Shown here piece by piece: positions 1 through 64,000 of a stretch of DNA of 64,000 nt. Position numbers and translations under genes: made by a program. The notes under the pieces were generated by a model, which worked only from the letters and a program-made list of their open reading frames with translations, ran no database searches and was not told the DNA's origin. Source of the stretch: Alphaproteobacteria bacterium (GTDB lineage: Bacteria; Pseudomonadota; Alphaproteobacteria; CAAHEQ01; UBA3637); contig SUUS01000002.1 of assembly GCA_015062395.1 (NCBI GenBank), positions 35,028-99,027 of the forward strand, written 5' to 3'. Positions within the stretch are counted from its first letter, which is position 1. Every line of letters begins with the position of its first letter.

Positions 1-53
1 ATTATTCGCGCAAATTGAACATTTAATTTTAAAAGGGAAAAAAGGAGTTTAAT

Positions 54-761
54 ATGGTAGAAAATTTAATGCAAATAAATGAAAAAAAACAAGAAGTTCC
101 TGCTAAATTTTTGGATGCAAAGGGTAATTTAAAGACGGATGTTTTATTGCAATCTTATTTAGAATTAGAAAAAAAATTAAGCAATATGGTAATGCTTCCA
201 AATGATGCATCATCCGAGGAAGAAAAGCGTTCCTTTTACCAAAAAATAGGGGTTCCAGACTGTGCTGAAAATTATCAATTAGAAATTAAACATGATTTAT
301 TGGCTAGCGATCCCCAGGTAAATCAAAAATTATTTGATTTAAGATTTACAAATCAACAGGCTCAAGCCGTTTATGATTTGGCCGCAGAAAAAGTATTGCC
401 TGTGATTGAAGAATTAGCTCAAGATTACGAGGCTGCACGTCAACGTTTAGCTTTGGAAAATCAATTTGGAGGAAAAGAACGTTTTGAACAAGTCTCACGT
501 CAAATTACAGCATGGGCCAAACAAAATGTATCTACGGATGTTTTTGATGCATTGTCAACAACTTACGAAGGGGTGATGACTCTTTATAAAATGATGCAAA
601 CAAATGAACCTGTAATGATGCCAAAAGGCATTTGTTCTCATGAAATTTTAGATGAAGAAGGGTTAAAAAAATTGATGATGTCGCCAAAGTATTGGAAAGA
701 ACAAGACCCTTTGACATTGAAAAAAGTGGCAGACGGATTTAATCGTCTTTACTCGCATTAA
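54..761 (+). CDS. Phage scaffolding-like protein (T7 gp9 position)
   Basis: AGGAG RBS precedes the ATG at 54. Acidic, coiled-coil-rich 235-aa protein lying immediately upstream of a gp10-like capsid gene. Assignment is by position only. Confidence 0.35.
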   Translation: MVENLMQINEKKQEVPAKFLDAKGNLKTDVLLQSYLELEKKLSNMVMLPNDASSEEEKRSFYQKIGVPDCAENYQLEIKHDLLASDPQVNQKLFDLRFTNQQAQAVYDLAAEKVLPVIEELAQDYEAARQRLALENQFGGKERFEQVSRQITAWAKQNVSTDVFDALSTTYEGVMTLYKMMQTNEPVMMPKGICSHEILDEEGLKKLMMSPKYWKEQDPLTLKKVADGFNRLYSH

Positions 762-881
762 TTTAAAAGATAATCGCATTTAAGGCGACCTTTTATTTTC
801 TTTTTATGATGGGCGGGGAACCATAACCCGTTATAAAAAATTTTGTTTTTTGTTTTAACTAAAAAAAAGGATATAATAAAT

Positions 882-1700
882 ATGACTTCTACAACTATTG
901 ATGCAGCTTTTGTAAAACACTTCCAAGCAGAAGTAGTGACTGCATATCAACAAATCGGTTCTAAATTACGTTCAACAGTTCGTTCTAAAAATAACGTTGT
1001 TGGTGTCAGTACAACATTCCAATTAATTGGTAAAGGTAATGCAACAACAAAAGAACGTAATGGTGTTATCAGCGCTATGGAATTTGAACACAAACCTGTC
1101 GAATGTGTTTTGACTGATTATTATGCTGGCGCATGGGTGGATAAATTAGATGAATTAAAATTGGGGCACGATGAACGCAGAGCAATTGCTCAAACAGGTG
1201 CATATGCTTTGGGTCGTAAGACAGATGAGTTAATTATCAATGCTTTAAATTCGTCAACAAATACAGTTTCAGATTCTGCTGTTGAGTTGAATAAAGAAAC
1301 CATTTTAGACGCATTTACAAAATTAAATAATGCTGATGTTCCAGATGATGGAGAACGTTATGCTTTGGTTTCTCCTGCTCAATGGAATCAGTTGCTTAAC
1401 ATTGAAGAATTTTCTTCATCTAATTATGTTGGAGATAAAACACCATTTATCGCAGGAATTGAAAGCCGTAAATGGTTAGGTATTAATTGGATTATGCATA
1501 CTGGTTTACCAAGCGATACTGGTTCTCATACGTGTTTCATTTATCATAAAAATGCAATAGGTCATGCTGTGGGAATGGATATTAAAACAGATATTTCTTG
1601 GCATGGAGACCATGCAGCTCACTTTGTCAATTCAATGATGAGTCAAGGGGCTTGTTTGATTGATGAAAAAGCTGTTGTAAAAATAGTTTGCTCTGATTAA
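882..1700 (+). CDS. Major capsid protein, T7 gp10-like
   Basis: N-terminus FVKHFQAEVVTAYQQ...VRSKNN..FQLIGKG aligns by eye with T7 gp10 FLKVFGGEVLTAFAR...VRSISSGKSAQFPVLGR. Real start is the internal ATG at 882, which has an AAGGA RBS. Confidence 0.65.
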   Translation: MTSTTIDAAFVKHFQAEVVTAYQQIGSKLRSTVRSKNNVVGVSTTFQLIGKGNATTKERNGVISAMEFEHKPVECVLTDYYAGAWVDKLDELKLGHDERRAIAQTGAYALGRKTDELIINALNSSTNTVSDSAVELNKETILDAFTKLNNADVPDDGERYALVSPAQWNQLLNIEEFSSSNYVGDKTPFIAGIESRKWLGINWIMHTGLPSDTGSHTCFIYHKNAIGHAVGMDIKTDISWHGDHAAHFVNSMMSQGACLIDEKAVVKIVCSD

Positions 1701-1714
1701 TGTTTTTTGATGTG

Positions 1715-1743
1715 GAGGGGAATTTATTTTCCCCTCTTTTTTT
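1715..1743 (+). terminator. Rho-independent terminator immediately after capsid gene (T7 T-phi-like placement)
   Basis: Perfect 8-bp stem gaggggaa/ttcccctc with a 6-nt loop, followed by T7. Confidence 0.6.
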
Positions 1744-2322
1744 ATGGAGAGAAAAATGGCACAATCTGCAATTTCTTTATGCTCTAAAGCTTTGATTAAG
1801 TTGGGAGCGCATCCGATAATTTCTTTTACAGAAAATACAGCAGAAGCGCAAGTTGCATTACAACTTTACGAAGCAACCAGAGATGCATTATTATCATCGT
1901 ATCCGTGGCATTTTGCAACAGCTCAAGAAGAATTATCGTTGTTGCGCGATGCTCCTTGCGCTGATTATGCTTATGCGTATCGGTTGCCAAATGATTTTTT
2001 GCGTGCTTTATCTGCAGGGGTTAATTCAAATGGCAAAGGCTTGAACTATCGAATTTATGAACGGACCTTGCATTGCGATTCTAAAAACGTGGTGTTGACA
2101 TATATCTTTAATCCAAAAGAAGAAAATTATCCACCTTTTTTTGATTATGTATTGATTTTAAAATTGGCTGCCGAATTTTGTTTGCCTTTGACTGAAAACA
2201 GTTCAAAAGCAAAACATTTAGAACAAATGGCAAAAGAAGCATTTAATCAAGCAAAGCTAATCGATGCACAGCAAAATTTACCACAAACAATAAATCATTT
2301 TCCTTTAATCGAGGTCAGATAA
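1744..2322 (+). CDS. Tail tubular protein A, T7 gp11-like
   Basis: 192 aa (T7 gp11 is 196 aa). LIKLGAHPIISFTENTAEAQVAL...SYPWHF is comparable to gp11 [23 protein letters not shown]...SRGWTF. Correct synteny after the capsid gene. Confidence 0.6.
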   Translation: MERKMAQSAISLCSKALIKLGAHPIISFTENTAEAQVALQLYEATRDALLSSYPWHFATAQEELSLLRDAPCADYAYAYRLPNDFLRALSAGVNSNGKGLNYRIYERTLHCDSKNVVLTYIFNPKEENYPPFFDYVLILKLAAEFCLPLTENSSKAKHLEQMAKEAFNQAKLIDAQQNLPQTINHFPLIEVR

Positions 2323-4229
2323 TGAGTAATTTAATCAATTATAAAACAAATTTTACAGCAGGGGCTGTTTCGCTTGATTTATTAGGTCGAACGGATTTGT
2401 CAGCTTACGATAATGGCGCACTTGAATTAAAAAATGTTTTTATCAGTCCAATAGGAGGAATTGAACGCAGAGCTGGTTTACGTTATATAGATACAATTGA
2501 CAATGCATATCGTTTGATTGCTTTTGCTTTTAATACTGCCCAAACATATTTATGTGTGTTGGGTAATGCATTTATTAAAGTTTATAAAAATGAAAATTTG
2601 ATACAAACACTTTCAACTCCTTGGCAAACAGATGACATACCACATTTGCGTTGGACGCAAAGTGCAGATACTTTATTATTGACGCATCCAGATTATGAGC
2701 CAATGATGATGACACGTCAAAATGATGAAAGCTTTGTTTTATCAAATTGGGTTTTTGATATGGGGGATGATGGGCAAAAGTATTGTCCTTTTGAAAAATA
2801 TGCTTCTGCGCAATCGACAATGAAAGCTGTTGGCGATGGAAATAACGTTGTCTTAACTGCAAGTGAAGATGTGTTTAATGAAAATTATATCAATCGACAC
2901 ATCAAAGTTGGAAAAGGCGAATATAAGATTACAGAAATAACGGATGCAAAAAATGCGAAGGCAAGTAAAATTGTTTTGGCTGAAAATTCTAATCCAACAA
3001 CAAATTGGTCTGAAGAAGCTTTTTCAAAAGACCATGGTTATCCTGTTTGCGTGACTTTCTATCAAGGTCGATTAGTCATTGGTGGTTCCAGAGATTTACC
3101 AAATAAACTTTGGTTTTCAAAAAGTTTTGCGATTATGAATTTTGACACAGGAACAGGCTTGGATGATGAAGCTATCGGATTTAGTTTGTTGTCCGATCAG
3201 GTGAATGCGATTTGTGGATTAATGCCAGGCAGACATTTACAAGTTTTTACATCTGGTTCAGAATGGATGGTTTCTGGAGAACCATTGACTCCTCAAAACA
3301 TTCAGTTGAAGCGTCAAACTAAAATAGGTTCGCCTCTTTATCGATTTGTTCCTCCTGTGGATGTCAGTGGTGCAACGTTGTTTGTATCCGAAAATGGACA
3401 AGAAATCCGAGAATTTTTATTCGCTGATTTAGAACAAGCTTATCAAGCGAAAAATGTTTCGTTATTGTCATACCATTTGATAAATAGACCCATCGATATT
3501 GACTATGATGCAAAACGCAGATTGGTTTATGTTATTATGGAAGACGGTTCAATGGCTTCGCTTACAAACTATCGTTCAGAAGAAGTGTTAGCTTGGAGTT
3601 CGCATGAAACACAAGGTAAATTTTTGTCTGTTTGTGTGTTAGAAGAGGAGGTTTACTTTTTAATCAATCGAGATGGAAAAACTTATTTGGAGGTTTTTGA
3701 TAATGAGGTCTTTACGGATTGTGCTTTTTTAGGGCAATCAGAAGAAGCTCATGAAACGTGGTCTGGTTTGTCGGTTTTGGATGGTAAAAAAGTAAATGTT
3801 GTTGCTGATGGAAGATTGGAAGAAAGCGTGGTAATATCTTCGAACAGCATCACATTATCACAAAAAGCAAAACAAATTCAAGTTGGTCTTGCTTATACAC
3901 ATACAGTTGTGCCTTTGCCACCGATTAAACAAATCGGTGTGGGCAATCTGCCATTAAAAGCCGTTCGTTTGGTGGAAGTTAATTTTAAAGTAATCGATAC
4001 AGCTTCTTTATTTTTAGATGTGGGGAATGGTTATAATGAATTTATCATTCAAAATGTAAATGATGATTACATATTGGATGGGGATGCAAAAGGTAAAACA
4101 AAAGATGTTTGTATCAGGGCGTTAGGATGGGTTCGAGACGGTGTTTCGCCTTTATGGAAAATACAAAGTACGCAACCTTTGTCCTGCAAGATTGTTTCTG
4201 TGGCAACATTAATGAAAGTGAGTGATTAA
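2322..4229 (+). CDS. Tail tubular protein B-like (T7 gp12 position), 635 aa
   Basis: Large ORF directly after the gp11-like gene with overlapping stop/start. Assignment is by synteny; sequence similarity is weak by eye. Confidence 0.4.
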   Translation: MSNLINYKTNFTAGAVSLDLLGRTDLSAYDNGALELKNVFISPIGGIERRAGLRYIDTIDNAYRLIAFAFNTAQTYLCVLGNAFIKVYKNENLIQTLSTPWQTDDIPHLRWTQSADTLLLTHPDYEPMMMTRQNDESFVLSNWVFDMGDDGQKYCPFEKYASAQSTMKAVGDGNNVVLTASEDVFNENYINRHIKVGKGEYKITEITDAKNAKASKIVLAENSNPTTNWSEEAFSKDHGYPVCVTFYQGRLVIGGSRDLPNKLWFSKSFAIMNFDTGTGLDDEAIGFSLLSDQVNAICGLMPGRHLQVFTSGSEWMVSGEPLTPQNIQLKRQTKIGSPLYRFVPPVDVSGATLFVSENGQEIREFLFADLEQAYQAKNVSLLSYHLINRPIDIDYDAKRRLVYVIMEDGSMASLTNYRSEEVLAWSSHETQGKFLSVCVLEEEVYFLINRDGKTYLEVFDNEVFTDCAFLGQSEEAHETWSGLSVLDGKKVNVVADGRLEESVVISSNSITLSQKAKQIQVGLAYTHTVVPLPPIKQIGVGNLPLKAVRLVEVNFKVIDTASLFLDVGNGYNEFIIQNVNDDYILDGDAKGKTKDVCIRALGWVRDGVSPLWKIQSTQPLSCKIVSVATLMKVSD

Positions 4230-4230
4230 A

Positions 4231-4542
4231 ATGGCGACTAAAGATTCTTTATTTTATGACTTAATTACAGGAGAAAATAAAACACAATTAAATTTAGAAA
4301 AACAAGCTACTTTATTGAAGCAACAAGAAAACATTAAAGAATACAAAAAAAAGCTGGGTTCATATCGTGCGAATATGGCTTCTCAAGGTGCAGGAGCTAA
4401 CTTATCCAGTGTTTTGGATGGATTGGCTCAAGACGTTGAAATTAAAAATAGTTTGGCAACGAATCAGCTGAATCAAAAAATCAGAAATGCAAACAGAACA
4501 AGACGTAAACAAACATTGTTGAATCTAGGATTAAAATCTTAA
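4231..4542 (+). CDS. Phage hypothetical protein (103 aa)
   Basis: ATG 2 nt after the upstream stop codon. Sits within the late module. No recognisable motif. Confidence 0.3.
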   Translation: MATKDSLFYDLITGENKTQLNLEKQATLLKQQENIKEYKKKLGSYRANMASQGAGANLSSVLDGLAQDVEIKNSLATNQLNQKIRNANRTRRKQTLLNLGLKS

Positions 4543-4558
4543 TTTTATCGAGATAAAA

Positions 4559-4849
4559 ATGAAACAGAATGAATTTGAAAAAGCAAAGGCAAAATTTTTA
4601 AAAATTTTGCCTAAAAAATTACAAGAAACTTTGCAAGCTTATCATCTGTTTACATCCGTTAAAGTTCCAGAAGATATTAAATCATTCGCAGCATATCATA
4701 CGGCTTGTAAAAATGCGTTGTCACATATGGTGTTGTTGATGAAAATGATACAGCTATCTGATTCAAATAATGCAAATAATTTGGTTGATGATTGGTTGGA
4801 AAAATCAAAGTTAGCTATTAGCCAATTGGAGGAAGAAGAGGATGAATAA
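4559..4849 (+). CDS. Phage small protein, possible small terminase subunit (T7 gp18 position)
   Basis: 96 aa with an acidic C-terminus. Overlaps the start of the large terminase by 8 nt. Assignment is positional only. Confidence 0.3.
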   Translation: MKQNEFEKAKAKFLKILPKKLQETLQAYHLFTSVKVPEDIKSFAAYHTACKNALSHMVLLMKMIQLSDSNNANNLVDDWLEKSKLAISQLEEEEDE

Positions 4850-6305
4850 TTTAAAAGCTTCTTTTACACAATTTGTTTGGATTTGGAATGAATTACAAGG
4901 TCTTCAATTACCAAAACATCATCGACGTATTTGTCATTTTTTATCAAGTAATTATTTGCAAAAAAAAGCTCATGCTTTATTGATGGCGTTTCGAAATTCC
5001 GGGAAATCAACTTTGGTTGGATTGTTTTGTGCATGGTTGCTTTATGAAAACAGCAATGTTCGCATTTTGATTATGTCAGCTGATTATGAATTGGCAAAAA
5101 AAATGGTTCGAAATGTTAAGCGAATTATTGAAAAACATCCTTTGACAGTACATTTAAAACCCAAACAAAAAGACCAATGGGCTTCTGACAGATTTACAGT
5201 TATTCGTTCTCAAGAATTAAGAGATCCGTCCGTTTTGGCACGAGGTATAGATGCAAATATCACAGGCTGTCGAGCTGATGTGATTGTTTGCGACGATGTA
5301 GAGGTTCCTAAAAACTGTGATACTCAAACCAAAAGAAATGATTTAAAAGAAAAATTATCTGAATTAGATTTTGTTTTAGTTCCGAATGGTTTTATGTTAT
5401 ATGTTGGAACGCCTCACACGCAAAAAACGATTTACGACGTCAGTCCGAACGGTTTTTTAAAGAACTTTAATCAATTAAAATTACCCATTTTAGATGAACA
5501 AGGGAATAGTAATTGGCCTGAACGATTTTCGTTGTTAAAAATAGAGGCTATTCGCAAACGAGCAGGACCGTTGAAATTTACCAGTCAAATGCTTCTTCAG
5601 CCAGTTAATTTAAGGCAAGGACATTTAAATACAGACAATTTGATTTTTTATCAGGATGCTTTGGATTATCGTCAAATTAATCAAAGCAGTGCAGTTTATA
5701 TTGGGCAAAGACAAATGATCAGCGCTAGTGCTTGGTGGGATCCATCTTTTGGTAAGTCGGATGCAGACAGAAGTGTTTTGGCGTGTGTTTTTTTTGATAA
5801 TCAAGGAAATGCTTTTGTTCATGATTTGGTTTATTTGACTGTTGAAAATGCAGAAAAATCAGCACAAATACAGTGTCAGAAAGTAGCTCAAATGATAAAG
5901 CTTTATCATTTGCCACAAATACGAATAGAAACAAATGGTATTGGAAAGTTTTTACCAGAGCTGTTAAAGCAAACATTGCAACAAATGCATATAGTATGTG
6001 CTGTTTTACCTGTTCATTCAAGCATTCCAAAATCGCTTCGAATTAGCGAAAGCTTGGATGCGCGTCTTGCCAGTTCTTCTTTGTGGTTGCATGAAAGAGT
6101 TAAACAAACGCCATTTATGGAAGAAATAACATCGTGGAATCCTCAAGCACAGAATATGCATGATGATGGTTTAGATGCTCTGTCTGGTTGTTTGTCGAGT
6201 GAACCAGTTCATATTGCAAAGCATTTTATTCCCATTCAGCCAGAACCCGATTGGCGCTATGGACAGATGATTAATAATTTTAATTTAGATGATGTAAAAC
6301 TTTAA
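4842..6305 (+). CDS. Terminase large subunit
   Basis: Walker A-like FRNSGKST near the N-terminus. Acidic catalytic patches VIVCDDVEVP. The C-terminal nuclease half has conserved D residues. Size 487 aa. Confidence 0.75.
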   Translation: MNNLKASFTQFVWIWNELQGLQLPKHHRRICHFLSSNYLQKKAHALLMAFRNSGKSTLVGLFCAWLLYENSNVRILIMSADYELAKKMVRNVKRIIEKHPLTVHLKPKQKDQWASDRFTVIRSQELRDPSVLARGIDANITGCRADVIVCDDVEVPKNCDTQTKRNDLKEKLSELDFVLVPNGFMLYVGTPHTQKTIYDVSPNGFLKNFNQLKLPILDEQGNSNWPERFSLLKIEAIRKRAGPLKFTSQMLLQPVNLRQGHLNTDNLIFYQDALDYRQINQSSAVYIGQRQMISASAWWDPSFGKSDADRSVLACVFFDNQGNAFVHDLVYLTVENAEKSAQIQCQKVAQMIKLYHLPQIRIETNGIGKFLPELLKQTLQQMHIVCAVLPVHSSIPKSLRISESLDARLASSSLWLHERVKQTPFMEEITSWNPQAQNMHDDGLDALSGCLSSEPVHIAKHFIPIQPEPDWRYGQMINNFNLDDVKL

Positions 6306-6319
6306 AATGGAGATTTTTT

Positions 6320-6742
6320 ATGAACAGAAATTTTTTTAATACGGCTGATGTGTTGGCGCGTACACTGTACGGTGAAGCCAGAGGCGAAGGGCTTATTGGA
6401 ATAGAAGCTGTCGCTTGTGTGATATTGAATCGTGTAGCTCTTTCAAAGCAGCACGCTTTTTGGTGGGGCAAAACGGTGGAGGAAGTTTGCCTAAAACCTT
6501 TTCAATTTTCTTGTTGGACACCATCCGATGCTAATTTTTATAAATTAATTCGAGTTAATGCGCAAGATGCTGTTTTTCGGATGTGTCAACGTGTCGCAGT
6601 TCGAGCATTAAGTGGAAACTTGCCTGATATAACAAAAGGTGCAACACATTATCATTCAAAGAATGTTAATCCTGCATGGGCTCGAAAATTAACACCGATT
6701 TTTGAATACAAAAATCATCTGTTTTATAAGGAGGTCTATTAA
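6320..6742 (+). CDS. Cell-wall hydrolase, SleB/Hydrolase_2 family (endolysin)
   Basis: TLYGEARGEG...AVACVILNRV...FQFSCW motif block typical of the SleB-like hydrolase family. Lies directly after the terminase. Confidence 0.7.
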   Translation: MNRNFFNTADVLARTLYGEARGEGLIGIEAVACVILNRVALSKQHAFWWGKTVEEVCLKPFQFSCWTPSDANFYKLIRVNAQDAVFRMCQRVAVRALSGNLPDITKGATHYHSKNVNPAWARKLTPIFEYKNHLFYKEVY

Positions 6743-7029
6743 TGACGCAATTTGAATTAGAAATTGGAAAGTTAATGGCGCAATTTGACAGTTTGCAACA
6801 GCAACTGGATAATGTCAGCAAAGGGATGGATAGGACAAATAAACAATTAATGCGTTGGCACCAAGATTTTGATAACTTTACAGGAGATATTATGGAAAAA
6901 ATGGAAAAACGTTTTGTTTTACGTTCGGAAATAGCTCCAATAAAAGCGATTTTGTCTGTGATTGCTGTTGCAACAGTCAGTGCTATTTGTTTAAGTTTGT
7001 CCGAATTAATTTTTAACAAATTATTTTAA
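6742..7029 (+). CDS. Holin-like membrane protein
   Basis: 95 aa with an N-terminal coiled coil and a single C-terminal TM (IKAILSVIAVATVSAICLSL). Overlaps the endolysin stop. Confidence 0.35.
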   Translation: MTQFELEIGKLMAQFDSLQQQLDNVSKGMDRTNKQLMRWHQDFDNFTGDIMEKMEKRFVLRSEIAPIKAILSVIAVATVSAICLSLSELIFNKLF

Positions 7030-7040
7030 TAAAAAAGGAG

Positions 7041-7223
7041 ATGAAAATGAATTTTATTATCAATCATATAAGTGAAATTTTGGTTGCAATCAGTGCCGTT
7101 GTGACAGCTGCCAGCGCTATTTGTGCTTTGACTCCTTCGACAAAAGATGACACCATAGTGTCGAAAATACGACAAGCGATGGATGTCTTGGCTTTAAATG
7201 TTGGAAAGGCAAAGAATGTATAA
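7041..7223 (+). CDS. Small membrane protein (holin/antiholin candidate)
   Basis: 60 aa with one TM (ILVAISAVVTAASAICAL). GGAG RBS. Confidence 0.35.
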   Translation: MKMNFIINHISEILVAISAVVTAASAICALTPSTKDDTIVSKIRQAMDVLALNVGKAKNV

Positions 7224-7420
7224 TGACAATTTTAGATAAATTATCAAATGGTATTCAGATGTTATGGCAAAATTTGAATGCTTTTATATTAGGAAAGGTT
7301 TTATCTGACAATGCAAGTTTACAAAAAGAAAATCAAAAACTACAAAAGCAAGTTAAAATTGCAACTCGTCCTGATTTGTGTTGGGATAAACTTATTCAGT
7401 GGTTGCGCGCTGACGTATGA
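7223..7420 (+). CDS. Rz-like i-spanin candidate
   Basis: 65 aa. Overlapped out of frame by a lipoprotein ORF. Coiled-coil QKENQKLQKQV. Confidence 0.3.
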   Translation: MTILDKLSNGIQMLWQNLNAFILGKVLSDNASLQKENQKLQKQVKIATRPDLCWDKLIQWLRADV

Positions 7421-7556
7421 AGCTCATTGTCCCCCTTTTCCTATGCCAGATAAAAGTATTGCAGAAGAATTGCAACTCTGCCCATTGTCTGATATGCCAC
7501 AATTTTTGGATTGGATGAATAAATTGCATACGTTGCAACAACAGTTGGATGCGTAA
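7311..7556 (+). CDS. Rz1-like o-spanin lipoprotein candidate embedded/overlapping in +1 frame
   Basis: Signal peptide with lipobox LFSGC. Pro-rich short protein. Starts inside the preceding ORF in a different frame. Confidence 0.3.
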   Translation: MQVYKKKIKNYKSKLKLQLVLICVGINLFSGCALTYEAHCPPFPMPDKSIAEELQLCPLSDMPQFLDWMNKLHTLQQQLDA

Positions 7557-7560
7557 AAGT

Positions 7561-7595
7561 ATCAGGCTTGTGATATACAAGCCTGATTTATATAA
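7561..7595 (+). terminator. Rho-independent terminator after lysis cassette
   Basis: 11-bp perfect stem atcaggcttgt/acaagcctgat with loop gatat, followed by a T-rich tail. Confidence 0.5.
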
Positions 7596-7836
7596 ATGAT
7601 TGCATCAAATATTTGTTTGATAAAAAAACTCCTACCCCACTTTTTTAACGGTGACATGGACCGTCATCATACGTATAGGCCCCACTATAATAGCAAGCCC
7701 CCCCAACATTTCAATCATACTACGACCGAATTGAGAATGGCGAGAAATAGAAGAAAAATTGGATTGAAAATTGGAATTAGAAACAGGGTTTAAATCAGGA
7801 ATGTCCTGTAAGTCATTGAATTTACTTGAAAATTTT

Positions 7837-7853
7837 GGGGTGGGGGGGGGGGG
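7837..7853. repeat. Homopolymeric tract GGGGTG12
   Basis: Twelve consecutive G (7842-7853) preceded by GGGGT, in a non-coding region. Confidence 0.9.
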
Positions 7854-7984
7854 TAAATTTGAATAAATTAATGGACATATTAAATACTTCCTTTCTATAA
7901 AAAAACTTGTTAAATTTCCTTCATTTTAAACGAATCAAAATCTTTAGTCAAGAACGTTTTTTGGACATAGGATTTTTATCTTTT

Positions 7985-8185
7985 TTTTATCACGTCATAT
8001 TGAGTGAATGCGAAATATCTCATCAAGGGTGGTACTGCCTACGTGCAAAACCTTCCAGAGATTCTTCGGGCTAGAACCCTTCAGAATGATGAGGGACGGA
8101 GGCAGGATGACGTACAATGACGTGGTCAGCGAGTGACGTACAAAAAAATAGCCCCTTCGTTTTGCTTAATATGACGTGGAGGAAC
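7985..8185. promoter_or_regulatory. GC-rich island with repeated ATGACGT(A/G) motifs (iteron/arm-site-like)
   Basis: TGACGT core at 8107, 8118, 8134 and 8172 in direct orientation, plus an inverted copy at 7990. Local GC is well above the flanks. Confidence 0.4.
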
Positions 8186-8268
8186 AGAGAGTTCGTTATT
8201 TTGTTGGATTTATAAGAACGTATTTTAAGTTTGTGATATTAGTTTTTAATAAAAGTATTTTTTTTAAT

Positions 8269-8484
8269 TTAATTTGTTATAGGAGGAATCCCTTCGTCAG
8301 CGAAAGATGTCATTGCAAAATATAATCTGCGAATATCGGCTTCGGATAAATTACACAGTTCTTTTGCGGCTTGAATCATCTGTTTTGTCGGAATGGCAGG
8401 TACAATCATCAAACCTTCTTCATTTAATGCTTGTAGCATTTCGAGAGATTCTTCTAAATGATTTGATAGTTGTAAATCTTTCAT
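8269..8484 (-). CDS. Hypothetical small protein (71 aa)
   Basis: AAGGA RBS 6 nt upstream of the ATG at 8484. Immediately downstream of the XRE regulator. Confidence 0.3.
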   Translation of the reverse strand: MKDLQLSNHLEESLEMLQALNEEGLMIVPAIPTKQMIQAAKELCNLSEADIRRLYFAMTSFADEGIPPITN

Positions 8485-8497
8485 TGTTGTTCCTTTT

Positions 8498-8992
8498 TTA
8501 TTTGTTGTTTGTCGCTGAAAACTCATTTTCTCCATCAGGATAGGCCAATGTTTTAATTAAGTCAAATACTTTATGTGCCAAATTCCTGTCTGAAATGCGA
8601 TAATAAGCGCGCATTAACTCTAAACTTTCTTTTCGATTCAGAGGATCGGCATCAAATTGTGTCATGATTTGAGATAATTTTCCATCAAAGTCTTCTTCAA
8701 CAGTTTGGACGTGTCTGGGACTTAAGCTTCCAGTTTCTTCTGTAATTCCAGCATAAAATAAAGCGATAGGGGTTTCCAGAACTTGACTGATATCCCACAA
8801 GCGACTGGCACCAATGCGATTTAGTCCTTTTTCATATTTTTGCACTTGTTGAAAAGTCAAACCGAGCGCATCCCCCAGTTTTTCTTGACTTAAACCTTTT
8901 AATGTTCTGTATATTCGAACCCTGTTTCCAACATGAACATCAACTGGATTTGGTTCCCCATCCACACGACCACGCATTGATTTTTTTCTCAT
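8498..8992 (-). CDS. XRE-family helix-turn-helix transcriptional regulator
   Basis: HTH LSQEKLGDALGLTFQQVQKYEKGLNRIGASRL. 164 aa. Conserved neighbour of lnt in alphaproteobacteria. Confidence 0.75.
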   Translation of the reverse strand: MRKKSMRGRVDGEPNPVDVHVGNRVRIYRTLKGLSQEKLGDALGLTFQQVQKYEKGLNRIGASRLWDISQVLETPIALFYAGITEETGSLSPRHVQTVEEDFDGKLSQIMTQFDADPLNRKESLELMRAYYRISDRNLAHKVFDLIKTLAYPDGENEFSATNNK

Positions 8993-9049
8993 ATTTTCAC
9001 CTCTTGATATAAAATTCCTCTAATAAACTAACAATAAAAATACATAATG

Positions 9050-10555
9050 TCAACTATTAATTGTATTTTTTTGCTTTTTATGAAAATAAAGACCAAAAGC
9101 AATAAACAATAGACTTAAAAATAACGGAATACAGTTTCCCAATCGTGCATATAGGGGAGGGGGTAATGGTTTGGGAAGTTTGCTGTCTAATACGCCTTGT
9201 GAATCAAGCGGTAATGAAGACATAATTTGTCCCCAAGGGTAAATAACAGCGCTGATTCCTGTTCCTGCAACTCTGACAATGGGTAAGCCTTCCTCAACAG
9301 CGCGCATTTGAGCGCTGGCTAAATGTTGATAAGGACCAGCTGAAACGCCATACCAACCATCGTTAGTTAAATTAATCAGCCATTGTGGGCGCAGTTTAAC
9401 GTCGTTGTTGTCCACAACTTGGTGTGGAAATATGATTTCATAGCAAACCAACATTCCTGCTGGAGGGGCATTTTGTATGCGTACTGTTTTAGGTCCCGTA
9501 CCTGCTTTTAAATCTGAAGCAATCGGAACTATCTTTTCAAAAGGAAGCAGTCCACGCAACGGAACGTATTCGCCAAAAGGAACCAGATGAGATTTATCGT
9601 AATAACTTTGGATTTCACCCAAATCATTGATGACAAAAATAGAGTTAGCAACTTGCTGTTTTTGTGTATCAGCCAAACGCATAGAACCTGTCACCAATAC
9701 AGAACCTTGATTTAATGCCATCATTGTCATGGCTCTGGCTTGGTTATCTATATCAAGCAAAAATGGTGATGCGCTTTCGGACCACAAAACATGGGTTATT
9801 TTTTCATGTCCTGCTTTTTTGGATAAGTTGATGTGTTTCATGAAATTTTCTTCGGCTTTGTCTTTATTCCATTTTAACGTTTGTTCTATGTTCGGTTGGA
9901 CTAATCGAAGGTTGATTCCCCAAACATATTCGGGTGTTATTTGGTATAAACGAAGTGCTCCCAATAAACAAATAACCACAAATGAAGTTATGGAAATAAC
10001 AGCTGTTTTATATTGTTTTTTTATCAGTAAAAAAGGCGTTGAAAACCAAAAAAGGCTAAATAAAGTTAATCCATAAACACCAAAAACAGAGGCTGATTGC
10101 AAAACAGGTAAAAACTTAACCCAGACAGAACCTGTTAAATTCCATGGAAATCCTGTAAAAATCCAACTACGTATCCATTCAAAGATTGTAAAAACACCAC
10201 AAAAAATAAGTATTTTTGAACTAATTGAATTGGCCAAAATACAAAATAAAGCAGGAAACGCAAAGAATAAACCAAAAAATAATCCAAAGCCCAGGGGGAT
10301 AAGGGGCGATAATTGAGCAAATGCTCCCGCGTCGATTAACAATGCGTTGATAAGCCATAACATAGAGCAAGCACCCAAACCCAATCCAAAAGAAAATCCA
10401 GCAAAAAAAAGTTGTTTTTTATTTTTGGCGTTGTTCAGATACATAAAAAATAACGGATATGTGACGAGCAGTATAAAGATATAAGAAGTTGGAACGAATG
10501 CTAAAGCAGATAGTCCCCCCAATAAAATCAATAAAAAGTGATCGTATTTTTTCAT
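9050..10555 (-). CDS. lnt: Apolipoprotein N-acyltransferase
   Basis: N-terminal multi-TM region followed by a CN-hydrolase domain. Catalytic E (VQPNIEQTLKW), K, C (MLVCYEIIFP). 501 aa. Confidence 0.85.
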   Translation of the reverse strand: MKKYDHFLLILLGGLSALAFVPTSYIFILLVTYPLFFMYLNNAKNKKQLFFAGFSFGLGLGACSMLWLINALLIDAGAFAQLSPLIPLGFGLFFGLFFAFPALFCILANSISSKILIFCGVFTIFEWIRSWIFTGFPWNLTGSVWVKFLPVLQSASVFGVYGLTLFSLFWFSTPFLLIKKQYKTAVISITSFVVICLLGALRLYQITPEYVWGINLRLVQPNIEQTLKWNKDKAEENFMKHINLSKKAGHEKITHVLWSESASPFLLDIDNQARAMTMMALNQGSVLVTGSMRLADTQKQQVANSIFVINDLGEIQSYYDKSHLVPFGEYVPLRGLLPFEKIVPIASDLKAGTGPKTVRIQNAPPAGMLVCYEIIFPHQVVDNNDVKLRPQWLINLTNDGWYGVSAGPYQHLASAQMRAVEEGLPIVRVAGTGISAVIYPWGQIMSSLPLDSQGVLDSKLPKPLPPPLYARLGNCIPLFLSLLFIAFGLYFHKKQKNTINS

Positions 10556-10618
10556 TTTTTGTCCTTTATTTTTGCTTTTATTATATATTTAAAAAAGTTT
10601 TTGACAACCCAAAAAGAG

Positions 10619-10647
10619 TTGAAATTTTTGTTTTTTTAAGATATAAT
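10619..10647 (+). promoter_or_regulatory. Near-consensus sigma70 promoter TTGAAA-17-TATAAT
   Basis: -35 at 10619-10624, 17-nt spacer, -10 at 10642-10647. Followed by an AAGGAG RBS and a TTG start at 10676. Confidence 0.45.
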
Positions 10648-10675
10648 AAAAAAGAAATTTTTAAGGAGATAAAAA

Positions 10676-11401
10676 TTGGATTTTTTTACAGACGCATCTT
10701 TTAATTCAGAAAAGAAAATGGCTGGTATTGGCTGTGTTTGTGTGGATAAAGCAAATGGCGAAGTGTCTCATCACAGTTCTTGTATAAAGGTCGAAAATAT
10801 ACAACTGGCTGAATTATGTGCTTTGATGTTTGGTGTGCAAAAGGCGCTTTTATCGGGTGCTAAAACAGTCCGAATCGTTTCCGATTCTATGGCGTCAATT
10901 AACATATTACATAAGTATATTAATTGTGTTGATGGTGCAAAATTATCTTCTGAACAAAAAAAATTCATTAAACATTTAGAACAAACGCCTATGCAAAAAG
11001 AAGTTCTTGATAAAATGATAGATGTATTTATAAATTCTTCTATTACGTTTCAGTTTGCGCATGTAAACGGTCACCAAGAAACAAGAGAAAGTGGTTCTGA
11101 TGCGTATTGGAATAAACGTGCTGACAGGGCGTCTAAAAAGGGACGAATTTTAGCGCAAACCCTTTTTGAACAAAGCGTTTTGCGAGGGGTGGAACAGTTT
11201 TTAGAAACTAACACAGACGAACAAACGGACGATTGGCGTGCCAGAATACAGGTTCCTTTTATCCAAAATAAGAAAAAAGATAAGATACAGCGTCCTAAAA
11301 AGGTTGTACATCATAGAAAAGAAAATCCAAAACGTACATCTAGATCCGAAGGGATTAATTTGCGAATTATTAACAAAGTTTATGTGGGTCGTGGTCGATA
11401 A
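10676..11401 (+). CDS. RNase H type 1 domain protein with ~90-aa basic C-terminal extension
   Basis: Ordered catalytic residues TDASF (D), AELCAL (E), VSDS (D), HVNGHQ, NKRADRAS (D). Lys/Arg-rich C-terminal tail. Apparent TTG start. Confidence 0.55.
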   Translation: MDFFTDASFNSEKKMAGIGCVCVDKANGEVSHHSSCIKVENIQLAELCALMFGVQKALLSGAKTVRIVSDSMASINILHKYINCVDGAKLSSEQKKFIKHLEQTPMQKEVLDKMIDVFINSSITFQFAHVNGHQETRESGSDAYWNKRADRASKKGRILAQTLFEQSVLRGVEQFLETNTDEQTDDWRARIQVPFIQNKKKDKIQRPKKVVHHRKENPKRTSRSEGINLRIINKVYVGRGR

Positions 11402-11464
11402 AAAAAGATGTTGACAAAATCAGAAAAATAGTGTATAAATTTTCGTCCAAAGGAGTTTATAATA

Positions 11465-12208
11465 ATGACTAATATACATTCAGAATATTATCGTGTTGCA
11501 AGTTATCAGTGCAATAATGAACGTAAATTAAAGTTGGAAAGTGTTTTGAATTTACTTCAAGATTCGCTGGAATGTTTTGCTCAAACTTACAATTTTGGTG
11601 TGGATTTTGGGCGAAAAAGTAATAAAGGATGGGTTATCCGAAATAATGATGTTAACATTTATGACTTGCCAACTTTTGATGATAGGCTTGTTATCGATAC
11701 ACAAATTAAAAACATGCATAAATCGATATTGGAATTTTCTTCTGATGCTTACATGGTGGGTAATCGTAAAAAGAAATTATTTTCTTCTGTCAGTCAAACA
11801 GTTTTGATTGATATGTCAACGTTAAGACCTGTCAGAATCAAGGAAAATGTCCCTCATATTCCATCGGAAGAAAATGCAGTAAAAACACCTGTATTACCTA
11901 TTACGCCTTTGTCTCGTGTGGATCAGGAATTGGATAAGCCTGTTATGTGGGATTATATTGATTTTAATCAGCATGTCAATAATGCGGCTTATGTTGTTTT
12001 TGCACGTCAAACTTTGCCCAGTTCTTTTTATCAACAAAATGATTTGGTCAAAGTAAAGGTTGCTTATAAAGCTCCTGCAACATTGGGCGATACGATGGTT
12101 GTTCAAACACAAAGAGAAGGTTTGGAAAGTATTCATCGTATTGTATCTAAATCGGATAAGACAAAAGAGTTTGCTCGATTGCAAATGTTTTGGCGTGAAC
12201 GCGAATAG
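11465..12208 (+). CDS. Acyl-ACP thioesterase (FatA/FatB-type double hot-dog)
   Basis: N-terminal hot-dog YYRVASYQCNNERKLKLESVLNLLQD. C-terminal hot-dog motif DYIDFNQHVNNAAYV matches the D.NQHVNN.KY signature of acyl-ACP TEs. 247 aa. Confidence 0.65.
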   Translation: MTNIHSEYYRVASYQCNNERKLKLESVLNLLQDSLECFAQTYNFGVDFGRKSNKGWVIRNNDVNIYDLPTFDDRLVIDTQIKNMHKSILEFSSDAYMVGNRKKKLFSSVSQTVLIDMSTLRPVRIKENVPHIPSEENAVKTPVLPITPLSRVDQELDKPVMWDYIDFNQHVNNAAYVVFARQTLPSSFYQQNDLVKVKVAYKAPATLGDTMVVQTQREGLESIHRIVSKSDKTKEFARLQMFWRERE

Positions 12209-12264
12209 TTATAATAAAAATACTTGCATTTGAAAAAAGAATCGAGTATAACTGTTTTCGTTAT

Positions 12265-12323
<59 letters not shown>

Positions 12324-12340
<17 letters not shown>

Positions 12341-12836
12341 AAAAAACCGTCCGAAAGGGCGGCTTTTTTGTATGTGTGCGTAAGGCGAAGAACTCGAAAG
12401 AGGGCGTGGCTTGAAAATCTTCCAAGAAGGACGATTTTCAAACGCAAGCCCAATGATACCTTATGTTTGATAGACCATGGCAATGGTCGCATCAAACATT
12501 AGTTTCCATTGCACGAAATTTTTCTGAAAGAAAAATGTGCCTCCACGCGCCTACCAAAAAAACCGTCCGAAAGGGCGGCTTTTTTGTATGTGTGCGTAAG
12601 GCGAAGAACTCGAAAGAGGGCGTGGCTTGAAAATCTTCCAAGAAGGACGATTTTCAAACGCAAGCCCAATGATACCTTATGTTTGATAGACCATGGCAAT
12701 GGTCGCATCAAACATTAGTTTCCATTGCACGAAATTTTTCTGAAAGAAAAATGTGCCTCCACGCGCCTACCAAAAAACCGTCCAGAAGGGCGGCTTTTTG
12801 TATGTGTGCGTAAGGCGAAGAACTCGAAAGAGGGCG
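12324..12836 (+). repeat. Tandem 216-bp direct repeats (2 full + 81-bp partial), each starting with the last 17 nt of tRNA-Lys (att-like)
   Basis: Unit = cctccacgcgcctacca + terminator hairpin ccgtccgaaagggcgg + about 175 bp. Copies start at 12324, 12540 and 12756 and are near-identical. The third copy diverges after 12836. Confidence 0.85.
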
Positions 12837-12952
12837 CAAATCCAAAAAACGTCTTAAAAAATAAAAATTAAATACAATTTTTCTTGATAAAAAAATCTTT
12901 TTTTGCTTGCAAAAATGTTTCTTTTATGATATTATGACAAAATGCTTGACAA

Positions 12953-13975
12953 ATGGGAAAGGGAAAAACAATGTCATCAAAACAAAAAACATCTCAAAAA
13001 ATTTGGAATTTAACATCTGAACAACGTACTCATTTAACAGAAATGTTAAAAACAGCAGGATTTGTAGAACCAGCTACGATTAATAAAATGATTGAACGCA
13101 TTCGTACTTCAAAAACAGATGTTGGCCAAGCAATTATGACACGTTGGTTAAATAATCGTTCTGAAAACGGAATGAAAAAATGGATGGATAATCTTTTGTT
13201 TCGTTTACGTCATACAGAAATGACGCGTGAAAAATTAATAGATGTATTATCAAAACAGCCGACTTTGTTTTTCAGCAAACCAGAAACTTTATATGAAAAT
13301 GGAAAAACATTACAAGATAATTTAAAGCAAAAAGGGATTGAATTATCAGATAAAATTATTTTTAATTCTCAAATGTTTGGAACGGGTATTTTAGCACGTT
13401 CTCCAGATACGATTGCTAAAAACATTGAAAATTTAGTCAAAATTTTTGAAAAAAGAGGTGTCAATTTAAATCATGACGATTTTATTGAGCGTGTTTTAAA
13501 AGAACGCAACCAGTTGTTGATGCAAAAAGATGCAACTTTGGCGTCTAATATCGATACTTTGGCACGCGTATTGGCAGGGGCTGGTTATCCAATAACAATC
13601 CCCCAATATGCAAAGGCTTGTAGCAGCCAGTTGAGTTTGATATATAGAAAGCCTCAAACAATCGCAGCGAATTTTTCACGCGTATATGAATTTCTTGAAA
13701 ATGAACATTGTCGTTTAGCGTGTGATCCGAAAAAAGATATTAAAACGCCTGAAACGATGGTTACAAAAATTTTAGCAGATCCTGCTCAAATCGGATTGAG
13801 CGAGGATAATTGGAAAACACGTTGGTTATTGGCTTGTCAAATGCGAGAAAGCAATGGAAAAATTCCAAGTTATACACAAATTATGGGCGTGAAAAAGCCT
13901 GAAGTCGTTCGTCGTTTAACTGGATATCGTTGTCCTTTGATGCGTGCGCTTGATAACATAAAACAACGAGATTAA
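12953..13975 (+). CDS. Hypothetical protein (340 aa), orphan accessory gene
   Basis: Own promoter-like TTGCAA-17-TATTAT upstream and a strong terminator downstream. Alpha-helical. No recognisable catalytic motif. Confidence 0.4.
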   Translation: MGKGKTMSSKQKTSQKIWNLTSEQRTHLTEMLKTAGFVEPATINKMIERIRTSKTDVGQAIMTRWLNNRSENGMKKWMDNLLFRLRHTEMTREKLIDVLSKQPTLFFSKPETLYENGKTLQDNLKQKGIELSDKIIFNSQMFGTGILARSPDTIAKNIENLVKIFEKRGVNLNHDDFIERVLKERNQLLMQKDATLASNIDTLARVLAGAGYPITIPQYAKACSSQLSLIYRKPQTIAANFSRVYEFLENEHCRLACDPKKDIKTPETMVTKILADPAQIGLSEDNWKTRWLLACQMRESNGKIPSYTQIMGVKKPEVVRRLTGYRCPLMRALDNIKQRD

Positions 13976-13983
13976 AAATAAAA

Positions 13984-14009
13984 AGCCTCTTTTTTTAAGA
14001 GGCTTTTTT
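13984..14009 (+). terminator. Rho-independent terminator
   Basis: Stem agcctct/agaggct with loop ttttttta, followed by a T5 run. Confidence 0.55.
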
Positions 14010-14062
14010 CTTGACTTCTTTTATTCTTTTCGATAAGCTCGTTTTAAAAAAGGAGTTTTATT

Positions 14063-14545
14063 ATGAAAAAGAAAATATCTTATTTTATTGCATCTATGTT
14101 TGGGGGTGGTTTTTTCCCTGTCGCCAGTGGAACTGCAGGTTCGTTAGCAACTGTTCCCGTTGCTGTTTGTTTGGCGTATTGGGGTGGATTTAAAGCTGTT
14201 TTATTGGCAAGTATTTTGATTTATTTTTTTGGTGTTTTGGCAACAAAAGAAGTTTTAAAACATACTTCACACGATCCATCTTTGGTTGTGATTGATGAAA
14301 CAGTTGGACAGTTGTTAAGCTTTTTATTTGTTTCACCATTTCTTTATCAGTCGCTGGGCTGTCAAAGCGTTATTTTATACGTTTGTGGATTTGCTTTATT
14401 CAGATTATTCGATATTACAAAACCATCTTTGGTAGGATGGGCCGATGAAAAAATACACAACGCACATGGTGTGATGTTAGATGATGTTTTTGCTGGTCTT
14501 TTTGCTGGTGTGATATTATTTTTAATCGCTTGGATGATTTGTTAA
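14063..14545 (+). CDS. pgpA: Phosphatidylglycerophosphatase A
   Basis: GTAGSL motif, VIDETVGQ, and the C-terminal LFRLFDITKP...GVMLDDV signature of PgpA. 160 aa. Confidence 0.75.
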   Translation: MKKKISYFIASMFGGGFFPVASGTAGSLATVPVAVCLAYWGGFKAVLLASILIYFFGVLATKEVLKHTSHDPSLVVIDETVGQLLSFLFVSPFLYQSLGCQSVILYVCGFALFRLFDITKPSLVGWADEKIHNAHGVMLDDVFAGLFAGVILFLIAWMIC

Positions 14546-14547
14546 AA

Positions 14548-14570
14548 AAAGCCCTCTTCAAAGGGCTTTT
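14548..14570. terminator. Bidirectional terminator between pgpA and fprA
   Basis: Stem aaagccct/agggcttt with loop cttcaa. Confidence 0.5.
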
Positions 14571-14573
14571 AAA

Positions 14574-15773
14574 CTACATACTTTTTACAATTTCATCGGC
14601 CAGTTTATCAAGCTGATTTTCATCAGTGCTTTTCATTGCAGACTTGATATGAATTTCTGGTTCAATATAAGTGATATTTTTTAAATCTGCTAAAATGGAT
14701 TTCATTGCGTTTATTGCCGTTGGCGCCCAAGAACCATTTTCCATTAATGCAATCGTTCGATTGCACAATGCATGGGCTTTTATATCCAATAAGACGGTTT
14801 CCATTGCTGGAAATAATCCTGCATTATAAGATGAGGCGGCAAAAACCAAATGCGATGCTCTGAAAGATTCGGAAACAATCCAAGAAGGATGCGTAGATGA
14901 AACATCGTAAACTTTTATATTTTTAATGCCTCTTTGTGCTAATTTAAATGCCAAAGCATTTGCTGCTTGTTCTGTAAAACCGTAAATCGATGCATAGCTG
15001 ATGACAACAGACTTATCTTCAGGTGTGTATGTGCTCCATTTTTGATATTTGTCAATAAACCAAGATAAATTTTGACGCCAAATCAATCCGTGTAAAGGAC
15101 AAATCATCTGAATGTCCAAACCAGATGCTTTTTTTAAAACGGCTTGAACGGGTATGCCGTATTTGCCAACAATGTTTGCGTAATAACGTCTGGCATCATC
15201 CAACCATTGGTTTGGATAATCAACTTCGTCAGCATATAAATTGCCATCAATTGCATTAAACGAACCAAAAGCATCAGCAGAAAATAAAATTTTATCTGTC
15301 GTATCGTATGTCATCATGACTTCGGGCCAATGAACCATCGGTGCCATTATAAAAGAAAGGGTGTGTTTTCCTGTGTTCAGTGTATCACCTTCTTTGACTA
15401 ATAAAACACGACCCTCAAGATTGATGTCAAAAAACTGTCCTATCATGGTTAATGTTTTTTGATTACAGACAAGTGTTGCTGTTTTGTATTTATCCATAAT
15501 ATCGCTGATTAATGCACAGTGATCTGGTTCCATATGTTGAACAACTAAATAATCTAAACTGCGACCATTTAATGTGGCAGAAACATTTTCTAAAAATTCT
15601 TTTTGTACGCTGGCATCAGCTGTGTCCATTAAAACAGTTTTTTCATCTAATAAAATGTAAGAATTATATGAAACGCCTTTTGGAATAGGATAGATGTTTT
15701 CGAACAAATTTAAACGACGATTATTTGCGCCTACATAAGTCCAATCTTGATTGATTTTTTGAATGTTTTGCAT
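14574..15773 (-). CDS. Flavodiiron protein (FprA-type; metallo-beta-lactamase-like + flavodoxin domains)
   Basis: Di-iron ligand motif HMEPDH. C-terminal flavodoxin-like VVISYASIYGFTEQAA. 399 aa. Confidence 0.7.
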   Translation of the reverse strand: MQNIQKINQDWTYVGANNRRLNLFENIYPIPKGVSYNSYILLDEKTVLMDTADASVQKEFLENVSATLNGRSLDYLVVQHMEPDHCALISDIMDKYKTATLVCNQKTLTMIGQFFDINLEGRVLLVKEGDTLNTGKHTLSFIMAPMVHWPEVMMTYDTTDKILFSADAFGSFNAIDGNLYADEVDYPNQWLDDARRYYANIVGKYGIPVQAVLKKASGLDIQMICPLHGLIWRQNLSWFIDKYQKWSTYTPEDKSVVISYASIYGFTEQAANALAFKLAQRGIKNIKVYDVSSTHPSWIVSESFRASHLVFAASSYNAGLFPAMETVLLDIKAHALCNRTIALMENGSWAPTAINAMKSILADLKNITYIEPEIHIKSAMKSTDENQLDKLADEIVKSM

Positions 15774-15789
15774 GTTTTTTTCCTTTTAA

Positions 15790-16806
15790 CTATGTGATAC
15801 AATTTTGTGGTTTATTATCTATAAAACAGCGTATATTGTCAATGGTGGTTTTTAAAATTTTATCGATAGCGTCTGTTGAATTAAAGGCAATATGTGGTGT
15901 GATTAATGTATTATTCAACTGAAGCATTTTGAAATTGATAATAGAATCTAATAAAAATTCATTTGATTTTTTTTCCATGTCAGTTGAAATTTCTCGTTCA
16001 GTAATGACGTCTTCATTTTCAAGAACATCTAAAGCAGCTCCAGCGACTTTTCCAGATTTTAATGCATGGTATAAGCTTTCTGTGTCTATCAAAGAACCTC
16101 TTGCAGTGTTGATGATGTAAACGCCTTTTTTCATTTTTTCAAACGCATCGCTGTTGAGTAAGTGAAAATTTTGTTCATTTGCAGGGCAATGTAAGGAAAT
16201 AATATCTGATTTTTGATACAGTTCATTTAAAGACATGGTAAATGAAAATTCATGTTTTGAACTTTTTTGTCGCATGTAAGGATCAAAGCAAATAATGTGG
16301 GCATCGAAAGCCGTTAGTAAATGAATGACCGAACGACCAATCGCTCCACATCCGATAATGCCGACGGTTTTTCCTTTGATACTTTCGCCCAGATATTCAT
16401 TCATATTGACATTATTTGTTTTCATGTGAGATTTAGACAAATAAATTTTTCTTAAAAGACCTAACATTAACGCAATCGTAAATTCAGCAACACTTGTTGA
16501 ACCATAGTTTGGAACATTACAAACCAGAATGTTTTTGGATTTGCAATAATCAAGGTCTATGTGGTTAAATCCAGTCGAACGTGTTGCAATCATTTTTAAG
16601 TTAGAAAATTTATCTAACACATTATTGGGAATAGGTTGAGCATGTGCAAAAACTGAAATAATTTCAAAAACTTCAGGATTAACGATTTTTTCGATGTTTT
16701 GCGAATTTAATTCAAAGTCAACAGTGTGATAGCTTAAATTTTTGGGAAAGTATTGCTGTAAAAAATTTTTACTGATTGTATCGCAATCAAAAAATAATAT
16801 ATTCAT
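15790..16806 (-). CDS. D-isomer-specific 2-hydroxyacid dehydrogenase (NAD-binding)
   Basis: GIIGCGAIGRSV Rossmann motif and the catalytic R/E/H arrangement of the D-2-hydroxyacid dehydrogenase family. Confidence 0.75.
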   Translation of the reverse strand: MNILFFDCDTISKNFLQQYFPKNLSYHTVDFELNSQNIEKIVNPEVFEIISVFAHAQPIPNNVLDKFSNLKMIATRSTGFNHIDLDYCKSKNILVCNVPNYGSTSVAEFTIALMLGLLRKIYLSKSHMKTNNVNMNEYLGESIKGKTVGIIGCGAIGRSVIHLLTAFDAHIICFDPYMRQKSSKHEFSFTMSLNELYQKSDIISLHCPANEQNFHLLNSDAFEKMKKGVYIINTARGSLIDTESLYHALKSGKVAGAALDVLENEDVITEREISTDMEKKSNEFLLDSIINFKMLQLNNTLITPHIAFNSTDAIDKILKTTIDNIRCFIDNKPQNCIT

Positions 16807-16830
16807 TTCAAATAACCTCCTATAAGGAAG

Positions 16831-17676
16831 TTATTTAGTTTTTCGGCATTCTTTTTTCAAGTTTTCAATTTTTGCATCTAACTTTATTTTATCCAAAATT
16901 GTTTGGACAATTTGTTCCATAGAAGAGCCTTCTGAATAATCGGCAAGCGTCATAAAATTGACTCTGCCTTCTTTGAATAAACGTCTTGCAGCCTTTTTAC
17001 TTTCCAAATTTTCATTATTGTAAACGGCAATAGAATGTCCATGTTCTTTTTTGACCAAGCGCATACAGGGTACGTCAGTGATTCCATCGCCAACATAAAT
17101 CATACAAGATAGTGGAATATGGCGTTTTTCATCTGGAACAAAAGCATTTATTTCTGGGTCATTTATACCCAAACAACCTTTGTTAATTCTGAACAGATAT
17201 TGTGTTTTTGTTGTATAATTTAACGCCATTGCAGGCCATACAGCATTTCCTTTTTCGTCGTACATAAAAGAGGATGCATAAATGTGTTTAAATTTTTTAG
17301 CTATTGGATGTCCTAAAATCATTTCACGCAAGCCCGAGGAAATAATATAATGTTCAATTTTGATGCCGTTTTTCTTGCCGTAATCATTGATTCTGTCAAA
17401 CCAAGTATCAACGCCATTATACAGAGGTAAATTCTTTCCATAGTCTTTAAAATCTTGACGTGTGAAGGGCAGATTTTTTTTGACAGATTCTTCTATCATC
17501 AAACGCATGTAAGCCAAAACACCATCAGCATTTGTTTCTTCCATTAAAGCGCGAGACCGTCTCCAAAAAGTTTGAGAGTTTACACCAATTTTATGCATGA
17601 AATCATATTCTTGCATGTTTCCAGGGGACAGCGTACCATCAAAGTCATAACAAATAGCAACTTTTATTTTTTTCAC
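16831..17676 (-). CDS. HAD-superfamily hydrolase
   Basis: Motif I DFDGTL at the N-terminus; motif IV VGDGITD. Confidence 0.6.
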   Translation of the reverse strand: MKKIKVAICYDFDGTLSPGNMQEYDFMHKIGVNSQTFWRRSRALMEETNADGVLAYMRLMIEESVKKNLPFTRQDFKDYGKNLPLYNGVDTWFDRINDYGKKNGIKIEHYIISSGLREMILGHPIAKKFKHIYASSFMYDEKGNAVWPAMALNYTTKTQYLFRINKGCLGINDPEINAFVPDEKRHIPLSCMIYVGDGITDVPCMRLVKKEHGHSIAVYNNENLESKKAARRLFKEGRVNFMTLADYSEGSSMEQIVQTILDKIKLDAKIENLKKECRKTK

Positions 17677-17678
17677 GA

Positions 17679-18023
17679 TTATTTTATTTCCTCAAAATCT
17701 ACATCAATAATTTTATCATCGGATACTTTTTTTGTTTTTTCTTTGTTAAAATGAGGCGGTTGATTTTGTTTAAGTAAATCATTCCAAATCTTTTTGATTC
17801 GATAAATTCGGTAAAGTGCGAATGTAATTCCAACTAAAAAGACTGGTAAAAGTAGCCACCAAAGCCAAAAAAGCAGGTAAAAGAGGAACAGCGTAAATAA
17901 AATACTGGTAAAATATGTGATAAATTTTTGCATTTTAATCCTTTTCTTGTTTTTTATTTCAAATACATAGGTATGTATTTTATTTTTTTCAAGGTAAAAG
18001 AAACTCATCCTCTTTTTTTTCAC
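17679..18023 (-). CDS. Small membrane protein, hypothetical
   Basis: Trp-rich TM segment LFYLLFWLWWLLLPVFLVGI. Start codon uncertain. Confidence 0.3.
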   Translation of the reverse strand: MKKKRMSFFYLEKNKIHTYVFEIKNKKRIKMQKFITYFTSILFTLFLFYLLFWLWWLLLPVFLVGITFALYRIYRIKKIWNDLLKQNQPPHFNKEKTKKVSDDKIIDVDFEEIK

Positions 18024-18317
18024 TATAAATTAAATTAAAATAAACTGCAATTATTTTTATCAATTTTTGTGTGTGTCAATATAACCAGATATGTGCTCTT
18101 CTTGTTTATTTTTTCAGTTCCGATAAAAATAATAAAAAAAGGACGGACACAATGAATAAAGATAATTTTTTTCGGTTGATTTTTAGTTTAATTGCTTTTT
18201 GGTATATTTTAGGATGAAAGTAATCTGTGAAAGTTTTAAGTAATTTTCGATGATTTATTAAAAAGAGTTTTTCTTTTAGTCTTTTCGTGATATACTTGTT
18301 TTCGAAAGGATGTTAAA

Positions 18318-18962
18318 ATGGTAAAAATTGCACCCAGTATTTTATCTGCAAACTTTGCTTGTTTAGGGCAAGAAGTTTCTGAAATTTGTCAACAAGGAGC
18401 TGATTTTGTCCATTTCGATGTGATGGATGGACATTTCGTTTCGAATTTAAGTTTTGGTCCGATGGTTTTAAAATCTGTCAAACCATACATAACGGTTCCT
18501 GTAGATGTGCATTTAATGATGACTAATCCAGAAAAATATATCGAGGCGTTTATCGCAGCTGGAGCTAATCGTTTGACTATTCATCAAGAAATAGATGAGG
18601 ATGTCACATCTTTACTCCAACAAATTAGAGCATTGGGTGCGAAAGCTGGTTTATGTATAAAACCATCAACAGAAGCTGAAAAGATAATTCCTTATTTGGA
18701 TTTTTTGGATTTAGTTTTAATCATGACTGTTGAGCCTGGTTTCGGAGGTCAGGCATTTATGGAAGATAAGTTATCTAAAATTACTCAAGTCAAAGAATTA
18801 ATCGGAACACGTAATATCGATATTGAAGTAGATGGTGGTATTAATTTACAAACAGCGCCAGCCGTTGTTCATGCTGGGGCAGATGTTTTAATCGCTGGAA
18901 ATTATATTTTTAAAGCTCAAGACAGAAAAGAAGCGATTCAGTTATTAAAGGAAATCAAATAA
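18318..18962 (+). CDS. rpe: Ribulose-phosphate 3-epimerase
   Basis: IAPSILSANF...HFDVMDGHFV...MTVEPGFGGQ motifs. 214 aa. Confidence 0.9.
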   Translation: MVKIAPSILSANFACLGQEVSEICQQGADFVHFDVMDGHFVSNLSFGPMVLKSVKPYITVPVDVHLMMTNPEKYIEAFIAAGANRLTIHQEIDEDVTSLLQQIRALGAKAGLCIKPSTEAEKIIPYLDFLDLVLIMTVEPGFGGQAFMEDKLSKITQVKELIGTRNIDIEVDGGINLQTAPAVVHAGADVLIAGNYIFKAQDRKEAIQLLKEIK

Positions 18963-19654
18963 TGGTCAAAATTGTTGTTATTGAAGACGAGCAAGGATTG
19001 CAAACGATTTTAAAGTACAATTTGGAAAAAGAAGGATATGAAACATATCCTGTTATGGATGGGAAAAAAGCATTAGATGCAGTAGTTAATCAACAACCAG
19101 ATTTGATTTTATTGGATTGGATGTTGCCTCATGTTTCTGGGATAGAAATTTGTAAGGCTATCAGACAAAATCATGACATTCGACATATTCCTGTTTTGAT
19201 GTTGACGGCTCGGGGGGATGAAGCAGATAAAGTATCTGGATTATCTATTGGCGCAGATGATTATATGACAAAGCCGTTTTCAGTACCTGAATTGATGGCT
19301 CGGATTAAAGCTTTATTACGCAGAGCACCACCTAAGCCACCACAAGACACACAAAACTTTGCTGATATGTCTGTGGATTTCGATAAAAAACAAGTTTATC
19401 GGGCTGACAGATTGGTTCATTTAGGTCCAACAGAGTTTCGTTTGTTGCAAGTTTTTATGAGCAAACCAGAATATGTTTTTTCCAGAGCTGAATTATTAAA
19501 AGCTGTTTGGGGTGATTCTATTTACGTCGAAGACAGAACAGTCGATGTGCATGTCAAGCGTTTGAGACAAGCTTTAAATGCTGGTGGTGAAGTTGATATT
19601 ATACGAACTGTCCGTTCTTCTGGATATGCTTTATCGCAAGCAAAGAAAAAATAA
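18962..19654 (+). CDS. phoB: OmpR/PhoB-family response regulator, PhoB-like
   Basis: LILLDWMLPHVSGI and LTARGDEADKVSGLSIGADDYMTKPFS...ARIKALLRR are nearly superimposable on E. coli PhoB. Winged-helix C-terminus. Confidence 0.65.
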   Translation: MVKIVVIEDEQGLQTILKYNLEKEGYETYPVMDGKKALDAVVNQQPDLILLDWMLPHVSGIEICKAIRQNHDIRHIPVLMLTARGDEADKVSGLSIGADDYMTKPFSVPELMARIKALLRRAPPKPPQDTQNFADMSVDFDKKQVYRADRLVHLGPTEFRLLQVFMSKPEYVFSRAELLKAVWGDSIYVEDRTVDVHVKRLRQALNAGGEVDIIRTVRSSGYALSQAKKK

Positions 19655-19734
19655 ATTATTTTTTTTAGCTTTCTTTATAATTTATTTACTTTTTTATGTT
19701 TAGATAAAGCTCGGTTTAGTGTAAACAGAATTGA

Positions 19735-20895
19735 ATGGGTACGCTTATGGAAAAAAAGGTACTGCCTTCGTTGGGTTTAAGTCAAAAAGATGTGGATTTG
19801 TTAAAACAAAATCCCGCACCAGCAGTTCGTTCTCAAACAGCTCAAAAAGTTTCAGCGCAGTACCAAGACGATATTTCTGAAAGCGAAAAAAAAATTGCAG
19901 AAGATATCTTTCGTTTAATCGCAAACGATGTCGAAGTCAGTGTTCGGCAAGATTTAGCAGAAAGTTTAAAAAATTGTGATTCTTTACCTCGAGACATTAT
20001 AGAACAAATCATCAACGATATCGCTTGTGTTGCAACACCTCTTATTCAGTATTCGTCATTGTTAACAGAACAAGATTTAATTGCTTTGGTTAAGTCTAAA
20101 GATGAAGAAAAGCAAATTGCAGTTGCTGCTCGTGCAAATTTACCCTATCGTGTTTCAGAAACGTTGGTTGAAGAAGCTAAAGAAAAACCTGTTATTGTCT
20201 TGATATCGAATAATTTATCCAATATATCGGATTATGCATATCAACGATTGATGGAAAGATTCAGAGATTCTGAAGCCGTTCACAAACCTTTGTTGATGCG
20301 TTCGCATGTGCCAGTTCAAATTTTGGAAAAATTGATAACGATTGTTTCTGACACCTTAAAACAGCAGTTATTGATGCGCAGAGATTTACCAGCACCAATC
20401 GTGACTGCTATTGTTTCGCAAACTCGGGAAAAAGCTATTTTGTCTTTGTCTGAAACATCCACAGAAAATGAAGTCAGAACTTTGATTATTCATTTAAGTG
20501 GCGTAAATCGCTTAACACCGAATTTAATTTTACGCGCTGTTTGTGTTGGCGATATGAAATTTTTTGAATATGCTTTAGCAATGCGCGCAGGAATTCCTAT
20601 TCGAAATGCGCGCGTTTTAATTTATGATTCGGGGCAAATGGGGTTGGAGCGTTTGTATGAAGAAGCTGATTTGCCAGCTCAAATGTATCCAGCTGTACGT
20701 TTAGCTGTTAAAACGTATCGTGAGATGATGGAAGAAACCGAGGATGGTTATCGCGACCATTTCTGTCGTCGTTTGGTTGAACGATTATTGATACTGTTTG
20801 ATGAAAATAATATCTTGCTTGACGAAACGGATATGAATTACTTCTTACAGAAAATTGGTAGTTGTGGCGAACAGGTTTTTGAAACTGCAATTTAA
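19735..20895 (+). CDS. DUF2336-like alphaproteobacterial protein
   Basis: 386-aa helical-repeat protein. Family assignment is from memory of the repeat pattern and has low certainty. Confidence 0.4.
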   Translation: MGTLMEKKVLPSLGLSQKDVDLLKQNPAPAVRSQTAQKVSAQYQDDISESEKKIAEDIFRLIANDVEVSVRQDLAESLKNCDSLPRDIIEQIINDIACVATPLIQYSSLLTEQDLIALVKSKDEEKQIAVAARANLPYRVSETLVEEAKEKPVIVLISNNLSNISDYAYQRLMERFRDSEAVHKPLLMRSHVPVQILEKLITIVSDTLKQQLLMRRDLPAPIVTAIVSQTREKAILSLSETSTENEVRTLIIHLSGVNRLTPNLILRAVCVGDMKFFEYALAMRAGIPIRNARVLIYDSGQMGLERLYEEADLPAQMYPAVRLAVKTYREMMEETEDGYRDHFCRRLVERLLILFDENNILLDETDMNYFLQKIGSCGEQVFETAI

Positions 20896-21551
20896 AGCAA
20901 TTTTTCTTCTGATATTAAATTTAAAGCTTCTTTTGCTAAAGGGATAGTGATTTTCCTTTTTTGTGCTAACGAAAGCATTTGTACAGTTCTGACAAAACTT
21001 AATACATATTCAAAAGAACGTTCTATGTGTTTTAGTACATAATCAATAACGTCAGATTCAATATCCAGTTGGCGTTCTGTGATTTCCTTTAAAATTAAAA
21101 GCATAATAGTTTTATCATCTGGCAAACCAACTTTTGCAACAGGAACAATCGCCATTCTGGATTTTAAATCAGGCAATTTCCAAAAAGGCATAGCCCTTGC
21201 AGTCAATAAAACTTTTTTATTTTTTTCTGCTGTAAAATTATATAAATGAAATAATGTTGTTTCGTCAACACCTACTTCATCAATATCTTCAACAGCGCTT
21301 AATTCAGGCATGTACATAATGTCTTCAAAAGTTAAATCTTTTGCACGATAAATATGTTTTGTAAATATACGTGTCAGATGCGTTTTTCCACAAGATGCAG
21401 GTCCCAAAATCAACAAAGCATGATGGTACCAATTAGGGTACAAGTTTAACCATTGAACGACTTCTTGATAGCATGGAGCGTTAATAAAATCACTTTGTTG
21501 ATATTGACTTGGGTATGTCAACGGCAAAGGAAGCTGACCATTTTTTGACAT
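20892..21551 (-). CDS. hdaA: DnaA-related regulatory inactivator HdaA
   Basis: P-loop GPASCGKTHL and a DnaA-domain-III-like box. 219 aa. Confidence 0.7.
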   Translation of the reverse strand: MSKNGQLPLPLTYPSQYQQSDFINAPCYQEVVQWLNLYPNWYHHALLILGPASCGKTHLTRIFTKHIYRAKDLTFEDIMYMPELSAVEDIDEVGVDETTLFHLYNFTAEKNKKVLLTARAMPFWKLPDLKSRMAIVPVAKVGLPDDKTIMLLILKEITERQLDIESDVIDYVLKHIERSFEYVLSFVRTVQMLSLAQKRKITIPLAKEALNLISEEKLL

Positions 21552-21554
21552 GTT

Positions 21555-22628
21555 TTACCCTTTATAATAAACGCTGTTTTTATAACAAGAAATAGCCGAA
21601 CGGACCAGTACACCCAATACGGCAGATACGGGAACAGCCAGTAAAATACCTAAAAAACCGAATAAATATCCACCAGCCATTAACGCAAAAATAACCCAAA
21701 CAGGATGCAATCCGATTTTATCGCCAACTAATTTTGGGGTTAAAACGTATCCTTCTAAAAATTGACCAGCACCAAAAACCATTAAAATTCCCAAAAATAA
21801 AACCCAATCTGCAGATTGTGTGAATGCAAGCAATAAACTTAAAACAAAGCCTGTCAGAGAGCCTACATATGGAATGAATGAAAAAAGTCCTGAAATAAAA
21901 CCAATAGAAAAACCAAAATCTAAATCAATCGCCGTTAAGCCAAAGCCATAAAATAATGCTAAAAATAAGCAAACAATCGCTTGTCCTCTGATAAAGGCAG
22001 ATAAAATTTCATCCATTTCATTGATTTTCGTATTGATAAGTTCTGCATTTTTAACGGGGATAAGTTGTTTTATTTTTTCGACAATTTCATTCCAATCTAA
22101 CAACAAATAAAATACAACGACAGGTGTGATAATTAAAAATGAAATGACGTTAAACAGGGCAGACCATCCCGTAAATAAACGCATCAGAGCAGAGCTAATA
22201 TCTCCAAAGAAATTGGATGTTTGCACTGAAAGGGTTTCTTTTAAATAACTTAATTGTGTTTCAGAAATATGTTCTTTGATAAGTTCAAATACGGGTTGTA
22301 CTTTTAACCATAAAGAATTTGCCAATGTTGGAACTTTAACAACAAAAGATATAATTTGGGCTTGCAAAACAGGTAATAAAATTAAAATTGACGATAAAAC
22401 GGCTAATGCCAATAAGAATATCACTAAAGATGTGGCAAGAGTTCTGCTAAAATGTTTGTTTTGTAATTTGACAATTAATGGGTTGAGTATGTAAGCCAAA
22501 ATAAAGCTTAATACAAACGGCATTAAGATTCCACGTAAAACAAAGACCAATGAGCATAATACAACGCTTGAAATAATCCAAAATAGGGTCGTTTTTTTGA
22601 ATAAAGATATTTTTTTTGTATTTAACAT
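21555..22628 (-). CDS. AI-2E family transporter (PerM-like permease)
   Basis: About 8 TM helices and the Gly-rich C-terminal signature of AI-2E/UPF0118. 357 aa. Confidence 0.7.
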   Translation of the reverse strand: MLNTKKISLFKKTTLFWIISSVVLCSLVFVLRGILMPFVLSFILAYILNPLIVKLQNKHFSRTLATSLVIFLLALAVLSSILILLPVLQAQIISFVVKVPTLANSLWLKVQPVFELIKEHISETQLSYLKETLSVQTSNFFGDISSALMRLFTGWSALFNVISFLIITPVVVFYLLLDWNEIVEKIKQLIPVKNAELINTKINEMDEILSAFIRGQAIVCLFLALFYGFGLTAIDLDFGFSIGFISGLFSFIPYVGSLTGFVLSLLLAFTQSADWVLFLGILMVFGAGQFLEGYVLTPKLVGDKIGLHPVWVIFALMAGGYLFGFLGILLAVPVSAVLGVLVRSAISCYKNSVYYKG

Positions 22629-22631
22629 TGT

Positions 22632-23936
22632 TTATTCCTCTTGTATCGGTGGTTGTATTTTTTTCATTTCTGACAGCATATCTAATGTTTCGGCATTCAT
22701 TTCAGCTTGTTGATATAATTCCAAAGAAAACGTTCGAATTTCTTCAGGTAGAACATATGGATTTTCTGCTAGCGTTGTTGTTTCTTCTGAAACAATTTCT
22801 GTTTGTGTGTCTTCAGATAAATCTGGCATATTATTTTCCAAAATTTCTTCTTGAGGAATGTCTTTTAATTCTTGTAATAAGAAATGGTTTTCTTCATTGG
22901 TTTTTGATAAAAACAACCCATCTTCTTTTAATGCGTTTTGGAATGCTTCTAATTGTCCGACGTAAAAAACTTCAATTTCAGCCAAATCCCTGCGAACTGA
23001 TTTTACGACATATTGTTTGATTAATTTTATTTTATCTAAACGTTTACGATATGTCAGCCATTGAGATAAATTATCGATTTCGATTTTAACAAAGATTCGG
23101 GTCGGATTGTCAAAACGCACAGCATTTTTTTCACGCCATTTTTGTTCCAATAAATAAACAGCCCGTTCAGCTGCGCGTTTTAATACGTCGGGTAATGGCG
23201 CATTGATTGGTTCTGTCAAACCGATTTCTTCTATGAATGATTTTTGATTAGGAAGGGCTTTTATTAAAACTTTCACAGCGCTGTTATCATTTAAATGCGA
23301 CAATTCAATAATAAAAGCATTTTGTGCTTGATAGCGTTGCAAAATGGGTAATATATCTATGCTTGAAAGGTCTGATAAATTGTTTTCATTGACAACGGCA
23401 ATGTCATCCAAATCGCCAAAAGGAACAACTAAAGGAACTAAATCACTTTTTTTAGATGCGTTTTCTAATATACCCATCCATAAGTTTGTATCTTGCCATA
23501 ATAAAGGTTGTTTGTCAGCCGTTTCTTTATAAACAGGAAAAACAACACTGGTAGGGGCACTGTACGTCACATAAGGAACTTGATATTCTTGAAAAAATGT
23601 TTGAATAGCTTGAGGATTAAATTGTACGTCAACATCTGCGATATAACGAACAGAAGATGTTTTTTCGTTTGATATTGAAAAATCTTGAACCAAATTTAAA
23701 ATATCTTCATTTGTCAGAACTGGCAATGCTTCTGTATCTTGGAATAAAGTAAGCCTGTCCAGCATTTTATAAAAAGCTTTTTCTTGTGCTTCATTTAAGC
23801 CTTGTTCTCTGGCTAAAGTTGCATTTTGAGCTGTCACATCAATGTGAATATCTTGAACAGAAAACATATCTGCTTTTGTTTGACTGATGAAAGCAAAGGA
23901 CATCAATAAAAACAGTAAAAAACTTTTTTTCAACAT
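22632..23936 (-). CDS. Secreted hypothetical protein (DUF2066-like)
   Basis: Signal peptide MLKKSFLLFLLMSFAFISQTKA. Conserved position next to the AI-2E permease and hdaA in alphaproteobacteria. Confidence 0.4.
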   Translation of the reverse strand: MLKKSFLLFLLMSFAFISQTKADMFSVQDIHIDVTAQNATLAREQGLNEAQEKAFYKMLDRLTLFQDTEALPVLTNEDILNLVQDFSISNEKTSSVRYIADVDVQFNPQAIQTFFQEYQVPYVTYSAPTSVVFPVYKETADKQPLLWQDTNLWMGILENASKKSDLVPLVVPFGDLDDIAVVNENNLSDLSSIDILPILQRYQAQNAFIIELSHLNDNSAVKVLIKALPNQKSFIEEIGLTEPINAPLPDVLKRAAERAVYLLEQKWREKNAVRFDNPTRIFVKIEIDNLSQWLTYRKRLDKIKLIKQYVVKSVRRDLAEIEVFYVGQLEAFQNALKEDGLFLSKTNEENHFLLQELKDIPQEEILENNMPDLSEDTQTEIVSEETTTLAENPYVLPEEIRTFSLELYQQAEMNAETLDMLSEMKKIQPPIQEE

Positions 23937-23941
23937 AAAAA

Positions 23942-24358
23942 TTAACCCACTATTTCTGTTTGAGCAAAAAAGAATGAAATTTCTCTGGCAGCAGATTCTG
24001 GACTATCCGACCCATGAACTGCATTATAGGGTAATTCACCACCGAATGCTTTACGGATAGTTCCTTCTTCTGCGTTGGCTGGGTTTGTGGCACCCATCAA
24101 TGTGCGATAGCGTTTGATAACATCTTCGCCTTGCAAAACTTGAACAACAATTGGGCCAGAGCTCATCATTTCAACCAAGCCATCATAAAAAGGTTTTCCT
24201 TTATGTTCAGCATAAAATTGTCCAGCTTGTGTTGGTGTCATTTGAATGCGTTTTTGCGCAATAATTCGGATGCCAGCATTTTCTATCATTGCATTGATTG
24301 CACCAGTGACGTTTTTGGCTGTTGCATCTGGTTTTATCATCGAAAAAGTTGTTTGCAT
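23942..24358 (-). CDS. ndk: Nucleoside diphosphate kinase
   Basis: TFSMIKPD...NAVHGSDS motifs. 138 aa. Confidence 0.9.
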
Positions 24359-24490
24359 TTTATTTCCCTTTCTTTTATTTGTGTATTTTTTGTTTTATTA
24401 TAGCTATTTTAACTTTTTTCGCAAGAAAAAGTATTTGTTTTTTTTCTTAAATTTTTATATAGTGAAAAATGTTTTTAAAAGGAGTTTAAA

Positions 24491-24832
24491 ATGGCTTATG
24501 ATAATCAAAATGTTTTTGCAAAAATTTTGCGTGGAGAAATCCCAACAAATAAAATTTATGAAGATGAATATGTCATCAGTTTTTATGATATTCATCCGAA
24601 AGCACCAACACATGTATTAGTTGTTCCTAAAAATGCATATGTTGATTTTAATGATTTAATCCAAAAAGCTGATGCAACAGAAATTGACGGTATTTTTAAT
24701 GCAGTTCACAATGTCGCAAAGCAATTAGATGTGATTGATGCAGGCTATCGTTTGCTGATGAACGTTGGCTCTGGTGCCGGACAAGAGGTCCCACATTTGC
24801 ATATTCACATTCTGTCAAATAAGAAAAATTAA
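24491..24832 (+). CDS. HIT-family (histidine triad) protein
   Basis: HLHIHIL triad. 113 aa. Confidence 0.8.
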   Translation: MAYDNQNVFAKILRGEIPTNKIYEDEYVISFYDIHPKAPTHVLVVPKNAYVDFNDLIQKADATEIDGIFNAVHNVAKQLDVIDAGYRLLMNVGSGAGQEVPHLHIHILSNKKN

Positions 24833-26103
24833 TTTTTTTCGGGCTCTTCTGGTGGAGGCGTAATTTTTATGCTGGATATTCGGTTTGCTTGTTTATCCAA
24901 AACTTTAAAGTTAAAACCGTAGAAAGAATAAGATGCCCCTTTATGGGGTATGCGTTCTGTTTCGTAAAGCAATAACCCAGCCAGCGTAGATGCTTCTCCA
25001 TCAGGAAGTTCCCAACCAAAACGTCTGTTCAAATCTCTTAACGAAACAGCGCCATCTGCAATAACCGAACCGTCTGCATCAGAAATAACAGAAATACCAT
25101 TTTCACTTGGGTGGTCCGTTTCATCCATGATATCTCCGACGATTTCTTCTAAAATGTCTTCCAGTGTGACAATGCCTTGAATTTCACCATATTCATCAAC
25201 AACGATTGCAAAATGTTCTCTGCGTCTGCGATATGCTTGTAATTGGTCCAGCAATGACGTTGTTTCTAATATGAACCAAGGGGGTGTGACGGCTTTCATT
25301 AAATCAAAGTCTTTTTTATCTCCTGTATGTGCGTGCAAAGCTCTTAAAAGCAATTTTGTATGCAAAATTCCAACGATGTTGGTTTTATCGTTTTTATACA
25401 GAGGAATACGGGTATAAGGGCATGACAGTACTTTGTCCATCAATTCTTCAAGTGGTAAATCGACATCAAAACAAACCATTTTGTCACGATATGTCATAAT
25501 ATCCCCCACACAAACTTCGCTTAAGTCTAGAACGCTTTTCAACATATTTGTTTCGCTTTTCATTTTTGGGCTTTTATGCATGTCAATAGCACCACGCAAT
25601 TCGGTTTTTTCGCCGCCACCTATTTTTTCATGTTTAAGTAAACCTAATACACGCATCACATTCTTAACAACACTGTTTAAAAAAACCAACATAGGGGATA
25701 AAATAACCGTTAAAAATGAAATGGTCGGAGCGACCAATAAAGCGATTGTATTTGGATTGCGAATGGCAACTGTTTTGGGAAAAATTTCGCAGAAGATTAA
25801 TACGACAAAGCTGACAACAAAAGTGGATAAAAATACCCCCAGTTTGTCCCCAAATAAAGTAATACAAATGCTGGTGGTAATCGCTGTTGCAGCAATGTTG
25901 ACAACATTGTTTCCAAATAAAATCATACTTAAAAAACGGTCGGGATGTTCTTTTAATTTTTTGACGGCTTTAGCTTTTTTGTTGCCTTTTTTTTCCATCT
26001 CGTGCATTAATGCTTCCGAAGTGGCCGTGATAGCTGTTTCTGTTCCTGAAAAAAACATGGATAACAGTAAGCAAATAATTAAAATAATAACGGAAAAAGT
26101 CAT
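24829..26103 (-). CDS. CNNM/DUF21-CBS-CorC_HlyC family protein (TlyC-like)
   Basis: N-terminal DUF21 with 4 TM, tandem CBS domains, and a C-terminal CorC/HlyC domain. 424 aa. Confidence 0.8.
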   Translation of the reverse strand: MTFSVIILIICLLLSMFFSGTETAITATSEALMHEMEKKGNKKAKAVKKLKEHPDRFLSMILFGNNVVNIAATAITTSICITLFGDKLGVFLSTFVVSFVVLIFCEIFPKTVAIRNPNTIALLVAPTISFLTVILSPMLVFLNSVVKNVMRVLGLLKHEKIGGGEKTELRGAIDMHKSPKMKSETNMLKSVLDLSEVCVGDIMTYRDKMVCFDVDLPLEELMDKVLSCPYTRIPLYKNDKTNIVGILHTKLLLRALHAHTGDKKDFDLMKAVTPPWFILETTSLLDQLQAYRRRREHFAIVVDEYGEIQGIVTLEDILEEIVGDIMDETDHPSENGISVISDADGSVIADGAVSLRDLNRRFGWELPDGEASTLAGLLLYETERIPHKGASYSFYGFNFKVLDKQANRISSIKITPPPEEPEKN

Positions 26104-26651
26104 TAGTAATCCTTTTCTATGATATCATTTTCGGCTAATAAATTTAAAAGCCGATTAATTGTTTTTGAGATGGGTTCCTGTTTCGTATCCAAAACCATAT
26201 CTGCGTTGGCGTATAAAGGATAGCATTCATTAACCAATCGTGTGATTGCCCGTTTATTATCTTTGGCCGGAACTAATGGCCGATGATTTCTTCCTTCTGT
26301 CCTGTGAGACAATAAATCAATATCAGCTCTAATCCAAACGGAAACAGCCTTTTTCTTTGCAATTTCTTGTGTTTTTAAAGATAAAAAAGCTCCCCCACCA
26401 GAAGATAAAACACATGGTGTGTCTGATTTAAGCAATCGTTCCATGATACGTTCTTCGCCTTTTCGAAATTCAGCTTCACCATATGTTGCAAACAGGTCTG
26501 ATATGCTGCACCCAGAAGCTTTTTCGATTTCTTTATCGCTGTCAACAAAAGGCAGACATAATTTTTTAGAAAGTATCTTTCCAAGGCTGGTTTTGCCACA
26601 TCCCATCATGCCAACCAGTAAAATTATTTTATTTTGTTTTAATTTAATCAT
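26103..26651 (-). CDS. aroK: Shikimate kinase
   Basis: Walker A LVGMMGCGKTS. The ORF track's 5' extension is probably spurious; the start was chosen at MIKLKQNK. Confidence 0.8.
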   Translation of the reverse strand: MIKLKQNKIILLVGMMGCGKTSLGKILSKKLCLPFVDSDKEIEKASGCSISDLFATYGEAEFRKGEERIMERLLKSDTPCVLSSGGGAFLSLKTQEIAKKKAVSVWIRADIDLLSHRTEGRNHRPLVPAKDNKRAITRLVNECYPLYANADMVLDTKQEPISKTINRLLNLLAENDIIEKDY

Positions 26652-26862
26652 TTTTTTGTTTTGACTCTTTTCTTTTTGATGATTATAATTGATGCTTGTG
26701 AAAAATACAAGACTTTTATTAAATATAAAGGAAAAAAGATGCGTCAAAAGAAAAAACATTATGGGATTAAGTTGTTAATTGTCTTAATTTTAGCTTTTTG
26801 TGCTTGGGGTTATTTTTGGGATGCGCCAGCTCCAACAGGCAGTTTTGAAAAGATTTTATCGA

Positions 26863-27987
26863 ATGATGTTTTACAAAATTAAAATTGCTTTTTTATCCGT
26901 TGTTCTGTGTTTTTTTTGTTTTTTCTCTGTAAAAGCAGAATTACAGATTGAAGAGTTGAATGGTAATTTAACGGATGCATTGGGTGTTGAAAAAACATTG
27001 CCTTTCAGCGCATGGGGTGATTTGCCTTTTGATGATTTAGTTGAAATTACAAACCAGCTATCTGTACAAAAAAAATCTGCTTGGCTTGCAAAATTAACAG
27101 CTACTGTTTTAATGCAGCAAACATTTATAGAGCAAAATAATTGGTCAGAGAAACAATCCCAAAAGTGGTTGTTGACACGATTAAATGCGCTGTTGAATTT
27201 GGGGTATCCTGCTCAAGCGTTAATGATGATAGAGCAGTTGCCGATGACCTCTTTGAATAAAGATGTTTTAAAGTTGAAAATGGATGCGCTTTTCTTGACT
27301 GAACAATGGCAAGAAGCTTGTGTTATTGCGCTTCAAAATGCGTCAGAAGATGATTATTTTAATCACGTTCAAGTGTTGTGTCTGGGTTTGCTGGACAATC
27401 AAGATAAAGCATCGATGGCTTTTGATTTGTGGCAAGAAGAACATCCCAATGAAAAAACAGCTTCTTTTGTGATGGGAAAATTGTTGGGGTTGGAATTGCC
27501 TAAAAGCGACAAAATGGATAATTTAACGATTGCTGATGTTTTTGTGTTGAGGATGTTAAATGCAAAAGAATTGGATGAAATTGTTTTGCCTTTACCTTAT
27601 CAGGTTTTGCCTTTGCATTCTTATAGCGATTTTGGGAGTGCTATCAATACTCGGCTTTTATTCGAACGCTGGGAAAAATCTGGATTATCTGAAACACAAA
27701 AAGCGTACAGATATTATCTGTTGAATGTTTATGCGAGTATGTTTCTTCCAGAACTGCGTTTTTTCAAAAACGATTTTTTATGGAATGAAGCGCTTTTGCA
27801 AATGAATTTTTCTTTGCGTTCTTTGTATTTAAAAGATAAAACAGAAACACAAATAACGGGTTCGGATTTGTTGTTAGGATTATGGTTATTAAATGAACAG
27901 TCTTTGAACATTCAAGATGCGATGATAATTTTGTTTAAAGGTGGATTAGATTTGAAAAATTATGTGTTGGAGCAAATAAATTCATGA
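26863..27987 (+). CDS. Hypothetical exported protein
   Basis: Signal-peptide-like MMFYKIKIAFLSVVLCFFCFFSVKA. Start codon uncertain; the ORF track begins at 26800. Confidence 0.4.
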   Translation: MMFYKIKIAFLSVVLCFFCFFSVKAELQIEELNGNLTDALGVEKTLPFSAWGDLPFDDLVEITNQLSVQKKSAWLAKLTATVLMQQTFIEQNNWSEKQSQKWLLTRLNALLNLGYPAQALMMIEQLPMTSLNKDVLKLKMDALFLTEQWQEACVIALQNASEDDYFNHVQVLCLGLLDNQDKASMAFDLWQEEHPNEKTASFVMGKLLGLELPKSDKMDNLTIADVFVLRMLNAKELDEIVLPLPYQVLPLHSYSDFGSAINTRLLFERWEKSGLSETQKAYRYYLLNVYASMFLPELRFFKNDFLWNEALLQMNFSLRSLYLKDKTETQITGSDLLLGLWLLNEQSLNIQDAMIILFKGGLDLKNYVLEQINS

Positions 27988-28907
27988 CGCGTGATACAGG
28001 ACAAAATTTATCAGACAAATGGATTGAAAATTTTTTGCAAGTGATGGTTGCAGAACAAGGCGCCAGTCCCAGAACAATCACTGCATACCGTCATGATTTG
28101 CAAGATTTAGCTGCTTTTTTAAAGGTTGATAACGTTGCGTTATGTAAGGCAAAAAGAAAAAATTTGCAATCTTATATTCAAACGTTGGCTAAAAACGGCT
28201 TGTCAGCTAAAACGCAAGCGCGCAGGTTATCTGCTATGCATGAATTTTATCGTTTTTTATATTCGGAAGAAATACGTGATGATAATCCAACAAATTTACT
28301 AGATTGTCCTAAAATAGGAAAAGCTTTACCGAAGTATTTGAACGAAACGGAAGTCAATTTATTAATTGATGCGGGAAAACAAAAAGATGTGCGTCTTGGT
28401 GTGTTATTAGAGGTTGCTTATGCGTCAGGAATGCGTGTAAGTGAGTTGGTTGAACTGCCTTTAACTGCAGTTTTACATGATGGTCAGATGGTAATGATAA
28501 CAGGTAAAGGTGGTAAGCAGCGAATGGTTCCATTGAATGATGTTGCTAAAATTGCTTTGGATAATTGGCTGATACAACGTGAAACATATTTAAAGCGAGG
28601 TCGGTCATCTAAATGGTTGTTCCCATCAAAATCTTCAACAGGACATTACACCAGAGATGCTTTTTTTAAAGCGTTAAAAGCTTTAGCTTTGGAAGTCGAT
28701 ATTGCACCACAAAGGGTTTCTCCCCACGTTTTGCGACATTCTTTTGCATCGCATTTAGTTGCCCATGACGCTGATTTGCGAAGTGTCCAAAAAATGTTGG
28801 GACATTCTGACATTGCAACAACTGAAATTTATACGCATGTGATGGAAGAGCGATTAAAAAAAATAATTTCTCAAAAACATCCCTTGTCAAATATACATAA
28901 AATCTGA
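27984..28907 (+). CDS. xerD: Tyrosine recombinase XerD
   Basis: R..H..R..Y catalytic arrangement: HVLRHSFASHLV...DIATTEIYTHV. N-terminal ITAYRHDLQDLAAFL. Confidence 0.85.
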   Translation: MTRDTGQNLSDKWIENFLQVMVAEQGASPRTITAYRHDLQDLAAFLKVDNVALCKAKRKNLQSYIQTLAKNGLSAKTQARRLSAMHEFYRFLYSEEIRDDNPTNLLDCPKIGKALPKYLNETEVNLLIDAGKQKDVRLGVLLEVAYASGMRVSELVELPLTAVLHDGQMVMITGKGGKQRMVPLNDVAKIALDNWLIQRETYLKRGRSSKWLFPSKSSTGHYTRDAFFKALKALALEVDIAPQRVSPHVLRHSFASHLVAHDADLRSVQKMLGHSDIATTEIYTHVMEERLKKIISQKHPLSNIHKI

Positions 28908-28919
28908 TATAAGGTAATT

Positions 28920-31900
28920 ATGAAAAAAATAAATATATACATAATAAAGCAATTATTGCTCGGATTTGTTTTAATAGCTTTGGGAATGACAGCCTTGATT
29001 TGGCTGTCTCAAAGCTTGCGTTTGATTGATTGGATTGTCAACAAAGGTGTTTCTGTTAATTTATTTATTGAATTGACATTGCTTGTCTTGCCGAATTTTA
29101 TCGCAATTATTACACCTTTGGCGTTTTTTATTGTGTTGTTGTTTATTTATCAACGTTTGTTGGCAGACAGAGAGCTAATTGTCATGAAAGCCGCAGGGAT
29201 GTCAGCTTTTGATTTGGCAAAGCCAGCGTTATTTGTTGCCGTTTTGTTGACTGTTTTGGGATATTTTTTAACCCTTTGGTTGGTTCCTTATTCAGTGTCT
29301 CAATTTAAAGAATTGCAATTTAAAATTCGAAACAATTTGGCTCAAGTTGCTATACAGGAAGGAGAATTTAACCAACTGCCGAATAACATAACGGTTTATG
29401 TTCGGGAATTTAAACCATCAGGACATTTAAAAGGTATTTTAATACACGATGATAAAAACCCAGAAAAACGAGTCGTTATTGTCGCGCAAGAAGGCCGTTA
29501 TTTAATGTCTGACGGTAAGGCAAAAATTGATATGCTAGAAGGAACGCGTCAAGAATATGACCGTCAAACAGGGGCATTCAATTCTTTAAGTTTCCAAAAA
29601 AATGTCGTCGTTTTTGAAGAAAGTAAAAATAACAAAGTCAGAACAAGGGGTGAAGAAGAATTAACGTTAAAACAGTTGTTAGCTGCGCGTTCTGATGATG
29701 AAAATATAAAGCCACTTCAGTATCGTGAATATAAGGTTGAAGCTTTTAAACGCTTAACACAGCCATTGTACGCATTGGCATATTTGTTTGTTGGATTATT
29801 GCCTTTGTTGTTGGGACATTATAATCGTCGTGGACAAAGTGGGCGTGTTTATTTTGCTGTTGGATGCGTTGTTTTATTACAGTCAATGGCGTTGGGATTT
29901 GAAAATTTATCTAATAAAAATTTGTGGTTTTTAATTTTGATGGCAGCTAATTTATTGATTCCGATTGTCGTTGGTTTTGTCATTTTAAAAAGGGGGCGTT
30001 TGAGCTTAAAAAATAATATCCTCAACAAATTTTTAGCGCGCTTTTTTATCGTTTTAGCTTTGTTCTTTCCAACGCCTATTTTTGGTGCTTCGAATGTTCA
30101 GTTCGTTTCAGATACTCAAATTCATAAAGATGCACCAGTCGATTTTGAAGCAGATAGTATTTCTTACAGTCAAAATGCCCAAGTTATGACTGCTACTGGA
30201 AACGTTATGCTGAATCAAAAAGGGACTGTTTTGCAAGCTGATAAATTAGTTTATAATCAGCAAAGCGAACAAGGGATGGCACAAGGAAACGTTGTGTTGA
30301 CACGTCCAGACGGGGTTAAATTATACGCAAAAAGTGCAGAATTGTCTGAAAATTTTAATAATGCATTATTTGAAGATGTTTCACTAAAATTAGCTGATGG
30401 TTCAACCTTTAGTTCGCAGTCTGTCGTTCGAAAAGATAATGGCAATACATCTGTTTTTGATAAGGCATTTTTTACACCTTGTACTTATTGTACGCCAGAA
30501 AAACCTTTATGGGATATATCAGCGCAACAAATTAAACACGACTATGCGCAACAAGAATATGAATTTTATCATGCTTTTTTTGATGTCAAGGGAGTTCCTA
30601 TTTTTTACTGGCCATATTTAACATTTCCAGATTTTCAAGTTAAACGAAAAACGGGTTTTTTAACGCCTTCTTTAGCTAATTCAACAGAAATGGGATTTGG
30701 ATTTGAATTGCCATTCTTTTGGGATATTTCAGATTCTCAAGACTTATATTTAGAGCCAATCATAACAGGTCGTCACTTTCCTTTAATTCAAGGGCAATAT
30801 CGTGGAATTTATCATCAATCGCAATTAATGACGTCTTTTTCGATGACAAAAGATGATGATGATAATAATAAAGAAGGTCATATTAAAATCTATTATCAAA
30901 ATGATTTAACATCTTCATTGCGTTTTACTGGGCAGTATTATCGTGTTAGCAATCAAACATATTTTCGACGTTATCCGATTAATAATGTTGACGATCAAGA
31001 ACCGTGGATTAAAAGTTTCGGTAAGTTAGAGTATTTTGGTGCGCAAAGCTATGGATTTTTGAATGTGATGGATTTTCAAAATTTACGTCGTTATGTTTCA
31101 AATGATTCGATGCCTATTGTCAGTCAGATAGACTATTCTTATACAAGCAAGCCAATTTGGAAAGGGTTATATTCTGTTTCAACAATCAATGGTGCTGATA
31201 TTTACAGAAAAACAGAAGAACGTTCTACGCGTTTGTCATTCGAACAGTCTTTTGTTTTACCGTACATTTCATCATGGGGGCTTGTTTTTGAAAACAAGCT
31301 ATCTGCCAGAGTAGATGGTTATGCCTTGCGTTTTGAAGATAATCGTTCAACGAATCAAGGACGCTTTTATACAGTGGCATCTTCGAAAATCAGTTATCCT
31401 TTGGTGTCTTATGGCAAAAATTATAGTCAAGTTATTGAACCTGTTTTAATGGGCGTTTTAAGTCCAAATTCTAAACCAGATAATCGTATTCCAAATGAAG
31501 ATAGTTTAGATGTTGTTTTTGATGACGTTAATTTATTTTCGGCAAACCGATATGACGGTTATGACAGGGTTGAAACAGGTACTCGCTTAAATTATGGTTT
31601 ATTGTGGCGTTTGTATGGTCCTAAAAATATGTACTTATCTGCAATGCTTGGGCAATCCTATCGTATTCGAAGAGATAATACGTCTATGGCAAATGCTGGT
31701 TTTGAACGTCATTTTTCGGATTATGTTGGATATTTGAATATGGACTTTAAAGATTTTGGTTTAGGATACCGTTTTCGCTTTAACCAAGAAGATTTTAGTC
31801 AGGAAATGTCCGAGGCGCGTTTTTACATAGGAAGAAATCCTTTAAAATTAAATGTTTCTTATTTGTATTTGAAAGCATCCAAGGAAGCTTTAATAAATAA

Positions 31901-32156
31901 AGCGCTCAAAGATAGGGAAGAAATTTATATTTCTGTCAACTCTAAATTAACACAAGCTTTTAGTTCTTTTGGGTATTATCGATACGATTTATCTAAAGAT
32001 GGTGGTCCAACAGAGGCTGGTGGGGGCTTGCAATACGATAATGAATGTATTAGTTTATTATTCACTGTAGAAAAAGAATTTACAAAAGATCAAAATTATA
32101 AAGGGGATACATCCTTTTATGTTCGATTGCTTCTAAAGACTTTGGGAGGTATTTAA
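28920..32156 (+). CDS. lptD: LptF/LptG-family permease fused in-frame to LPS-assembly protein LptD (1078 aa)
   Basis: Residues 1-360 form a complete YjgP/YjgQ permease (3 TM, periplasmic domain, 3 TM). The residues after that begin with a signal-peptide-like FLARFFIVLALFFPTPIFGA and continue as an OstA/LptD beta-barrel. No in-frame stop separates the two. A TTG at 30000 with a GGGGG RBS-like motif is a possible internal start. Confidence 0.7.
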   Translation: MKKINIYIIKQLLLGFVLIALGMTALIWLSQSLRLIDWIVNKGVSVNLFIELTLLVLPNFIAIITPLAFFIVLLFIYQRLLADRELIVMKAAGMSAFDLAKPALFVAVLLTVLGYFLTLWLVPYSVSQFKELQFKIRNNLAQVAIQEGEFNQLPNNITVYVREFKPSGHLKGILIHDDKNPEKRVVIVAQEGRYLMSDGKAKIDMLEGTRQEYDRQTGAFNSLSFQKNVVVFEESKNNKVRTRGEEELTLKQLLAARSDDENIKPLQYREYKVEAFKRLTQPLYALAYLFVGLLPLLLGHYNRRGQSGRVYFAVGCVVLLQSMALGFENLSNKNLWFLILMAANLLIPIVVGFVILKRGRLSLKNNILNKFLARFFIVLALFFPTPIFGASNVQFVSDTQIHKDAPVDFEADSISYSQNAQVMTATGNVMLNQKGTVLQADKLVYNQQSEQGMAQGNVVLTRPDGVKLYAKSAELSENFNNALFEDVSLKLADGSTFSSQSVVRKDNGNTSVFDKAFFTPCTYCTPEKPLWDISAQQIKHDYAQQEYEFYHAFFDVKGVPIFYWPYLTFPDFQVKRKTGFLTPSLANSTEMGFGFELPFFWDISDSQDLYLEPIITGRHFPLIQGQYRGIYHQSQLMTSFSMTKDDDDNNKEGHIKIYYQNDLTSSLRFTGQYYRVSNQTYFRRYPINNVDDQEPWIKSFGKLEYFGAQSYGFLNVMDFQNLRRYVSNDSMPIVSQIDYSYTSKPIWKGLYSVSTINGADIYRKTEERSTRLSFEQSFVLPYISSWGLVFENKLSARVDGYALRFEDNRSTNQGRFYTVASSKISYPLVSYGKNYSQVIEPVLMGVLSPNSKPDNRIPNEDSLDVVFDDVNLFSANRYDGYDRVETGTRLNYGLLWRLYGPKNMYLSAMLGQSYRIRRDNTSMANAGFERHFSDYVGYLNMDFKDFGLGYRFRFNQEDFSQEMSEARFYIGRNPLKLNVSYLYLKASKEALINKALKDREEIYISVNSKLTQAFSSFGYYRYDLSKDGGPTEAGGGLQYDNECISLLFTVEKEFTKDQNYKGDTSFYVRLLLKTLGGI

Positions 32157-33352
32157 TGAATAAATTATATGCTGTGATTTTGATAGGGTTATTTTTTGCT
32201 TTGCCTTTGCAAGCTGGTCAAATAAAGGCTGTCGTTCAAGATGAAATTATTACTGATTTAGATGTTGAACAGCGTGTACAAATTATGGAAAAAATGTTCC
32301 AAATGCCAGCTGATGAAAAAATGAAAAAGCAGGTACTAGATGATTTAATCAATGAAAAAGTGAAAATTTTTTCTGCTGTTGAAAAAGGAATACAAATTTC
32401 GGACGAACAAATTAAACAAGGCGTTTCTTTTTTAGAACAGCGAAATCAAATGGCTTCAGGAGAATTGGAAAAATTTTTTAAAGAACATAATCTTTCCATG
32501 AACAGTCTGTACGCACAAATCGAAGCTGATATCGCTTGGTTGCACTATATTCAATCGTTGGATTTAAAACGCACGGAAATAACACAAAAACAGATTAACG
32601 AAAAAATAGCTGATTTAAAAAAACAATTAATGTATGCATCCTATTTATTGGGTGAAATTTATATTCCTTTTGCTGGAAACGAAGTTGCTGCAGAACAAGA
32701 AATTACGATGCTTTTCAATCGAATAGTTGATGGCGAATCATTTACAGATTTAGCTAAAGCGTATTCAAAGGGAAAAACAGCCCATTTGATGGGGGATTTA
32801 GGTTGGGTTAAATCTGGTCAAATGGAAAAAGCTGTTGATGATGCTTTACCCGAAATTCAGGTGGGACAATTATCCAAGCCAATAAAAGGAAAAGATGGTT
32901 TTTATTTAATTTTGATGCGTGATAGTCAACCAGCATTGGATTCTGATATGCAAGAATTTATCCAAGCAAGTCAATTAGTTTTAAATCAAGAAGATTACCC
33001 TTCGTTGAAAGAGGGTTTACAAAAAGCTTCTGAAAATTGTATGAGTTTTACTCAATTTGCAATGACACATGGTGTGTCTGGTTCAAGGTCTGGTGCTTTG
33101 CCAGAAATGATGACTTCGCGATTGCCGTCGGAATTAAGGATGTTGTTATCTGATCAACCTGTGGGGGCTTTAATAGGACCGATACAAATGTCTCCGTACT
33201 TGCTGTTTGTGATGAAGTGTGGTGTCAAAGTTCAATCTGTTTTGCCAGACAACGATGTTGTTCGTGAAAATTTGCAAGTTCAAAATATGGAACAACAAGC
33301 CGAAGAAATTTTACAAAAAAATCGCAAAAAAATGTTCGTGGAAATTAAATAA
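32156..33352 (+). CDS. surA: Periplasmic chaperone/PPIase SurA
   Basis: Signal peptide and a parvulin domain GDLGWVKSGQM. taATG overlap with the lptD stop codon. Confidence 0.75.
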   Translation: MNKLYAVILIGLFFALPLQAGQIKAVVQDEIITDLDVEQRVQIMEKMFQMPADEKMKKQVLDDLINEKVKIFSAVEKGIQISDEQIKQGVSFLEQRNQMASGELEKFFKEHNLSMNSLYAQIEADIAWLHYIQSLDLKRTEITQKQINEKIADLKKQLMYASYLLGEIYIPFAGNEVAAEQEITMLFNRIVDGESFTDLAKAYSKGKTAHLMGDLGWVKSGQMEKAVDDALPEIQVGQLSKPIKGKDGFYLILMRDSQPALDSDMQEFIQASQLVLNQEDYPSLKEGLQKASENCMSFTQFAMTHGVSGSRSGALPEMMTSRLPSELRMLLSDQPVGALIGPIQMSPYLLFVMKCGVKVQSVLPDNDVVRENLQVQNMEQQAEEILQKNRKKMFVEIK

Positions 33353-34189
33353 ATGTATGAATTAAAACAAATTATACAAAAATATGAATTAAATGCCAAA
33401 AAATCATTGGGGCAAAATTTTATTTTAGATACAAATCTGTTAAATAAAATTGCAAGAATGGCTTTGGCTGGTATTAAGCATGATACAGTTTTGGAAGTCG
33501 GTCCTGGACCTGGGGGATTGACCCAAGCATTGTTGGAACAAGGCGATTTTTCAATGACTGCCGTTGAAAAAGATGAAAGATGTGTTAAAGCATTGTCCGA
33601 GTTGGCATCCGATTTCCCAAATCGTTTAACAATTTTGAATGAAGATGCTTTGCTTTTTGATGAAGCTTCTTTGGGCAAAGATATTTGTGTCGTGGCGAAT
33701 TTGCCATATAATGTATCAACAGTTTTATTAGTAAAATGGCTAAAGAAAATAGATTTGTTTTCTGGTTTGACTTTAATGTTTCAAAAGGAAGTCGCAGACA
33801 GATTGCTTGCAGATGCAAACGATGAAGCTTATGGGCGTTTATCCGTTTTAACAAAATGGTTAGCCGACGTTTCTTGTTTGATGATTTTACCTCCTGCTGT
33901 TTTTTCTCCAGCACCCAAAGTCACTTCTGCATTGGTTCGCATTCAGCCCAAAAAAACAAGAGCTGCTGGATTTTCTTTTGATACACTCTCAAAACTTACA
34001 CAGGCAGCGTTTAATACACGCAGAAAAATGTTAAGAGTTTCTTTAAAAGCATTGGGATTATCTGCAGATGAAATTATTCAACTTTGTGCCAGTGCAAATA
34101 TCGAGCCAACATTTCGAGCCGAACAAGTGACTGTTGACCAATTTTGTTTAATGGCCAAGTGGTTCGAGGATTATTTATGTGCGAAATAA
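33353..34189 (+). CDS. rsmA: 16S rRNA (adenine1518/1519-N6)-dimethyltransferase
   Basis: GQNFILDTNLLNKI, VLEVGPGPGGLT, NLPYNVST motifs. Confidence 0.9.
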   Translation: MYELKQIIQKYELNAKKSLGQNFILDTNLLNKIARMALAGIKHDTVLEVGPGPGGLTQALLEQGDFSMTAVEKDERCVKALSELASDFPNRLTILNEDALLFDEASLGKDICVVANLPYNVSTVLLVKWLKKIDLFSGLTLMFQKEVADRLLADANDEAYGRLSVLTKWLADVSCLMILPPAVFSPAPKVTSALVRIQPKKTRAAGFSFDTLSKLTQAAFNTRRKMLRVSLKALGLSADEIIQLCASANIEPTFRAEQVTVDQFCLMAKWFEDYLCAK

Positions 34190-34500
34190 TAAAAATTTTT
34201 CCTGATGCTGTTCATTTATCTGTTCGTGTTTGCCCTGGTGCAAAACGCAATGCTCTTGAAAGTATTTGGAATAATACCCATATTCGTATAGCATTACAAG
34301 CTCCTGCTGTTGATGGTAAGGCAAATGAGGCTTTGATAGCTTTTTTGGCAAAGATTTTGGACGTAAAGAAAAAAAACATTGAAATTATCGCTGGACAAAC
34401 CAATCGCTGTAAGATAGTATCTATACAAGTACAAGATACAGATGAAAGGATTAAAATAGAAACATGGTTGAAACAAAAATTATTGATGGAAAGCAAATAG
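34177..34500 (+). CDS. DUF167 (YggU-like) protein
   Basis: LSVRVCPGAKRNAL...GKANEALIAFLAKIL signature. Start taken at the internal ATG. Confidence 0.55.
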   Translation: MCEIIKIFPDAVHLSVRVCPGAKRNALESIWNNTHIRIALQAPAVDGKANEALIAFLAKILDVKKKNIEIIAGQTNRCKIVSIQVQDTDERIKIETWLKQKLLMESK

Positions 34501-35336
34501 CTAAAGAATTTAGAGAAAATTTAGCAAAAAAAGTTCAAAAGCTTGGTTCAACACCTAAATTGGCTGTCTTGGTCGTAGGCGAACATCCAGCTTCACAAAT
34601 TTATGTGCAAAATAAGAAAAAAGCCGCTGTGAGTGTCGGGATCGATGTCGATATTTATCAAATGGCTGTTTCTGAAACACAAGAAAGTATTTTAAAGTTA
34701 ATCGGGGAGCTTAATGAAGCAAAAGACGTTGATGGTATTTTAATTCAATTACCTCTACCTGAACATTTAGATGCGCAAATTTTAATTGGTGCGATAGCGC
34801 CTCAAAAAGATGTAGATGGTTTGCATCCACACAATGTTGGAAATATGGTTTGTGGTTTGCCTGCCATGATTTCTTGTACACCGTTGGCTTGTTTGTATTT
34901 GTTAAAGCATGTTTTGCCTGATATGACGGGGATGAATGCTTTGGTTATTGGTCGTTCTGCGTTGGTTGGAAAACCTTTAGGGCAATTATTATTGCAAGAA
35001 AATTGTACGGTAGTTCAGGCGCATTCTAAAACTAAAAATTTAGCTGATTTGGCGCGTCAAGCAGATATCATTGTTTGTGCTGTGGGAAAACCTGGCTTGG
35101 TAAATGGAAATATGATAAAAGACGGAGCCATCGTTATTGATGTTGGAATTAATCGAATGGATGATGGACGCATTGTTGGTGATGTTTTGTTTTTAGAAGC
35201 GATGCAAAAAGCATCTTATATAACGCCAGTACCTGGTGGGGTTGGTCCCATGACGATTGCAATGTTGTTATGGAATGTTGTAAAAGCAGCCGAAGGACGA
35301 TTTTCCGACTGTAAGGAATTGGTTTTAAAAAAGTAA
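34464..35336 (+). CDS. folD: Bifunctional methylene-THF dehydrogenase/methenyl-THF cyclohydrolase
   Basis: IIDGKQIAKE...LAVLVVGEHPASQIYV...PVPGGVGPMT motifs. Confidence 0.9.
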   Translation: MVETKIIDGKQIAKEFRENLAKKVQKLGSTPKLAVLVVGEHPASQIYVQNKKKAAVSVGIDVDIYQMAVSETQESILKLIGELNEAKDVDGILIQLPLPEHLDAQILIGAIAPQKDVDGLHPHNVGNMVCGLPAMISCTPLACLYLLKHVLPDMTGMNALVIGRSALVGKPLGQLLLQENCTVVQAHSKTKNLADLARQADIIVCAVGKPGLVNGNMIKDGAIVIDVGINRMDDGRIVGDVLFLEAMQKASYITPVPGGVGPMTIAMLLWNVVKAAEGRFSDCKELVLKK

Positions 35337-35345
35337 AAAAAATGC

Positions 35346-35374
35346 TTTACATCCTTTCTTAAACGGAGTATAAT
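35346..35374 (+). promoter_or_regulatory. Near-consensus sigma70 promoter (TTTACA-17-TATAAT) upstream of T4SS-like island
   Basis: -35 at 35346-35351, 17-nt spacer, -10 at 35369-35374. A GAGGGAGG RBS precedes the first island gene. Confidence 0.4.
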
Positions 35375-35409
35375 AAAAGAAATGATATTCAGTAGAGGGA
35401 GGAAAAGAA

Positions 35410-36111
35410 ATGCATTTGAAACATCTTTTAACATCTGTTTGTTTGGTTTTGGCATTGAATATAGGTGTTTGTAAACCTGTGTTGGCGCGTCATGTGGTTT
35501 CTGACCCAGCAGCGACGGCAATGTCAATACAAAACTTGGTTCAAGATATTTTGGCTGTTGTTAAGAAAATCGCTGATTTGAATGAGTTTATCAAGCGTAA
35601 TACTAGTCAAGGAAGTATTGGTGCTATAGCCAATAAATTGGACTTTTCAAAAATGCAAAAAGAAGTTTTGGATGCTGCAAAATCTACTGTTCCTGAAACC
35701 TTAAAAGATGTTGGGTTTGAAGATATGATGAAAGATACGCAACAAATGATGTCTTTCCTTAAGGAGGATTTGATGCTTCCTTTACAGTCTTCATCGCAAG
35801 AGGAAGCACTGACGGATACGCAAAAGCAAGAACGTCTGGAAAAACGTCAAGATGTTAAAAATACCGCGATTTCTGATGCTTATGCAACTGCTGTTGCGTA
35901 TTTAAACAGAAAAACAAAAGCTCAAGAAGAAATTGTTAATCCGACTAAAAAAGTGGCAGGTAGTGCAGATACCATTCATGCAAAAGAAGGGGCTGCAAAC
36001 GAAGCTGCTTTAGCGCGATTAAATGAAGGAATTGAACGCAATGCATTGTTGGCTGAACTTTTGAAATTGCGTGCTGCAGAAGCTTTGGGAAATATACCGT
36101 TGGATGGTTAA
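35410..36111 (+). CDS. Secreted alpha-helical protein, VirB5/TrbJ-like candidate (paralog a)
   Basis: Signal peptide. 233 aa. Helical, charged composition. Paralogous to the next ORF (VQDILAVVKK/VQEIIEVVQN; SIGAIANKLD/EIGAIMPKVID). Confidence 0.3.
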   Translation: MHLKHLLTSVCLVLALNIGVCKPVLARHVVSDPAATAMSIQNLVQDILAVVKKIADLNEFIKRNTSQGSIGAIANKLDFSKMQKEVLDAAKSTVPETLKDVGFEDMMKDTQQMMSFLKEDLMLPLQSSSQEEALTDTQKQERLEKRQDVKNTAISDAYATAVAYLNRKTKAQEEIVNPTKKVAGSADTIHAKEGAANEAALARLNEGIERNALLAELLKLRAAEALGNIPLDG

Positions 36112-36138
36112 ATAATCGAAGAGGAAAGGATATGCGCA

Positions 36139-36843
36139 ATGTTGAAAACAAAAACTTTTATTTCTTCTTTTCTTTTAGGCGTGGTTTTGACGGCTTCTCC
36201 TGCTTATGCTGTTGTTGATATCGTTAAATTGTTGCAACATACATTGCGAAATGTGCAGGAAATTATCGAAGTTGTTCAAAATGAATCATCATTAAAAGAA
36301 TCTACAAATTATTCAAAGTTGCAAGGTGAAATTGGTGCAATAATGCCCAAAGTCATTGATTTAGGTTCGAAAGTAAAAGACGCTTCTTTTACGCCTGTTT
36401 TGCCCAGTGAAATTCAAGGTTTGTTGGGTGATAAAGGAATGGCTGCAGTTCCTCAACTCCGTTCATTTTTATCTAAAGATTTAAAATCTATCAATGTTGG
36501 AGATGTTGTTGGACAACGTGATGCTTTAGCAGCAATTAGTGAACAGATGAATTTGGGTGGTATTGAAGCTTTTAAAAACGGAAAAGAAGCAATGGCATTG
36601 CTGAATAAAGCGCCCAATGAATTGATGCAACAGCTCAGTGTTGCAACGGGCGCGAAAGATATGCAAAACAAAATTACTCAAGAAACAGGAAATAGTATCC
36701 AAATTTTAAAAAGTGATATTGCGATTAATCAGCATTTGGCCAGAAAAATTGAAACGCTGGCTCAAAGTTTAAGATTGGATGTTAAAAAAGGATTGCAAGA
36801 GGCTGGTAAACAGCTTACAGAAAATACAGGAGGTCAACAATGA
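36139..36843 (+). CDS. Secreted alpha-helical protein, VirB5/TrbJ-like candidate (paralog b)
   Basis: Signal peptide MLKTKTFISSFLLGVVLTASPAYA. 234 aa. Paralog of 35410-36111. Confidence 0.3.
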   Translation: MLKTKTFISSFLLGVVLTASPAYAVVDIVKLLQHTLRNVQEIIEVVQNESSLKESTNYSKLQGEIGAIMPKVIDLGSKVKDASFTPVLPSEIQGLLGDKGMAAVPQLRSFLSKDLKSINVGDVVGQRDALAAISEQMNLGGIEAFKNGKEAMALLNKAPNELMQQLSVATGAKDMQNKITQETGNSIQILKSDIAINQHLARKIETLAQSLRLDVKKGLQEAGKQLTENTGGQQ

Positions 36844-38879
36844 TGCGCTATTTAAAACAGTTTTTGGTTGTTTTGTTGATGCCTTTGTTTTTTTGTGGGC
36901 GTCCCGTTTATGCTGGCGAGGTTAATTCGCCCAGTGAAGAAGTTTCTTTCTTCGGGCATTTTATGCAAAAAATCAGTAAAACAGCTTTATATATTGAAAC
37001 CATAGCAGAAGGCGTCACGTACATTACCTCTATTGGGGAAGATGGGAACTCTTTTATGGGATTTTTGTCTTCAATGGCAGGGAATCTGGGACCTTTCCAA
37101 GATACGTTAAATTTTGGTGATGCAGGTCAGTTTGGTTCTTTATTGGATGGTGCTTTTGATACTGCTGGAGATATTTTAAGTGGTGATATTGATTGGAATA
37201 ATCTGGGCAGTACAGCTTTGGGTGTGACTGGACAAGCAGGAACTTTATTGATTGGTTCTGGGCACCCGATTGGTATTGTTGCTGGTTTTGCTGTAAAAAT
37301 CGGAAGTGATGTTGCAAACCATGCGATTCAAGGTGGCGATATGAGCTTTGGTTCGTTGGCTGGTGTCGTTTTGGTTTCAGGTGCAGAAGGCGCTATTAGT
37401 GGGTTAGCTGGTGGGGCTGGAGGTGGCGCTGCTGGTGCTGGGGGTGGTTTAAGTGGAATCCTCGGTGGCGCTGGTGGTGCAGGTTCTGGTTTGTCTGGAT
37501 TATTGGGGGGCTCTGGAGGACTTGGGAATCTGTCTAGTGCATTAGGTGGTTCTGGTGGGCTTGGTAATTTGGCGAGTGCATTGGGTGGATCTGGTGGACT
37601 TGGTAATTTAGCAAGTGCGTTAGGTGGTTCTGGTGGGCTTGGTAATTTGGCAAGTGCATTGGGTGGTTCTGGTGGACTTGGTAATTTAGCAAGTGCGTTA
37701 GGTGGTTCTGGTGGGCTTGGTAATTTGGCAAGTGCATTGGGTGGTTCTGGTGGACTTGGTAATCTATCTACTGCGTTGGGTGGTTTGACTGGTTCTGGAC
37801 TGTCGGGTTTAAACGGTCTTTCATCAGCATTAAGTGGTTCTGGTTTGTCTGGACTTTCTAGTTTAGTCAATGGTGGAGGACTTTCTTCTTTTGCTAATTT
37901 AAATTCTTTATCTGGTATTGCAGGTGCATCGAATTTATCCAGTTTACTTAATTCGTTCGGTTCAGGCAATGTTAGTGGATTGGCAAATTCTTTGGGTGGT
38001 ATAGATGTTAGTACTCTGGGACGGGTATTAAATAACGGGGATATGTCTTCTTTAGCTGGGATGTTAGGTGGCTCTAATTCTTCAGCGTTAGCTGGTATTT
38101 TTGGAAATGCTTTAGGCCAAATGGATGCATCTTCATTATCTTCTGTTTTAGGAAATACAGATATTAACAGTTTAGCATCGGCATTATCATCAGGAGATTT
38201 AAGCGCTTTACAAGGGGTTGATATTAATTCTTTGATGTCTGTAATGGGGAATGCAGATATTTCATCGTATGCTTCTCAAATGATGGGGAGTGGAACGACT
38301 GCAGGTTCGACAGATCCGTTAAGTTCTTATGCGCGTATAGCTCAAATTACAGAAAGTTATGGAGCACCTCAAGAAGACAAAGCGACTGCACAGAAGTATG
38401 TAAAAGAAGCATTCTTTTACAGTACGCACGAAAATGATGAAATTGATGGCGTGCTTTTAACAGAACAAGAAAATGCAAGAGATAAAATCATTCAAAATCG
38501 AAAAGCATATCAGCAAGAAGTTGTTTCTTTGGCATTAGCAACAGCTTATGAAAACAGAACAACTGCACATGAAGAAACAACAACACGTTATGGTGATTTG
38601 CGTTCTAATGTTGGTTCTGCAAAAACAATTAATGATAAAAAGGGGATGGAAGGTGCGATTACTCAAGAAGAAACGCGTCAAAGAATAACGTCGTTGTCTT
38701 TGGAACTAGCGTTGTTGGAGTTAGAATTGGTTGAAGATTTGCAAAAAGAACCTGAAAATTATATCATTGCAAGAACGGCTGAACAAATAACTGACGAAAC
38801 AAAAGAAAAAACATCTGAAATCGATTTTTTAGATGATGCAGGAAGCGTTGGGCATGCAGGTATTTTAGTCGATGGATAG
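36840..38879 (+). CDS. Secreted Gly/Ser/Leu-rich repeat protein (679 aa)
   Basis: Signal peptide. Eight tandem 13-aa units LGGSGGLGNLASA. Long SxLxxL low-complexity tract. Charged helical C-terminus. Confidence 0.5.
   Translation: MMRYLKQFLVVLLMPLFFCGRPVYAGEVNSPSEEVSFFGHFMQKISKTALYIETIAEGVTYITSIGEDGNSFMGFLSSMAGNLGPFQDTLNFGDAGQFGSLLDGAFDTAGDILSGDIDWNNLGSTALGVTGQAGTLLIGSGHPIGIVAGFAVKIGSDVANHAIQGGDMSFGSLAGVVLVSGAEGAISGLAGGAGGGAAGAGGGLSGILGGAGGAGSGLSGLLGGSGGLGNLSSALGGSGGLGNLASALGGSGGLGNLASALGGSGGLGNLASALGGSGGLGNLASALGGSGGLGNLASALGGSGGLGNLSTALGGLTGSGLSGLNGLSSALSGSGLSGLSSLVNGGGLSSFANLNSLSGIAGASNLSSLLNSFGSGNVSGLANSLGGIDVSTLGRVLNNGDMSSLAGMLGGSNSSALAGIFGNALGQMDASSLSSVLGNTDINSLASALSSGDLSALQGVDINSLMSVMGNADISSYASQMMGSGTTAGSTDPLSSYARIAQITESYGAPQEDKATAQKYVKEAFFYSTHENDEIDGVLLTEQENARDKIIQNRKAYQQEVVSLALATAYENRTTAHEETTTRYGDLRSNVGSAKTINDKKGMEGAITQEETRQRITSLSLELALLELELVEDLQKEPENYIIARTAEQITDETKEKTSEIDFLDDAGSVGHAGILVDG
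37507..37775 (+). repeat. Tandem 39-bp (alternating, 78-bp super-unit) coding repeats
   Basis: ggtggttctggtgg(g/a)cttggtaattt(g/a)gcaagtgc(a/g)tt(g/a), about 7 copies. Confidence 0.8.
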
Positions 38880-38895
38880 AAAGGGAGGTAATATA

Positions 38896-56987: not shown

Positions 56988-58725
56988 TTTACCTATTCTG
57001 CTTTTTTCAGTTATTTTAGTTATCAGTATATTGACGTCATTGATTTCATCCAGAGCCAACATTCCATTGATTTTGGTTTTTCTTTGTATTGGGGTTTTAT
57101 TTTCGGACAGAGGGGGGCTTGGTATCGTTTCTGGTTATCATCAACCGAAAGTTGCTTTTTTTATTGGTTCGTTGGCTTTGGCGCTTATTTTATTTGACAG
57201 TGGGTTTCAGACGAATTTTAACAGTGTAAAAAAGTATTTAAAGCCATCTGTTTTATTGGCCAGTGTTGGGGTTTTTTTGACGGCTGTACTATTAGCACCT
57301 GCAGCGCATTATGTTGGTCATTTAAGTTGGTTGGAATCTTTTTTGTTGGCTTCTATTATCAGTTCAACAGATGCAGCCGCTGTTTTCTTTGTCCTACGTG
57401 TTGGAGGTGTTTCTATTCGTGAAAAAATTAAGTCAACACTAGAAATGGAATCGGGTAGCAACGATCCAATGGCGATTTTTTTGACTTTTTCTTTTTTATC
57501 TTTGTATCTGGCAACTTCATCTAATCCTTTTTATTTGGGAATACAGTTTTTTTTACAAATGGGCTTCGGTTTGTTTGGTGGAATCGGTATCGGGTTAATT
57601 ATCAAAAGAATTATTGAAAAAGTAGATTTTGATACAGGGCTTTATCCAGTTTTGGTTATTGCAATGGCTTTAACGGGCTTTGCTTTGATAAATATGTTGG
57701 GTGGAAGTGGTTTTTTAGCCTTGTATGTCGGGGGCATTTTACTTGGTCAGGCAAAATTAAAAGGTCATTATCAAACAGTACGCTTCCAAACAACGCTCAC
57801 TTGGTTTAGTCAAATCATTTTGTTTTTGACTTTGGGGTTCTTTGCTGATATGGAAACAATGCCATCTGTATTGATGCCTGCATTAATTTTAAGTATTGTT
57901 CTGATGTTTTTTGCCAGACCGTTGGCTGTGTTTTTATGTTTATTACCATTTCATTATACAAAACGTGAAAAGTTGTTTATTTCGTTCGTTGGATTACGTG
58001 GCGCAACGTCGATATTATTGGCTTTAGCACCTTTGGTTATGAAACTTGAAAATGCGCAGCTTATTTTTTCAATTATTTTTTTAATGGTTTTAATTTCCTT
58101 AACAGTACAAGGTTTTTTGATTGTCCCTGTAGCTAAAAAATGTCGTGTTGTTTTGCCTCAAATAGACAAACCAGCACTAAAAAGTGAAATTGATTTGCCA
58201 GGTTTGGCAGACAGCTTTTTAATTACGTATAAATTAACAGAAACAACCCCTGCTGTTTTAGGTGCAAAAATACCACGTTGGGCTGTTCCAGTGTATGTAC
58301 AAAGAGATGCGATTTCTTATAAAGGTGCCAATATAAAAACATTGAAAGCAGGGGACCAAATATATGTGTTTGCAAGCGATGAAACTTCTGCGCGTGAGTT
58401 GGACCATTTTTACGGTGGTGGACAAGTTGAAGAAAACGCAAACAATATGGGGGATTTTGTTTTGTCTCCTGATATTATGTTAAAAGATTTATCTTATTTG
58501 TATAATGTACCTGTTCCAAAAAGCAAAGAAAATATGACTTTGCGAGAAACGTTGGCTCAAAATTTTTCGGATTTAGATGTTGGAGACAGATTTTTATTTG
58601 GAAAAATAGAATTAATTATTCGAAAAAAGAATGTTGATGACATTGTAGAATTGGGATTGAATTTAGAACCAGAAAGCAAAACGAAAGATTTTGTTCGTTT
58701 ATTAAAATTCAAACGCAAAAAATGA
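56974..58725 (+). CDS. CPA1-family K+/H+ (NhaP2-like) antiporter with C-terminal regulatory domain
   Basis: About 12 TM helices followed by a soluble C-terminal domain. 583 aa. Overlaps the upstream gene by 14 nt. Confidence 0.65.
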   Translation: MEFINLPILLFSVILVISILTSLISSRANIPLILVFLCIGVLFSDRGGLGIVSGYHQPKVAFFIGSLALALILFDSGFQTNFNSVKKYLKPSVLLASVGVFLTAVLLAPAAHYVGHLSWLESFLLASIISSTDAAAVFFVLRVGGVSIREKIKSTLEMESGSNDPMAIFLTFSFLSLYLATSSNPFYLGIQFFLQMGFGLFGGIGIGLIIKRIIEKVDFDTGLYPVLVIAMALTGFALINMLGGSGFLALYVGGILLGQAKLKGHYQTVRFQTTLTWFSQIILFLTLGFFADMETMPSVLMPALILSIVLMFFARPLAVFLCLLPFHYTKREKLFISFVGLRGATSILLALAPLVMKLENAQLIFSIIFLMVLISLTVQGFLIVPVAKKCRVVLPQIDKPALKSEIDLPGLADSFLITYKLTETTPAVLGAKIPRWAVPVYVQRDAISYKGANIKTLKAGDQIYVFASDETSARELDHFYGGGQVEENANNMGDFVLSPDIMLKDLSYLYNVPVPKSKENMTLRETLAQNFSDLDVGDRFLFGKIELIIRKKNVDDIVELGLNLEPESKTKDFVRLLKFKRKK

Positions 58726-58824
58726 TACTTTTATGATAAAGAAAAAAAAGTTGAAATAAAGCTTGCAAAAAAGATAAAAAAAATATAAAAGTATCTATAA
58801 GTTATTAAAAATAAAGAGGAAAAA

Positions 58825-59991
58825 ATGAAAAAAACGATTATTACATTACTTATTTTAGCTTCTTTAGGCTTTGGCGCCTACAGATATTATCCTGTTGTTT
58901 TTTCTAAAAAAGAAGTAAAACAAACAGCAATGACTATGCCTGTCGATGTTGTTGAAGTTAAACAAAAAGATTTTTATCCGTCTTTGAGCTTCGTTTCCAA
59001 AATTGAAGCCAAAGATAAGGTTCAAGTTCGTGCGCGTGTGACTGGTTTTTTAACAAAACGTTTGTTTACAGAGGGTGATTATGTTAAAGAAGGTCAGTTG
59101 TTATTTGAAATAGAAAAAGATCAGTTTGTTGCATCTGTTAACAGTGCTGAAGCAGACTTGGCTAAAGCTCAAGCAAATGAAGAAAATGCAGTTGCGCAGT
59201 TTAAACGGGCAAAAGATTTGTTTAAATCAAAAGATTTGTCTCAAGCAACTTTGGACCAAAGACAGGCAGAATACTCTACGGCAAAAGCAGTTGTTAAACA
59301 AGCTTCAGCGAATTTAGATATTGCAAAATTGAATTTGAATTATACGGATGTTGTGGCACCTATTTCAGGTCGAATTGGGACTGCTGCGTATTCAGTTGGG
59401 GCTTTGATAGGACCTGATTCTGGTTCTTTGGCAACAATCGTTAGCACCAATCCAATGTATGCAGTTTTTTCTGTTTCTGAAAACCAATTATTACAAATGA
59501 AAGACTTTTGGCAATTAGAAGGTGAAGAACATATTCAAATTTCATTTGTTTTTGATGATGGTAAAATTTACAATCAAGCTGGGCGTATGAATTTCGTTGA
59601 TATTGCATTGGATGAACACATGAATACAATGAAAATGCGTGTTTCTTTTGAAAATCCAGAAAATCAGTTGATTGCAGGACAATATGGTCGTGTTGAAATG
59701 CGTTTTACAGATCCTCAAAAAGCGATATTATTGCCATCAGATTTGATTATGCGTGATTTGGTTGGCGCTTATGTTTATGTTGTTAATGCAAATAATATAA
59801 TTGAACAGCGCAGAATTGAAAAAGGATTGGATTTAGCAGATGGTGAAACAATCGTTTTAAGTGGTTTATCCATTGGCGACAAAGTTTTGGCAAGCCATTT
59901 ACAAATGGCGCCACGTTTAGCAAAAAGCCCTGTTAAACCAGTTGTTGTTGAAACAGAAAATAATACACAAAAAACAGAAGAAAAGGAATAA
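58825..59991 (+). CDS. RND efflux periplasmic adaptor subunit (AcrA-like)
   Basis: N-terminal membrane anchor, coiled-coil hairpin, lipoyl and beta-barrel regions. 388 aa. Confidence 0.8.
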   Translation: MKKTIITLLILASLGFGAYRYYPVVFSKKEVKQTAMTMPVDVVEVKQKDFYPSLSFVSKIEAKDKVQVRARVTGFLTKRLFTEGDYVKEGQLLFEIEKDQFVASVNSAEADLAKAQANEENAVAQFKRAKDLFKSKDLSQATLDQRQAEYSTAKAVVKQASANLDIAKLNLNYTDVVAPISGRIGTAAYSVGALIGPDSGSLATIVSTNPMYAVFSVSENQLLQMKDFWQLEGEEHIQISFVFDDGKIYNQAGRMNFVDIALDEHMNTMKMRVSFENPENQLIAGQYGRVEMRFTDPQKAILLPSDLIMRDLVGAYVYVVNANNIIEQRRIEKGLDLADGETIVLSGLSIGDKVLASHLQMAPRLAKSPVKPVVVETENNTQKTEEKE

Positions 59992-59994
59992 CCG

Positions 59995-62900
59995 ATGATT
60001 GCTGACGTATTTATTAAAAGACCACGTTTCGCAATCGTTGTTTCTTTAATTATTACGATTGCAGGTGCTTTGGCTTATTTTAGTTTGCCAGTTGAACAAT
60101 TTCCGAACATTACACCACCACAAGTTGCTGTTAGTGCTACTTATCCAGGTGCGAATGCCGAAGTTATTGAAAGTTCCGTTGCTCAACAAATAGAAGCTGG
60201 TGTTAATGGGGTTGAAGATATGCTTTATATGTCTTCAACATCATCCGATGATGGTAGTTATTCGTTGACGGTGACATTTAAGGTTGGAACAGATCCTGAT
60301 ACGGCAACAATGAATGTACAGAATCGCGTTAAGCAGATAGAAGCAAAGTTGCCAGAAGATGTGATTAAACAAGGTGTTTCTGTGCGTCAAAAAAATACGT
60401 CAATGTTGCAAATTTTCCAATTCGTGGCAGATACAGATCAATACGATTTAACAACCTTGACCAATTATGTTTTGATTAACATCAAAGATGAATTGTCGCG
60501 TGTTAGTGGCGTGGGTGATATTATGGTGTTTTCCCATTATGACTATAGCATGCGTATTTGGGTCAACGATGACAAGTTAAAAAGTTTAAAGTTATCTACA
60601 TCAGATATTGTTCAGGCAGTCAGAAGTCAAAACATTCAAGCTTCAGTTGGTCGTATTGGTTCTATGCCAGCGCCTAAAAATCAGGTGTTCCAAATTACGT
60701 TAACGGCTCAAGGTCGTTTAACTTCAGCAGAAGAATTTGGAAACATTATTATTCGGGCAAATAAAGATGGTTCTTATTTGCGTCTAAAGGATGTTGCAGA
60801 AGTAAAATTAGGTGCTCAATCAGAAGAATGGTCTTCCAGCTATAATGGACATGTCGCAGTGGGTATGGCAATTAATCAGGCTGCAGGTTCAAATGCTATT
60901 GAAGTGGCTTCTGGAATTAGTAAAAAGTTAGAAGAGTTAAAACCACGGATACCAGAAGGTATTTCAATCGAAATGATGTTTGATAATGCGGCATTCGTTA
61001 AACGTTCAATGGGTGAAATTGAAGAAACAATTATCATTGGATTTATTTTGGTTGTTGCTGTTATTTATTTGTTCATGGGTTCTATTAAAACGACGATTAT
61101 ACCACTTTGCGCAATACCTGTTTCTTTGATAGGTGCTTTTGCTGGAATGATGATTTTCGGTGTCACAATTAACACTGTTTCTATGTTGGCATTGGTTCTG
61201 GCCATTGGGGTGGTGGTGGATGATGCAATTGTCGTGGTCGAGGATGTGGAGGCTGTTATGCAAAAGCATCCAAAAGATAAAGCATCTTTAAACGTTAAGC
61301 GTTCTATGGACAGAATTACAAATCCTATTATTGCGACAACGTTAATTTTGTTGGGTGTATTTATTCCAGTTGCATTTATTCCTGGTATTACAGGTTTGTT
61401 GTACAGACAGTTCGCAGTTGCTGTTTGCTGTGCTGTTGTTATTTCTGCAATTAATGCGTTGACGTTGTCTCCAGCGTTGGCTCGCTTGCTGATGAAACCA
61501 AATGCAGAGCATAACAGATTCGTGCAAAAAGCAATGGGTTTTGTTGATGTTTTACGTGATGGTTATGTGAAATTATTAAAACCACTTGTTAAAGTTCCTT
61601 ATATTGTTATTCCCGCTTTGATTGCTGTCGGTATTGGAACTCTTTGTTTGTTCAGAATAACTCCGACGGGTTTTTTACCGTCTGAAGACCAAGGCGCATT
61701 TTTGGGAATGGTTCAATTACCGTCAGGTGCTTCTTTTCATAGAACTCACGCTGTTTTAAAACAAGTTGAAGAGTTGGCGCGTCAAATAGAAGGCGTTAAA
61801 GGTGTTATGACTGTGACGGGTTTTGGTATGCAAACAGGGGCTGGTTCTAATAATGGTTTTGTCGTTGTGAACTTAATTCCTTATGAAGAACGCCAAGCAT
61901 CCAGTTTTTGGGAAAAACTTGCTTGTCGATTTGATGAAAGTAAAACATGCCGTCAAGAAGATTTAACTGTCACACACGTTATTCGTAAATTTAATCAGGT
62001 AATGGGTGCAAATATCAAAGATGCTATTGTTCAAGCATTTAATGTTCCTGCATTGATGGGGGCATCTTCGATGGATGGATTTGAATACGTTTTACAATCA
62101 ACAGAAGGTGTTTCTCCAGAAGAATTGGTTGATATGGCTAATAAAATTTTAATAGAAGCAGGTACCAGACCAGAATTAACAAATGTTATGACGTATTATC
62201 GTGTGGATGGTAAACGTTTGGCAGTCGATGTCAATCGTGAAAAAGCCTATGCATTGGGAGTTTCTGTTTCTGAAATTTTCAATACAATGCAGGCAATTTT
62301 AGGGGGCGTTTATATCAACGACTTTAACTTGTATGGTCGCTCTTGGCAAGTTCGTTTGCAAGGTGTAGAACAAGACCGTTCAACAGTCGAAGACATTTAT
62401 AAAATTGAATTGAAAAATAACAAAGGCGATATGGTTCCTTTACGTTCTTTAATCACGATAAAAGAAACGGTTGGTGCTTCAAGTATTAATCGTTATAATA
62501 ACTATCGTTCTTTGACCATTACAGGACAAAGTGCGCCGGGTTATAGTTCGGGTGATGCGATTAAAGCAATGGCCGAAGTTTCTGAAAAAGTTTTAGAGCC
62601 TGGATTTAAATATGAATGGACAGGAACGTCTGCTCAAGAAGTTGAAGCTGGTGGACAGACAATCATCGTTTTTGCCATGTCTTTCTTGTTCGGATATTTA
62701 TTCTTGGTTGCTTTGTACGAAAGCTGGACATTGCCTTTGTCGGTTATGTTATCAATTATCGTTGGCTTTGCTGGTGCTGTTTTGGCTATTTGGTTCCAAA
62801 GTAAAAATTCAATCTATCCAATTTTTGATGACTTATATGCGCAAATTGGTTTGATTGTTTTGGTGGGATTAGGGGCTAAAAACGCGATTTTATTGGTTGA

Positions 62901-63192
62901 ATTTTCCAAAGATAGACATGAAAAATACAAAGATTCAATAAAAGATGCCGCATTGATGGGTGGCGAATTGCGTTTCAGAGCCATTATGATGACAGCGATA
63001 TCTTCACTGATGGGGTTCTTGCCATTGATTATTGCAACAGGCGCAGGTGCTTTATCCAGAAGAGCCGTTGGTTCGGCAATTTTTGGAGGAATGGCATTTT
63101 CTGCATTTATTGGTATATTCTTTGTACCGTTGCTTTATATTGTTTTGCAGACAATCGCAGAACGAATTTATCCACCAGATAATAAAGATTAA
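59995..63192 (+). CDS. RND efflux permease (AcrB/AcrD family)
   Basis: N-terminus MIADVFIKRPRFAIVVSLIITIAGALAYFSLPVEQFPNITPP is collinear with E. coli AcrB. 12 TM with two large periplasmic loops. 1065 aa. Confidence 0.9.
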   Translation: MIADVFIKRPRFAIVVSLIITIAGALAYFSLPVEQFPNITPPQVAVSATYPGANAEVIESSVAQQIEAGVNGVEDMLYMSSTSSDDGSYSLTVTFKVGTDPDTATMNVQNRVKQIEAKLPEDVIKQGVSVRQKNTSMLQIFQFVADTDQYDLTTLTNYVLINIKDELSRVSGVGDIMVFSHYDYSMRIWVNDDKLKSLKLSTSDIVQAVRSQNIQASVGRIGSMPAPKNQVFQITLTAQGRLTSAEEFGNIIIRANKDGSYLRLKDVAEVKLGAQSEEWSSSYNGHVAVGMAINQAAGSNAIEVASGISKKLEELKPRIPEGISIEMMFDNAAFVKRSMGEIEETIIIGFILVVAVIYLFMGSIKTTIIPLCAIPVSLIGAFAGMMIFGVTINTVSMLALVLAIGVVVDDAIVVVEDVEAVMQKHPKDKASLNVKRSMDRITNPIIATTLILLGVFIPVAFIPGITGLLYRQFAVAVCCAVVISAINALTLSPALARLLMKPNAEHNRFVQKAMGFVDVLRDGYVKLLKPLVKVPYIVIPALIAVGIGTLCLFRITPTGFLPSEDQGAFLGMVQLPSGASFHRTHAVLKQVEELARQIEGVKGVMTVTGFGMQTGAGSNNGFVVVNLIPYEERQASSFWEKLACRFDESKTCRQEDLTVTHVIRKFNQVMGANIKDAIVQAFNVPALMGASSMDGFEYVLQSTEGVSPEELVDMANKILIEAGTRPELTNVMTYYRVDGKRLAVDVNREKAYALGVSVSEIFNTMQAILGGVYINDFNLYGRSWQVRLQGVEQDRSTVEDIYKIELKNNKGDMVPLRSLITIKETVGASSINRYNNYRSLTITGQSAPGYSSGDAIKAMAEVSEKVLEPGFKYEWTGTSAQEVEAGGQTIIVFAMSFLFGYLFLVALYESWTLPLSVMLSIIVGFAGAVLAIWFQSKNSIYPIFDDLYAQIGLIVLVGLGAKNAILLVEFSKDRHEKYKDSIKDAALMGGELRFRAIMMTAISSLMGFLPLIIATGAGALSRRAVGSAIFGGMAFSAFIGIFFVPLLYIVLQTIAERIYPPDNKD

Positions 63193-63239
63193 ACATAACG
63201 CCCTTGGAAACAAGGGCGTTTTAATAAAAATCAAATAAG

Positions 63240-63806
63240 TTATTGTTTTAATATCTCTTTTGCAATTTTTTGACTTAATTGCGCTATGAGTTGACTTTCT
63301 AATGCAACTAAATCTTCGTAATTTTCTGAAGATAACTTTTCTGTTAATTTGGTTTGAGTTTTATAAATTATATTTCCATTTTTATCTAATAAAGACCACC
63401 AAACAGATAATTCGATATTTTGGTTAAAGGTTGCATCTAATTGATGAATGTCAACATAAATAATATAGTCGTATTTTTCTTGGGAAAATGTTTTTTTTCG
63501 GATTAATGATTGAGGGAGCAGGTTGCTTAAATCATTAATGATAACTCTTTGGATTTGTTCATTCAAAGGTTCAGCCCAACGTTTTGTTTCAGATACGTTT
63601 AATTGGAAGGAATCTTTTTCGAAAGAAACAATTTGAGGTTTATCTAAATATGTCGGTATTTTAACAGGTTCAATAGCTATTTGTAGTTGTTTTTTTGATA
63701 TACTTTGTTCGTTTATACTTTTCAACATATAAAATTGAGATTGAGGGGATGTGCCAATACAACCAGATAAAATAAGTGTTGTTATAAGTAGTGGAAGTTT
63801 TTTCAT
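63240..63806 (-). CDS. ABC-transport auxiliary lipoprotein (DUF330/PqiC-like)
   Basis: Lipobox LSGC. 188 aa. Lies downstream of an MCE-family gene. Confidence 0.5.
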   Translation of the reverse strand: MKKLPLLITTLILSGCIGTSPQSQFYMLKSINEQSISKKQLQIAIEPVKIPTYLDKPQIVSFEKDSFQLNVSETKRWAEPLNEQIQRVIINDLSNLLPQSLIRKKTFSQEKYDYIIYVDIHQLDATFNQNIELSVWWSLLDKNGNIIYKTQTKLTEKLSSENYEDLVALESQLIAQLSQKIAKEILKQ

Positions 63807-63807
63807 G

Positions 63808-64000
63808 TTAGTAAGCTCCTTTTCCTTTTAATAATGCTTCTGGATGTCTTTCTAAATAATCTGCAAAATTACGTAAGGCTTTTGCAGCAGAAGAAACATC
63901 TGTTAATGTTTGGTTGAAATTAATGAGAGTATCTGTTGTTTGAGGTGTTATTTCACTGACTATGTTAGATAGTTGATTTATTATTTTTTCCAATTTAGGT
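63808..64000 (-). CDS. MCE/PqiB-family protein, C-terminal fragment (gene continues beyond window)
   Basis: C-terminal helix ...AAKALRNFADYLERHPEALLKGK is typical of MlaD/PqiB termini. Truncated by the window edge. Confidence 0.35.
   Translation of the reverse strand, partial: PKLEKIINQLSNIVSEITPQTTDTLINFNQTLTDVSSAAKALRNFADYLERHPEALLKGKGAY

Follow-up and report, generated by a model that had tools for sequence, protein, structure and literature searches.

The window analysed here, a 64,000-nucleotide stretch of an alphaproteobacterial chromosome, begins within a gene cluster that we consider rather probably to be a podovirus-derived cassette for making particles, domesticated and fixed in the chromosome, which would resemble a gene transfer agent (GTA) or PBSX and not be a prophage. 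The element is neither an active prophage nor a decaying remnant; it encodes no dedicated machinery for its integration, replication or transcription, and passes down with the chromosome in hundreds of Rhodospirillales-type alphaproteobacterial species, both gut-dwelling and free-living. Its predicted particles would package host DNA and might transfer it to other cells. No description of it was found in the literature searched, and it looks like an undescribed gene-transfer-agent-like element.

Gene content, ends and chromosomal setting

The complete element spans about 11 kb, of which the part in the window, from the scaffold gene to the lysis cassette, occupies positions 54-7556 on one strand (Table 1). 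A first-pass annotation had described a podovirus late-gene module of T7-like order and reduced gene set, situated beside lnt in an alphaproteobacterial chromosome and continuing upstream of the window. This description holds: all of the late genes are present on the + strand, lnt lies at 9050-10555 (- strand), and the missing left part was supplied by contig L001, which is 100% identical to window positions 1-4110 and adds 9.1 kb (window position 1 is L001 position 9120). Read from the left, a divergent CI-like S24 repressor gene is followed by orf126, orf134, (orf61), the T7-type portal and Bbp19-like genes, and then by scaffold, capsid, a hairpin, tail tubular A, tail tubular B, orf106, orf96, TerL, endolysin, and holin/spanin candidates. 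The upstream search that had been proposed for portal, RNA polymerase (RNAP), DNA polymerase (DNAP) and integrase yielded the portal, and reached the end of the element in place of the other three.

Table 1. Features of the element; coordinates are those of the window unless marked L001.
Feature	Coordinates	Strand	Match or description
S24 repressor, CI-like	L001 5465-6100	-	Divergent from operon
orf126	L001 6297-6677		Upstream small ORF
orf134	L001 6690-7094		Upstream small ORF
orf61	L001 7249-7434		Upstream small ORF
Portal, T7-type	L001 7437-8909		Homologous to T7 gp8
Bbp19-like protein	L001 8923-9171		
Scaffolding protein, 235 aa	54..761	+	PF05396 Phage_T7_Capsid, E 9e-7, exceeds curated cut-off
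Major capsid protein, 272 aa from ATG 882	882..1700	+	PF19821, E 1e-70; phrog_3437, E 6e-76
Intrinsic terminator-like hairpin and T-run	1714..1744	+	Between capsid and gp11-like genes
gp11-like tail tubular protein A / adaptor, 192 aa	1744..2322	+	phrog_394 'tail protein', E 7e-49; phrog_9239 'tail tubular protein', E 1e-14
gp12-like tail tubular protein B / nozzle, 635 aa	2322..4229	+	phrog_376, E 5e-140
orf106	4222..4542	+	Small protein after gp12 in both gene orders
orf96	4559..4849	+	phrog_31793, E 5e-14 (no function assigned to that family)
Large terminase subunit (TerL), T7 gp19 type, 487 aa	4842..6305	+	phrog_38, E 3e-83
Endolysin, SleB-type cell-wall hydrolase, 140 aa	6320..6742	+	PF07486, E 3e-19; phrog_938 endolysin
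orf95, lysis cassette member	6742..7029	+	Coiled coil and C-terminal hydrophobic helix, from sequence
orf60, small membrane protein, holin candidate	7041..7223	+	phrog_9685, E 1e-14; one hydrophobic helix
orf65, i-spanin candidate	7223..7420	+	Coiled coil, from sequence only
orf81, o-spanin candidate	7311..7556	+	Lipobox-like LFSGC; same basis
Hairpin, 12-bp stem, then A/T-rich tract	7561..7587	+	Right end of operon; RNAfold dG -16.8

At the left edge, on L001, the host genes T2SSE/F, FtsJ and RsmB-like methyltransferase directly adjoin the S24 repressor; the right edge is followed by an XRE regulator, lnt, RNase H, a thioesterase and tRNA-Lys. The exact 272-aa capsid protein is present on 22 contigs, the left junction is the same in four of the six of these displayed (from six samples), and the right junction (XRE regulator, then lnt) is seen again in five related species, so that a phage contig misjoined to the chromosome, one outcome under which the annotation would have fallen, is excluded. 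No direct repeat longer than 12 nt, of the kind that a search for att sites at both ends had been meant to reveal, brackets the element.

Portal and terminase are clearly of T7 type, with the TerL family profile matching T7 gp19 at 99.8% probability (hhalign, E 4e-29) and TerL matching that of HTVC019P by phmmer (E 2e-29). The homology to T7 gp10 and gp11 that had been noted by eye is less secure: the capsid profile has weak direct homology to T7 gp10A (E 0.007), and profile comparison of the gp11-like protein with T7 gp11 itself gave no significant match. The gp12-like profile aligns with T7 gp12 over 215 columns (E 0.017), and its match to Pfam Phage_nozzle is under the cut-off (E 4e-4). The capsid ORF is open from TTG 843 and its product has 4024 homologues; the scaffold was detected in 79 of 80 related loci. 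'T7-like' is not apt in its narrow sense, there being no phage RNAP, a capsid of family PF19821, and 31-39% identity to the nearest isolated phage, Hodr.

Two small ORFs precede terL. No family match was obtained for orf106 in Pfam and PHROG searches, and its BLAST matches are confined to few of the 80 loci; a 126-aa ORF directly after gp12 in 27 loci of gene order type B was judged orf106-like by eye, and orf106 is possibly a minor virion or ejection protein. orf96 is always immediately 5' of terL in both arrangements and encodes a helical protein with an acidic C-terminus; it has no match to T7 gp18 or PDB sequences, and is a candidate small terminase subunit (TerS) by position only. The lysis cassette, correctly placed after the terminase by the annotation, comprises the endolysin and four small membrane, coiled-coil or lipoprotein ORFs reaching 7556. 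orf95 was detected in 43 of the 80 loci and orf65 is poorly conserved among them; orf81 overlaps orf65 in a different frame, resembling an Rz/Rz1 overlapped pair.

The terminator reported right after the capsid gene is confirmed as a hairpin at 1714-1737 followed by a run of seven T residues (dG -15.6). In 46 of 80 relatives a hairpin with a T-run is found no farther than 130 nt from the capsid stop codon, the stem sequences differing, as against 19 of 79 control windows within gp12. The hairpin at 7561-7587 fails the T-run rule of the terminator tool.

Integrase, att repeat, RNAP, DNAP, primase, internal core protein and tail fibre were found neither in the window and L001 nor within 10 kb on either side of the 80 loci, in agreement with the reported absence of gp14-16 and fibre. 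Searches by phmmer with lambda Int, and with the HTVC019P Int, RNAP, primase, DNAP, internal virion proteins and fibre, gave no match in any of these sequences. The flanks (10 kb on either side of each locus; 133 flank-family representatives, 194 Pfam families) showed no recurrent integrase among their top 25 Pfam families, all of which are housekeeping. Receptor-binding and ejection proteins were likewise not found within 10 kb on either side in the gut lineage, and the particles may for this reason be non-infective.

Distribution and inheritance

Relatives of the capsid occur in at least 592 GTDB species representatives and on at least 600 IMG/VR contigs. Comparisons were made over the 80 best loci, every one of them from an uncultured alphaproteobacterium of gut or rumen, and the capsid is 62-85% identical over at least 80 species. 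The layout is common also to Azospirillum, Thalassospira and Caenispirillum, which have expanded versions of 17-18 kb with a tailspike; the Azospirillum cluster is interrupted by a host GGDEF-EAL gene. In one other lineage terL is in two halves, with a DnaB-family helicase gene among the inserts between them.

Two gene orders, type A and type B, are clade-specific, the nearest capsid neighbour having the same order in 79 of 79 cases. Core gene lengths are intact in 94-100% of the 80 loci, and small ORFs and regulatory motifs are likewise conserved among relatives. All 11 genes tested have dN/dS of 0.05-0.24 (capsid, 0.05), although dS is near saturation (1.4-1.7) and these values are therefore rough. 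Identity of the concatenated core proteins correlates with that of flanking host proteins (Spearman 0.56-0.89), the core being about 70% identical versus 50-59% for lnt, esterase, ABC binding protein and MlaC-like protein, and the GC content of the cluster follows that of its flanks (r = 0.91). As judged from these sequence comparisons, the cluster is vertically inherited under purifying selection; part of the correlated divergence with its neighbours could come from co-transfer of whole regions by recombination.

Regulation, proposed action and alternative readings

In the DNA-binding half of the S24 repressor, 23 positions show conservation of at least 95% over 72 loci. Of 45 type-A loci, 41 keep the full AG/Ser/Lys set for autocleavage, and the window's lineage retains both the cleavage site and the Ser/Lys dyad. 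The regulatory spacer shows a 24-fold enrichment of a TAGGAA motif, and 29 of 42 type-A loci have a LexA box (consensus GTTC-N7-GTTC; PMC3091678) at the promoter of the operon; none was found in the window's own spacer. The fold of orf126 bears a weak resemblance to the antiterminators Q and AlpA and to region 4 of sigma factors, and a BFVD search gave no match. The element is probably SOS-inducible in the window's lineage.

In the scheme that we propose for this lineage, DNA damage would cause RecA-dependent self-cleavage of the S24 repressor, and its loss would derepress a promoter overlapping TAGGAAT operators. The orf126 product might help RNA polymerase through the post-capsid terminator along the 10-kb operon, a terminator that would otherwise lift capsid output relative to the downstream genes. 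Procapsids would form at the portal and be filled by the putative orf96/TerL terminase, with chromosomal DNA as the likely substrate since there is no phage replication to supply concatemers; the adaptor and nozzle would close the head, and the SleB-type endolysin with the holin and spanin candidates would lyse the producing cell.

A domesticated element might also serve ends other than gene transfer, as an SOS-triggered altruistic lysis system or killer particle (PBSX-like or AlpR/AlpA-like) or as a decoy or defence against related podophages, with packaged DNA a by-product; we consider this rather unlikely. In PBSX of Bacillus subtilis and AlpR/AlpA of P. aeruginosa, a DNA-damage-responsive repressor controls a species-conserved chromosomal phage-derived or lysis operon; AlpR is LexA-like, and the first gene under its control encodes a Q-like antiterminator. 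The S24 repressor, a Q/AlpA-like regulator and lysis genes parallel AlpR-AlpA programmed lysis, to the extent of the weak orf126 fold match, and the LexA box of type-A loci and the missing fibre and ejection proteins of the gut lineage point the same way. However, portal, scaffold, capsid, tail and terminase, all under strong purifying selection, would be superfluous for lysis alone, and a fibre-less podovirus tail has no evident killing module; the PBSX killer particle is of myovirus type and its genes are unrelated, and AlpBCDE encodes no capsid. The same question is left open for the GTA of Faecalibacterium, FpGTA, by its authors (PMC12946183).

A phage satellite (a PICI or capsid-forming-PICI-like element) relying on a helper for replication signals, fibres or induction would suit the size of about 11 kb and the possession of capsid, portal and terminase without fibre and replication genes. 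It is nevertheless improbable: there is no integrase, replication initiator, primase or att site, the chromosomal neighbourhood is fixed and co-diverges with the element, and the element encodes, besides a full lysis cassette, a tail adaptor and nozzle of its own, with no helper-interference genes recognised. Still more doubtful is an inert, decaying prophage remnant kept by chance, to which the reduced gene set, the loss of fibre and core proteins and the split terL might be ascribed; against it, each of the 11 genes tested is intact and shows purifying selection between species with near-saturated synonymous sites, capsid identity exceeds that of several host proteins, and small ORFs and regulatory motifs are conserved.

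A functional, inducible temperate T7-like prophage with its early region (integrase, RNAP, DNAP) elsewhere or outside the examined stretch is largely refuted already and scarcely credible: a CI-like repressor together with a full complement of morphogenesis, packaging and lysis genes, the existence of temperate T7-like phages such as HTVC019P, and the classing of relatives as viral contigs in IMG/VR would fit it, but both ends adjoin host housekeeping genes, integrase, replication and RNAP genes are absent from the 64 kb plus 9 kb and from the 80 loci with their flanks, there is no att repeat, the element co-diverges with host genes, its rearrangements are clade-fixed, and the repressor DNA-binding domain and operator are conserved across species, contrary to what is expected of prophage immunity regions. 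Of 'prophage or domesticated remnant', as the module had been called, the evidence thus favours 'domesticated'; 'prophage' and 'integrated' are not upheld, and 'remnant' does not suit a maintained element. The remark that a chromosomal T7-like copy is unusual because such phages are lytic is outdated, HTVC019P-type pelagiphages being T7-like and carrying an integrase.

Relationships to known systems

The domesticated cassette shares with the RcGTA-type GTAs of Alphaproteobacteria a phage-derived head-tail-packaging cluster without replication or integration genes, vertical inheritance, purifying selection, and accessory parts possibly elsewhere in the genome. The genes are unrelated, however: RcGTA is siphovirus-like and controlled by host regulators such as GafA, whereas the element has a PF12236 portal, a PF19821 capsid, its own CI-like repressor and a lysis cassette. 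RcGTA function is demonstrated, that of the element proposed; RcGTA-like large clusters are absent from Rhodospirillales (PMC5721377).

FpGTA, near-ubiquitous in the gut genus Faecalibacterium, offers a precedent and is likened to the element by description, both having a short-tailed-phage-like operon (about 10.5 kb in FpGTA, with TerS, TerL, portal, scaffold and capsid); its host is a Gram-positive Firmicute, and its fibre/RBP and lysis genes lie at a second locus, outside the main operon. Its particles, proteome and packaged host fragments of 8.4-8.9 kb have been shown experimentally (PMC12946183). One VLP study reported no packaging event for family CAG-239, which appears there only in a statistics table. 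BaGTA of Bartonella is an alphaproteobacterial GTA co-diverging with its host (PMC9662315), set apart by description through its 29 genes over about 79 kb, run-off replication origin and reported long tails. TerL identity among known GTA families is only 14-20% (PMC9662315).

The late (class III) module of T7 and the Autographiviridae, including temperate HTVC019P-type pelagiphages, is like the element in its order of portal, scaffold, capsid, terminator, tail tubular A, tail tubular B, ..., small ORF and large terminase; portal and TerL are homologous to gp8 and gp19, and the scaffold matches PF05396. The element differs in having no single-subunit RNAP, DNAP, primase, gp13-16 internal proteins, gp17 fibre or integrase, in a capsid only marginally similar to gp10, in its CI-like repressor and SleB-type endolysin, and in being chromosomally fixed. 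The closest isolated phage is Pelagibacter phage EXVC031P Hodr, with identities of 34% (portal), 39% (capsid), 38% (gp11-like), 31% (gp12-like) and 39% (hydrolase). Hodr is unlike the element in having a 34-kb circularly assembled phage genome of about 60 genes, in which gp12 is followed by large ORFs of 783 and 1247 aa; its terminase and scaffold have no detectable relation to those of the element, and homologues of the S24 repressor, orf126 and orf134 were not found in it. The portal-scaffold-capsid-tail order of Hodr, as judged by ORF positions and lengths in an unannotated genome, resembles the type-B arrangement.

Gene content, borders and surroundings of the element

The left end of the window (1-7600) is a single co-directional block on the forward strand, and the first-pass annotation, which had described it as a T7-like late-gene module, is right in every structural detail (see table). 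The terminator claimed directly 3′ of the capsid gene is present as a hairpin with a run of T residues (T7), a second strong hairpin ends the block on the right, and the lnt gene noted as a neighbour lies beyond it, with a small orf and an XRE regulator between. The four small orfs that follow the endolysin gene have the usual look of a holin and an Rz/Rz1-type spanin pair, and are candidates for these. GC content is 34.8% in the block vs 36.1% in the remaining window, with no composition jump at the element boundary.

The exact 272-aa capsid protein is found on 22 contigs; six of these were examined and came from six samples. Contig L001, 100% identical to window 1-4110, reaches 9.1 kb further left and carries the upstream genes, ending in a divergent S24 repressor gene. 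Host genes begin immediately beyond the repressor (an RsmB-like methyltransferase, FtsJ, T2SSF and T2SSE), and the element is therefore complete at ~11 kb. Extension upstream, proposed earlier as a way to find polymerase and integrase genes, gave the portal and then host genes, with no RNA polymerase, DNA polymerase or integrase. The alternative that a phage contig had been misjoined to the chromosome is dismissed because the identical left junction recurs on 4 of the 6 contigs. The S24 gene was also considered as the host LexA; this was rejected, as Pfam detects no DNA-binding domain of LexA in the protein, whose PHROG matches are to CI-type repressors of phages.

Features of the element and of the window (window positions unless noted)
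Feature	Position	Strand	Match or remark
S24 repressor	left end (L001)	divergent	211-aa Peptidase_S24, PF00717 E 1e-23
Three small orfs	upstream of portal region (L001)		61, 134 and 126 aa
T7-type portal	upstream of scaffold (L001)		PF12236 E 2e-121
Bbp19-like protein	upstream of scaffold (L001)		82 aa
Scaffold	54-761	+	PF05396 E 9e-7
Major capsid	882-1700	+	PF19821 E 1e-70
Terminator hairpin	1714-1744		
gp11-like tail tubular A	1744-2322	+	phrog_394 E 7e-49
gp12-like nozzle	2322-4229	+	phrog_376 E 5e-140
orf106	4222-4542	+	
orf96	4559-4849	+	
Large terminase	4842-6305	+	phrog_38 E 3e-83
SleB-type endolysin	6320-6742	+	PF07486 E 3e-19
Four small orfs	up to 7556	+	one hydrophobic helix, coiled coils, or lipobox-like LFSGC in overlapping frame
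Second hairpin	7561-7587		
G-run	7837-7853		
lnt	9050-10555	-	
tRNA-Lys (CTT)	12265-12340		
Tandem 216-nt repeat	12323-12538, 12539-12754		perfect duplication, from tRNA 3′ end
Partial third copy	12772-12836		83% identical over 65 nt
340-aa orf	12953-13975		weak mTERF-like Pfam match (E 6e-4)
1078-aa product	28920-32156		LptF/LptG permease and LptD Pfam families
Five orfs	35410-42227		no Pfam match
VirB8	42586-43347		
CagX/VirB9	43437-45059		
2488-aa protein	45159-52625		'Bflower' repeats, TrbI/VirB10 domain

Proteins of the pelagiphage HTVC019P were used as phmmer queries against the 64-kb window, L001 and the 80 best related loci with 10 kb of flank on either side. The RNA polymerase gave 0 hits, and no match was obtained with the internal virion proteins, the fibre, or the integrases of HTVC019P and lambda; the primase and DNA polymerase likewise gave none, in agreement with the flank annotation. 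Portal, capsid and TerL queries were matched in the same search. Pfam detected no single-subunit RNA polymerase domain in the called genes or flanks and no integrase among the called genes, and identified the window neighbours as ordinary host genes. The 133 flank-gene families from the 80 loci gave 194 Pfam families, the top 25 of them housekeeping, with no recurrent integrase. A search for att repeats yielded chance 11-12-mers only, the longest repeat bracketing the element being 12 nt. A very divergent recombinase encoded elsewhere may have escaped these searches.

The reported absence of gp14-16 and a tail-fibre gene is borne out, and only a 106-aa and a 96-aa orf lie between gp12 and terL. 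Two adaptor-domain queries, an Azospirillum tailspike and a 182-183-aa fibre-adaptor of another gut lineage, found no fibre or tailspike in the window and the 80 loci; in the gut lineage the surroundings of the cluster yielded neither a receptor-binding nor an ejection protein. Profile searches of PDB sequences with the families of three small orfs (orf126, orf134 and orf96) gave nothing significant, and a BFVD fold search with orf126 returned nothing. The product of orf134 is a candidate permuted papain or NlpC-P60-like cysteine hydrolase, a class marked by a His-before-Cys catalytic pair on a papain-like fold, and that of orf126 is a candidate Q/AlpA-type antiterminator, a class whose Q-like fold engages RNA polymerase.

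Several other features of the window were recorded. Between the lysis cassette and the small orf, XRE and lnt genes is a ~700-nt stretch without a convincing gene, which contains the G-run GGGGTGGGGGGGGGGGG, a possible slippage-prone tract; no RNA family matches around it, and Rfam identified only a tRNA-Lys in the whole window. The tandem repeat at this tRNA, which yields two near-identical spurious orfs on the reverse strand, may be artefactual, from assembly, or may be a scar left where integration and excision took place repeatedly at the tRNA. The 340-aa orf next to the repeat has no homologue in the 80 related loci, and a contig look-up for the orf at 19735-20895 gave no record. Further right, a product that suggests a fused LPS-transport protein is followed by SurA and KsgA, and genes like those of type IV secretion (VirB8, CagX/VirB9 and a giant protein with a VirB10-type domain) are preceded by the five orfs listed without a match.

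Relationship to T7-like phages

Profiles built from the relatives were compared with T7 proteins using hhalign. The portal profile matches T7 gp8 (98%, E 9e-14) and the terminase profile T7 gp19 (99.8%, E 4e-29), both over their full length; the element has the gp8-type portal and gp19-type large terminase of T7-like phages. Similarity to gp10A (E 0.007) and gp12 (E 0.017) is marginal. Matches to gp11 (E 0.63) and gp9 (E 0.19) are not significant, nor are those of orf96 to gp18, of the Bbp19-like protein to gp7.3 and gp13, or of the lysis orfs to gp17.5 and gp18.5. The order of capsid, scaffold and tail tube is as in T7, the scaffold matches PF05396, and the PHROG tail-family matches are strong. 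The claimed T7 likeness stands for gene order, portal and terminase, and is less clear for gp9-gp12, where direct profile matches are weak or not significant.

By capsid, podophages of Pelagibacter and Vibrio are the nearest among isolated phages. Identity between the element and Pelagibacter phage EXVC031P Hodr is 34% in the portal, 39% in the capsid, 38% in the gp11-like, 31% in the gp12-like protein and 39% in the endolysin, and the terminase is 27-32% identical to podovirus terminases, those of T7-like (Autographiviridae) phages among them. Because of these nearest phages and the pattern of profile matches, the module is assigned, on sequence criteria, to a broad T7-like podovirus type of morphogenesis outside the Autographiviridae proper. 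A chromosomal T7-like copy had been called unusual; HTVC019P, however, is T7-like, temperate and has an integrase, and since such phages exist chromosomal residence alone is unremarkable.

Distribution, inheritance and regulation

A search of the protein collection gave 4024 capsid homologues, and a GTDB scan with one genome per species gave at least 592 confirmed relatives. The best 80 of these (capsid 62-84% identical) are all from uncultured gut or rumen Alphaproteobacteria; one is named Candidatus Scatocola, a genus that NCBI places in the Rhodospirillales. Twenty-eight proteins were mapped onto these 80 loci. Essentially all have a core of S24 (reverse strand), orf126, orf134, portal, Bbp19-like, scaffold, capsid, gp11, gp12, orf96, TerL and endolysin genes, with a median cluster span of 10.7 kb. 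Two gene orders occur: type A, that of the window, and type B, in which orf96-TerL-endolysin stand ahead of the portal. The two orders are strictly separated by clade: a locus and its nearest neighbour by capsid share the order in 79 of 79 cases. At least 600 further contigs with capsid relatives are present in IMG/VR. These include 17-18-kb versions of high GC (58-73%) with equal layout, which by exact look-up belong to Azospirillum, Thalassospira, Caenispirillum and Rhodospirillales MAGs. Many Azospirillum species share a single 90%-identity capsid cluster, located on the roughly 3-Mb chromosome.

Core-gene lengths are intact in 94-100% of loci. With dS near saturation, the capsid has a dN/dS of 0.05; values lie at 0.11-0.15 in TerL, portal, gp12, S24, endolysin, scaffold, gp11 and orf126, and at 0.20-0.24 in orf134 and orf96. 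Pairwise identities of concatenated portal, capsid, gp12 and TerL and of the host proteins alongside are correlated (Spearman 0.56-0.89, within a host context of ±10 kb). At a median identity of ~70%, the core exceeds lnt, an esterase, an ABC binding protein and an MlaC-like protein (50-59%) in conservation and stays below GltX and AtpD (80-81%). Cluster GC follows flank GC (r = 0.91, range 0.33-0.55), and reaches 0.72 in Azospirillum. On either side lie host genes, lnt, XRE, T2SSE/F, ATP synthase and gltX among them, which recur, locally rearranged, within clades.

In some other lineages the cluster has taken up host genes. In Azospirillum (L124 5832-8815) a host-type 781-aa HAMP-PAS-GGDEF-EAL protein and a 213-aa orf lie between scaffold and capsid, and a pectate-lyase-fold tailspike is encoded between gp12 and terL. 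In a third gut lineage (L097 8101-12863; layout repeated in L094-L113) terL is divided into a 200-aa ATPase orf and a 287-aa T7-type nuclease orf, which are 3.3 kb apart; the gap between them is occupied by three reverse-strand genes, for a 217-aa protein of unknown type, an XRE regulator with a double HTH and a DnaB-family helicase of 516 aa; LipB is upstream of the endolysin, and the capsid is still intact despite the split. This lineage has either a two-piece terminase or an inactive element.

Neither an active prophage nor a satellite nor a neutral remnant is consistent with the evidence. A satellite of the PICI or cf-PICI type was considered and rejected, as the integrase and replication genes of such elements were not found in the window, in L001 or within 10 kb of the 80 loci. 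The patchy spread, variable insertion sites and host-decoupled phylogeny of prophages were not found either. The element combines phage-derived structural and packaging genes, in a GTA-like manner, with an absence of the replication and integration genes needed to copy or transfer itself as a unit, and it has a long vertical inheritance under purifying selection; it is very probably selected, non-mobile and vertically inherited. Of the earlier interpretation, a podovirus late-gene module and its domestication are thus retained, and 'prophage' and 'integrated' are not.

Over 72 loci, 23 positions in the DNA-binding half of S24 are conserved to at least 95%, which we would not expect of a phage immunity repressor. 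A candidate operator, TAGGAAT, is 24-fold enriched in the S24-orf126 spacer, and in type-B loci it forms a TAGGAAT-N19-ATTCCTA inverted repeat around the -35 region (e.g. L033, L053, L063, L069 and L077). In the window lineage S24 has an A94-G95 cleavage site and an S134/K171 catalytic dyad, the features of a LexA/CI-type self-cleaving repressor, as which it is predicted to act. Of 45 type-A loci, 41 keep this set (Ala-Gly, Ser, Lys) complete; all 27 type-B loci have lost it. The alphaproteobacterial LexA box has the consensus GTTC-N7-GTTC (cited in PMC3091678). A perfect box, with the putative LexA site sequence GTTCTTGTTTTGTTC, lies just downstream of the operon promoter -35 in 29 of 42 type-A vs 0 of 27 type-B loci, a density of 2.4 per kb vs a background of 0.045 per kb; the window's own S24-orf126 spacer has none. 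All 27 type-B loci retain the DNA-binding domain and the TAGGAAT repeat after losing cleavage residues and LexA box. From the cleavage set and the box we therefore infer that type A is tied to the SOS response, often doubly, and that type B has lost both links.

Comparison with gene transfer agents and proposed function

The element would, judged by its genes, work like a GTA or a PBSX-type defective prophage. It is outside the RcGTA family, as its portal (PF12236) and capsid (PF19821) belong to podovirus families, and Pfam and PHROG searches gave no major tail, tape-measure or other long-tail family match in it. RcGTA-like large clusters are absent from Rhodospirillales (PMC5721377). The Bartonella agent BaGTA was suggested by the low GC, the lnt neighbour and the small cluster; it was rejected, since the homologues are from uncultured gut Alphaproteobacteria and BaGTA is a different and much larger 29-gene system, reported with long tails (PMC9662315). 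The Faecalibacterium element FpGTA, published in 2026 as the first podovirus-like GTA-like element, has its fibre and lysis genes 125 kb away from the main operon (PMC12946183). In the literature covered by keyword searches, a podovirus-type GTA is described neither for Alphaproteobacteria in general nor for RF32, Azospirillum or Thalassospira, with FpGTA as the sole related item, and no sequencing of DNA from purified particles of the present element turned up. CAG-239, an alphaproteobacterial family of the gut, has no packaging event in the supplements of the VLP study (PMC12946183).

We propose the following scheme. DNA damage would activate RecA, leading to self-cleavage of S24, whose cleavage residues are observed, and in many relatives to departure of LexA from its box as well, so that the operon promoter becomes active. 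The orf126 product would carry RNA polymerase across the terminator 3′ of the capsid gene, which would otherwise raise capsid and scaffold output above that of the downstream genes. The portal would nucleate procapsid assembly, and an orf96/TerL terminase would load the heads with chromosomal DNA, as no phage replication yields concatemers; the gp11 and gp12 homologues would then seal the heads, and the endolysin with the holin and spanin candidates would free the particles. Taken as a whole, this scheme is reasonably probable. In the gut lineages, with no fibre or ejection proteins nearby, these are either encoded elsewhere, as in FpGTA, or the particles are non-delivering.

That the element is a true, DNA-transferring gene transfer agent is somewhat doubtful. 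The genomic hallmarks of domestication are present; the functional hallmarks of such an agent would be packaging of essentially random host DNA, its own genes not being favoured, a head too small for all the genes that particle production requires, and delivery of the packaged DNA into recipient cells. To our knowledge only a handful of GTA families are known. Tentatively, the element may represent a further, independently domesticated GTA family in Alphaproteobacteria and the first podovirus-derived one in the class, which passed from SOS-coupled to uncoupled regulation and was pared in gut lineages to ~11 kb without a fibre. Its carriers would, on this same tentative reading, be Rhodospirillales-type lineages (uncultured Alphaproteobacteria of gut and rumen, Azospirillum, Thalassospira and Caenispirillum), in which RcGTA-like large clusters are absent. 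If true, this would bring GTA-like elements into the Rhodospirillales, and a short-tailed type would be new to Gram-negatives.

The candidate is carried by the species representatives counted here (at least 592), including abundant uncultured gut and rumen Alphaproteobacteria, and also by the cultivable, genetically tractable Azospirillum brasilense and Thalassospira xiamenensis, so that the GTA hypothesis is directly testable. The relatives also offer a natural series for domestication, from 18 kb with a tailspike to 11 kb without, from SOS-coupled to SOS-uncoupled regulation, and from an intact to a split terminase gene.

A fragment of the cluster from human faeces (L169, MT838907.1) is deposited as 'UNVERIFIED: Bacteriophage sp.', and the IMG/VR loci L087-L166 include ~18-kb provirus calls within Azospirillum genomes. 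MT838907.1 and the IMG/VR viral entries are probably mislabelled host loci, and the listing as viral in IMG/VR of loci that appear to be host genes inflates prophage and virus counts for these bacteria.

Follow-up and report, generated by a model that had tools for sequence, protein, structure and literature searches.

An in-frame lptF::lptD gene fusion in gut and rumen Alphaproteobacteria, probably encoding a polyprotein processed by signal peptidase I

Can LptF and LptD, which belong to the inner- and outer-membrane ends of the Lpt bridge, be made as one protein, and how would each part then reach its own membrane? The question is raised by a locus in which lptF and lptD form one frame. This differs from the canonical Lpt systems (lptF-lptG and lptD-surA-pdxA-rsmA in E. 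coli, lptF-lptG-lptD-surA in Alphaproteobacteria) in that lptG is gone from the cluster and the LptD signal peptide is internal, following six TM helices. Both halves are ordinary family members and the downstream surA-rsmA synteny is kept. In solved structures LptF and LptD are always separate chains, unlike in the fusion considered here.

Within the window (the whole 64-kb stretch of DNA that was analysed), positions 28920..32156 of the plus strand hold a single 1078-aa ORF with an ATG start and no stop at the junction, a point on which the ORF listing and the sequence agree with the initial annotation. It is composed of a whole LptF, a basic linker, a signal-peptide-like segment and a whole LptD, and 1078 open codons in DNA of 36% G+C are not explicable by chance. 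A Shine-Dalgarno-like (SD) AAGG precedes the ATG start (28911..28922, +). Upstream lies, as had been pointed out, not a permease partner but a xerD-type tyrosine recombinase gene (27984..28907, +; Pfam Phage_integrase and Phage_int_SAM_1) whose end lies 12 nt ahead of the fused gene; the closest relatives keep this synteny, with the same neighbours in L076-L079. On the other side, surA (32144..33352, +; Pfam SurA_N and Rotamase) has its GGGAGG SD within the last LptD codons and an ATG (32156) that shares 1 nt with the LptD TAA stop, which suggests translational coupling. Next in the conserved lptD-surA-rsmA cluster comes rsmA/ksgA, encoding the 16S rRNA dimethyladenosine transferase (33353..34189, +; Pfam RrnaAD).

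The upstream moiety (aa 1-356; 28920..29987, +) is the complete six-TM permease that had been noticed in the sequence, with AF2 helices at residues 2-42, 46-82, 96-143, 265-298, 307-333 and 335-358, a periplasmic beta-jellyroll between TM3 and TM4 (strands 150-232, pLDDT ~80-90) and a match to PF03739 (LptF_LptG) at aa 7-355 (232 bits, Pfam). It had been described as of LptF/G type and, in one of the options, named lptG; the LptF equivalog TIGR04407, however, matches aa 5-356 with 236.4 bits, above its cutoff of 230, while the LptG model TIGR04408 reaches only 95.8 bits (cutoff 240), and this half is therefore LptF, not LptG. The mature LptD part opens with a conserved KDAPVDFEAD motif and comprises a periplasmic beta-jellyroll of the LptD_N/OstA fold (30093..30587, +; PF03968 at aa 410-460, 22.8 bits versus a Pfam cutoff of 20.4; AF2 strands 408-556), followed by the C-terminal beta-barrel up to the TAA stop at 32154-32156 (30588..32156, +; PF04453 at aa 659-1011, 147.8 bits versus a Pfam gathering cutoff of 22.4; AF2 barrel strands up to residue 1072). 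The NCBIfam LptD equivalog cutoffs are missed (NF002997, 148 versus 683 bits; NF003358, 102 versus 944 bits); we take these two models to be built on distant proteobacterial LptDs and assign the protein to LptD by its domain content. AF2 is confident on both halves (mean pLDDT 81), and PDB chains of LptF and of LptD are both matched, the latter aligning from residue ~403. Three cysteines, C521 and C524 in the jellyroll region and C1043 in the barrel, occupy invariant columns of the family alignment, which suggests oxidative folding of the LptD part in the periplasm, a link generally known for LptD.

Is the continuous frame real? A sequencing error had been among the explanations first considered, and more broadly the ORF could be an artefact of sequencing, assembly or gene calling at the junction. 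An independent ENA assembly (L076) carries a gene 99.97% identical with an identical junction, and the same fusion recurs in more than 120 protein clusters and 40 species-level genomes, so the probability left to an artefact is negligible. Both halves are present in every one of the best 120 homologues (38-100% identity), of which 117 have full length (1007-1098 aa), and P0033, P0035 and P0121 are shorter fragments in which the junction is still spanned. The fused genomes come from many studies and hosts. Species-representative genomes gave 41 fused loci, 14 in which lptF lies directly beside lptD and lptG is missing, and 16 with the order lptF-lptG-lptD. Comparison of the junction with that of relatives, suggested as a check in the initial annotation, finds the fusion kept in all these clusters and in 40 loci, with at least ~22 junction length changes among the 40 species, every one of them in frame and never accompanied by a stop. 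In a related locus, L029, a frame break is seen inside the LptD barrel rather than at the junction. The main fused clade is recovered in 100/100 bootstrap NJ trees and is nested beyond the adjacent-gene lineages. Judged by these comparisons, lptF::lptD is a real, selectively maintained fusion stemming from the ancestor of a large, host-associated alphaproteobacterial clade of gut and rumen.

The route to this arrangement can be followed through its relatives. Outgroup loci have the order lptF-lptG-lptD, and their LptG genes were picked up by a phmmer search with the LptF part as query; the same search returned no LptG-like ORF within 10 kb of fused or adjacent-type loci and no second LptF/G paralogue anywhere in the 64-kb window. 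The missing partner, already remarked upon, is thus confirmed for the whole window; lptG had dropped out of the lptF-lptG-lptD cluster by the time lptF and lptD were fused, which accounts for its absence. A search of the window with the jellyroll also turned up no paralogues of LptA or LptC. Sister lineages, including a cultured Haematospirillum sp. and gut MAGs such as UBA6347 and UMGS1296, share with the fused locus the gene order without lptG and an LptF tail that is basic and leads into the LptD signal peptide. They differ in that lptF and lptD occupy two ORFs that do not share a frame, and that lptD begins at an ATG of its own, which overlaps the lptF stop (ATGA), with an SD of dG -6.5 to -9 kcal/mol, whereas the fusion has neither a stop nor a conserved start. 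Given this overlap, with lptG gone from between the genes, one small indel would be enough to make the fusion, and the coupled arrangement is, as gene order and reading frames indicate, its immediate evolutionary precursor. A second fused lineage (P0128 and P0268-P0271) has unfused relatives beside it with overlapping stop and start; P0128 falls inside the main fused clade in only 2/100 bootstraps, and some unfused members of its lineage are nearer to it than some fused ones. On this phylogenetic evidence, the lineage is one that fused separately from the main clade.

Between the two halves lies what looks like a signal peptide, in an internal position. A basic cytoplasmic linker, K357-R374 (KRGRLSLKNNILNKFLAR; 29988..30041, +), made up of the LptF tail and the n-region of the LptD signal peptide, is followed by an h-region (F375-F388) and a c-region (G389-A390-S391) forming the internal signal peptide core and cleavage region (30042..30092, +). 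The Sec signal peptide of LptD is thus not N-terminal here; the signal-peptide-like n-h-c segment (aa ~357-391) is internal, after LptF TM6. Linker length ranges over the family from 1 to 29 aa, always in frame, and the median linker contains 5 K+R and 0 D+E; the uncharged h+c stretch has a median of 16 aa. The n-h-c architecture is kept though the sequence itself is not conserved. Alanine at -1 together with A/V/S/T at -3 occurs in 93% of the fused sequences, compared with 3-19% for LptF TM1, TM3 and TM5, control helices that were scored alike with a simple cleavage-site rule rather than SignalP. In the window, a signal peptidase I site is predicted after G389, A390 or S391, within the I-F-G-A-S motif (aa 387-391); its c-region reads PIFGAS, whereas most relatives have the more canonical AxA. 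AF2 places only a 16-residue helix at the junction (367-382, pLDDT ~50) with disordered flanks, resembling a linker or signal peptide more than a packed seventh helix. Docking of this helix on LptF was considered and is unsupported by the model (pLDDT ~50, pTM 0.54).

These features, namely a polytopic part ending in the cytoplasm, a basic n-region, a short h-region, a small-x-small c-region and an exported partner, are those of an FbcH-like polyprotein layout. We consider it likely that the lptF::lptD fusion encodes a single polyprotein precursor and that signal peptidase I cleaves this at what was once the signal peptide of LptD. The initial annotation had offered as one option a true fusion cleaved near IFGA|S; of this, the fusion stands and is favoured by the comparison, while the cleavage near that site stays a prediction.

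If the protein were not cut, LptF would sit in the inner membrane and, joined to it through a seventh TM anchor, LptD in the outer one, giving a covalent envelope link. A continuous and conserved ORF would allow this, and the topology formally fits, given that a post-TM6 segment oriented N-in/C-out puts LptD in the periplasm. The hydrophobic segment, however, has ~16 residues (both the family median and the AF2 helix), shorter than LptF TM1 and TM3 (19-24) and equal to the TM5 control (16). The residues at -1 and -3 would be dispensable for an anchor, yet they are kept in 93% of sequences while the rest varies, as selection for signal-peptidase cleavage would give. Moreover, the first jellyroll strand follows the site by only ~14 residues, too short a distance for the barrel to reach across a normal periplasm, and the tether would presumably sit, judging from known Lpt structures, at the jellyroll edge where LptA docks. 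That fused and unfused states interchange within one lineage also argues for equivalent mature products. The uncleaved protein is accordingly a most improbable reading. Scarcely less improbable is a broader version, in which the precursor would be uncut or partly cut (a covalent staple across the envelope) or, in a milder form, cut with the leftover helix acting as a seventh helix by TM5/TM6 that replaces or modulates LptC; in E. coli LptB2FGC the LptC anchor binds at TM5/TM6.

The remaining possibility is that read-through is incidental, LptD being produced mainly from a start within the linker (TTG30000 in the window) and the LptF extension being irrelevant, degraded or never completed. A TTG at 30000 preceded by GGGGG had been noted from the outset, and it is indeed present: an SD-like AAGGGGG (29990-29996) is followed by a 3-nt spacer and an in-frame TTG (30000-30002, L361; 29990..30002, +), a lineage-specific candidate internal start. 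With an SD dG of -10.1 kcal/mol, the string ranks in the top 0.2% of background, and it uses the rare codons AGG (4.9% usage) and GGG (12.9% usage); in sister lineages, too, lptD is initiated within the last part of lptF, behind a good SD. The spacer, however, is short against the 6 nt at the organism's own coupled surA start, and neither the TTG nor the SD-like codons are kept in the five closest loci: even relatives at 68-76% identity have Y-F-I/M/V at the TTG position and KRG codons that include CGG CGC GGT.

This lack of conservation extends to the whole family. No ATG, GTG or TTG occurs in the linker of 8/40 fused loci, and just 8/40 have an internal candidate with SD dG <= -5, a level reached by 11% of background in-frame start codons versus 60% of true lptF starts. 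When anti-SD pairing was evaluated at in-frame ATG/GTG/TTG codons in the 40 fused loci, linker SD-like sites were no commoner than background. For reference, at the true start of the fused gene the SD dG has a median of -5.4 kcal/mol over the 40 loci and is -4.0 in the window itself. A few fused loci do retain an ATG just before the h-region with an SD dG of ~-6 to -8 (L011 and L014 at -7.9). An internal start would also make stops and frameshifts upstream tolerable, yet the 40 species and 120 clusters show the in-frame length changes described above and no stop. Nor do the halves behave as separate coupled genes, as neither the window nor any of the 40 fused loci has a stop at the junction, and no start or SD is conserved among them. 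A consensus scan for an internal promoter before the LptD part gave 27 sites versus 29.6 expected, none just upstream of 30000. The earlier proposal of a lost stop with LptD initiated at TTG30000 is therefore not supported, and we regard predominant internal initiation as unlikely, although some LptD in the window's own species could also start at this lineage-specific codon.

Returning to the polyprotein, we infer from the sequence single-precursor translation, Sec targeting, cleavage and the fate of both products as follows. In an ancestor already without lptG between the two genes, and with an lptD ATG sharing bases with the lptF stop (ATGA), a slight change of frame would have joined the two frames. 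Translation from the ATG at 28920 would now yield one 1078-aa precursor, the six LptF helices of which would enter the inner membrane, with TM6 ending on the cytoplasmic side and the basic linker staying there too. The former LptD signal peptide would then enter the Sec translocon N-in/C-out and thread the LptD part into the periplasm, where signal peptidase I would cut behind the small-x-small motif (G389/A390/S391 here). Mature LptD would begin at residues 390-392, e.g. with the peptide SNVQFVSDTQIHK, and, once freed, would be delivered to the outer membrane by SurA and BAM, while LptF would retain a short C-terminal tail with the uncleaved signal-peptide helix. The two ends of the Lpt bridge, inner- and outer-membrane, would thereby be made together in an obligatory 1:1 ratio. 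It counts against this scheme that export of outer-membrane proteins is as a rule post-translational, and that it is unusual for a barrel precursor of ~690 aa to be exported after a polytopic protein that is inserted co-translationally.

A similar layout exists in another pathway: Thony-Meyer et al. reportedly found that the FbcH-type cytochrome b/c1 precursor, known from Bradyrhizobium and its relatives, is processed at an internal signal sequence into two proteins. As here, the upstream part is a polytopic protein of the inner membrane, and the part fused behind it is a partner from the same complex that faces the periplasm and has its signal sequence in an internal position. FbcH belongs to a different family and pathway, and both of its products stay in the inner membrane, whereas LptD would have to cross the periplasm and assemble in the outer membrane. 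Fused cytochrome b/c1 genes are documented in Bradyrhizobiaceae (PMC4986455). Cleavage by a type I signal peptidase after a non-N-terminal TM segment, freeing an extracytoplasmic domain, is further paralleled by LtaS and by viral polyproteins. LtaS is polytopic but, unlike the present case, a single enzyme and not a two-subunit fusion, and the viral cases are eukaryotic ER systems. In S. aureus, LtaS is cleaved by the signal peptidase SpsB (PMC12260438); HCV core-E1 is an example of a viral polyprotein with an internal signal peptide (PMC5402940).

No description of a natural LptF-LptD fusion was found in the literature searched, and the fusion is a novel form of an otherwise known Lpt system. 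NCBI names for the fused proteins are either 'LptF' or 'LptD', and with such single-name annotation, pathway reconstructions of these gut/rumen Alphaproteobacteria will wrongly list one of the two as missing. The series from lptF-lptG-lptD through overlapping lptF/lptD to the fusion, together with the second lineage, is a clean case of coupling hardening into fusion. If the polyprotein reading is true, an outer-membrane beta-barrel would be made as the C-terminal part of a polytopic inner-membrane protein, and LptD would reach the Sec translocon in the wake of a protein whose insertion is probably co-translational, whereas outer-membrane proteins usually take a post-translational route. This would add a further example to the signal-peptidase-processed polyproteins, which are rare in bacteria. 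The ends of the Lpt bridge would then be produced in a strict 1:1 ratio, and the fusion offers a natural construct for the study of how LptF and LptD levels are coupled.

The fused gene (28920..32156, + strand), first annotated as one 1078-aa ORF running through its junction without a stop, is borne out as such by both the ORF listing and the sequence. Its upstream half had been described as an LptF/G-type permease, possibly an lptG that lost its stop codon; it is LptF, because residues 5-356 match the LptF equivalog TIGR04407 with 236 bits (curated cutoff 230) versus 96 bits for the LptG model, a far lower score. Pfam places LptF_LptG at residues 7-355, LptD_N at 410-460 and the LptD barrel at 659-1011, and a PDB sequence search pairs the first half with LptF and the second with LptD, separate chains in every match. 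The fused protein stays below the NCBIfam LptD equivalog cutoffs. In an AlphaFold2 model built from 52 homologues (mean pLDDT 81), the LptF half has six helices and a periplasmic jellyroll, and the LptD half a jellyroll and barrel; the only poorly predicted stretches mid-model, 362-366 and 382-400, flank a 16-residue helix (367-382, pLDDT ~50). Cysteines C521, C524 and C1043 are invariant in the family, which would fit a periplasmic, disulfide-bonded LptD. By domain content, both halves are ordinary family members.

In an independent ENA metagenome assembly (L076), the fused gene has 99.97% identity to that of the window, with no difference anywhere in the junction. Among 5.8 billion protein clusters searched, 120 homologues were listed (38-100% identity), and all 120 carry both halves, either at ~1007-1098 aa or as contig-end fragments still spanning the junction. 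The sequencing error entertained in the initial annotation, like any other artefact, is ruled out by these two observations, and we regard its probability as negligible. Scanning species-representative genomes returned 75 loci, mostly from gut metagenome-assembled genomes (rumen, human, rabbit, other) labelled merely 'Alphaproteobacteria bacterium'; NCBI names the family proteins LptF or LptD, one or the other. A fused-clade LptD fragment filed under 'uncultured Lactobacillales bacterium' (L028, CAZXTR010000002.1) is probably a mis-binned contig. Within the fused clade, a frame change in the LptD barrel at L029:12637 (JAFPYW010000020.1) splits the ORF into 9989-12640 and 12637-13230, and may reflect either misassembly or a pseudogene.

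Comparison with the orthologous junction in relatives, suggested at first annotation, revealed three gene arrangements among the re-annotated loci: one fused ORF (L001-L041, L056); adjacent lptF and lptD with no intervening lptG, each its own ORF and not sharing a frame (L042-L050, L054, L059, L075, and L052 and L055 from cultured Haematospirillum sp.); and lptF-lptG-lptD (Rhodospirillaceae, Kordiimonadales and others). These nest in that order in a neighbour-joining tree of the LptD part, with the main fused clade recovered in 100/100 bootstraps. LptG was found neither in the 64-kb window nor in the 10 kb around the fused and adjacent-type loci, which agrees with the early remark that only one LptF/G paralogue is adjacent. 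Adjacent-type LptF has a long basic tail at its C-terminus, and its stop is typically overlapped by the lptD ATG (ATGA), preceded by a Shine-Dalgarno (SD) sequence of -7 to -9 kcal/mol; given this overlap, a 1- or 2-base indel suffices for fusion. A second fused lineage (protein clusters P0128 and P0268-P0271, 1103-1163 aa) grouped with the main clade in only 2/100 bootstraps, and the unfused P0272 and P0273, with stop/start overlaps of 1 nt or 8 nt, are nearer P0128 than some of its fused members. Judged by these sequences, the fusion either had more than one origin or is reversible. Separately, P0259 (1037 aa), from a G+C-rich organism, is an apparent LptG-LptD single ORF in which LptG TM6 and the LptD jellyroll are not separated by any hydrophobic, signal-peptide-like segment; a frameshift, a gene-calling artefact or another type of fusion may account for it.

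Across 117 full-length members the junction keeps a common order: TM6, a linker (1-29 aa, median 12; median Lys+Arg 5, median Asp+Glu 0), an uncharged stretch (median 16 aa), a small-x-small motif, ~14 residues, and the conserved KDAPVDFEAD motif opening the LptD jellyroll. In the window this segment reads K357 RGRLSLKNNILNKFLAR / FFIVLALFFPTPIF / G389-A390-S391. With a simple rule-based cleavage-site scorer, the best predicted site has Ala at -1 plus A/V/S/T at -3 in 93% of sequences; for TM1, TM3 and TM5, which are N-in helices in these proteins, the figure is 3-19%. Parsimony on the tree of 40 species counts at least ~22 junction length changes, approximate since charged residues define the segment boundaries, all in frame and none introducing a stop. 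The segment otherwise varies freely; conservation lies in its layout, that of a cleavable Sec signal peptide.

LptD could alternatively be made by internal initiation, as proposed initially for an in-frame TTG at 30000. We scored anti-SD pairing for every in-frame ATG, GTG and TTG in the linkers of 40 fused loci: eight have no such codon, and in another eight a candidate scores -5 kcal/mol or lower, a threshold that 11% of all in-frame start codons inside these genes pass, versus 60% of true lptF starts. Candidates being absent or background-like, no conserved internal ribosome-binding site was found in these linkers. The window is the exception, where AAGGGGG (29990-29996), CGT and TTG (30000) score -10.1 kcal/mol, a value that falls within the top 0.2% of background; AGG (4.9%) and GGG (12.9%), used in this string, are rare codons here. 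Yet no more than 3 nt separate the two elements, R-L-S is replaced by Y-F-I/M/V in the closest relatives (68-76% identity), and in several relatives CGN and GGT/GGC codons specify the K/R-R-G motif. Internal initiation is thus unlikely as the source of LptD; the TTG may be a minor, species-specific start, and on this comparison is not what maintains the fusion.

Around the fused gene the order is aroK (opposite strand), a hypothetical gene, xerD, the fused gene, surA, rsmA and folD, with xerD directly upstream as first described. At 32144-32158, the surA ATG shares one base with the fused gene's TAA and follows a GGGAGG SD at 6 nt, itself made up of codons for the conserved LptD C-terminus (..TLGGI*), so that lptF::lptD and surA appear translationally coupled. 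In four of four close relatives (L076-L079), the gene caller predicted a 103-107-aa PF02594 (PF1765-like) ORF between rsmA and folD (~34180-34500 in the window), overlapping the rsmA end and folD start. Sizeable ORFs of 395, 233, 234, 679 and 642 aa (26800-27987, 35410-38879 and 39654-41582, all +) have no Pfam match; of these, the 395-aa ORF lies upstream of xerD and is found at the same place in the closest relatives. Further along, a CagX/VirB9-like gene (43437-45059, +) precedes a 2488-aa ORF (45159-52625, +) that has a C-terminal TrbI/VirB10 domain as well as ~11 beta-flower repeats, DUF3659 repeats and an RHS repeat; the pair resembles a type IV secretion cluster that includes a giant VirB10-like protein.

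The evidence best supports a polyprotein. LptF would insert with its C-terminus in the cytoplasm, a topology known from LptB2FG structures (5X5Y and 6MHU among them); the basic linker would follow the positive-inside rule, and the former LptD signal peptide would insert N-in/C-out, with the LptD part translocated. An uncleaved protein spanning both membranes is very improbable: the h-region is short, as is the tether to the jellyroll, the cleavage motif is conserved, and fused and unfused states interchange. Of the true fusion with signal-peptidase cleavage first suggested, the fusion is conserved, and the signal-peptide architecture favours cleavage.

Fused cytochrome b/c1 is processed at an internal signal sequence. 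Such fused genes in Bradyrhizobiaceae (PMC4986455) are a precedent for the proposed polyprotein, as is cleavage of S. aureus LtaS by signal peptidase SpsB (PMC12260438) for the proposed cut. The literature searched contained no mention of a natural LptF-LptD fusion; the novelty is the architecture, not the two halves. From sequence we infer how LptD is targeted, that it is cleaved off and what becomes of the LptF tail: signal peptidase I would free mature LptD for SurA and BAM, leaving a short extra C-terminal helix on LptF.

What the first reader, a model, noticed from the sequence alone, without database searches (positions are those of the whole stretch)
36840..38879. Secreted 679-aa Gly/Ser/Leu-rich protein with 39-bp tandem DNA repeats at the head of the T4SS island
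Eight tandem LGGSGGLGNLASA units come from near-identical 39-bp repeats that alternate two variants (78-bp super-unit). They are followed by a long (S/N)xLxxL low-complexity tract and a charged helical tail. The protein is repeat-variable, exported, and co-localised with VirB5-like genes, so it is a good candidate for a surface-exposed pilus-associated adhesin or a variable antigen. The antisense Pro-rich ORF 37328-37969 is a mirror artefact of these repeats.
Basis: seen in the sequence. Interest (0 to 1): 0.6.

Follow-up and report, generated by a model that had tools for sequence, protein, structure and literature searches.

The report
Repeat-variable VirB5-like type IV secretion protein
This gene of an uncultured gut alphaproteobacterium encodes an exported protein, probably a very divergent VirB5-type tip or minor-pilin subunit of a type IV secretion system, whose middle has grown into a glycine/serine/leucine repeat tract that differs in length between otherwise identical strains.

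Summary
The ORF (36840-38879, 679 aa), its signal peptide, its strong ribosome-binding site and the 39/78-bp tandem array are real. There are 7 units, not 8. The protein belongs to a tiny unannotated family: 28 representatives among 1.84 billion proteins. The gene always lies third in a five-gene module (folD | ~230 | ~240 | X | ~250 | ~640) upstream of virB8-virB7-virB8-virB9-giant virB10-virB11, in the core chromosome rather than on an island.

The family has a conserved N-terminal helix and a conserved C-terminal helical hairpin. Between them is a hypervariable insert that carries different repeats in each lineage. Most members are 300-460 aa and lack the G/S/L tract.

The link to VirB5 is indirect. 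A distant syntenic ortholog passes Pfam's VirB5 threshold, on the segment that aligns with this family's N-domain. The family is paralogous to the 233-aa neighbour (hhalign 92%), and the neighbours weakly resemble canonical VirB5. The window protein itself matches no known family or fold.

Four assemblies with 0-2 SNPs per 10-19 kb differ only in array length (7, 5, 5 and 3 units, in-frame 78-bp steps). This is either real hypervariability or short-read collapse.

Pilus-tip location and an adhesin or antigen role are inferred, not shown.

The parts
36840..38879 (+). ORF of 679 aa (NCBI MBE6449268.1, 'hypothetical protein', Alphaproteobacteria MAG), the subject of the finding
36828..36833 (+). 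Shine-Dalgarno AGGAGG, 6 nt before the ATG. The start codon overlaps the stop of the upstream gene (ATGA), which suggests translational coupling within an operon
   Evidence: read from the sequence
36840..36914 (+). Sec-type signal peptide, aa 1-25, with predicted cleavage VYA|GEV
   Evidence: read from the sequence; the same n/h/c pattern is seen in all homologs
36915..37163 (+). Conserved N-domain (aa 26-108), a long helix. It aligns with residues 490-624 of P0027, the stretch that matches Pfam VirB5 profile positions 1-137
37164..37502 (+). Gly/Ala-rich, moderately hydrophobic segment (aa 109-221). Kyte-Doolittle maximum is 1.55, below transmembrane level. Shared only with P0009
37503..37775 (+). 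Seven tandem 39-bp units (78-bp super-unit) encoding LGGSGGLGN-L(A/S)(S/T)A. This is the copy-number-variable part: 7, 5 or 3 units in different assemblies
37776..38309 (+). Degenerate 12-aa repeats, [DN][ILMV][SN]SLxxxLGxx, about 14 units. This looks like the older part of the same periodic tract. AF2 models short helices separated by turns (pLDDT 50-74)
38310..38876 (+). Conserved C-domain (aa 491-679): the YGxPQ..AQ.Y[IV]K..FFYS motif, then a long helical hairpin (H543-593, H597-636; pLDDT ~70-87). Paralogous to the C-part of the 233-aa neighbour
37328..37969 (-). Antisense Pro-rich ORF of 213 aa. It is a mirror artefact of the GGN-rich sense codons, not a gene
   Evidence: the tract is absent from most family members
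35346..35374 (+). Best promoter-like site of the region (11 of 12 consensus positions), in the gap between folD and the first module gene. Candidate operon promoter
   Evidence: consensus match only
35410..36111 (+). Module gene 1: 233-aa exported helical protein, a paralog of the target. Its N-terminus, VVSDPAATA followed by a helix, is VirB5-like
36139..36843 (+). Module gene 2: 234-aa exported helical protein, weakly related to gene 1
38896..39657 (+). Module gene 4: 253-aa exported protein. The true start is at 38896, behind a GGGAGG ribosome-binding site. Weak, nearly full-length hhalign match to VirB5
39654..41582 (+). Module gene 5: 642-aa exported protein of unknown family
41589..42227 (+). 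VirB8-like bitopic protein of 212 aa. It stays with the module even in L001, where the remaining virB genes lie elsewhere
42376..42567 (+). VirB7-like small lipoprotein (lipobox LMAC)
42586..45059 (+). virB8 (42586-43347) and virB9 (43437-45059)
45159..53635 (+). Giant 2488-aa VirB10 with beta-flower repeats (45159-52625), followed by virB11 (52646-53635)

Best explanation
The gene encodes a Sec-exported, highly divergent VirB5-type subunit of a chromosomal VirB-like type IV secretion system in an uncultured gut alphaproteobacterium. It is one of four tandem paralogs.

Shown:
- The conserved N-terminal helix and C-terminal helical hairpin are the invariant scaffold of a small family.
- This scaffold is interrupted by a lineage-specific, repeat-prone insert.
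- In this species the insert has grown to about 380 aa of 12-13-aa Gly/Ser/Leu repeats.
- The youngest part of the insert is a 39/78-bp tandem array that gains or loses 78 bp in frame. The likely mechanism is replication slippage or unequal recombination.
- Otherwise identical strains therefore carry 7, 5 or 3 units.

Inferred by analogy with VirB5 (a pentamer on top of the VirB6 stalk that is pushed out at the pilus tip: PMC9259494) and with Bartonella TrwJ paralogs (surface-exposed and receptor-binding: PMC3406051):
- The scaffold docks the protein on the T4SS stalk or pilus tip.
- The insert projects outward as a flexible module of variable length that contacts the target cell or is seen by the host.
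For: 1. Family anatomy. An N+C query recovers homologs of 360-405 aa that cover 93-97% of it and lack the tract. An exhaustive profile search finds only 28 representatives, each with a different repetitive centre.
2. Fixed position. The gene is third after folD and upstream of VirB8-like, VirB7-like, VirB8, VirB9, giant VirB10 and VirB11, in the window and in L002-L004 and L009. Partial views of the same order appear in L001/L005, L018 and L019.
3. VirB5 link.
   - P0027, the syntenic ortholog in L009, scores 27.5 bits against PF07996 (gathering threshold 24.7; E 5e-6) over residues 488-628, which correspond to profile positions 1-137.
   - Residues 490-624 of P0027 align to the core family's N-domain at 36 bits, and residues 611-790 align to the C-domain at 88.7 bits.
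   - Family versus the 233-aa neighbour family: hhalign 92%, E 5e-7.
   - The 233-aa and 253-aa neighbour families versus 7 plasmid-borne proteins at the virB5 position (one annotated virB5, one a divergent positional candidate): 53-55%, E ~1e-4.
   - The VirB5-like N-terminal motif is present in the paralogs.
4. The AF2 model has three long helices plus a small appendage; the C-domain has pLDDT 75-94.
5. Signal peptide, AGGAGG ribosome-binding site and overlapping stop/start codons.
6. Alleles of 7, 5, 5 and 3 units with 0-2 SNPs in 10-19 kb of flanks. The 7-unit allele lies on 6 contigs. The 5-unit allele comes from a JGI and an ENA assembly. The 5- and 3-unit alleles both occur in ENA assemblies whose contig names carry the same k141 prefix.
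7. The differences between unit variants are all synonymous. A homologous 39-bp repeat is present at 2.3 copies in P0009's gene.
Against: - The window protein and 19 of the 20 relatives scanned with it give no PF07996 hit, even at E <= 10. NCBIfam gives nothing.
- Direct hhalign of the family against my small VirB5 set is negative (0.8-3%).
- The N-domain is modelled with low confidence (pLDDT ~45-55).
- No virB2, virB3, virB4, virB6 or virD4 lies in the 64 kb, so the canonical position between virB4 and virB6 cannot be checked.
- The single Pfam hit covers a partly Ser/Gly/Ala-rich stretch.
- All alleles come from short-read metagenome assemblies, which can collapse tandem repeats.
- Localisation and function are untested.
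Confidence: 0.5

Rival explanations
1. The protein is a T4SS accessory protein of a new family that is not homologous to VirB5. It would be a periplasmic or outer-membrane-associated structural component of this lineage-specific machine, for example part of a sheath or core-complex decoration next to the giant VirB10. The low-complexity centre would serve as a spacer that spans the periplasm or cell wall.
For: - The window protein matches no sequence family or fold.
- The five-gene module is unique to this clade: 28 representatives in 1.84e9 proteins.
- The fifth gene (642 aa) has no known counterpart either.
- The machine is atypical: a 2488-aa VirB10 with beta-flower repeats and a weak C-terminal SPOR match (below threshold) on VirB9.
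Against: - P0027 passes the PF07996 threshold on exactly the segment that is homologous to the family's N-domain.
- The paralogs carry the VirB5-type N-terminal motif and give weak VirB5 hhalign matches.
- Even the protein at the virB5 position of the nearest plasmid T4SS (Microvirga) reaches only E 0.17 against PF07996. The absence of a hit is therefore expected for real VirB5 relatives in this clade.
Confidence: 0.25
2. The copy-number differences are assembly artefacts. Short-read assemblers would have collapsed a 78-bp-period array, and the tract would be an invariant, selectively unimportant low-complexity linker.
For: - All four allele-bearing sequences are metagenome contigs.
- The flanks are essentially identical (0-2 SNPs), as expected if one strain had been assembled differently.
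- The deletions are exactly in register, as collapse would produce.
- By arithmetic, the L004 contig appears to end inside the 237-bp repeat array of virB10. That suggests repeats did cause trouble for this assembly.
Against: - The longest exact internal repeat is 96 bp. That is shorter than the apparent final k of 141 suggested by the k141 contig names.
- The 7-unit allele was assembled identically on 6 contigs.
- The 5-unit allele was obtained in a JGI and an ENA assembly, and ENA assemblies with the same k141 contig naming gave 5 units in one sample and 3 in another.
- The unit variants differ only synonymously, which argues that the peptide sequence is under selection.
- Other family members also carry young DNA repeats in the same region.
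Confidence: 0.25
3. The protein is a secreted, membrane-active protein rather than a machine part: a Sec-exported substrate or an alpha-pore-forming-toxin-like factor. Its Gly-rich hydrophobic segment (aa 120-200) would insert into a target membrane.
For: - There are moderately hydrophobic Gly/Ala-rich stretches, with Kyte-Doolittle values of 1.45-1.55 at aa 134-155 and 168-191.
- The scaffold is a long helical hairpin.
- An AhlC alpha-PFT chain appears among the non-significant Foldseek hits at E 1.9.
- PMC9259494 notes that VirB5 superposes on a pore-forming protein.
Against: - The hydrophobic segment is absent from nearly all family members.
- No fold match is significant.
- A fixed operon position among paralogs argues for a structural subunit.
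Confidence: 0.08

Closest known systems
VirB5 / TraC / TrwJ minor pilins (Pfam PF07996)
   Same: - Sec signal peptide, and an N-terminal [IV]PV.D-type start in the paralogs and in P0027.
- Three long predicted helices with a variable part between the first and the last two.
- The gene lies just upstream of virB7/virB8.
- One syntenic ortholog passes the Pfam threshold.
   Different: - The window protein itself has no detectable sequence or fold match.
- Its core is about 280 aa and it carries an insert of about 380 aa, against about 220 aa in total for VirB5.
- No adjacent virB4 or virB6.
- Four paralogs instead of one.
Bartonella Trw system: amplified trwJ (virB5) and trwL (virB2) copies that encode variant surface pilus components binding erythrocyte band 3 (PMC3406051, PMC2883598)
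   Same: - Tandem diversified VirB5-like paralogs in an alphaproteobacterial, host-associated T4SS.
- A proposed role as variable, exposed contact proteins.
   Different: - Trw diversity comes from gene amplification, not from an internal tandem-repeat tract.
- Trw copies are clearly recognisable VirB5 homologs.
- Here there are no functional data at all.
Other T4SS components that carry repeats: Helicobacter pylori CagY (giant VirB10 with repeat regions that recombine in frame; my own knowledge) and Anaplasma phagocytophilum VirB6-4 with tandem-repeat extensions (PMC7648143)
   Same: - In-frame repeat arrays inside T4SS structural proteins of host-associated bacteria.
- This same locus also has a CagY-like giant VirB10 with DNA repeats.
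   Different: - A different subunit is involved (VirB5-like rather than VirB10 or VirB6).
- The repeats here are short (13 aa) and Gly/Ser/Leu-rich.
- A functional consequence of length change is unknown here.
Flagellin-type architecture: conserved N- and C-terminal helices with a hypervariable exposed middle. This is an analogy only
   Same: Conserved terminal helical regions flank a hypervariable, lineage-specific centre.
   Different: No homology. Polymerisation is not shown.

Membership tests
VirB5/TraC/TrbJ (Pfam PF07996 'T4SS') | Sequence match to the family model at or above the gathering score | tested here: not met
   The window protein gives 0 Pfam hits at E <= 10. Only the distant syntenic ortholog P0027 passes (27.5 bits against a threshold of 24.7). 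That P0027 segment aligns to the family's N-domain, so the homology is transitive, not direct.
VirB5/TraC/TrbJ (Pfam PF07996 'T4SS') | Cleavable Sec signal peptide followed by a long N-terminal helix | tested here: met
   Signal-peptide anatomy read from the sequence (R3, K6, hydrophobic core, VYA|G), conserved in the family. AF2 models helix 31-65 in the window protein and 31-69 in P0013, but the N-domain is modelled with low confidence. No dedicated signal-peptide predictor was available.
VirB5/TraC/TrbJ (Pfam PF07996 'T4SS') | Three-helix bundle with a globular appendage (TraC fold) | tested here: inconclusive
VirB5/TraC/TrbJ (Pfam PF07996 'T4SS') | Gene located between virB4 and virB6 in a virB operon | tested here: inconclusive
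   The gene lies upstream of VirB8-like, VirB7, VirB8, VirB9, VirB10 and VirB11. No virB2, virB3, virB4, virB6 or virD4 is found in the 64-kb window. In the nearest plasmid T4SS (Microvirga), a 273-aa protein with a sub-threshold PF07996 match occupies the canonical slot.
VirB5/TraC/TrbJ (Pfam PF07996 'T4SS') | Pentamer on the VirB6 stalk and location at the pilus tip | not testable with these tools
   Needs a multimer prediction with the genome's VirB6/VirB2 (not in the window), or an experiment.
Size-variable (contingency-type) surface proteins with in-frame tandem repeats | Near-identical in-frame tandem DNA repeats inside the coding sequence | tested here: met
   39-bp x 7.3 and 78-bp x 3.6 copies at 92% identity. 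The unit length is a multiple of 3.
Size-variable (contingency-type) surface proteins with in-frame tandem repeats | Copy-number polymorphism between closely related strains | tested here: inconclusive
   7, 5, 5 and 3 units are found in assemblies with 0-2 SNPs per 10-19 kb. All are short-read assemblies, so collapse cannot be excluded without the reads.
Size-variable (contingency-type) surface proteins with in-frame tandem repeats | Exposure on the cell surface | not testable with these tools
   Only export across the inner membrane can be inferred, from the signal peptide.
VirB6/TrbL (considered because of the gene's position before virB7/virB8) | Polytopic inner-membrane protein with at least 5 transmembrane helices | tested here: not met
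   Kyte-Doolittle hydropathy (19-residue window) never exceeds 1.55 outside the signal peptide. Short family members have no hydrophobic segments at all.

The most novel reading that the evidence does not exclude
An uncultured gut alphaproteobacterial lineage carries a chromosomal, Cag-like contact machine: four VirB5-like paralogs plus a 2488-aa lectin-repeat VirB10. In this reading, the tip subunit encoded here is a genuine contingency locus. Rapid in-frame gain and loss of 78-bp units would tune the reach or flexibility of a Gly/Ser/Leu helix-turn solenoid or elastic tether at the pilus tip. That would modulate attachment to host or partner cells or allow evasion of mucosal antibody, functionally parallel to the CagY repeat 'rheostat' but in a commensal and in a different subunit.
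Probability: 0.2. Interest if true: 0.7.

Novelty: new variant of a known kind. Interest (0 to 1): 0.5.

Why it matters
If the reading is right, a previously unannotated protein family is a VirB5 derivative so divergent that standard models miss it. That adds a missing component to the T4SS of an uncultured, animal- and human-gut alphaproteobacterial clade.

It would also be an example of a T4SS tip subunit that diversifies through an internal tandem-repeat tract rather than through gene amplification. Together with the neighbouring giant repeat-bearing VirB10, this points to a cell-contact machine under diversifying pressure in a gut commensal.

The array is a simple strain marker that can be typed by PCR, and it offers a testable candidate for host or partner-cell interaction.

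Tried and rejected
Searches that gave nothing:
- Pfam and NCBIfam scans of the target and its four neighbours, including at E <= 10: no usable hit.
- PDB sequence searches with three profiles and with the C-part of P0027: nothing significant.
- The afdb50 library was not available.
- A homolog search with the VirB5-like part of P0027 returned nothing, not even P0027 itself. A profile search with the 233-aa neighbour family found only clade members without Pfam labels.
- An exact-pattern scan of metagenome contigs for more alleles found none.
- The GTDB genome scan gave one relative only, a Hadza-gut MAG.
- R388 could not be fetched by accession. Canonical VirB5 sequences were taken instead from plasmids found with VirB11.

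Ideas rejected:
- VirB6-like membrane protein: no transmembrane segments.
- A shared C-terminal sorting motif among the paralogs ('GGQS'-type ends): not consistent across orthologs.
- The antisense Pro-rich ORF as a gene.
- A horizontally acquired 'island': synteny is conserved within the core chromosome.
- Direct hhalign of the family against the 253-aa, 234-aa and 642-aa neighbours: no signal.
Full report
**1. The observation**

The + strand ORF 36840-38879 encodes 679 aa. Tandem Repeats Finder reports one array at 37502-37785, read either as 39 bp x 7.3 copies or as 78 bp x 3.6 copies (92% matches, score 456). The core of the unit occurs six times in the window with at most one mismatch, and never in 100 shuffles.

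Laid out in register, the array is seven 13-aa units (aa 222-312). Two DNA variants alternate. They differ at four positions, all synonymous third-codon positions, so the 78-bp super-unit encodes two identical peptides.

Downstream, about 14 degenerate 12-aa units of the type [DN][ILMV][SN]SLxxxLGxx continue to about aa 485. The tandem array is therefore the young end of a much longer and older periodic tract.

The N-terminus (MMRYLKQFLVVLLMPLFFCGRPVYA|GEV) has the charge, hydrophobic core and small residues at -3/-1 of a Sec signal peptide. This is read from the sequence; no dedicated predictor was available. An AGGAGG lies 6 nt before the ATG, which overlaps the stop of the upstream gene. 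The best promoter-like match of the region lies between folD and the first gene of the cluster (a consensus match only).

The antisense 213-aa Pro-rich ORF lies entirely within the GGN-rich tract, and most relatives have no such tract.

**2. Context**

The neighbours are as follows.
- Upstream: xerC/D-like, a fused lptFG-lptD, surA, ksgA, a small PF1765-like gene called in the near-identical loci L002-L004, and folD.
- The module: five consecutive exported proteins of 233, 234, 679, 253 and 642 aa.
- The recognisable T4SS genes: a VirB8-like protein (212 aa), a 63-aa lipoprotein (lipobox LMAC), VirB8, VirB9, a 2488-aa VirB10 (TrbI domain plus beta-flower, DUF3659 and RHS repeats) and VirB11.
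- Downstream: typA on the other strand.

No virB2, virB3, virB4, virB6 or virD4 lies within the 64 kb. GC content is 0.36-0.41, against about 0.35 elsewhere.

The same order from lptFG-lptD to folD and through the module is kept in relatives that share only about 68-69% DNA identity:
- L001/L005, a Hadza human-gut MAG labelled 'uncultured Alphaproteobacteria';
- L009, where the T4SS genes follow as in the window;
- shorter contigs L018 and L019.

This is therefore an ancestral chromosomal locus, not an island, and the target is the third gene of the module rather than its head.

The closest plasmid VirB11 (41% identity) belongs to a Microvirga plasmid T4SS with the canonical order B2-B3-B4-[273 aa]-[228 aa]-[428 aa]-[58-aa lipoprotein]-B8-B9-B10-B11-D4. 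Its 58-aa lipoprotein is homologous to the window's 63-aa ORF (E 1e-11).

**3. The family**

The window protein is NCBI MBE6449268.1, 'hypothetical protein', from an Alphaproteobacteria MAG. A query made of its N- and C-terminal parts found two things:
- two proteins that are 100% identical outside the array but 26 and 52 aa shorter;
- relatives of 360-405 aa (35-39% identity, 93-97% coverage) that lack the G/S/L tract altogether.

An exhaustive HMM search of 1.84 billion representatives returned only 28 hits.

The alignments show a conserved N-domain (aa ~26-108 here). They also show a conserved C-domain (aa ~491-679) with the motif YGxPQ..K.AQ.Y[IV]K..FFYS and the block DDKKA.EA.I.QEETRQR. 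Between the two domains, the sequence is unalignable and differently repetitive in each lineage: SGYAQNAQQT in P0010, QGQV in P0015, RDT-rich in P0016, and GGSGIDS in P0009.

P0009's gene carries a homologous 39-bp repeat at 2.3 copies, and P0027's gene has an 81-bp x 2.1 repeat. The centre is therefore a recurrent site of repeat birth, and the window's lineage has the largest expansion.

**4. What the scaffold is**

Pfam, NCBIfam and PDB sequence searches give nothing for the window protein.

The link to a known family is indirect and has four parts.

(i) P0027 (793 aa) occupies the same third slot in L009. It scores 27.5 bits (E 5e-6) against Pfam PF07996, the VirB5 family, whose gathering threshold is 24.7 bits. 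The match covers residues 488-628 and profile positions 1-137.

(ii) A profile of the core family built without P0027 aligns to residues 490-624 of P0027 (36 bits, N-domain) and to 611-790 (88.7 bits, C-domain). The VirB5-matching stretch is thus the counterpart of the window protein's N-domain.

(iii) Local hhalign shows the family to be paralogous to the 233-aa neighbour family (92%, E 5e-7). The other local hhalign results are weaker:
- the 233-aa family aligns with the 234-aa family at 43%;
- the 233-aa and 253-aa families match a set of seven plasmid proteins at the virB5 position at 53-55% (E ~1e-4).

(iv) The mature N-termini of the paralogs and of P0027 carry the VirB5-type start followed by a long helix. 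Examples here are VVSDPAATA, GFPVLD, TPLPVFD and GIPVVE; canonical proteins have QVPVLD, GIPVAID and QIPVTD.

Against this, direct hhalign of the family versus the VirB5 set is negative (0.8-3%). The same set, however, detects the Microvirga protein at the virB5 position at only 18%, and that protein reaches only E 0.17 against PF07996. Sensitivity in this clade is therefore poor. I put the probability of true VirB5 ancestry at roughly 0.6.

**5. The repeat tract**

The full-length AF2 model (mean pLDDT 54.6) draws each 13-aa unit as a 10-residue helix followed by a 3-residue Gly turn. The degenerate 12-aa units appear as similar short helices with pLDDT 55-74. This is a weak hint of a helix-turn solenoid rather than pure disorder.

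Hydropathy never reaches transmembrane level outside the signal peptide, which rules out a VirB6-like protein.

**6. Variability**

Four independent contigs can be compared with the window.

| Locus | Source | Units | SNPs outside the array |
|---|---|---|---|
| L006 | JGI 3300018475 | 7 | 0 (identical over 8 kb) |
| L002 | JGI 3300024268 | 5 | 2 in 16.7 kb |
| L003 | ENA ERZ27248370 | 5 | 0 in 10.4 kb |
| L004 | ENA ERZ27248436 | 3 | 0 in 19 kb |

The only difference inside the gene is the loss of one or two 78-bp super-units, exactly in register. The 7-unit protein is recorded on 6 contigs.

Several points favour real variation:
- the 7-unit and 5-unit alleles are each reproduced across independent assemblies;
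- the 5- and 3-unit alleles both come from ENA assemblies whose contig names carry the same k141 prefix;
- the longest exact internal repeat is 96 bp, below the apparent final k of 141 in those contig names.

Two points argue against it. All sequences are short-read assemblies, and an in-register deletion is also what collapse would produce. I put real variability at about 0.7.

Because the step is a multiple of three, this would be size variation, not on/off phase variation.

**7. Mechanism proposed**

Shown:
- the protein has an export signal and belongs to the operon;
- the family has a conserved scaffold interrupted by a hypervariable insert;
- the array differs in length in 78-bp steps between assemblies with near-identical flanks.

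Inferred:
- The scaffold assembles like VirB5. VirB5 forms a pentamer on the VirB6 stalk and is pushed out at the tip of the growing pilus (PMC9259494).
- The insert projects outward as a flexible or solenoid module of variable length that contacts target cells or is exposed to host immunity.
- Bartonella TrwJ paralogs are a precedent: they are surface-exposed and bind erythrocyte band 3 (PMC3406051).

Repeat-bearing T4SS subunits are known in VirB6-4 of Anaplasma (PMC7648143) and in CagY of H. pylori (my own knowledge). Here the repeats sit in a different subunit.

**8. Verdict**

The protein is best described as a new, strongly divergent variant of the VirB5 kind that carries a repeat-expanded insert, probably variable in length. 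It belongs to an uncharacterised family restricted to uncultured gut Alphaproteobacteria. Function and localisation remain to be tested.

Noticed in passing
window 28920-32156 (+); also L001 1937-5179 and L009 1765-5001: A single 1078-aa ORF combines the inner-membrane LPS permease domain LptF/LptG (aa 7-355) with LptD_N and the outer-membrane LptD barrel (aa 659-1011). The same fusion of 1078-1080 aa is conserved in distant relatives. One polypeptide joining an inner-membrane and an outer-membrane component of the Lpt bridge is unusual.
   Followed up: no
window 45159-52625 (+): The VirB10 is a 2488-aa giant. It has a C-terminal TrbI domain (aa 2173-2366) preceded by about 14 beta-flower repeats plus DUF3659 and RHS-type repeats. 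A 237-bp x 3.3 DNA tandem repeat lies at 50289-51073. By arithmetic, the L004 contig appears to end inside that array. The architecture resembles CagY.
   Followed up: partly
window 12265-12836: A 216-bp tandem repeat (2.4 copies, 98% identity) begins at the 3' end of tRNA-Lys(CTT) (12265-12340). Its unit contains a terminator-like hairpin. It may be a duplicated attachment site or a remnant of an integrated element.
   Followed up: no
window 1-7000: Phage-derived genes: T7-type capsid assembly protein, major capsid protein and a cell-wall hydrolase. This is a prophage or a remnant at the window edge.
   Followed up: no
window 42376-42567 (+): A small lipoprotein ORF (lipobox LMAC, conserved 'SPCAC' motif), too short for the default ORF listing, lies between the two VirB8 genes. 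It is homologous (E 1e-11) to a 58-aa ORF at the VirB7 position of the Microvirga plasmid pMVF16-3 T4SS. It is probably the VirB7 of this system.
   Followed up: yes
window 43437-45059 (+): The VirB9 is long (540 aa) and has a weak C-terminal match to the peptidoglycan-binding SPOR domain (E 0.0028, below threshold). The Microvirga VirB9 is similarly long at 550 aa.
   Followed up: no
window 38872-39657 (+): The mechanical ORF start at 38872 is probably wrong. A GGGAGG ribosome-binding site precedes the ATG at 38896, orthologs align from there, and gene callers chose that start. The downstream gene therefore encodes 253 aa and does not overlap the target.
   Followed up: yes
L001 13934-21212: In the Hadza-gut relative, the five-gene module plus the VirB8-like gene is followed not by virB7-B11 but by an OMP and [FeFe]-hydrogenase genes. 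The module and the rest of the T4SS can therefore be separated in the genome, and the organism is probably an anaerobe.
   Followed up: no
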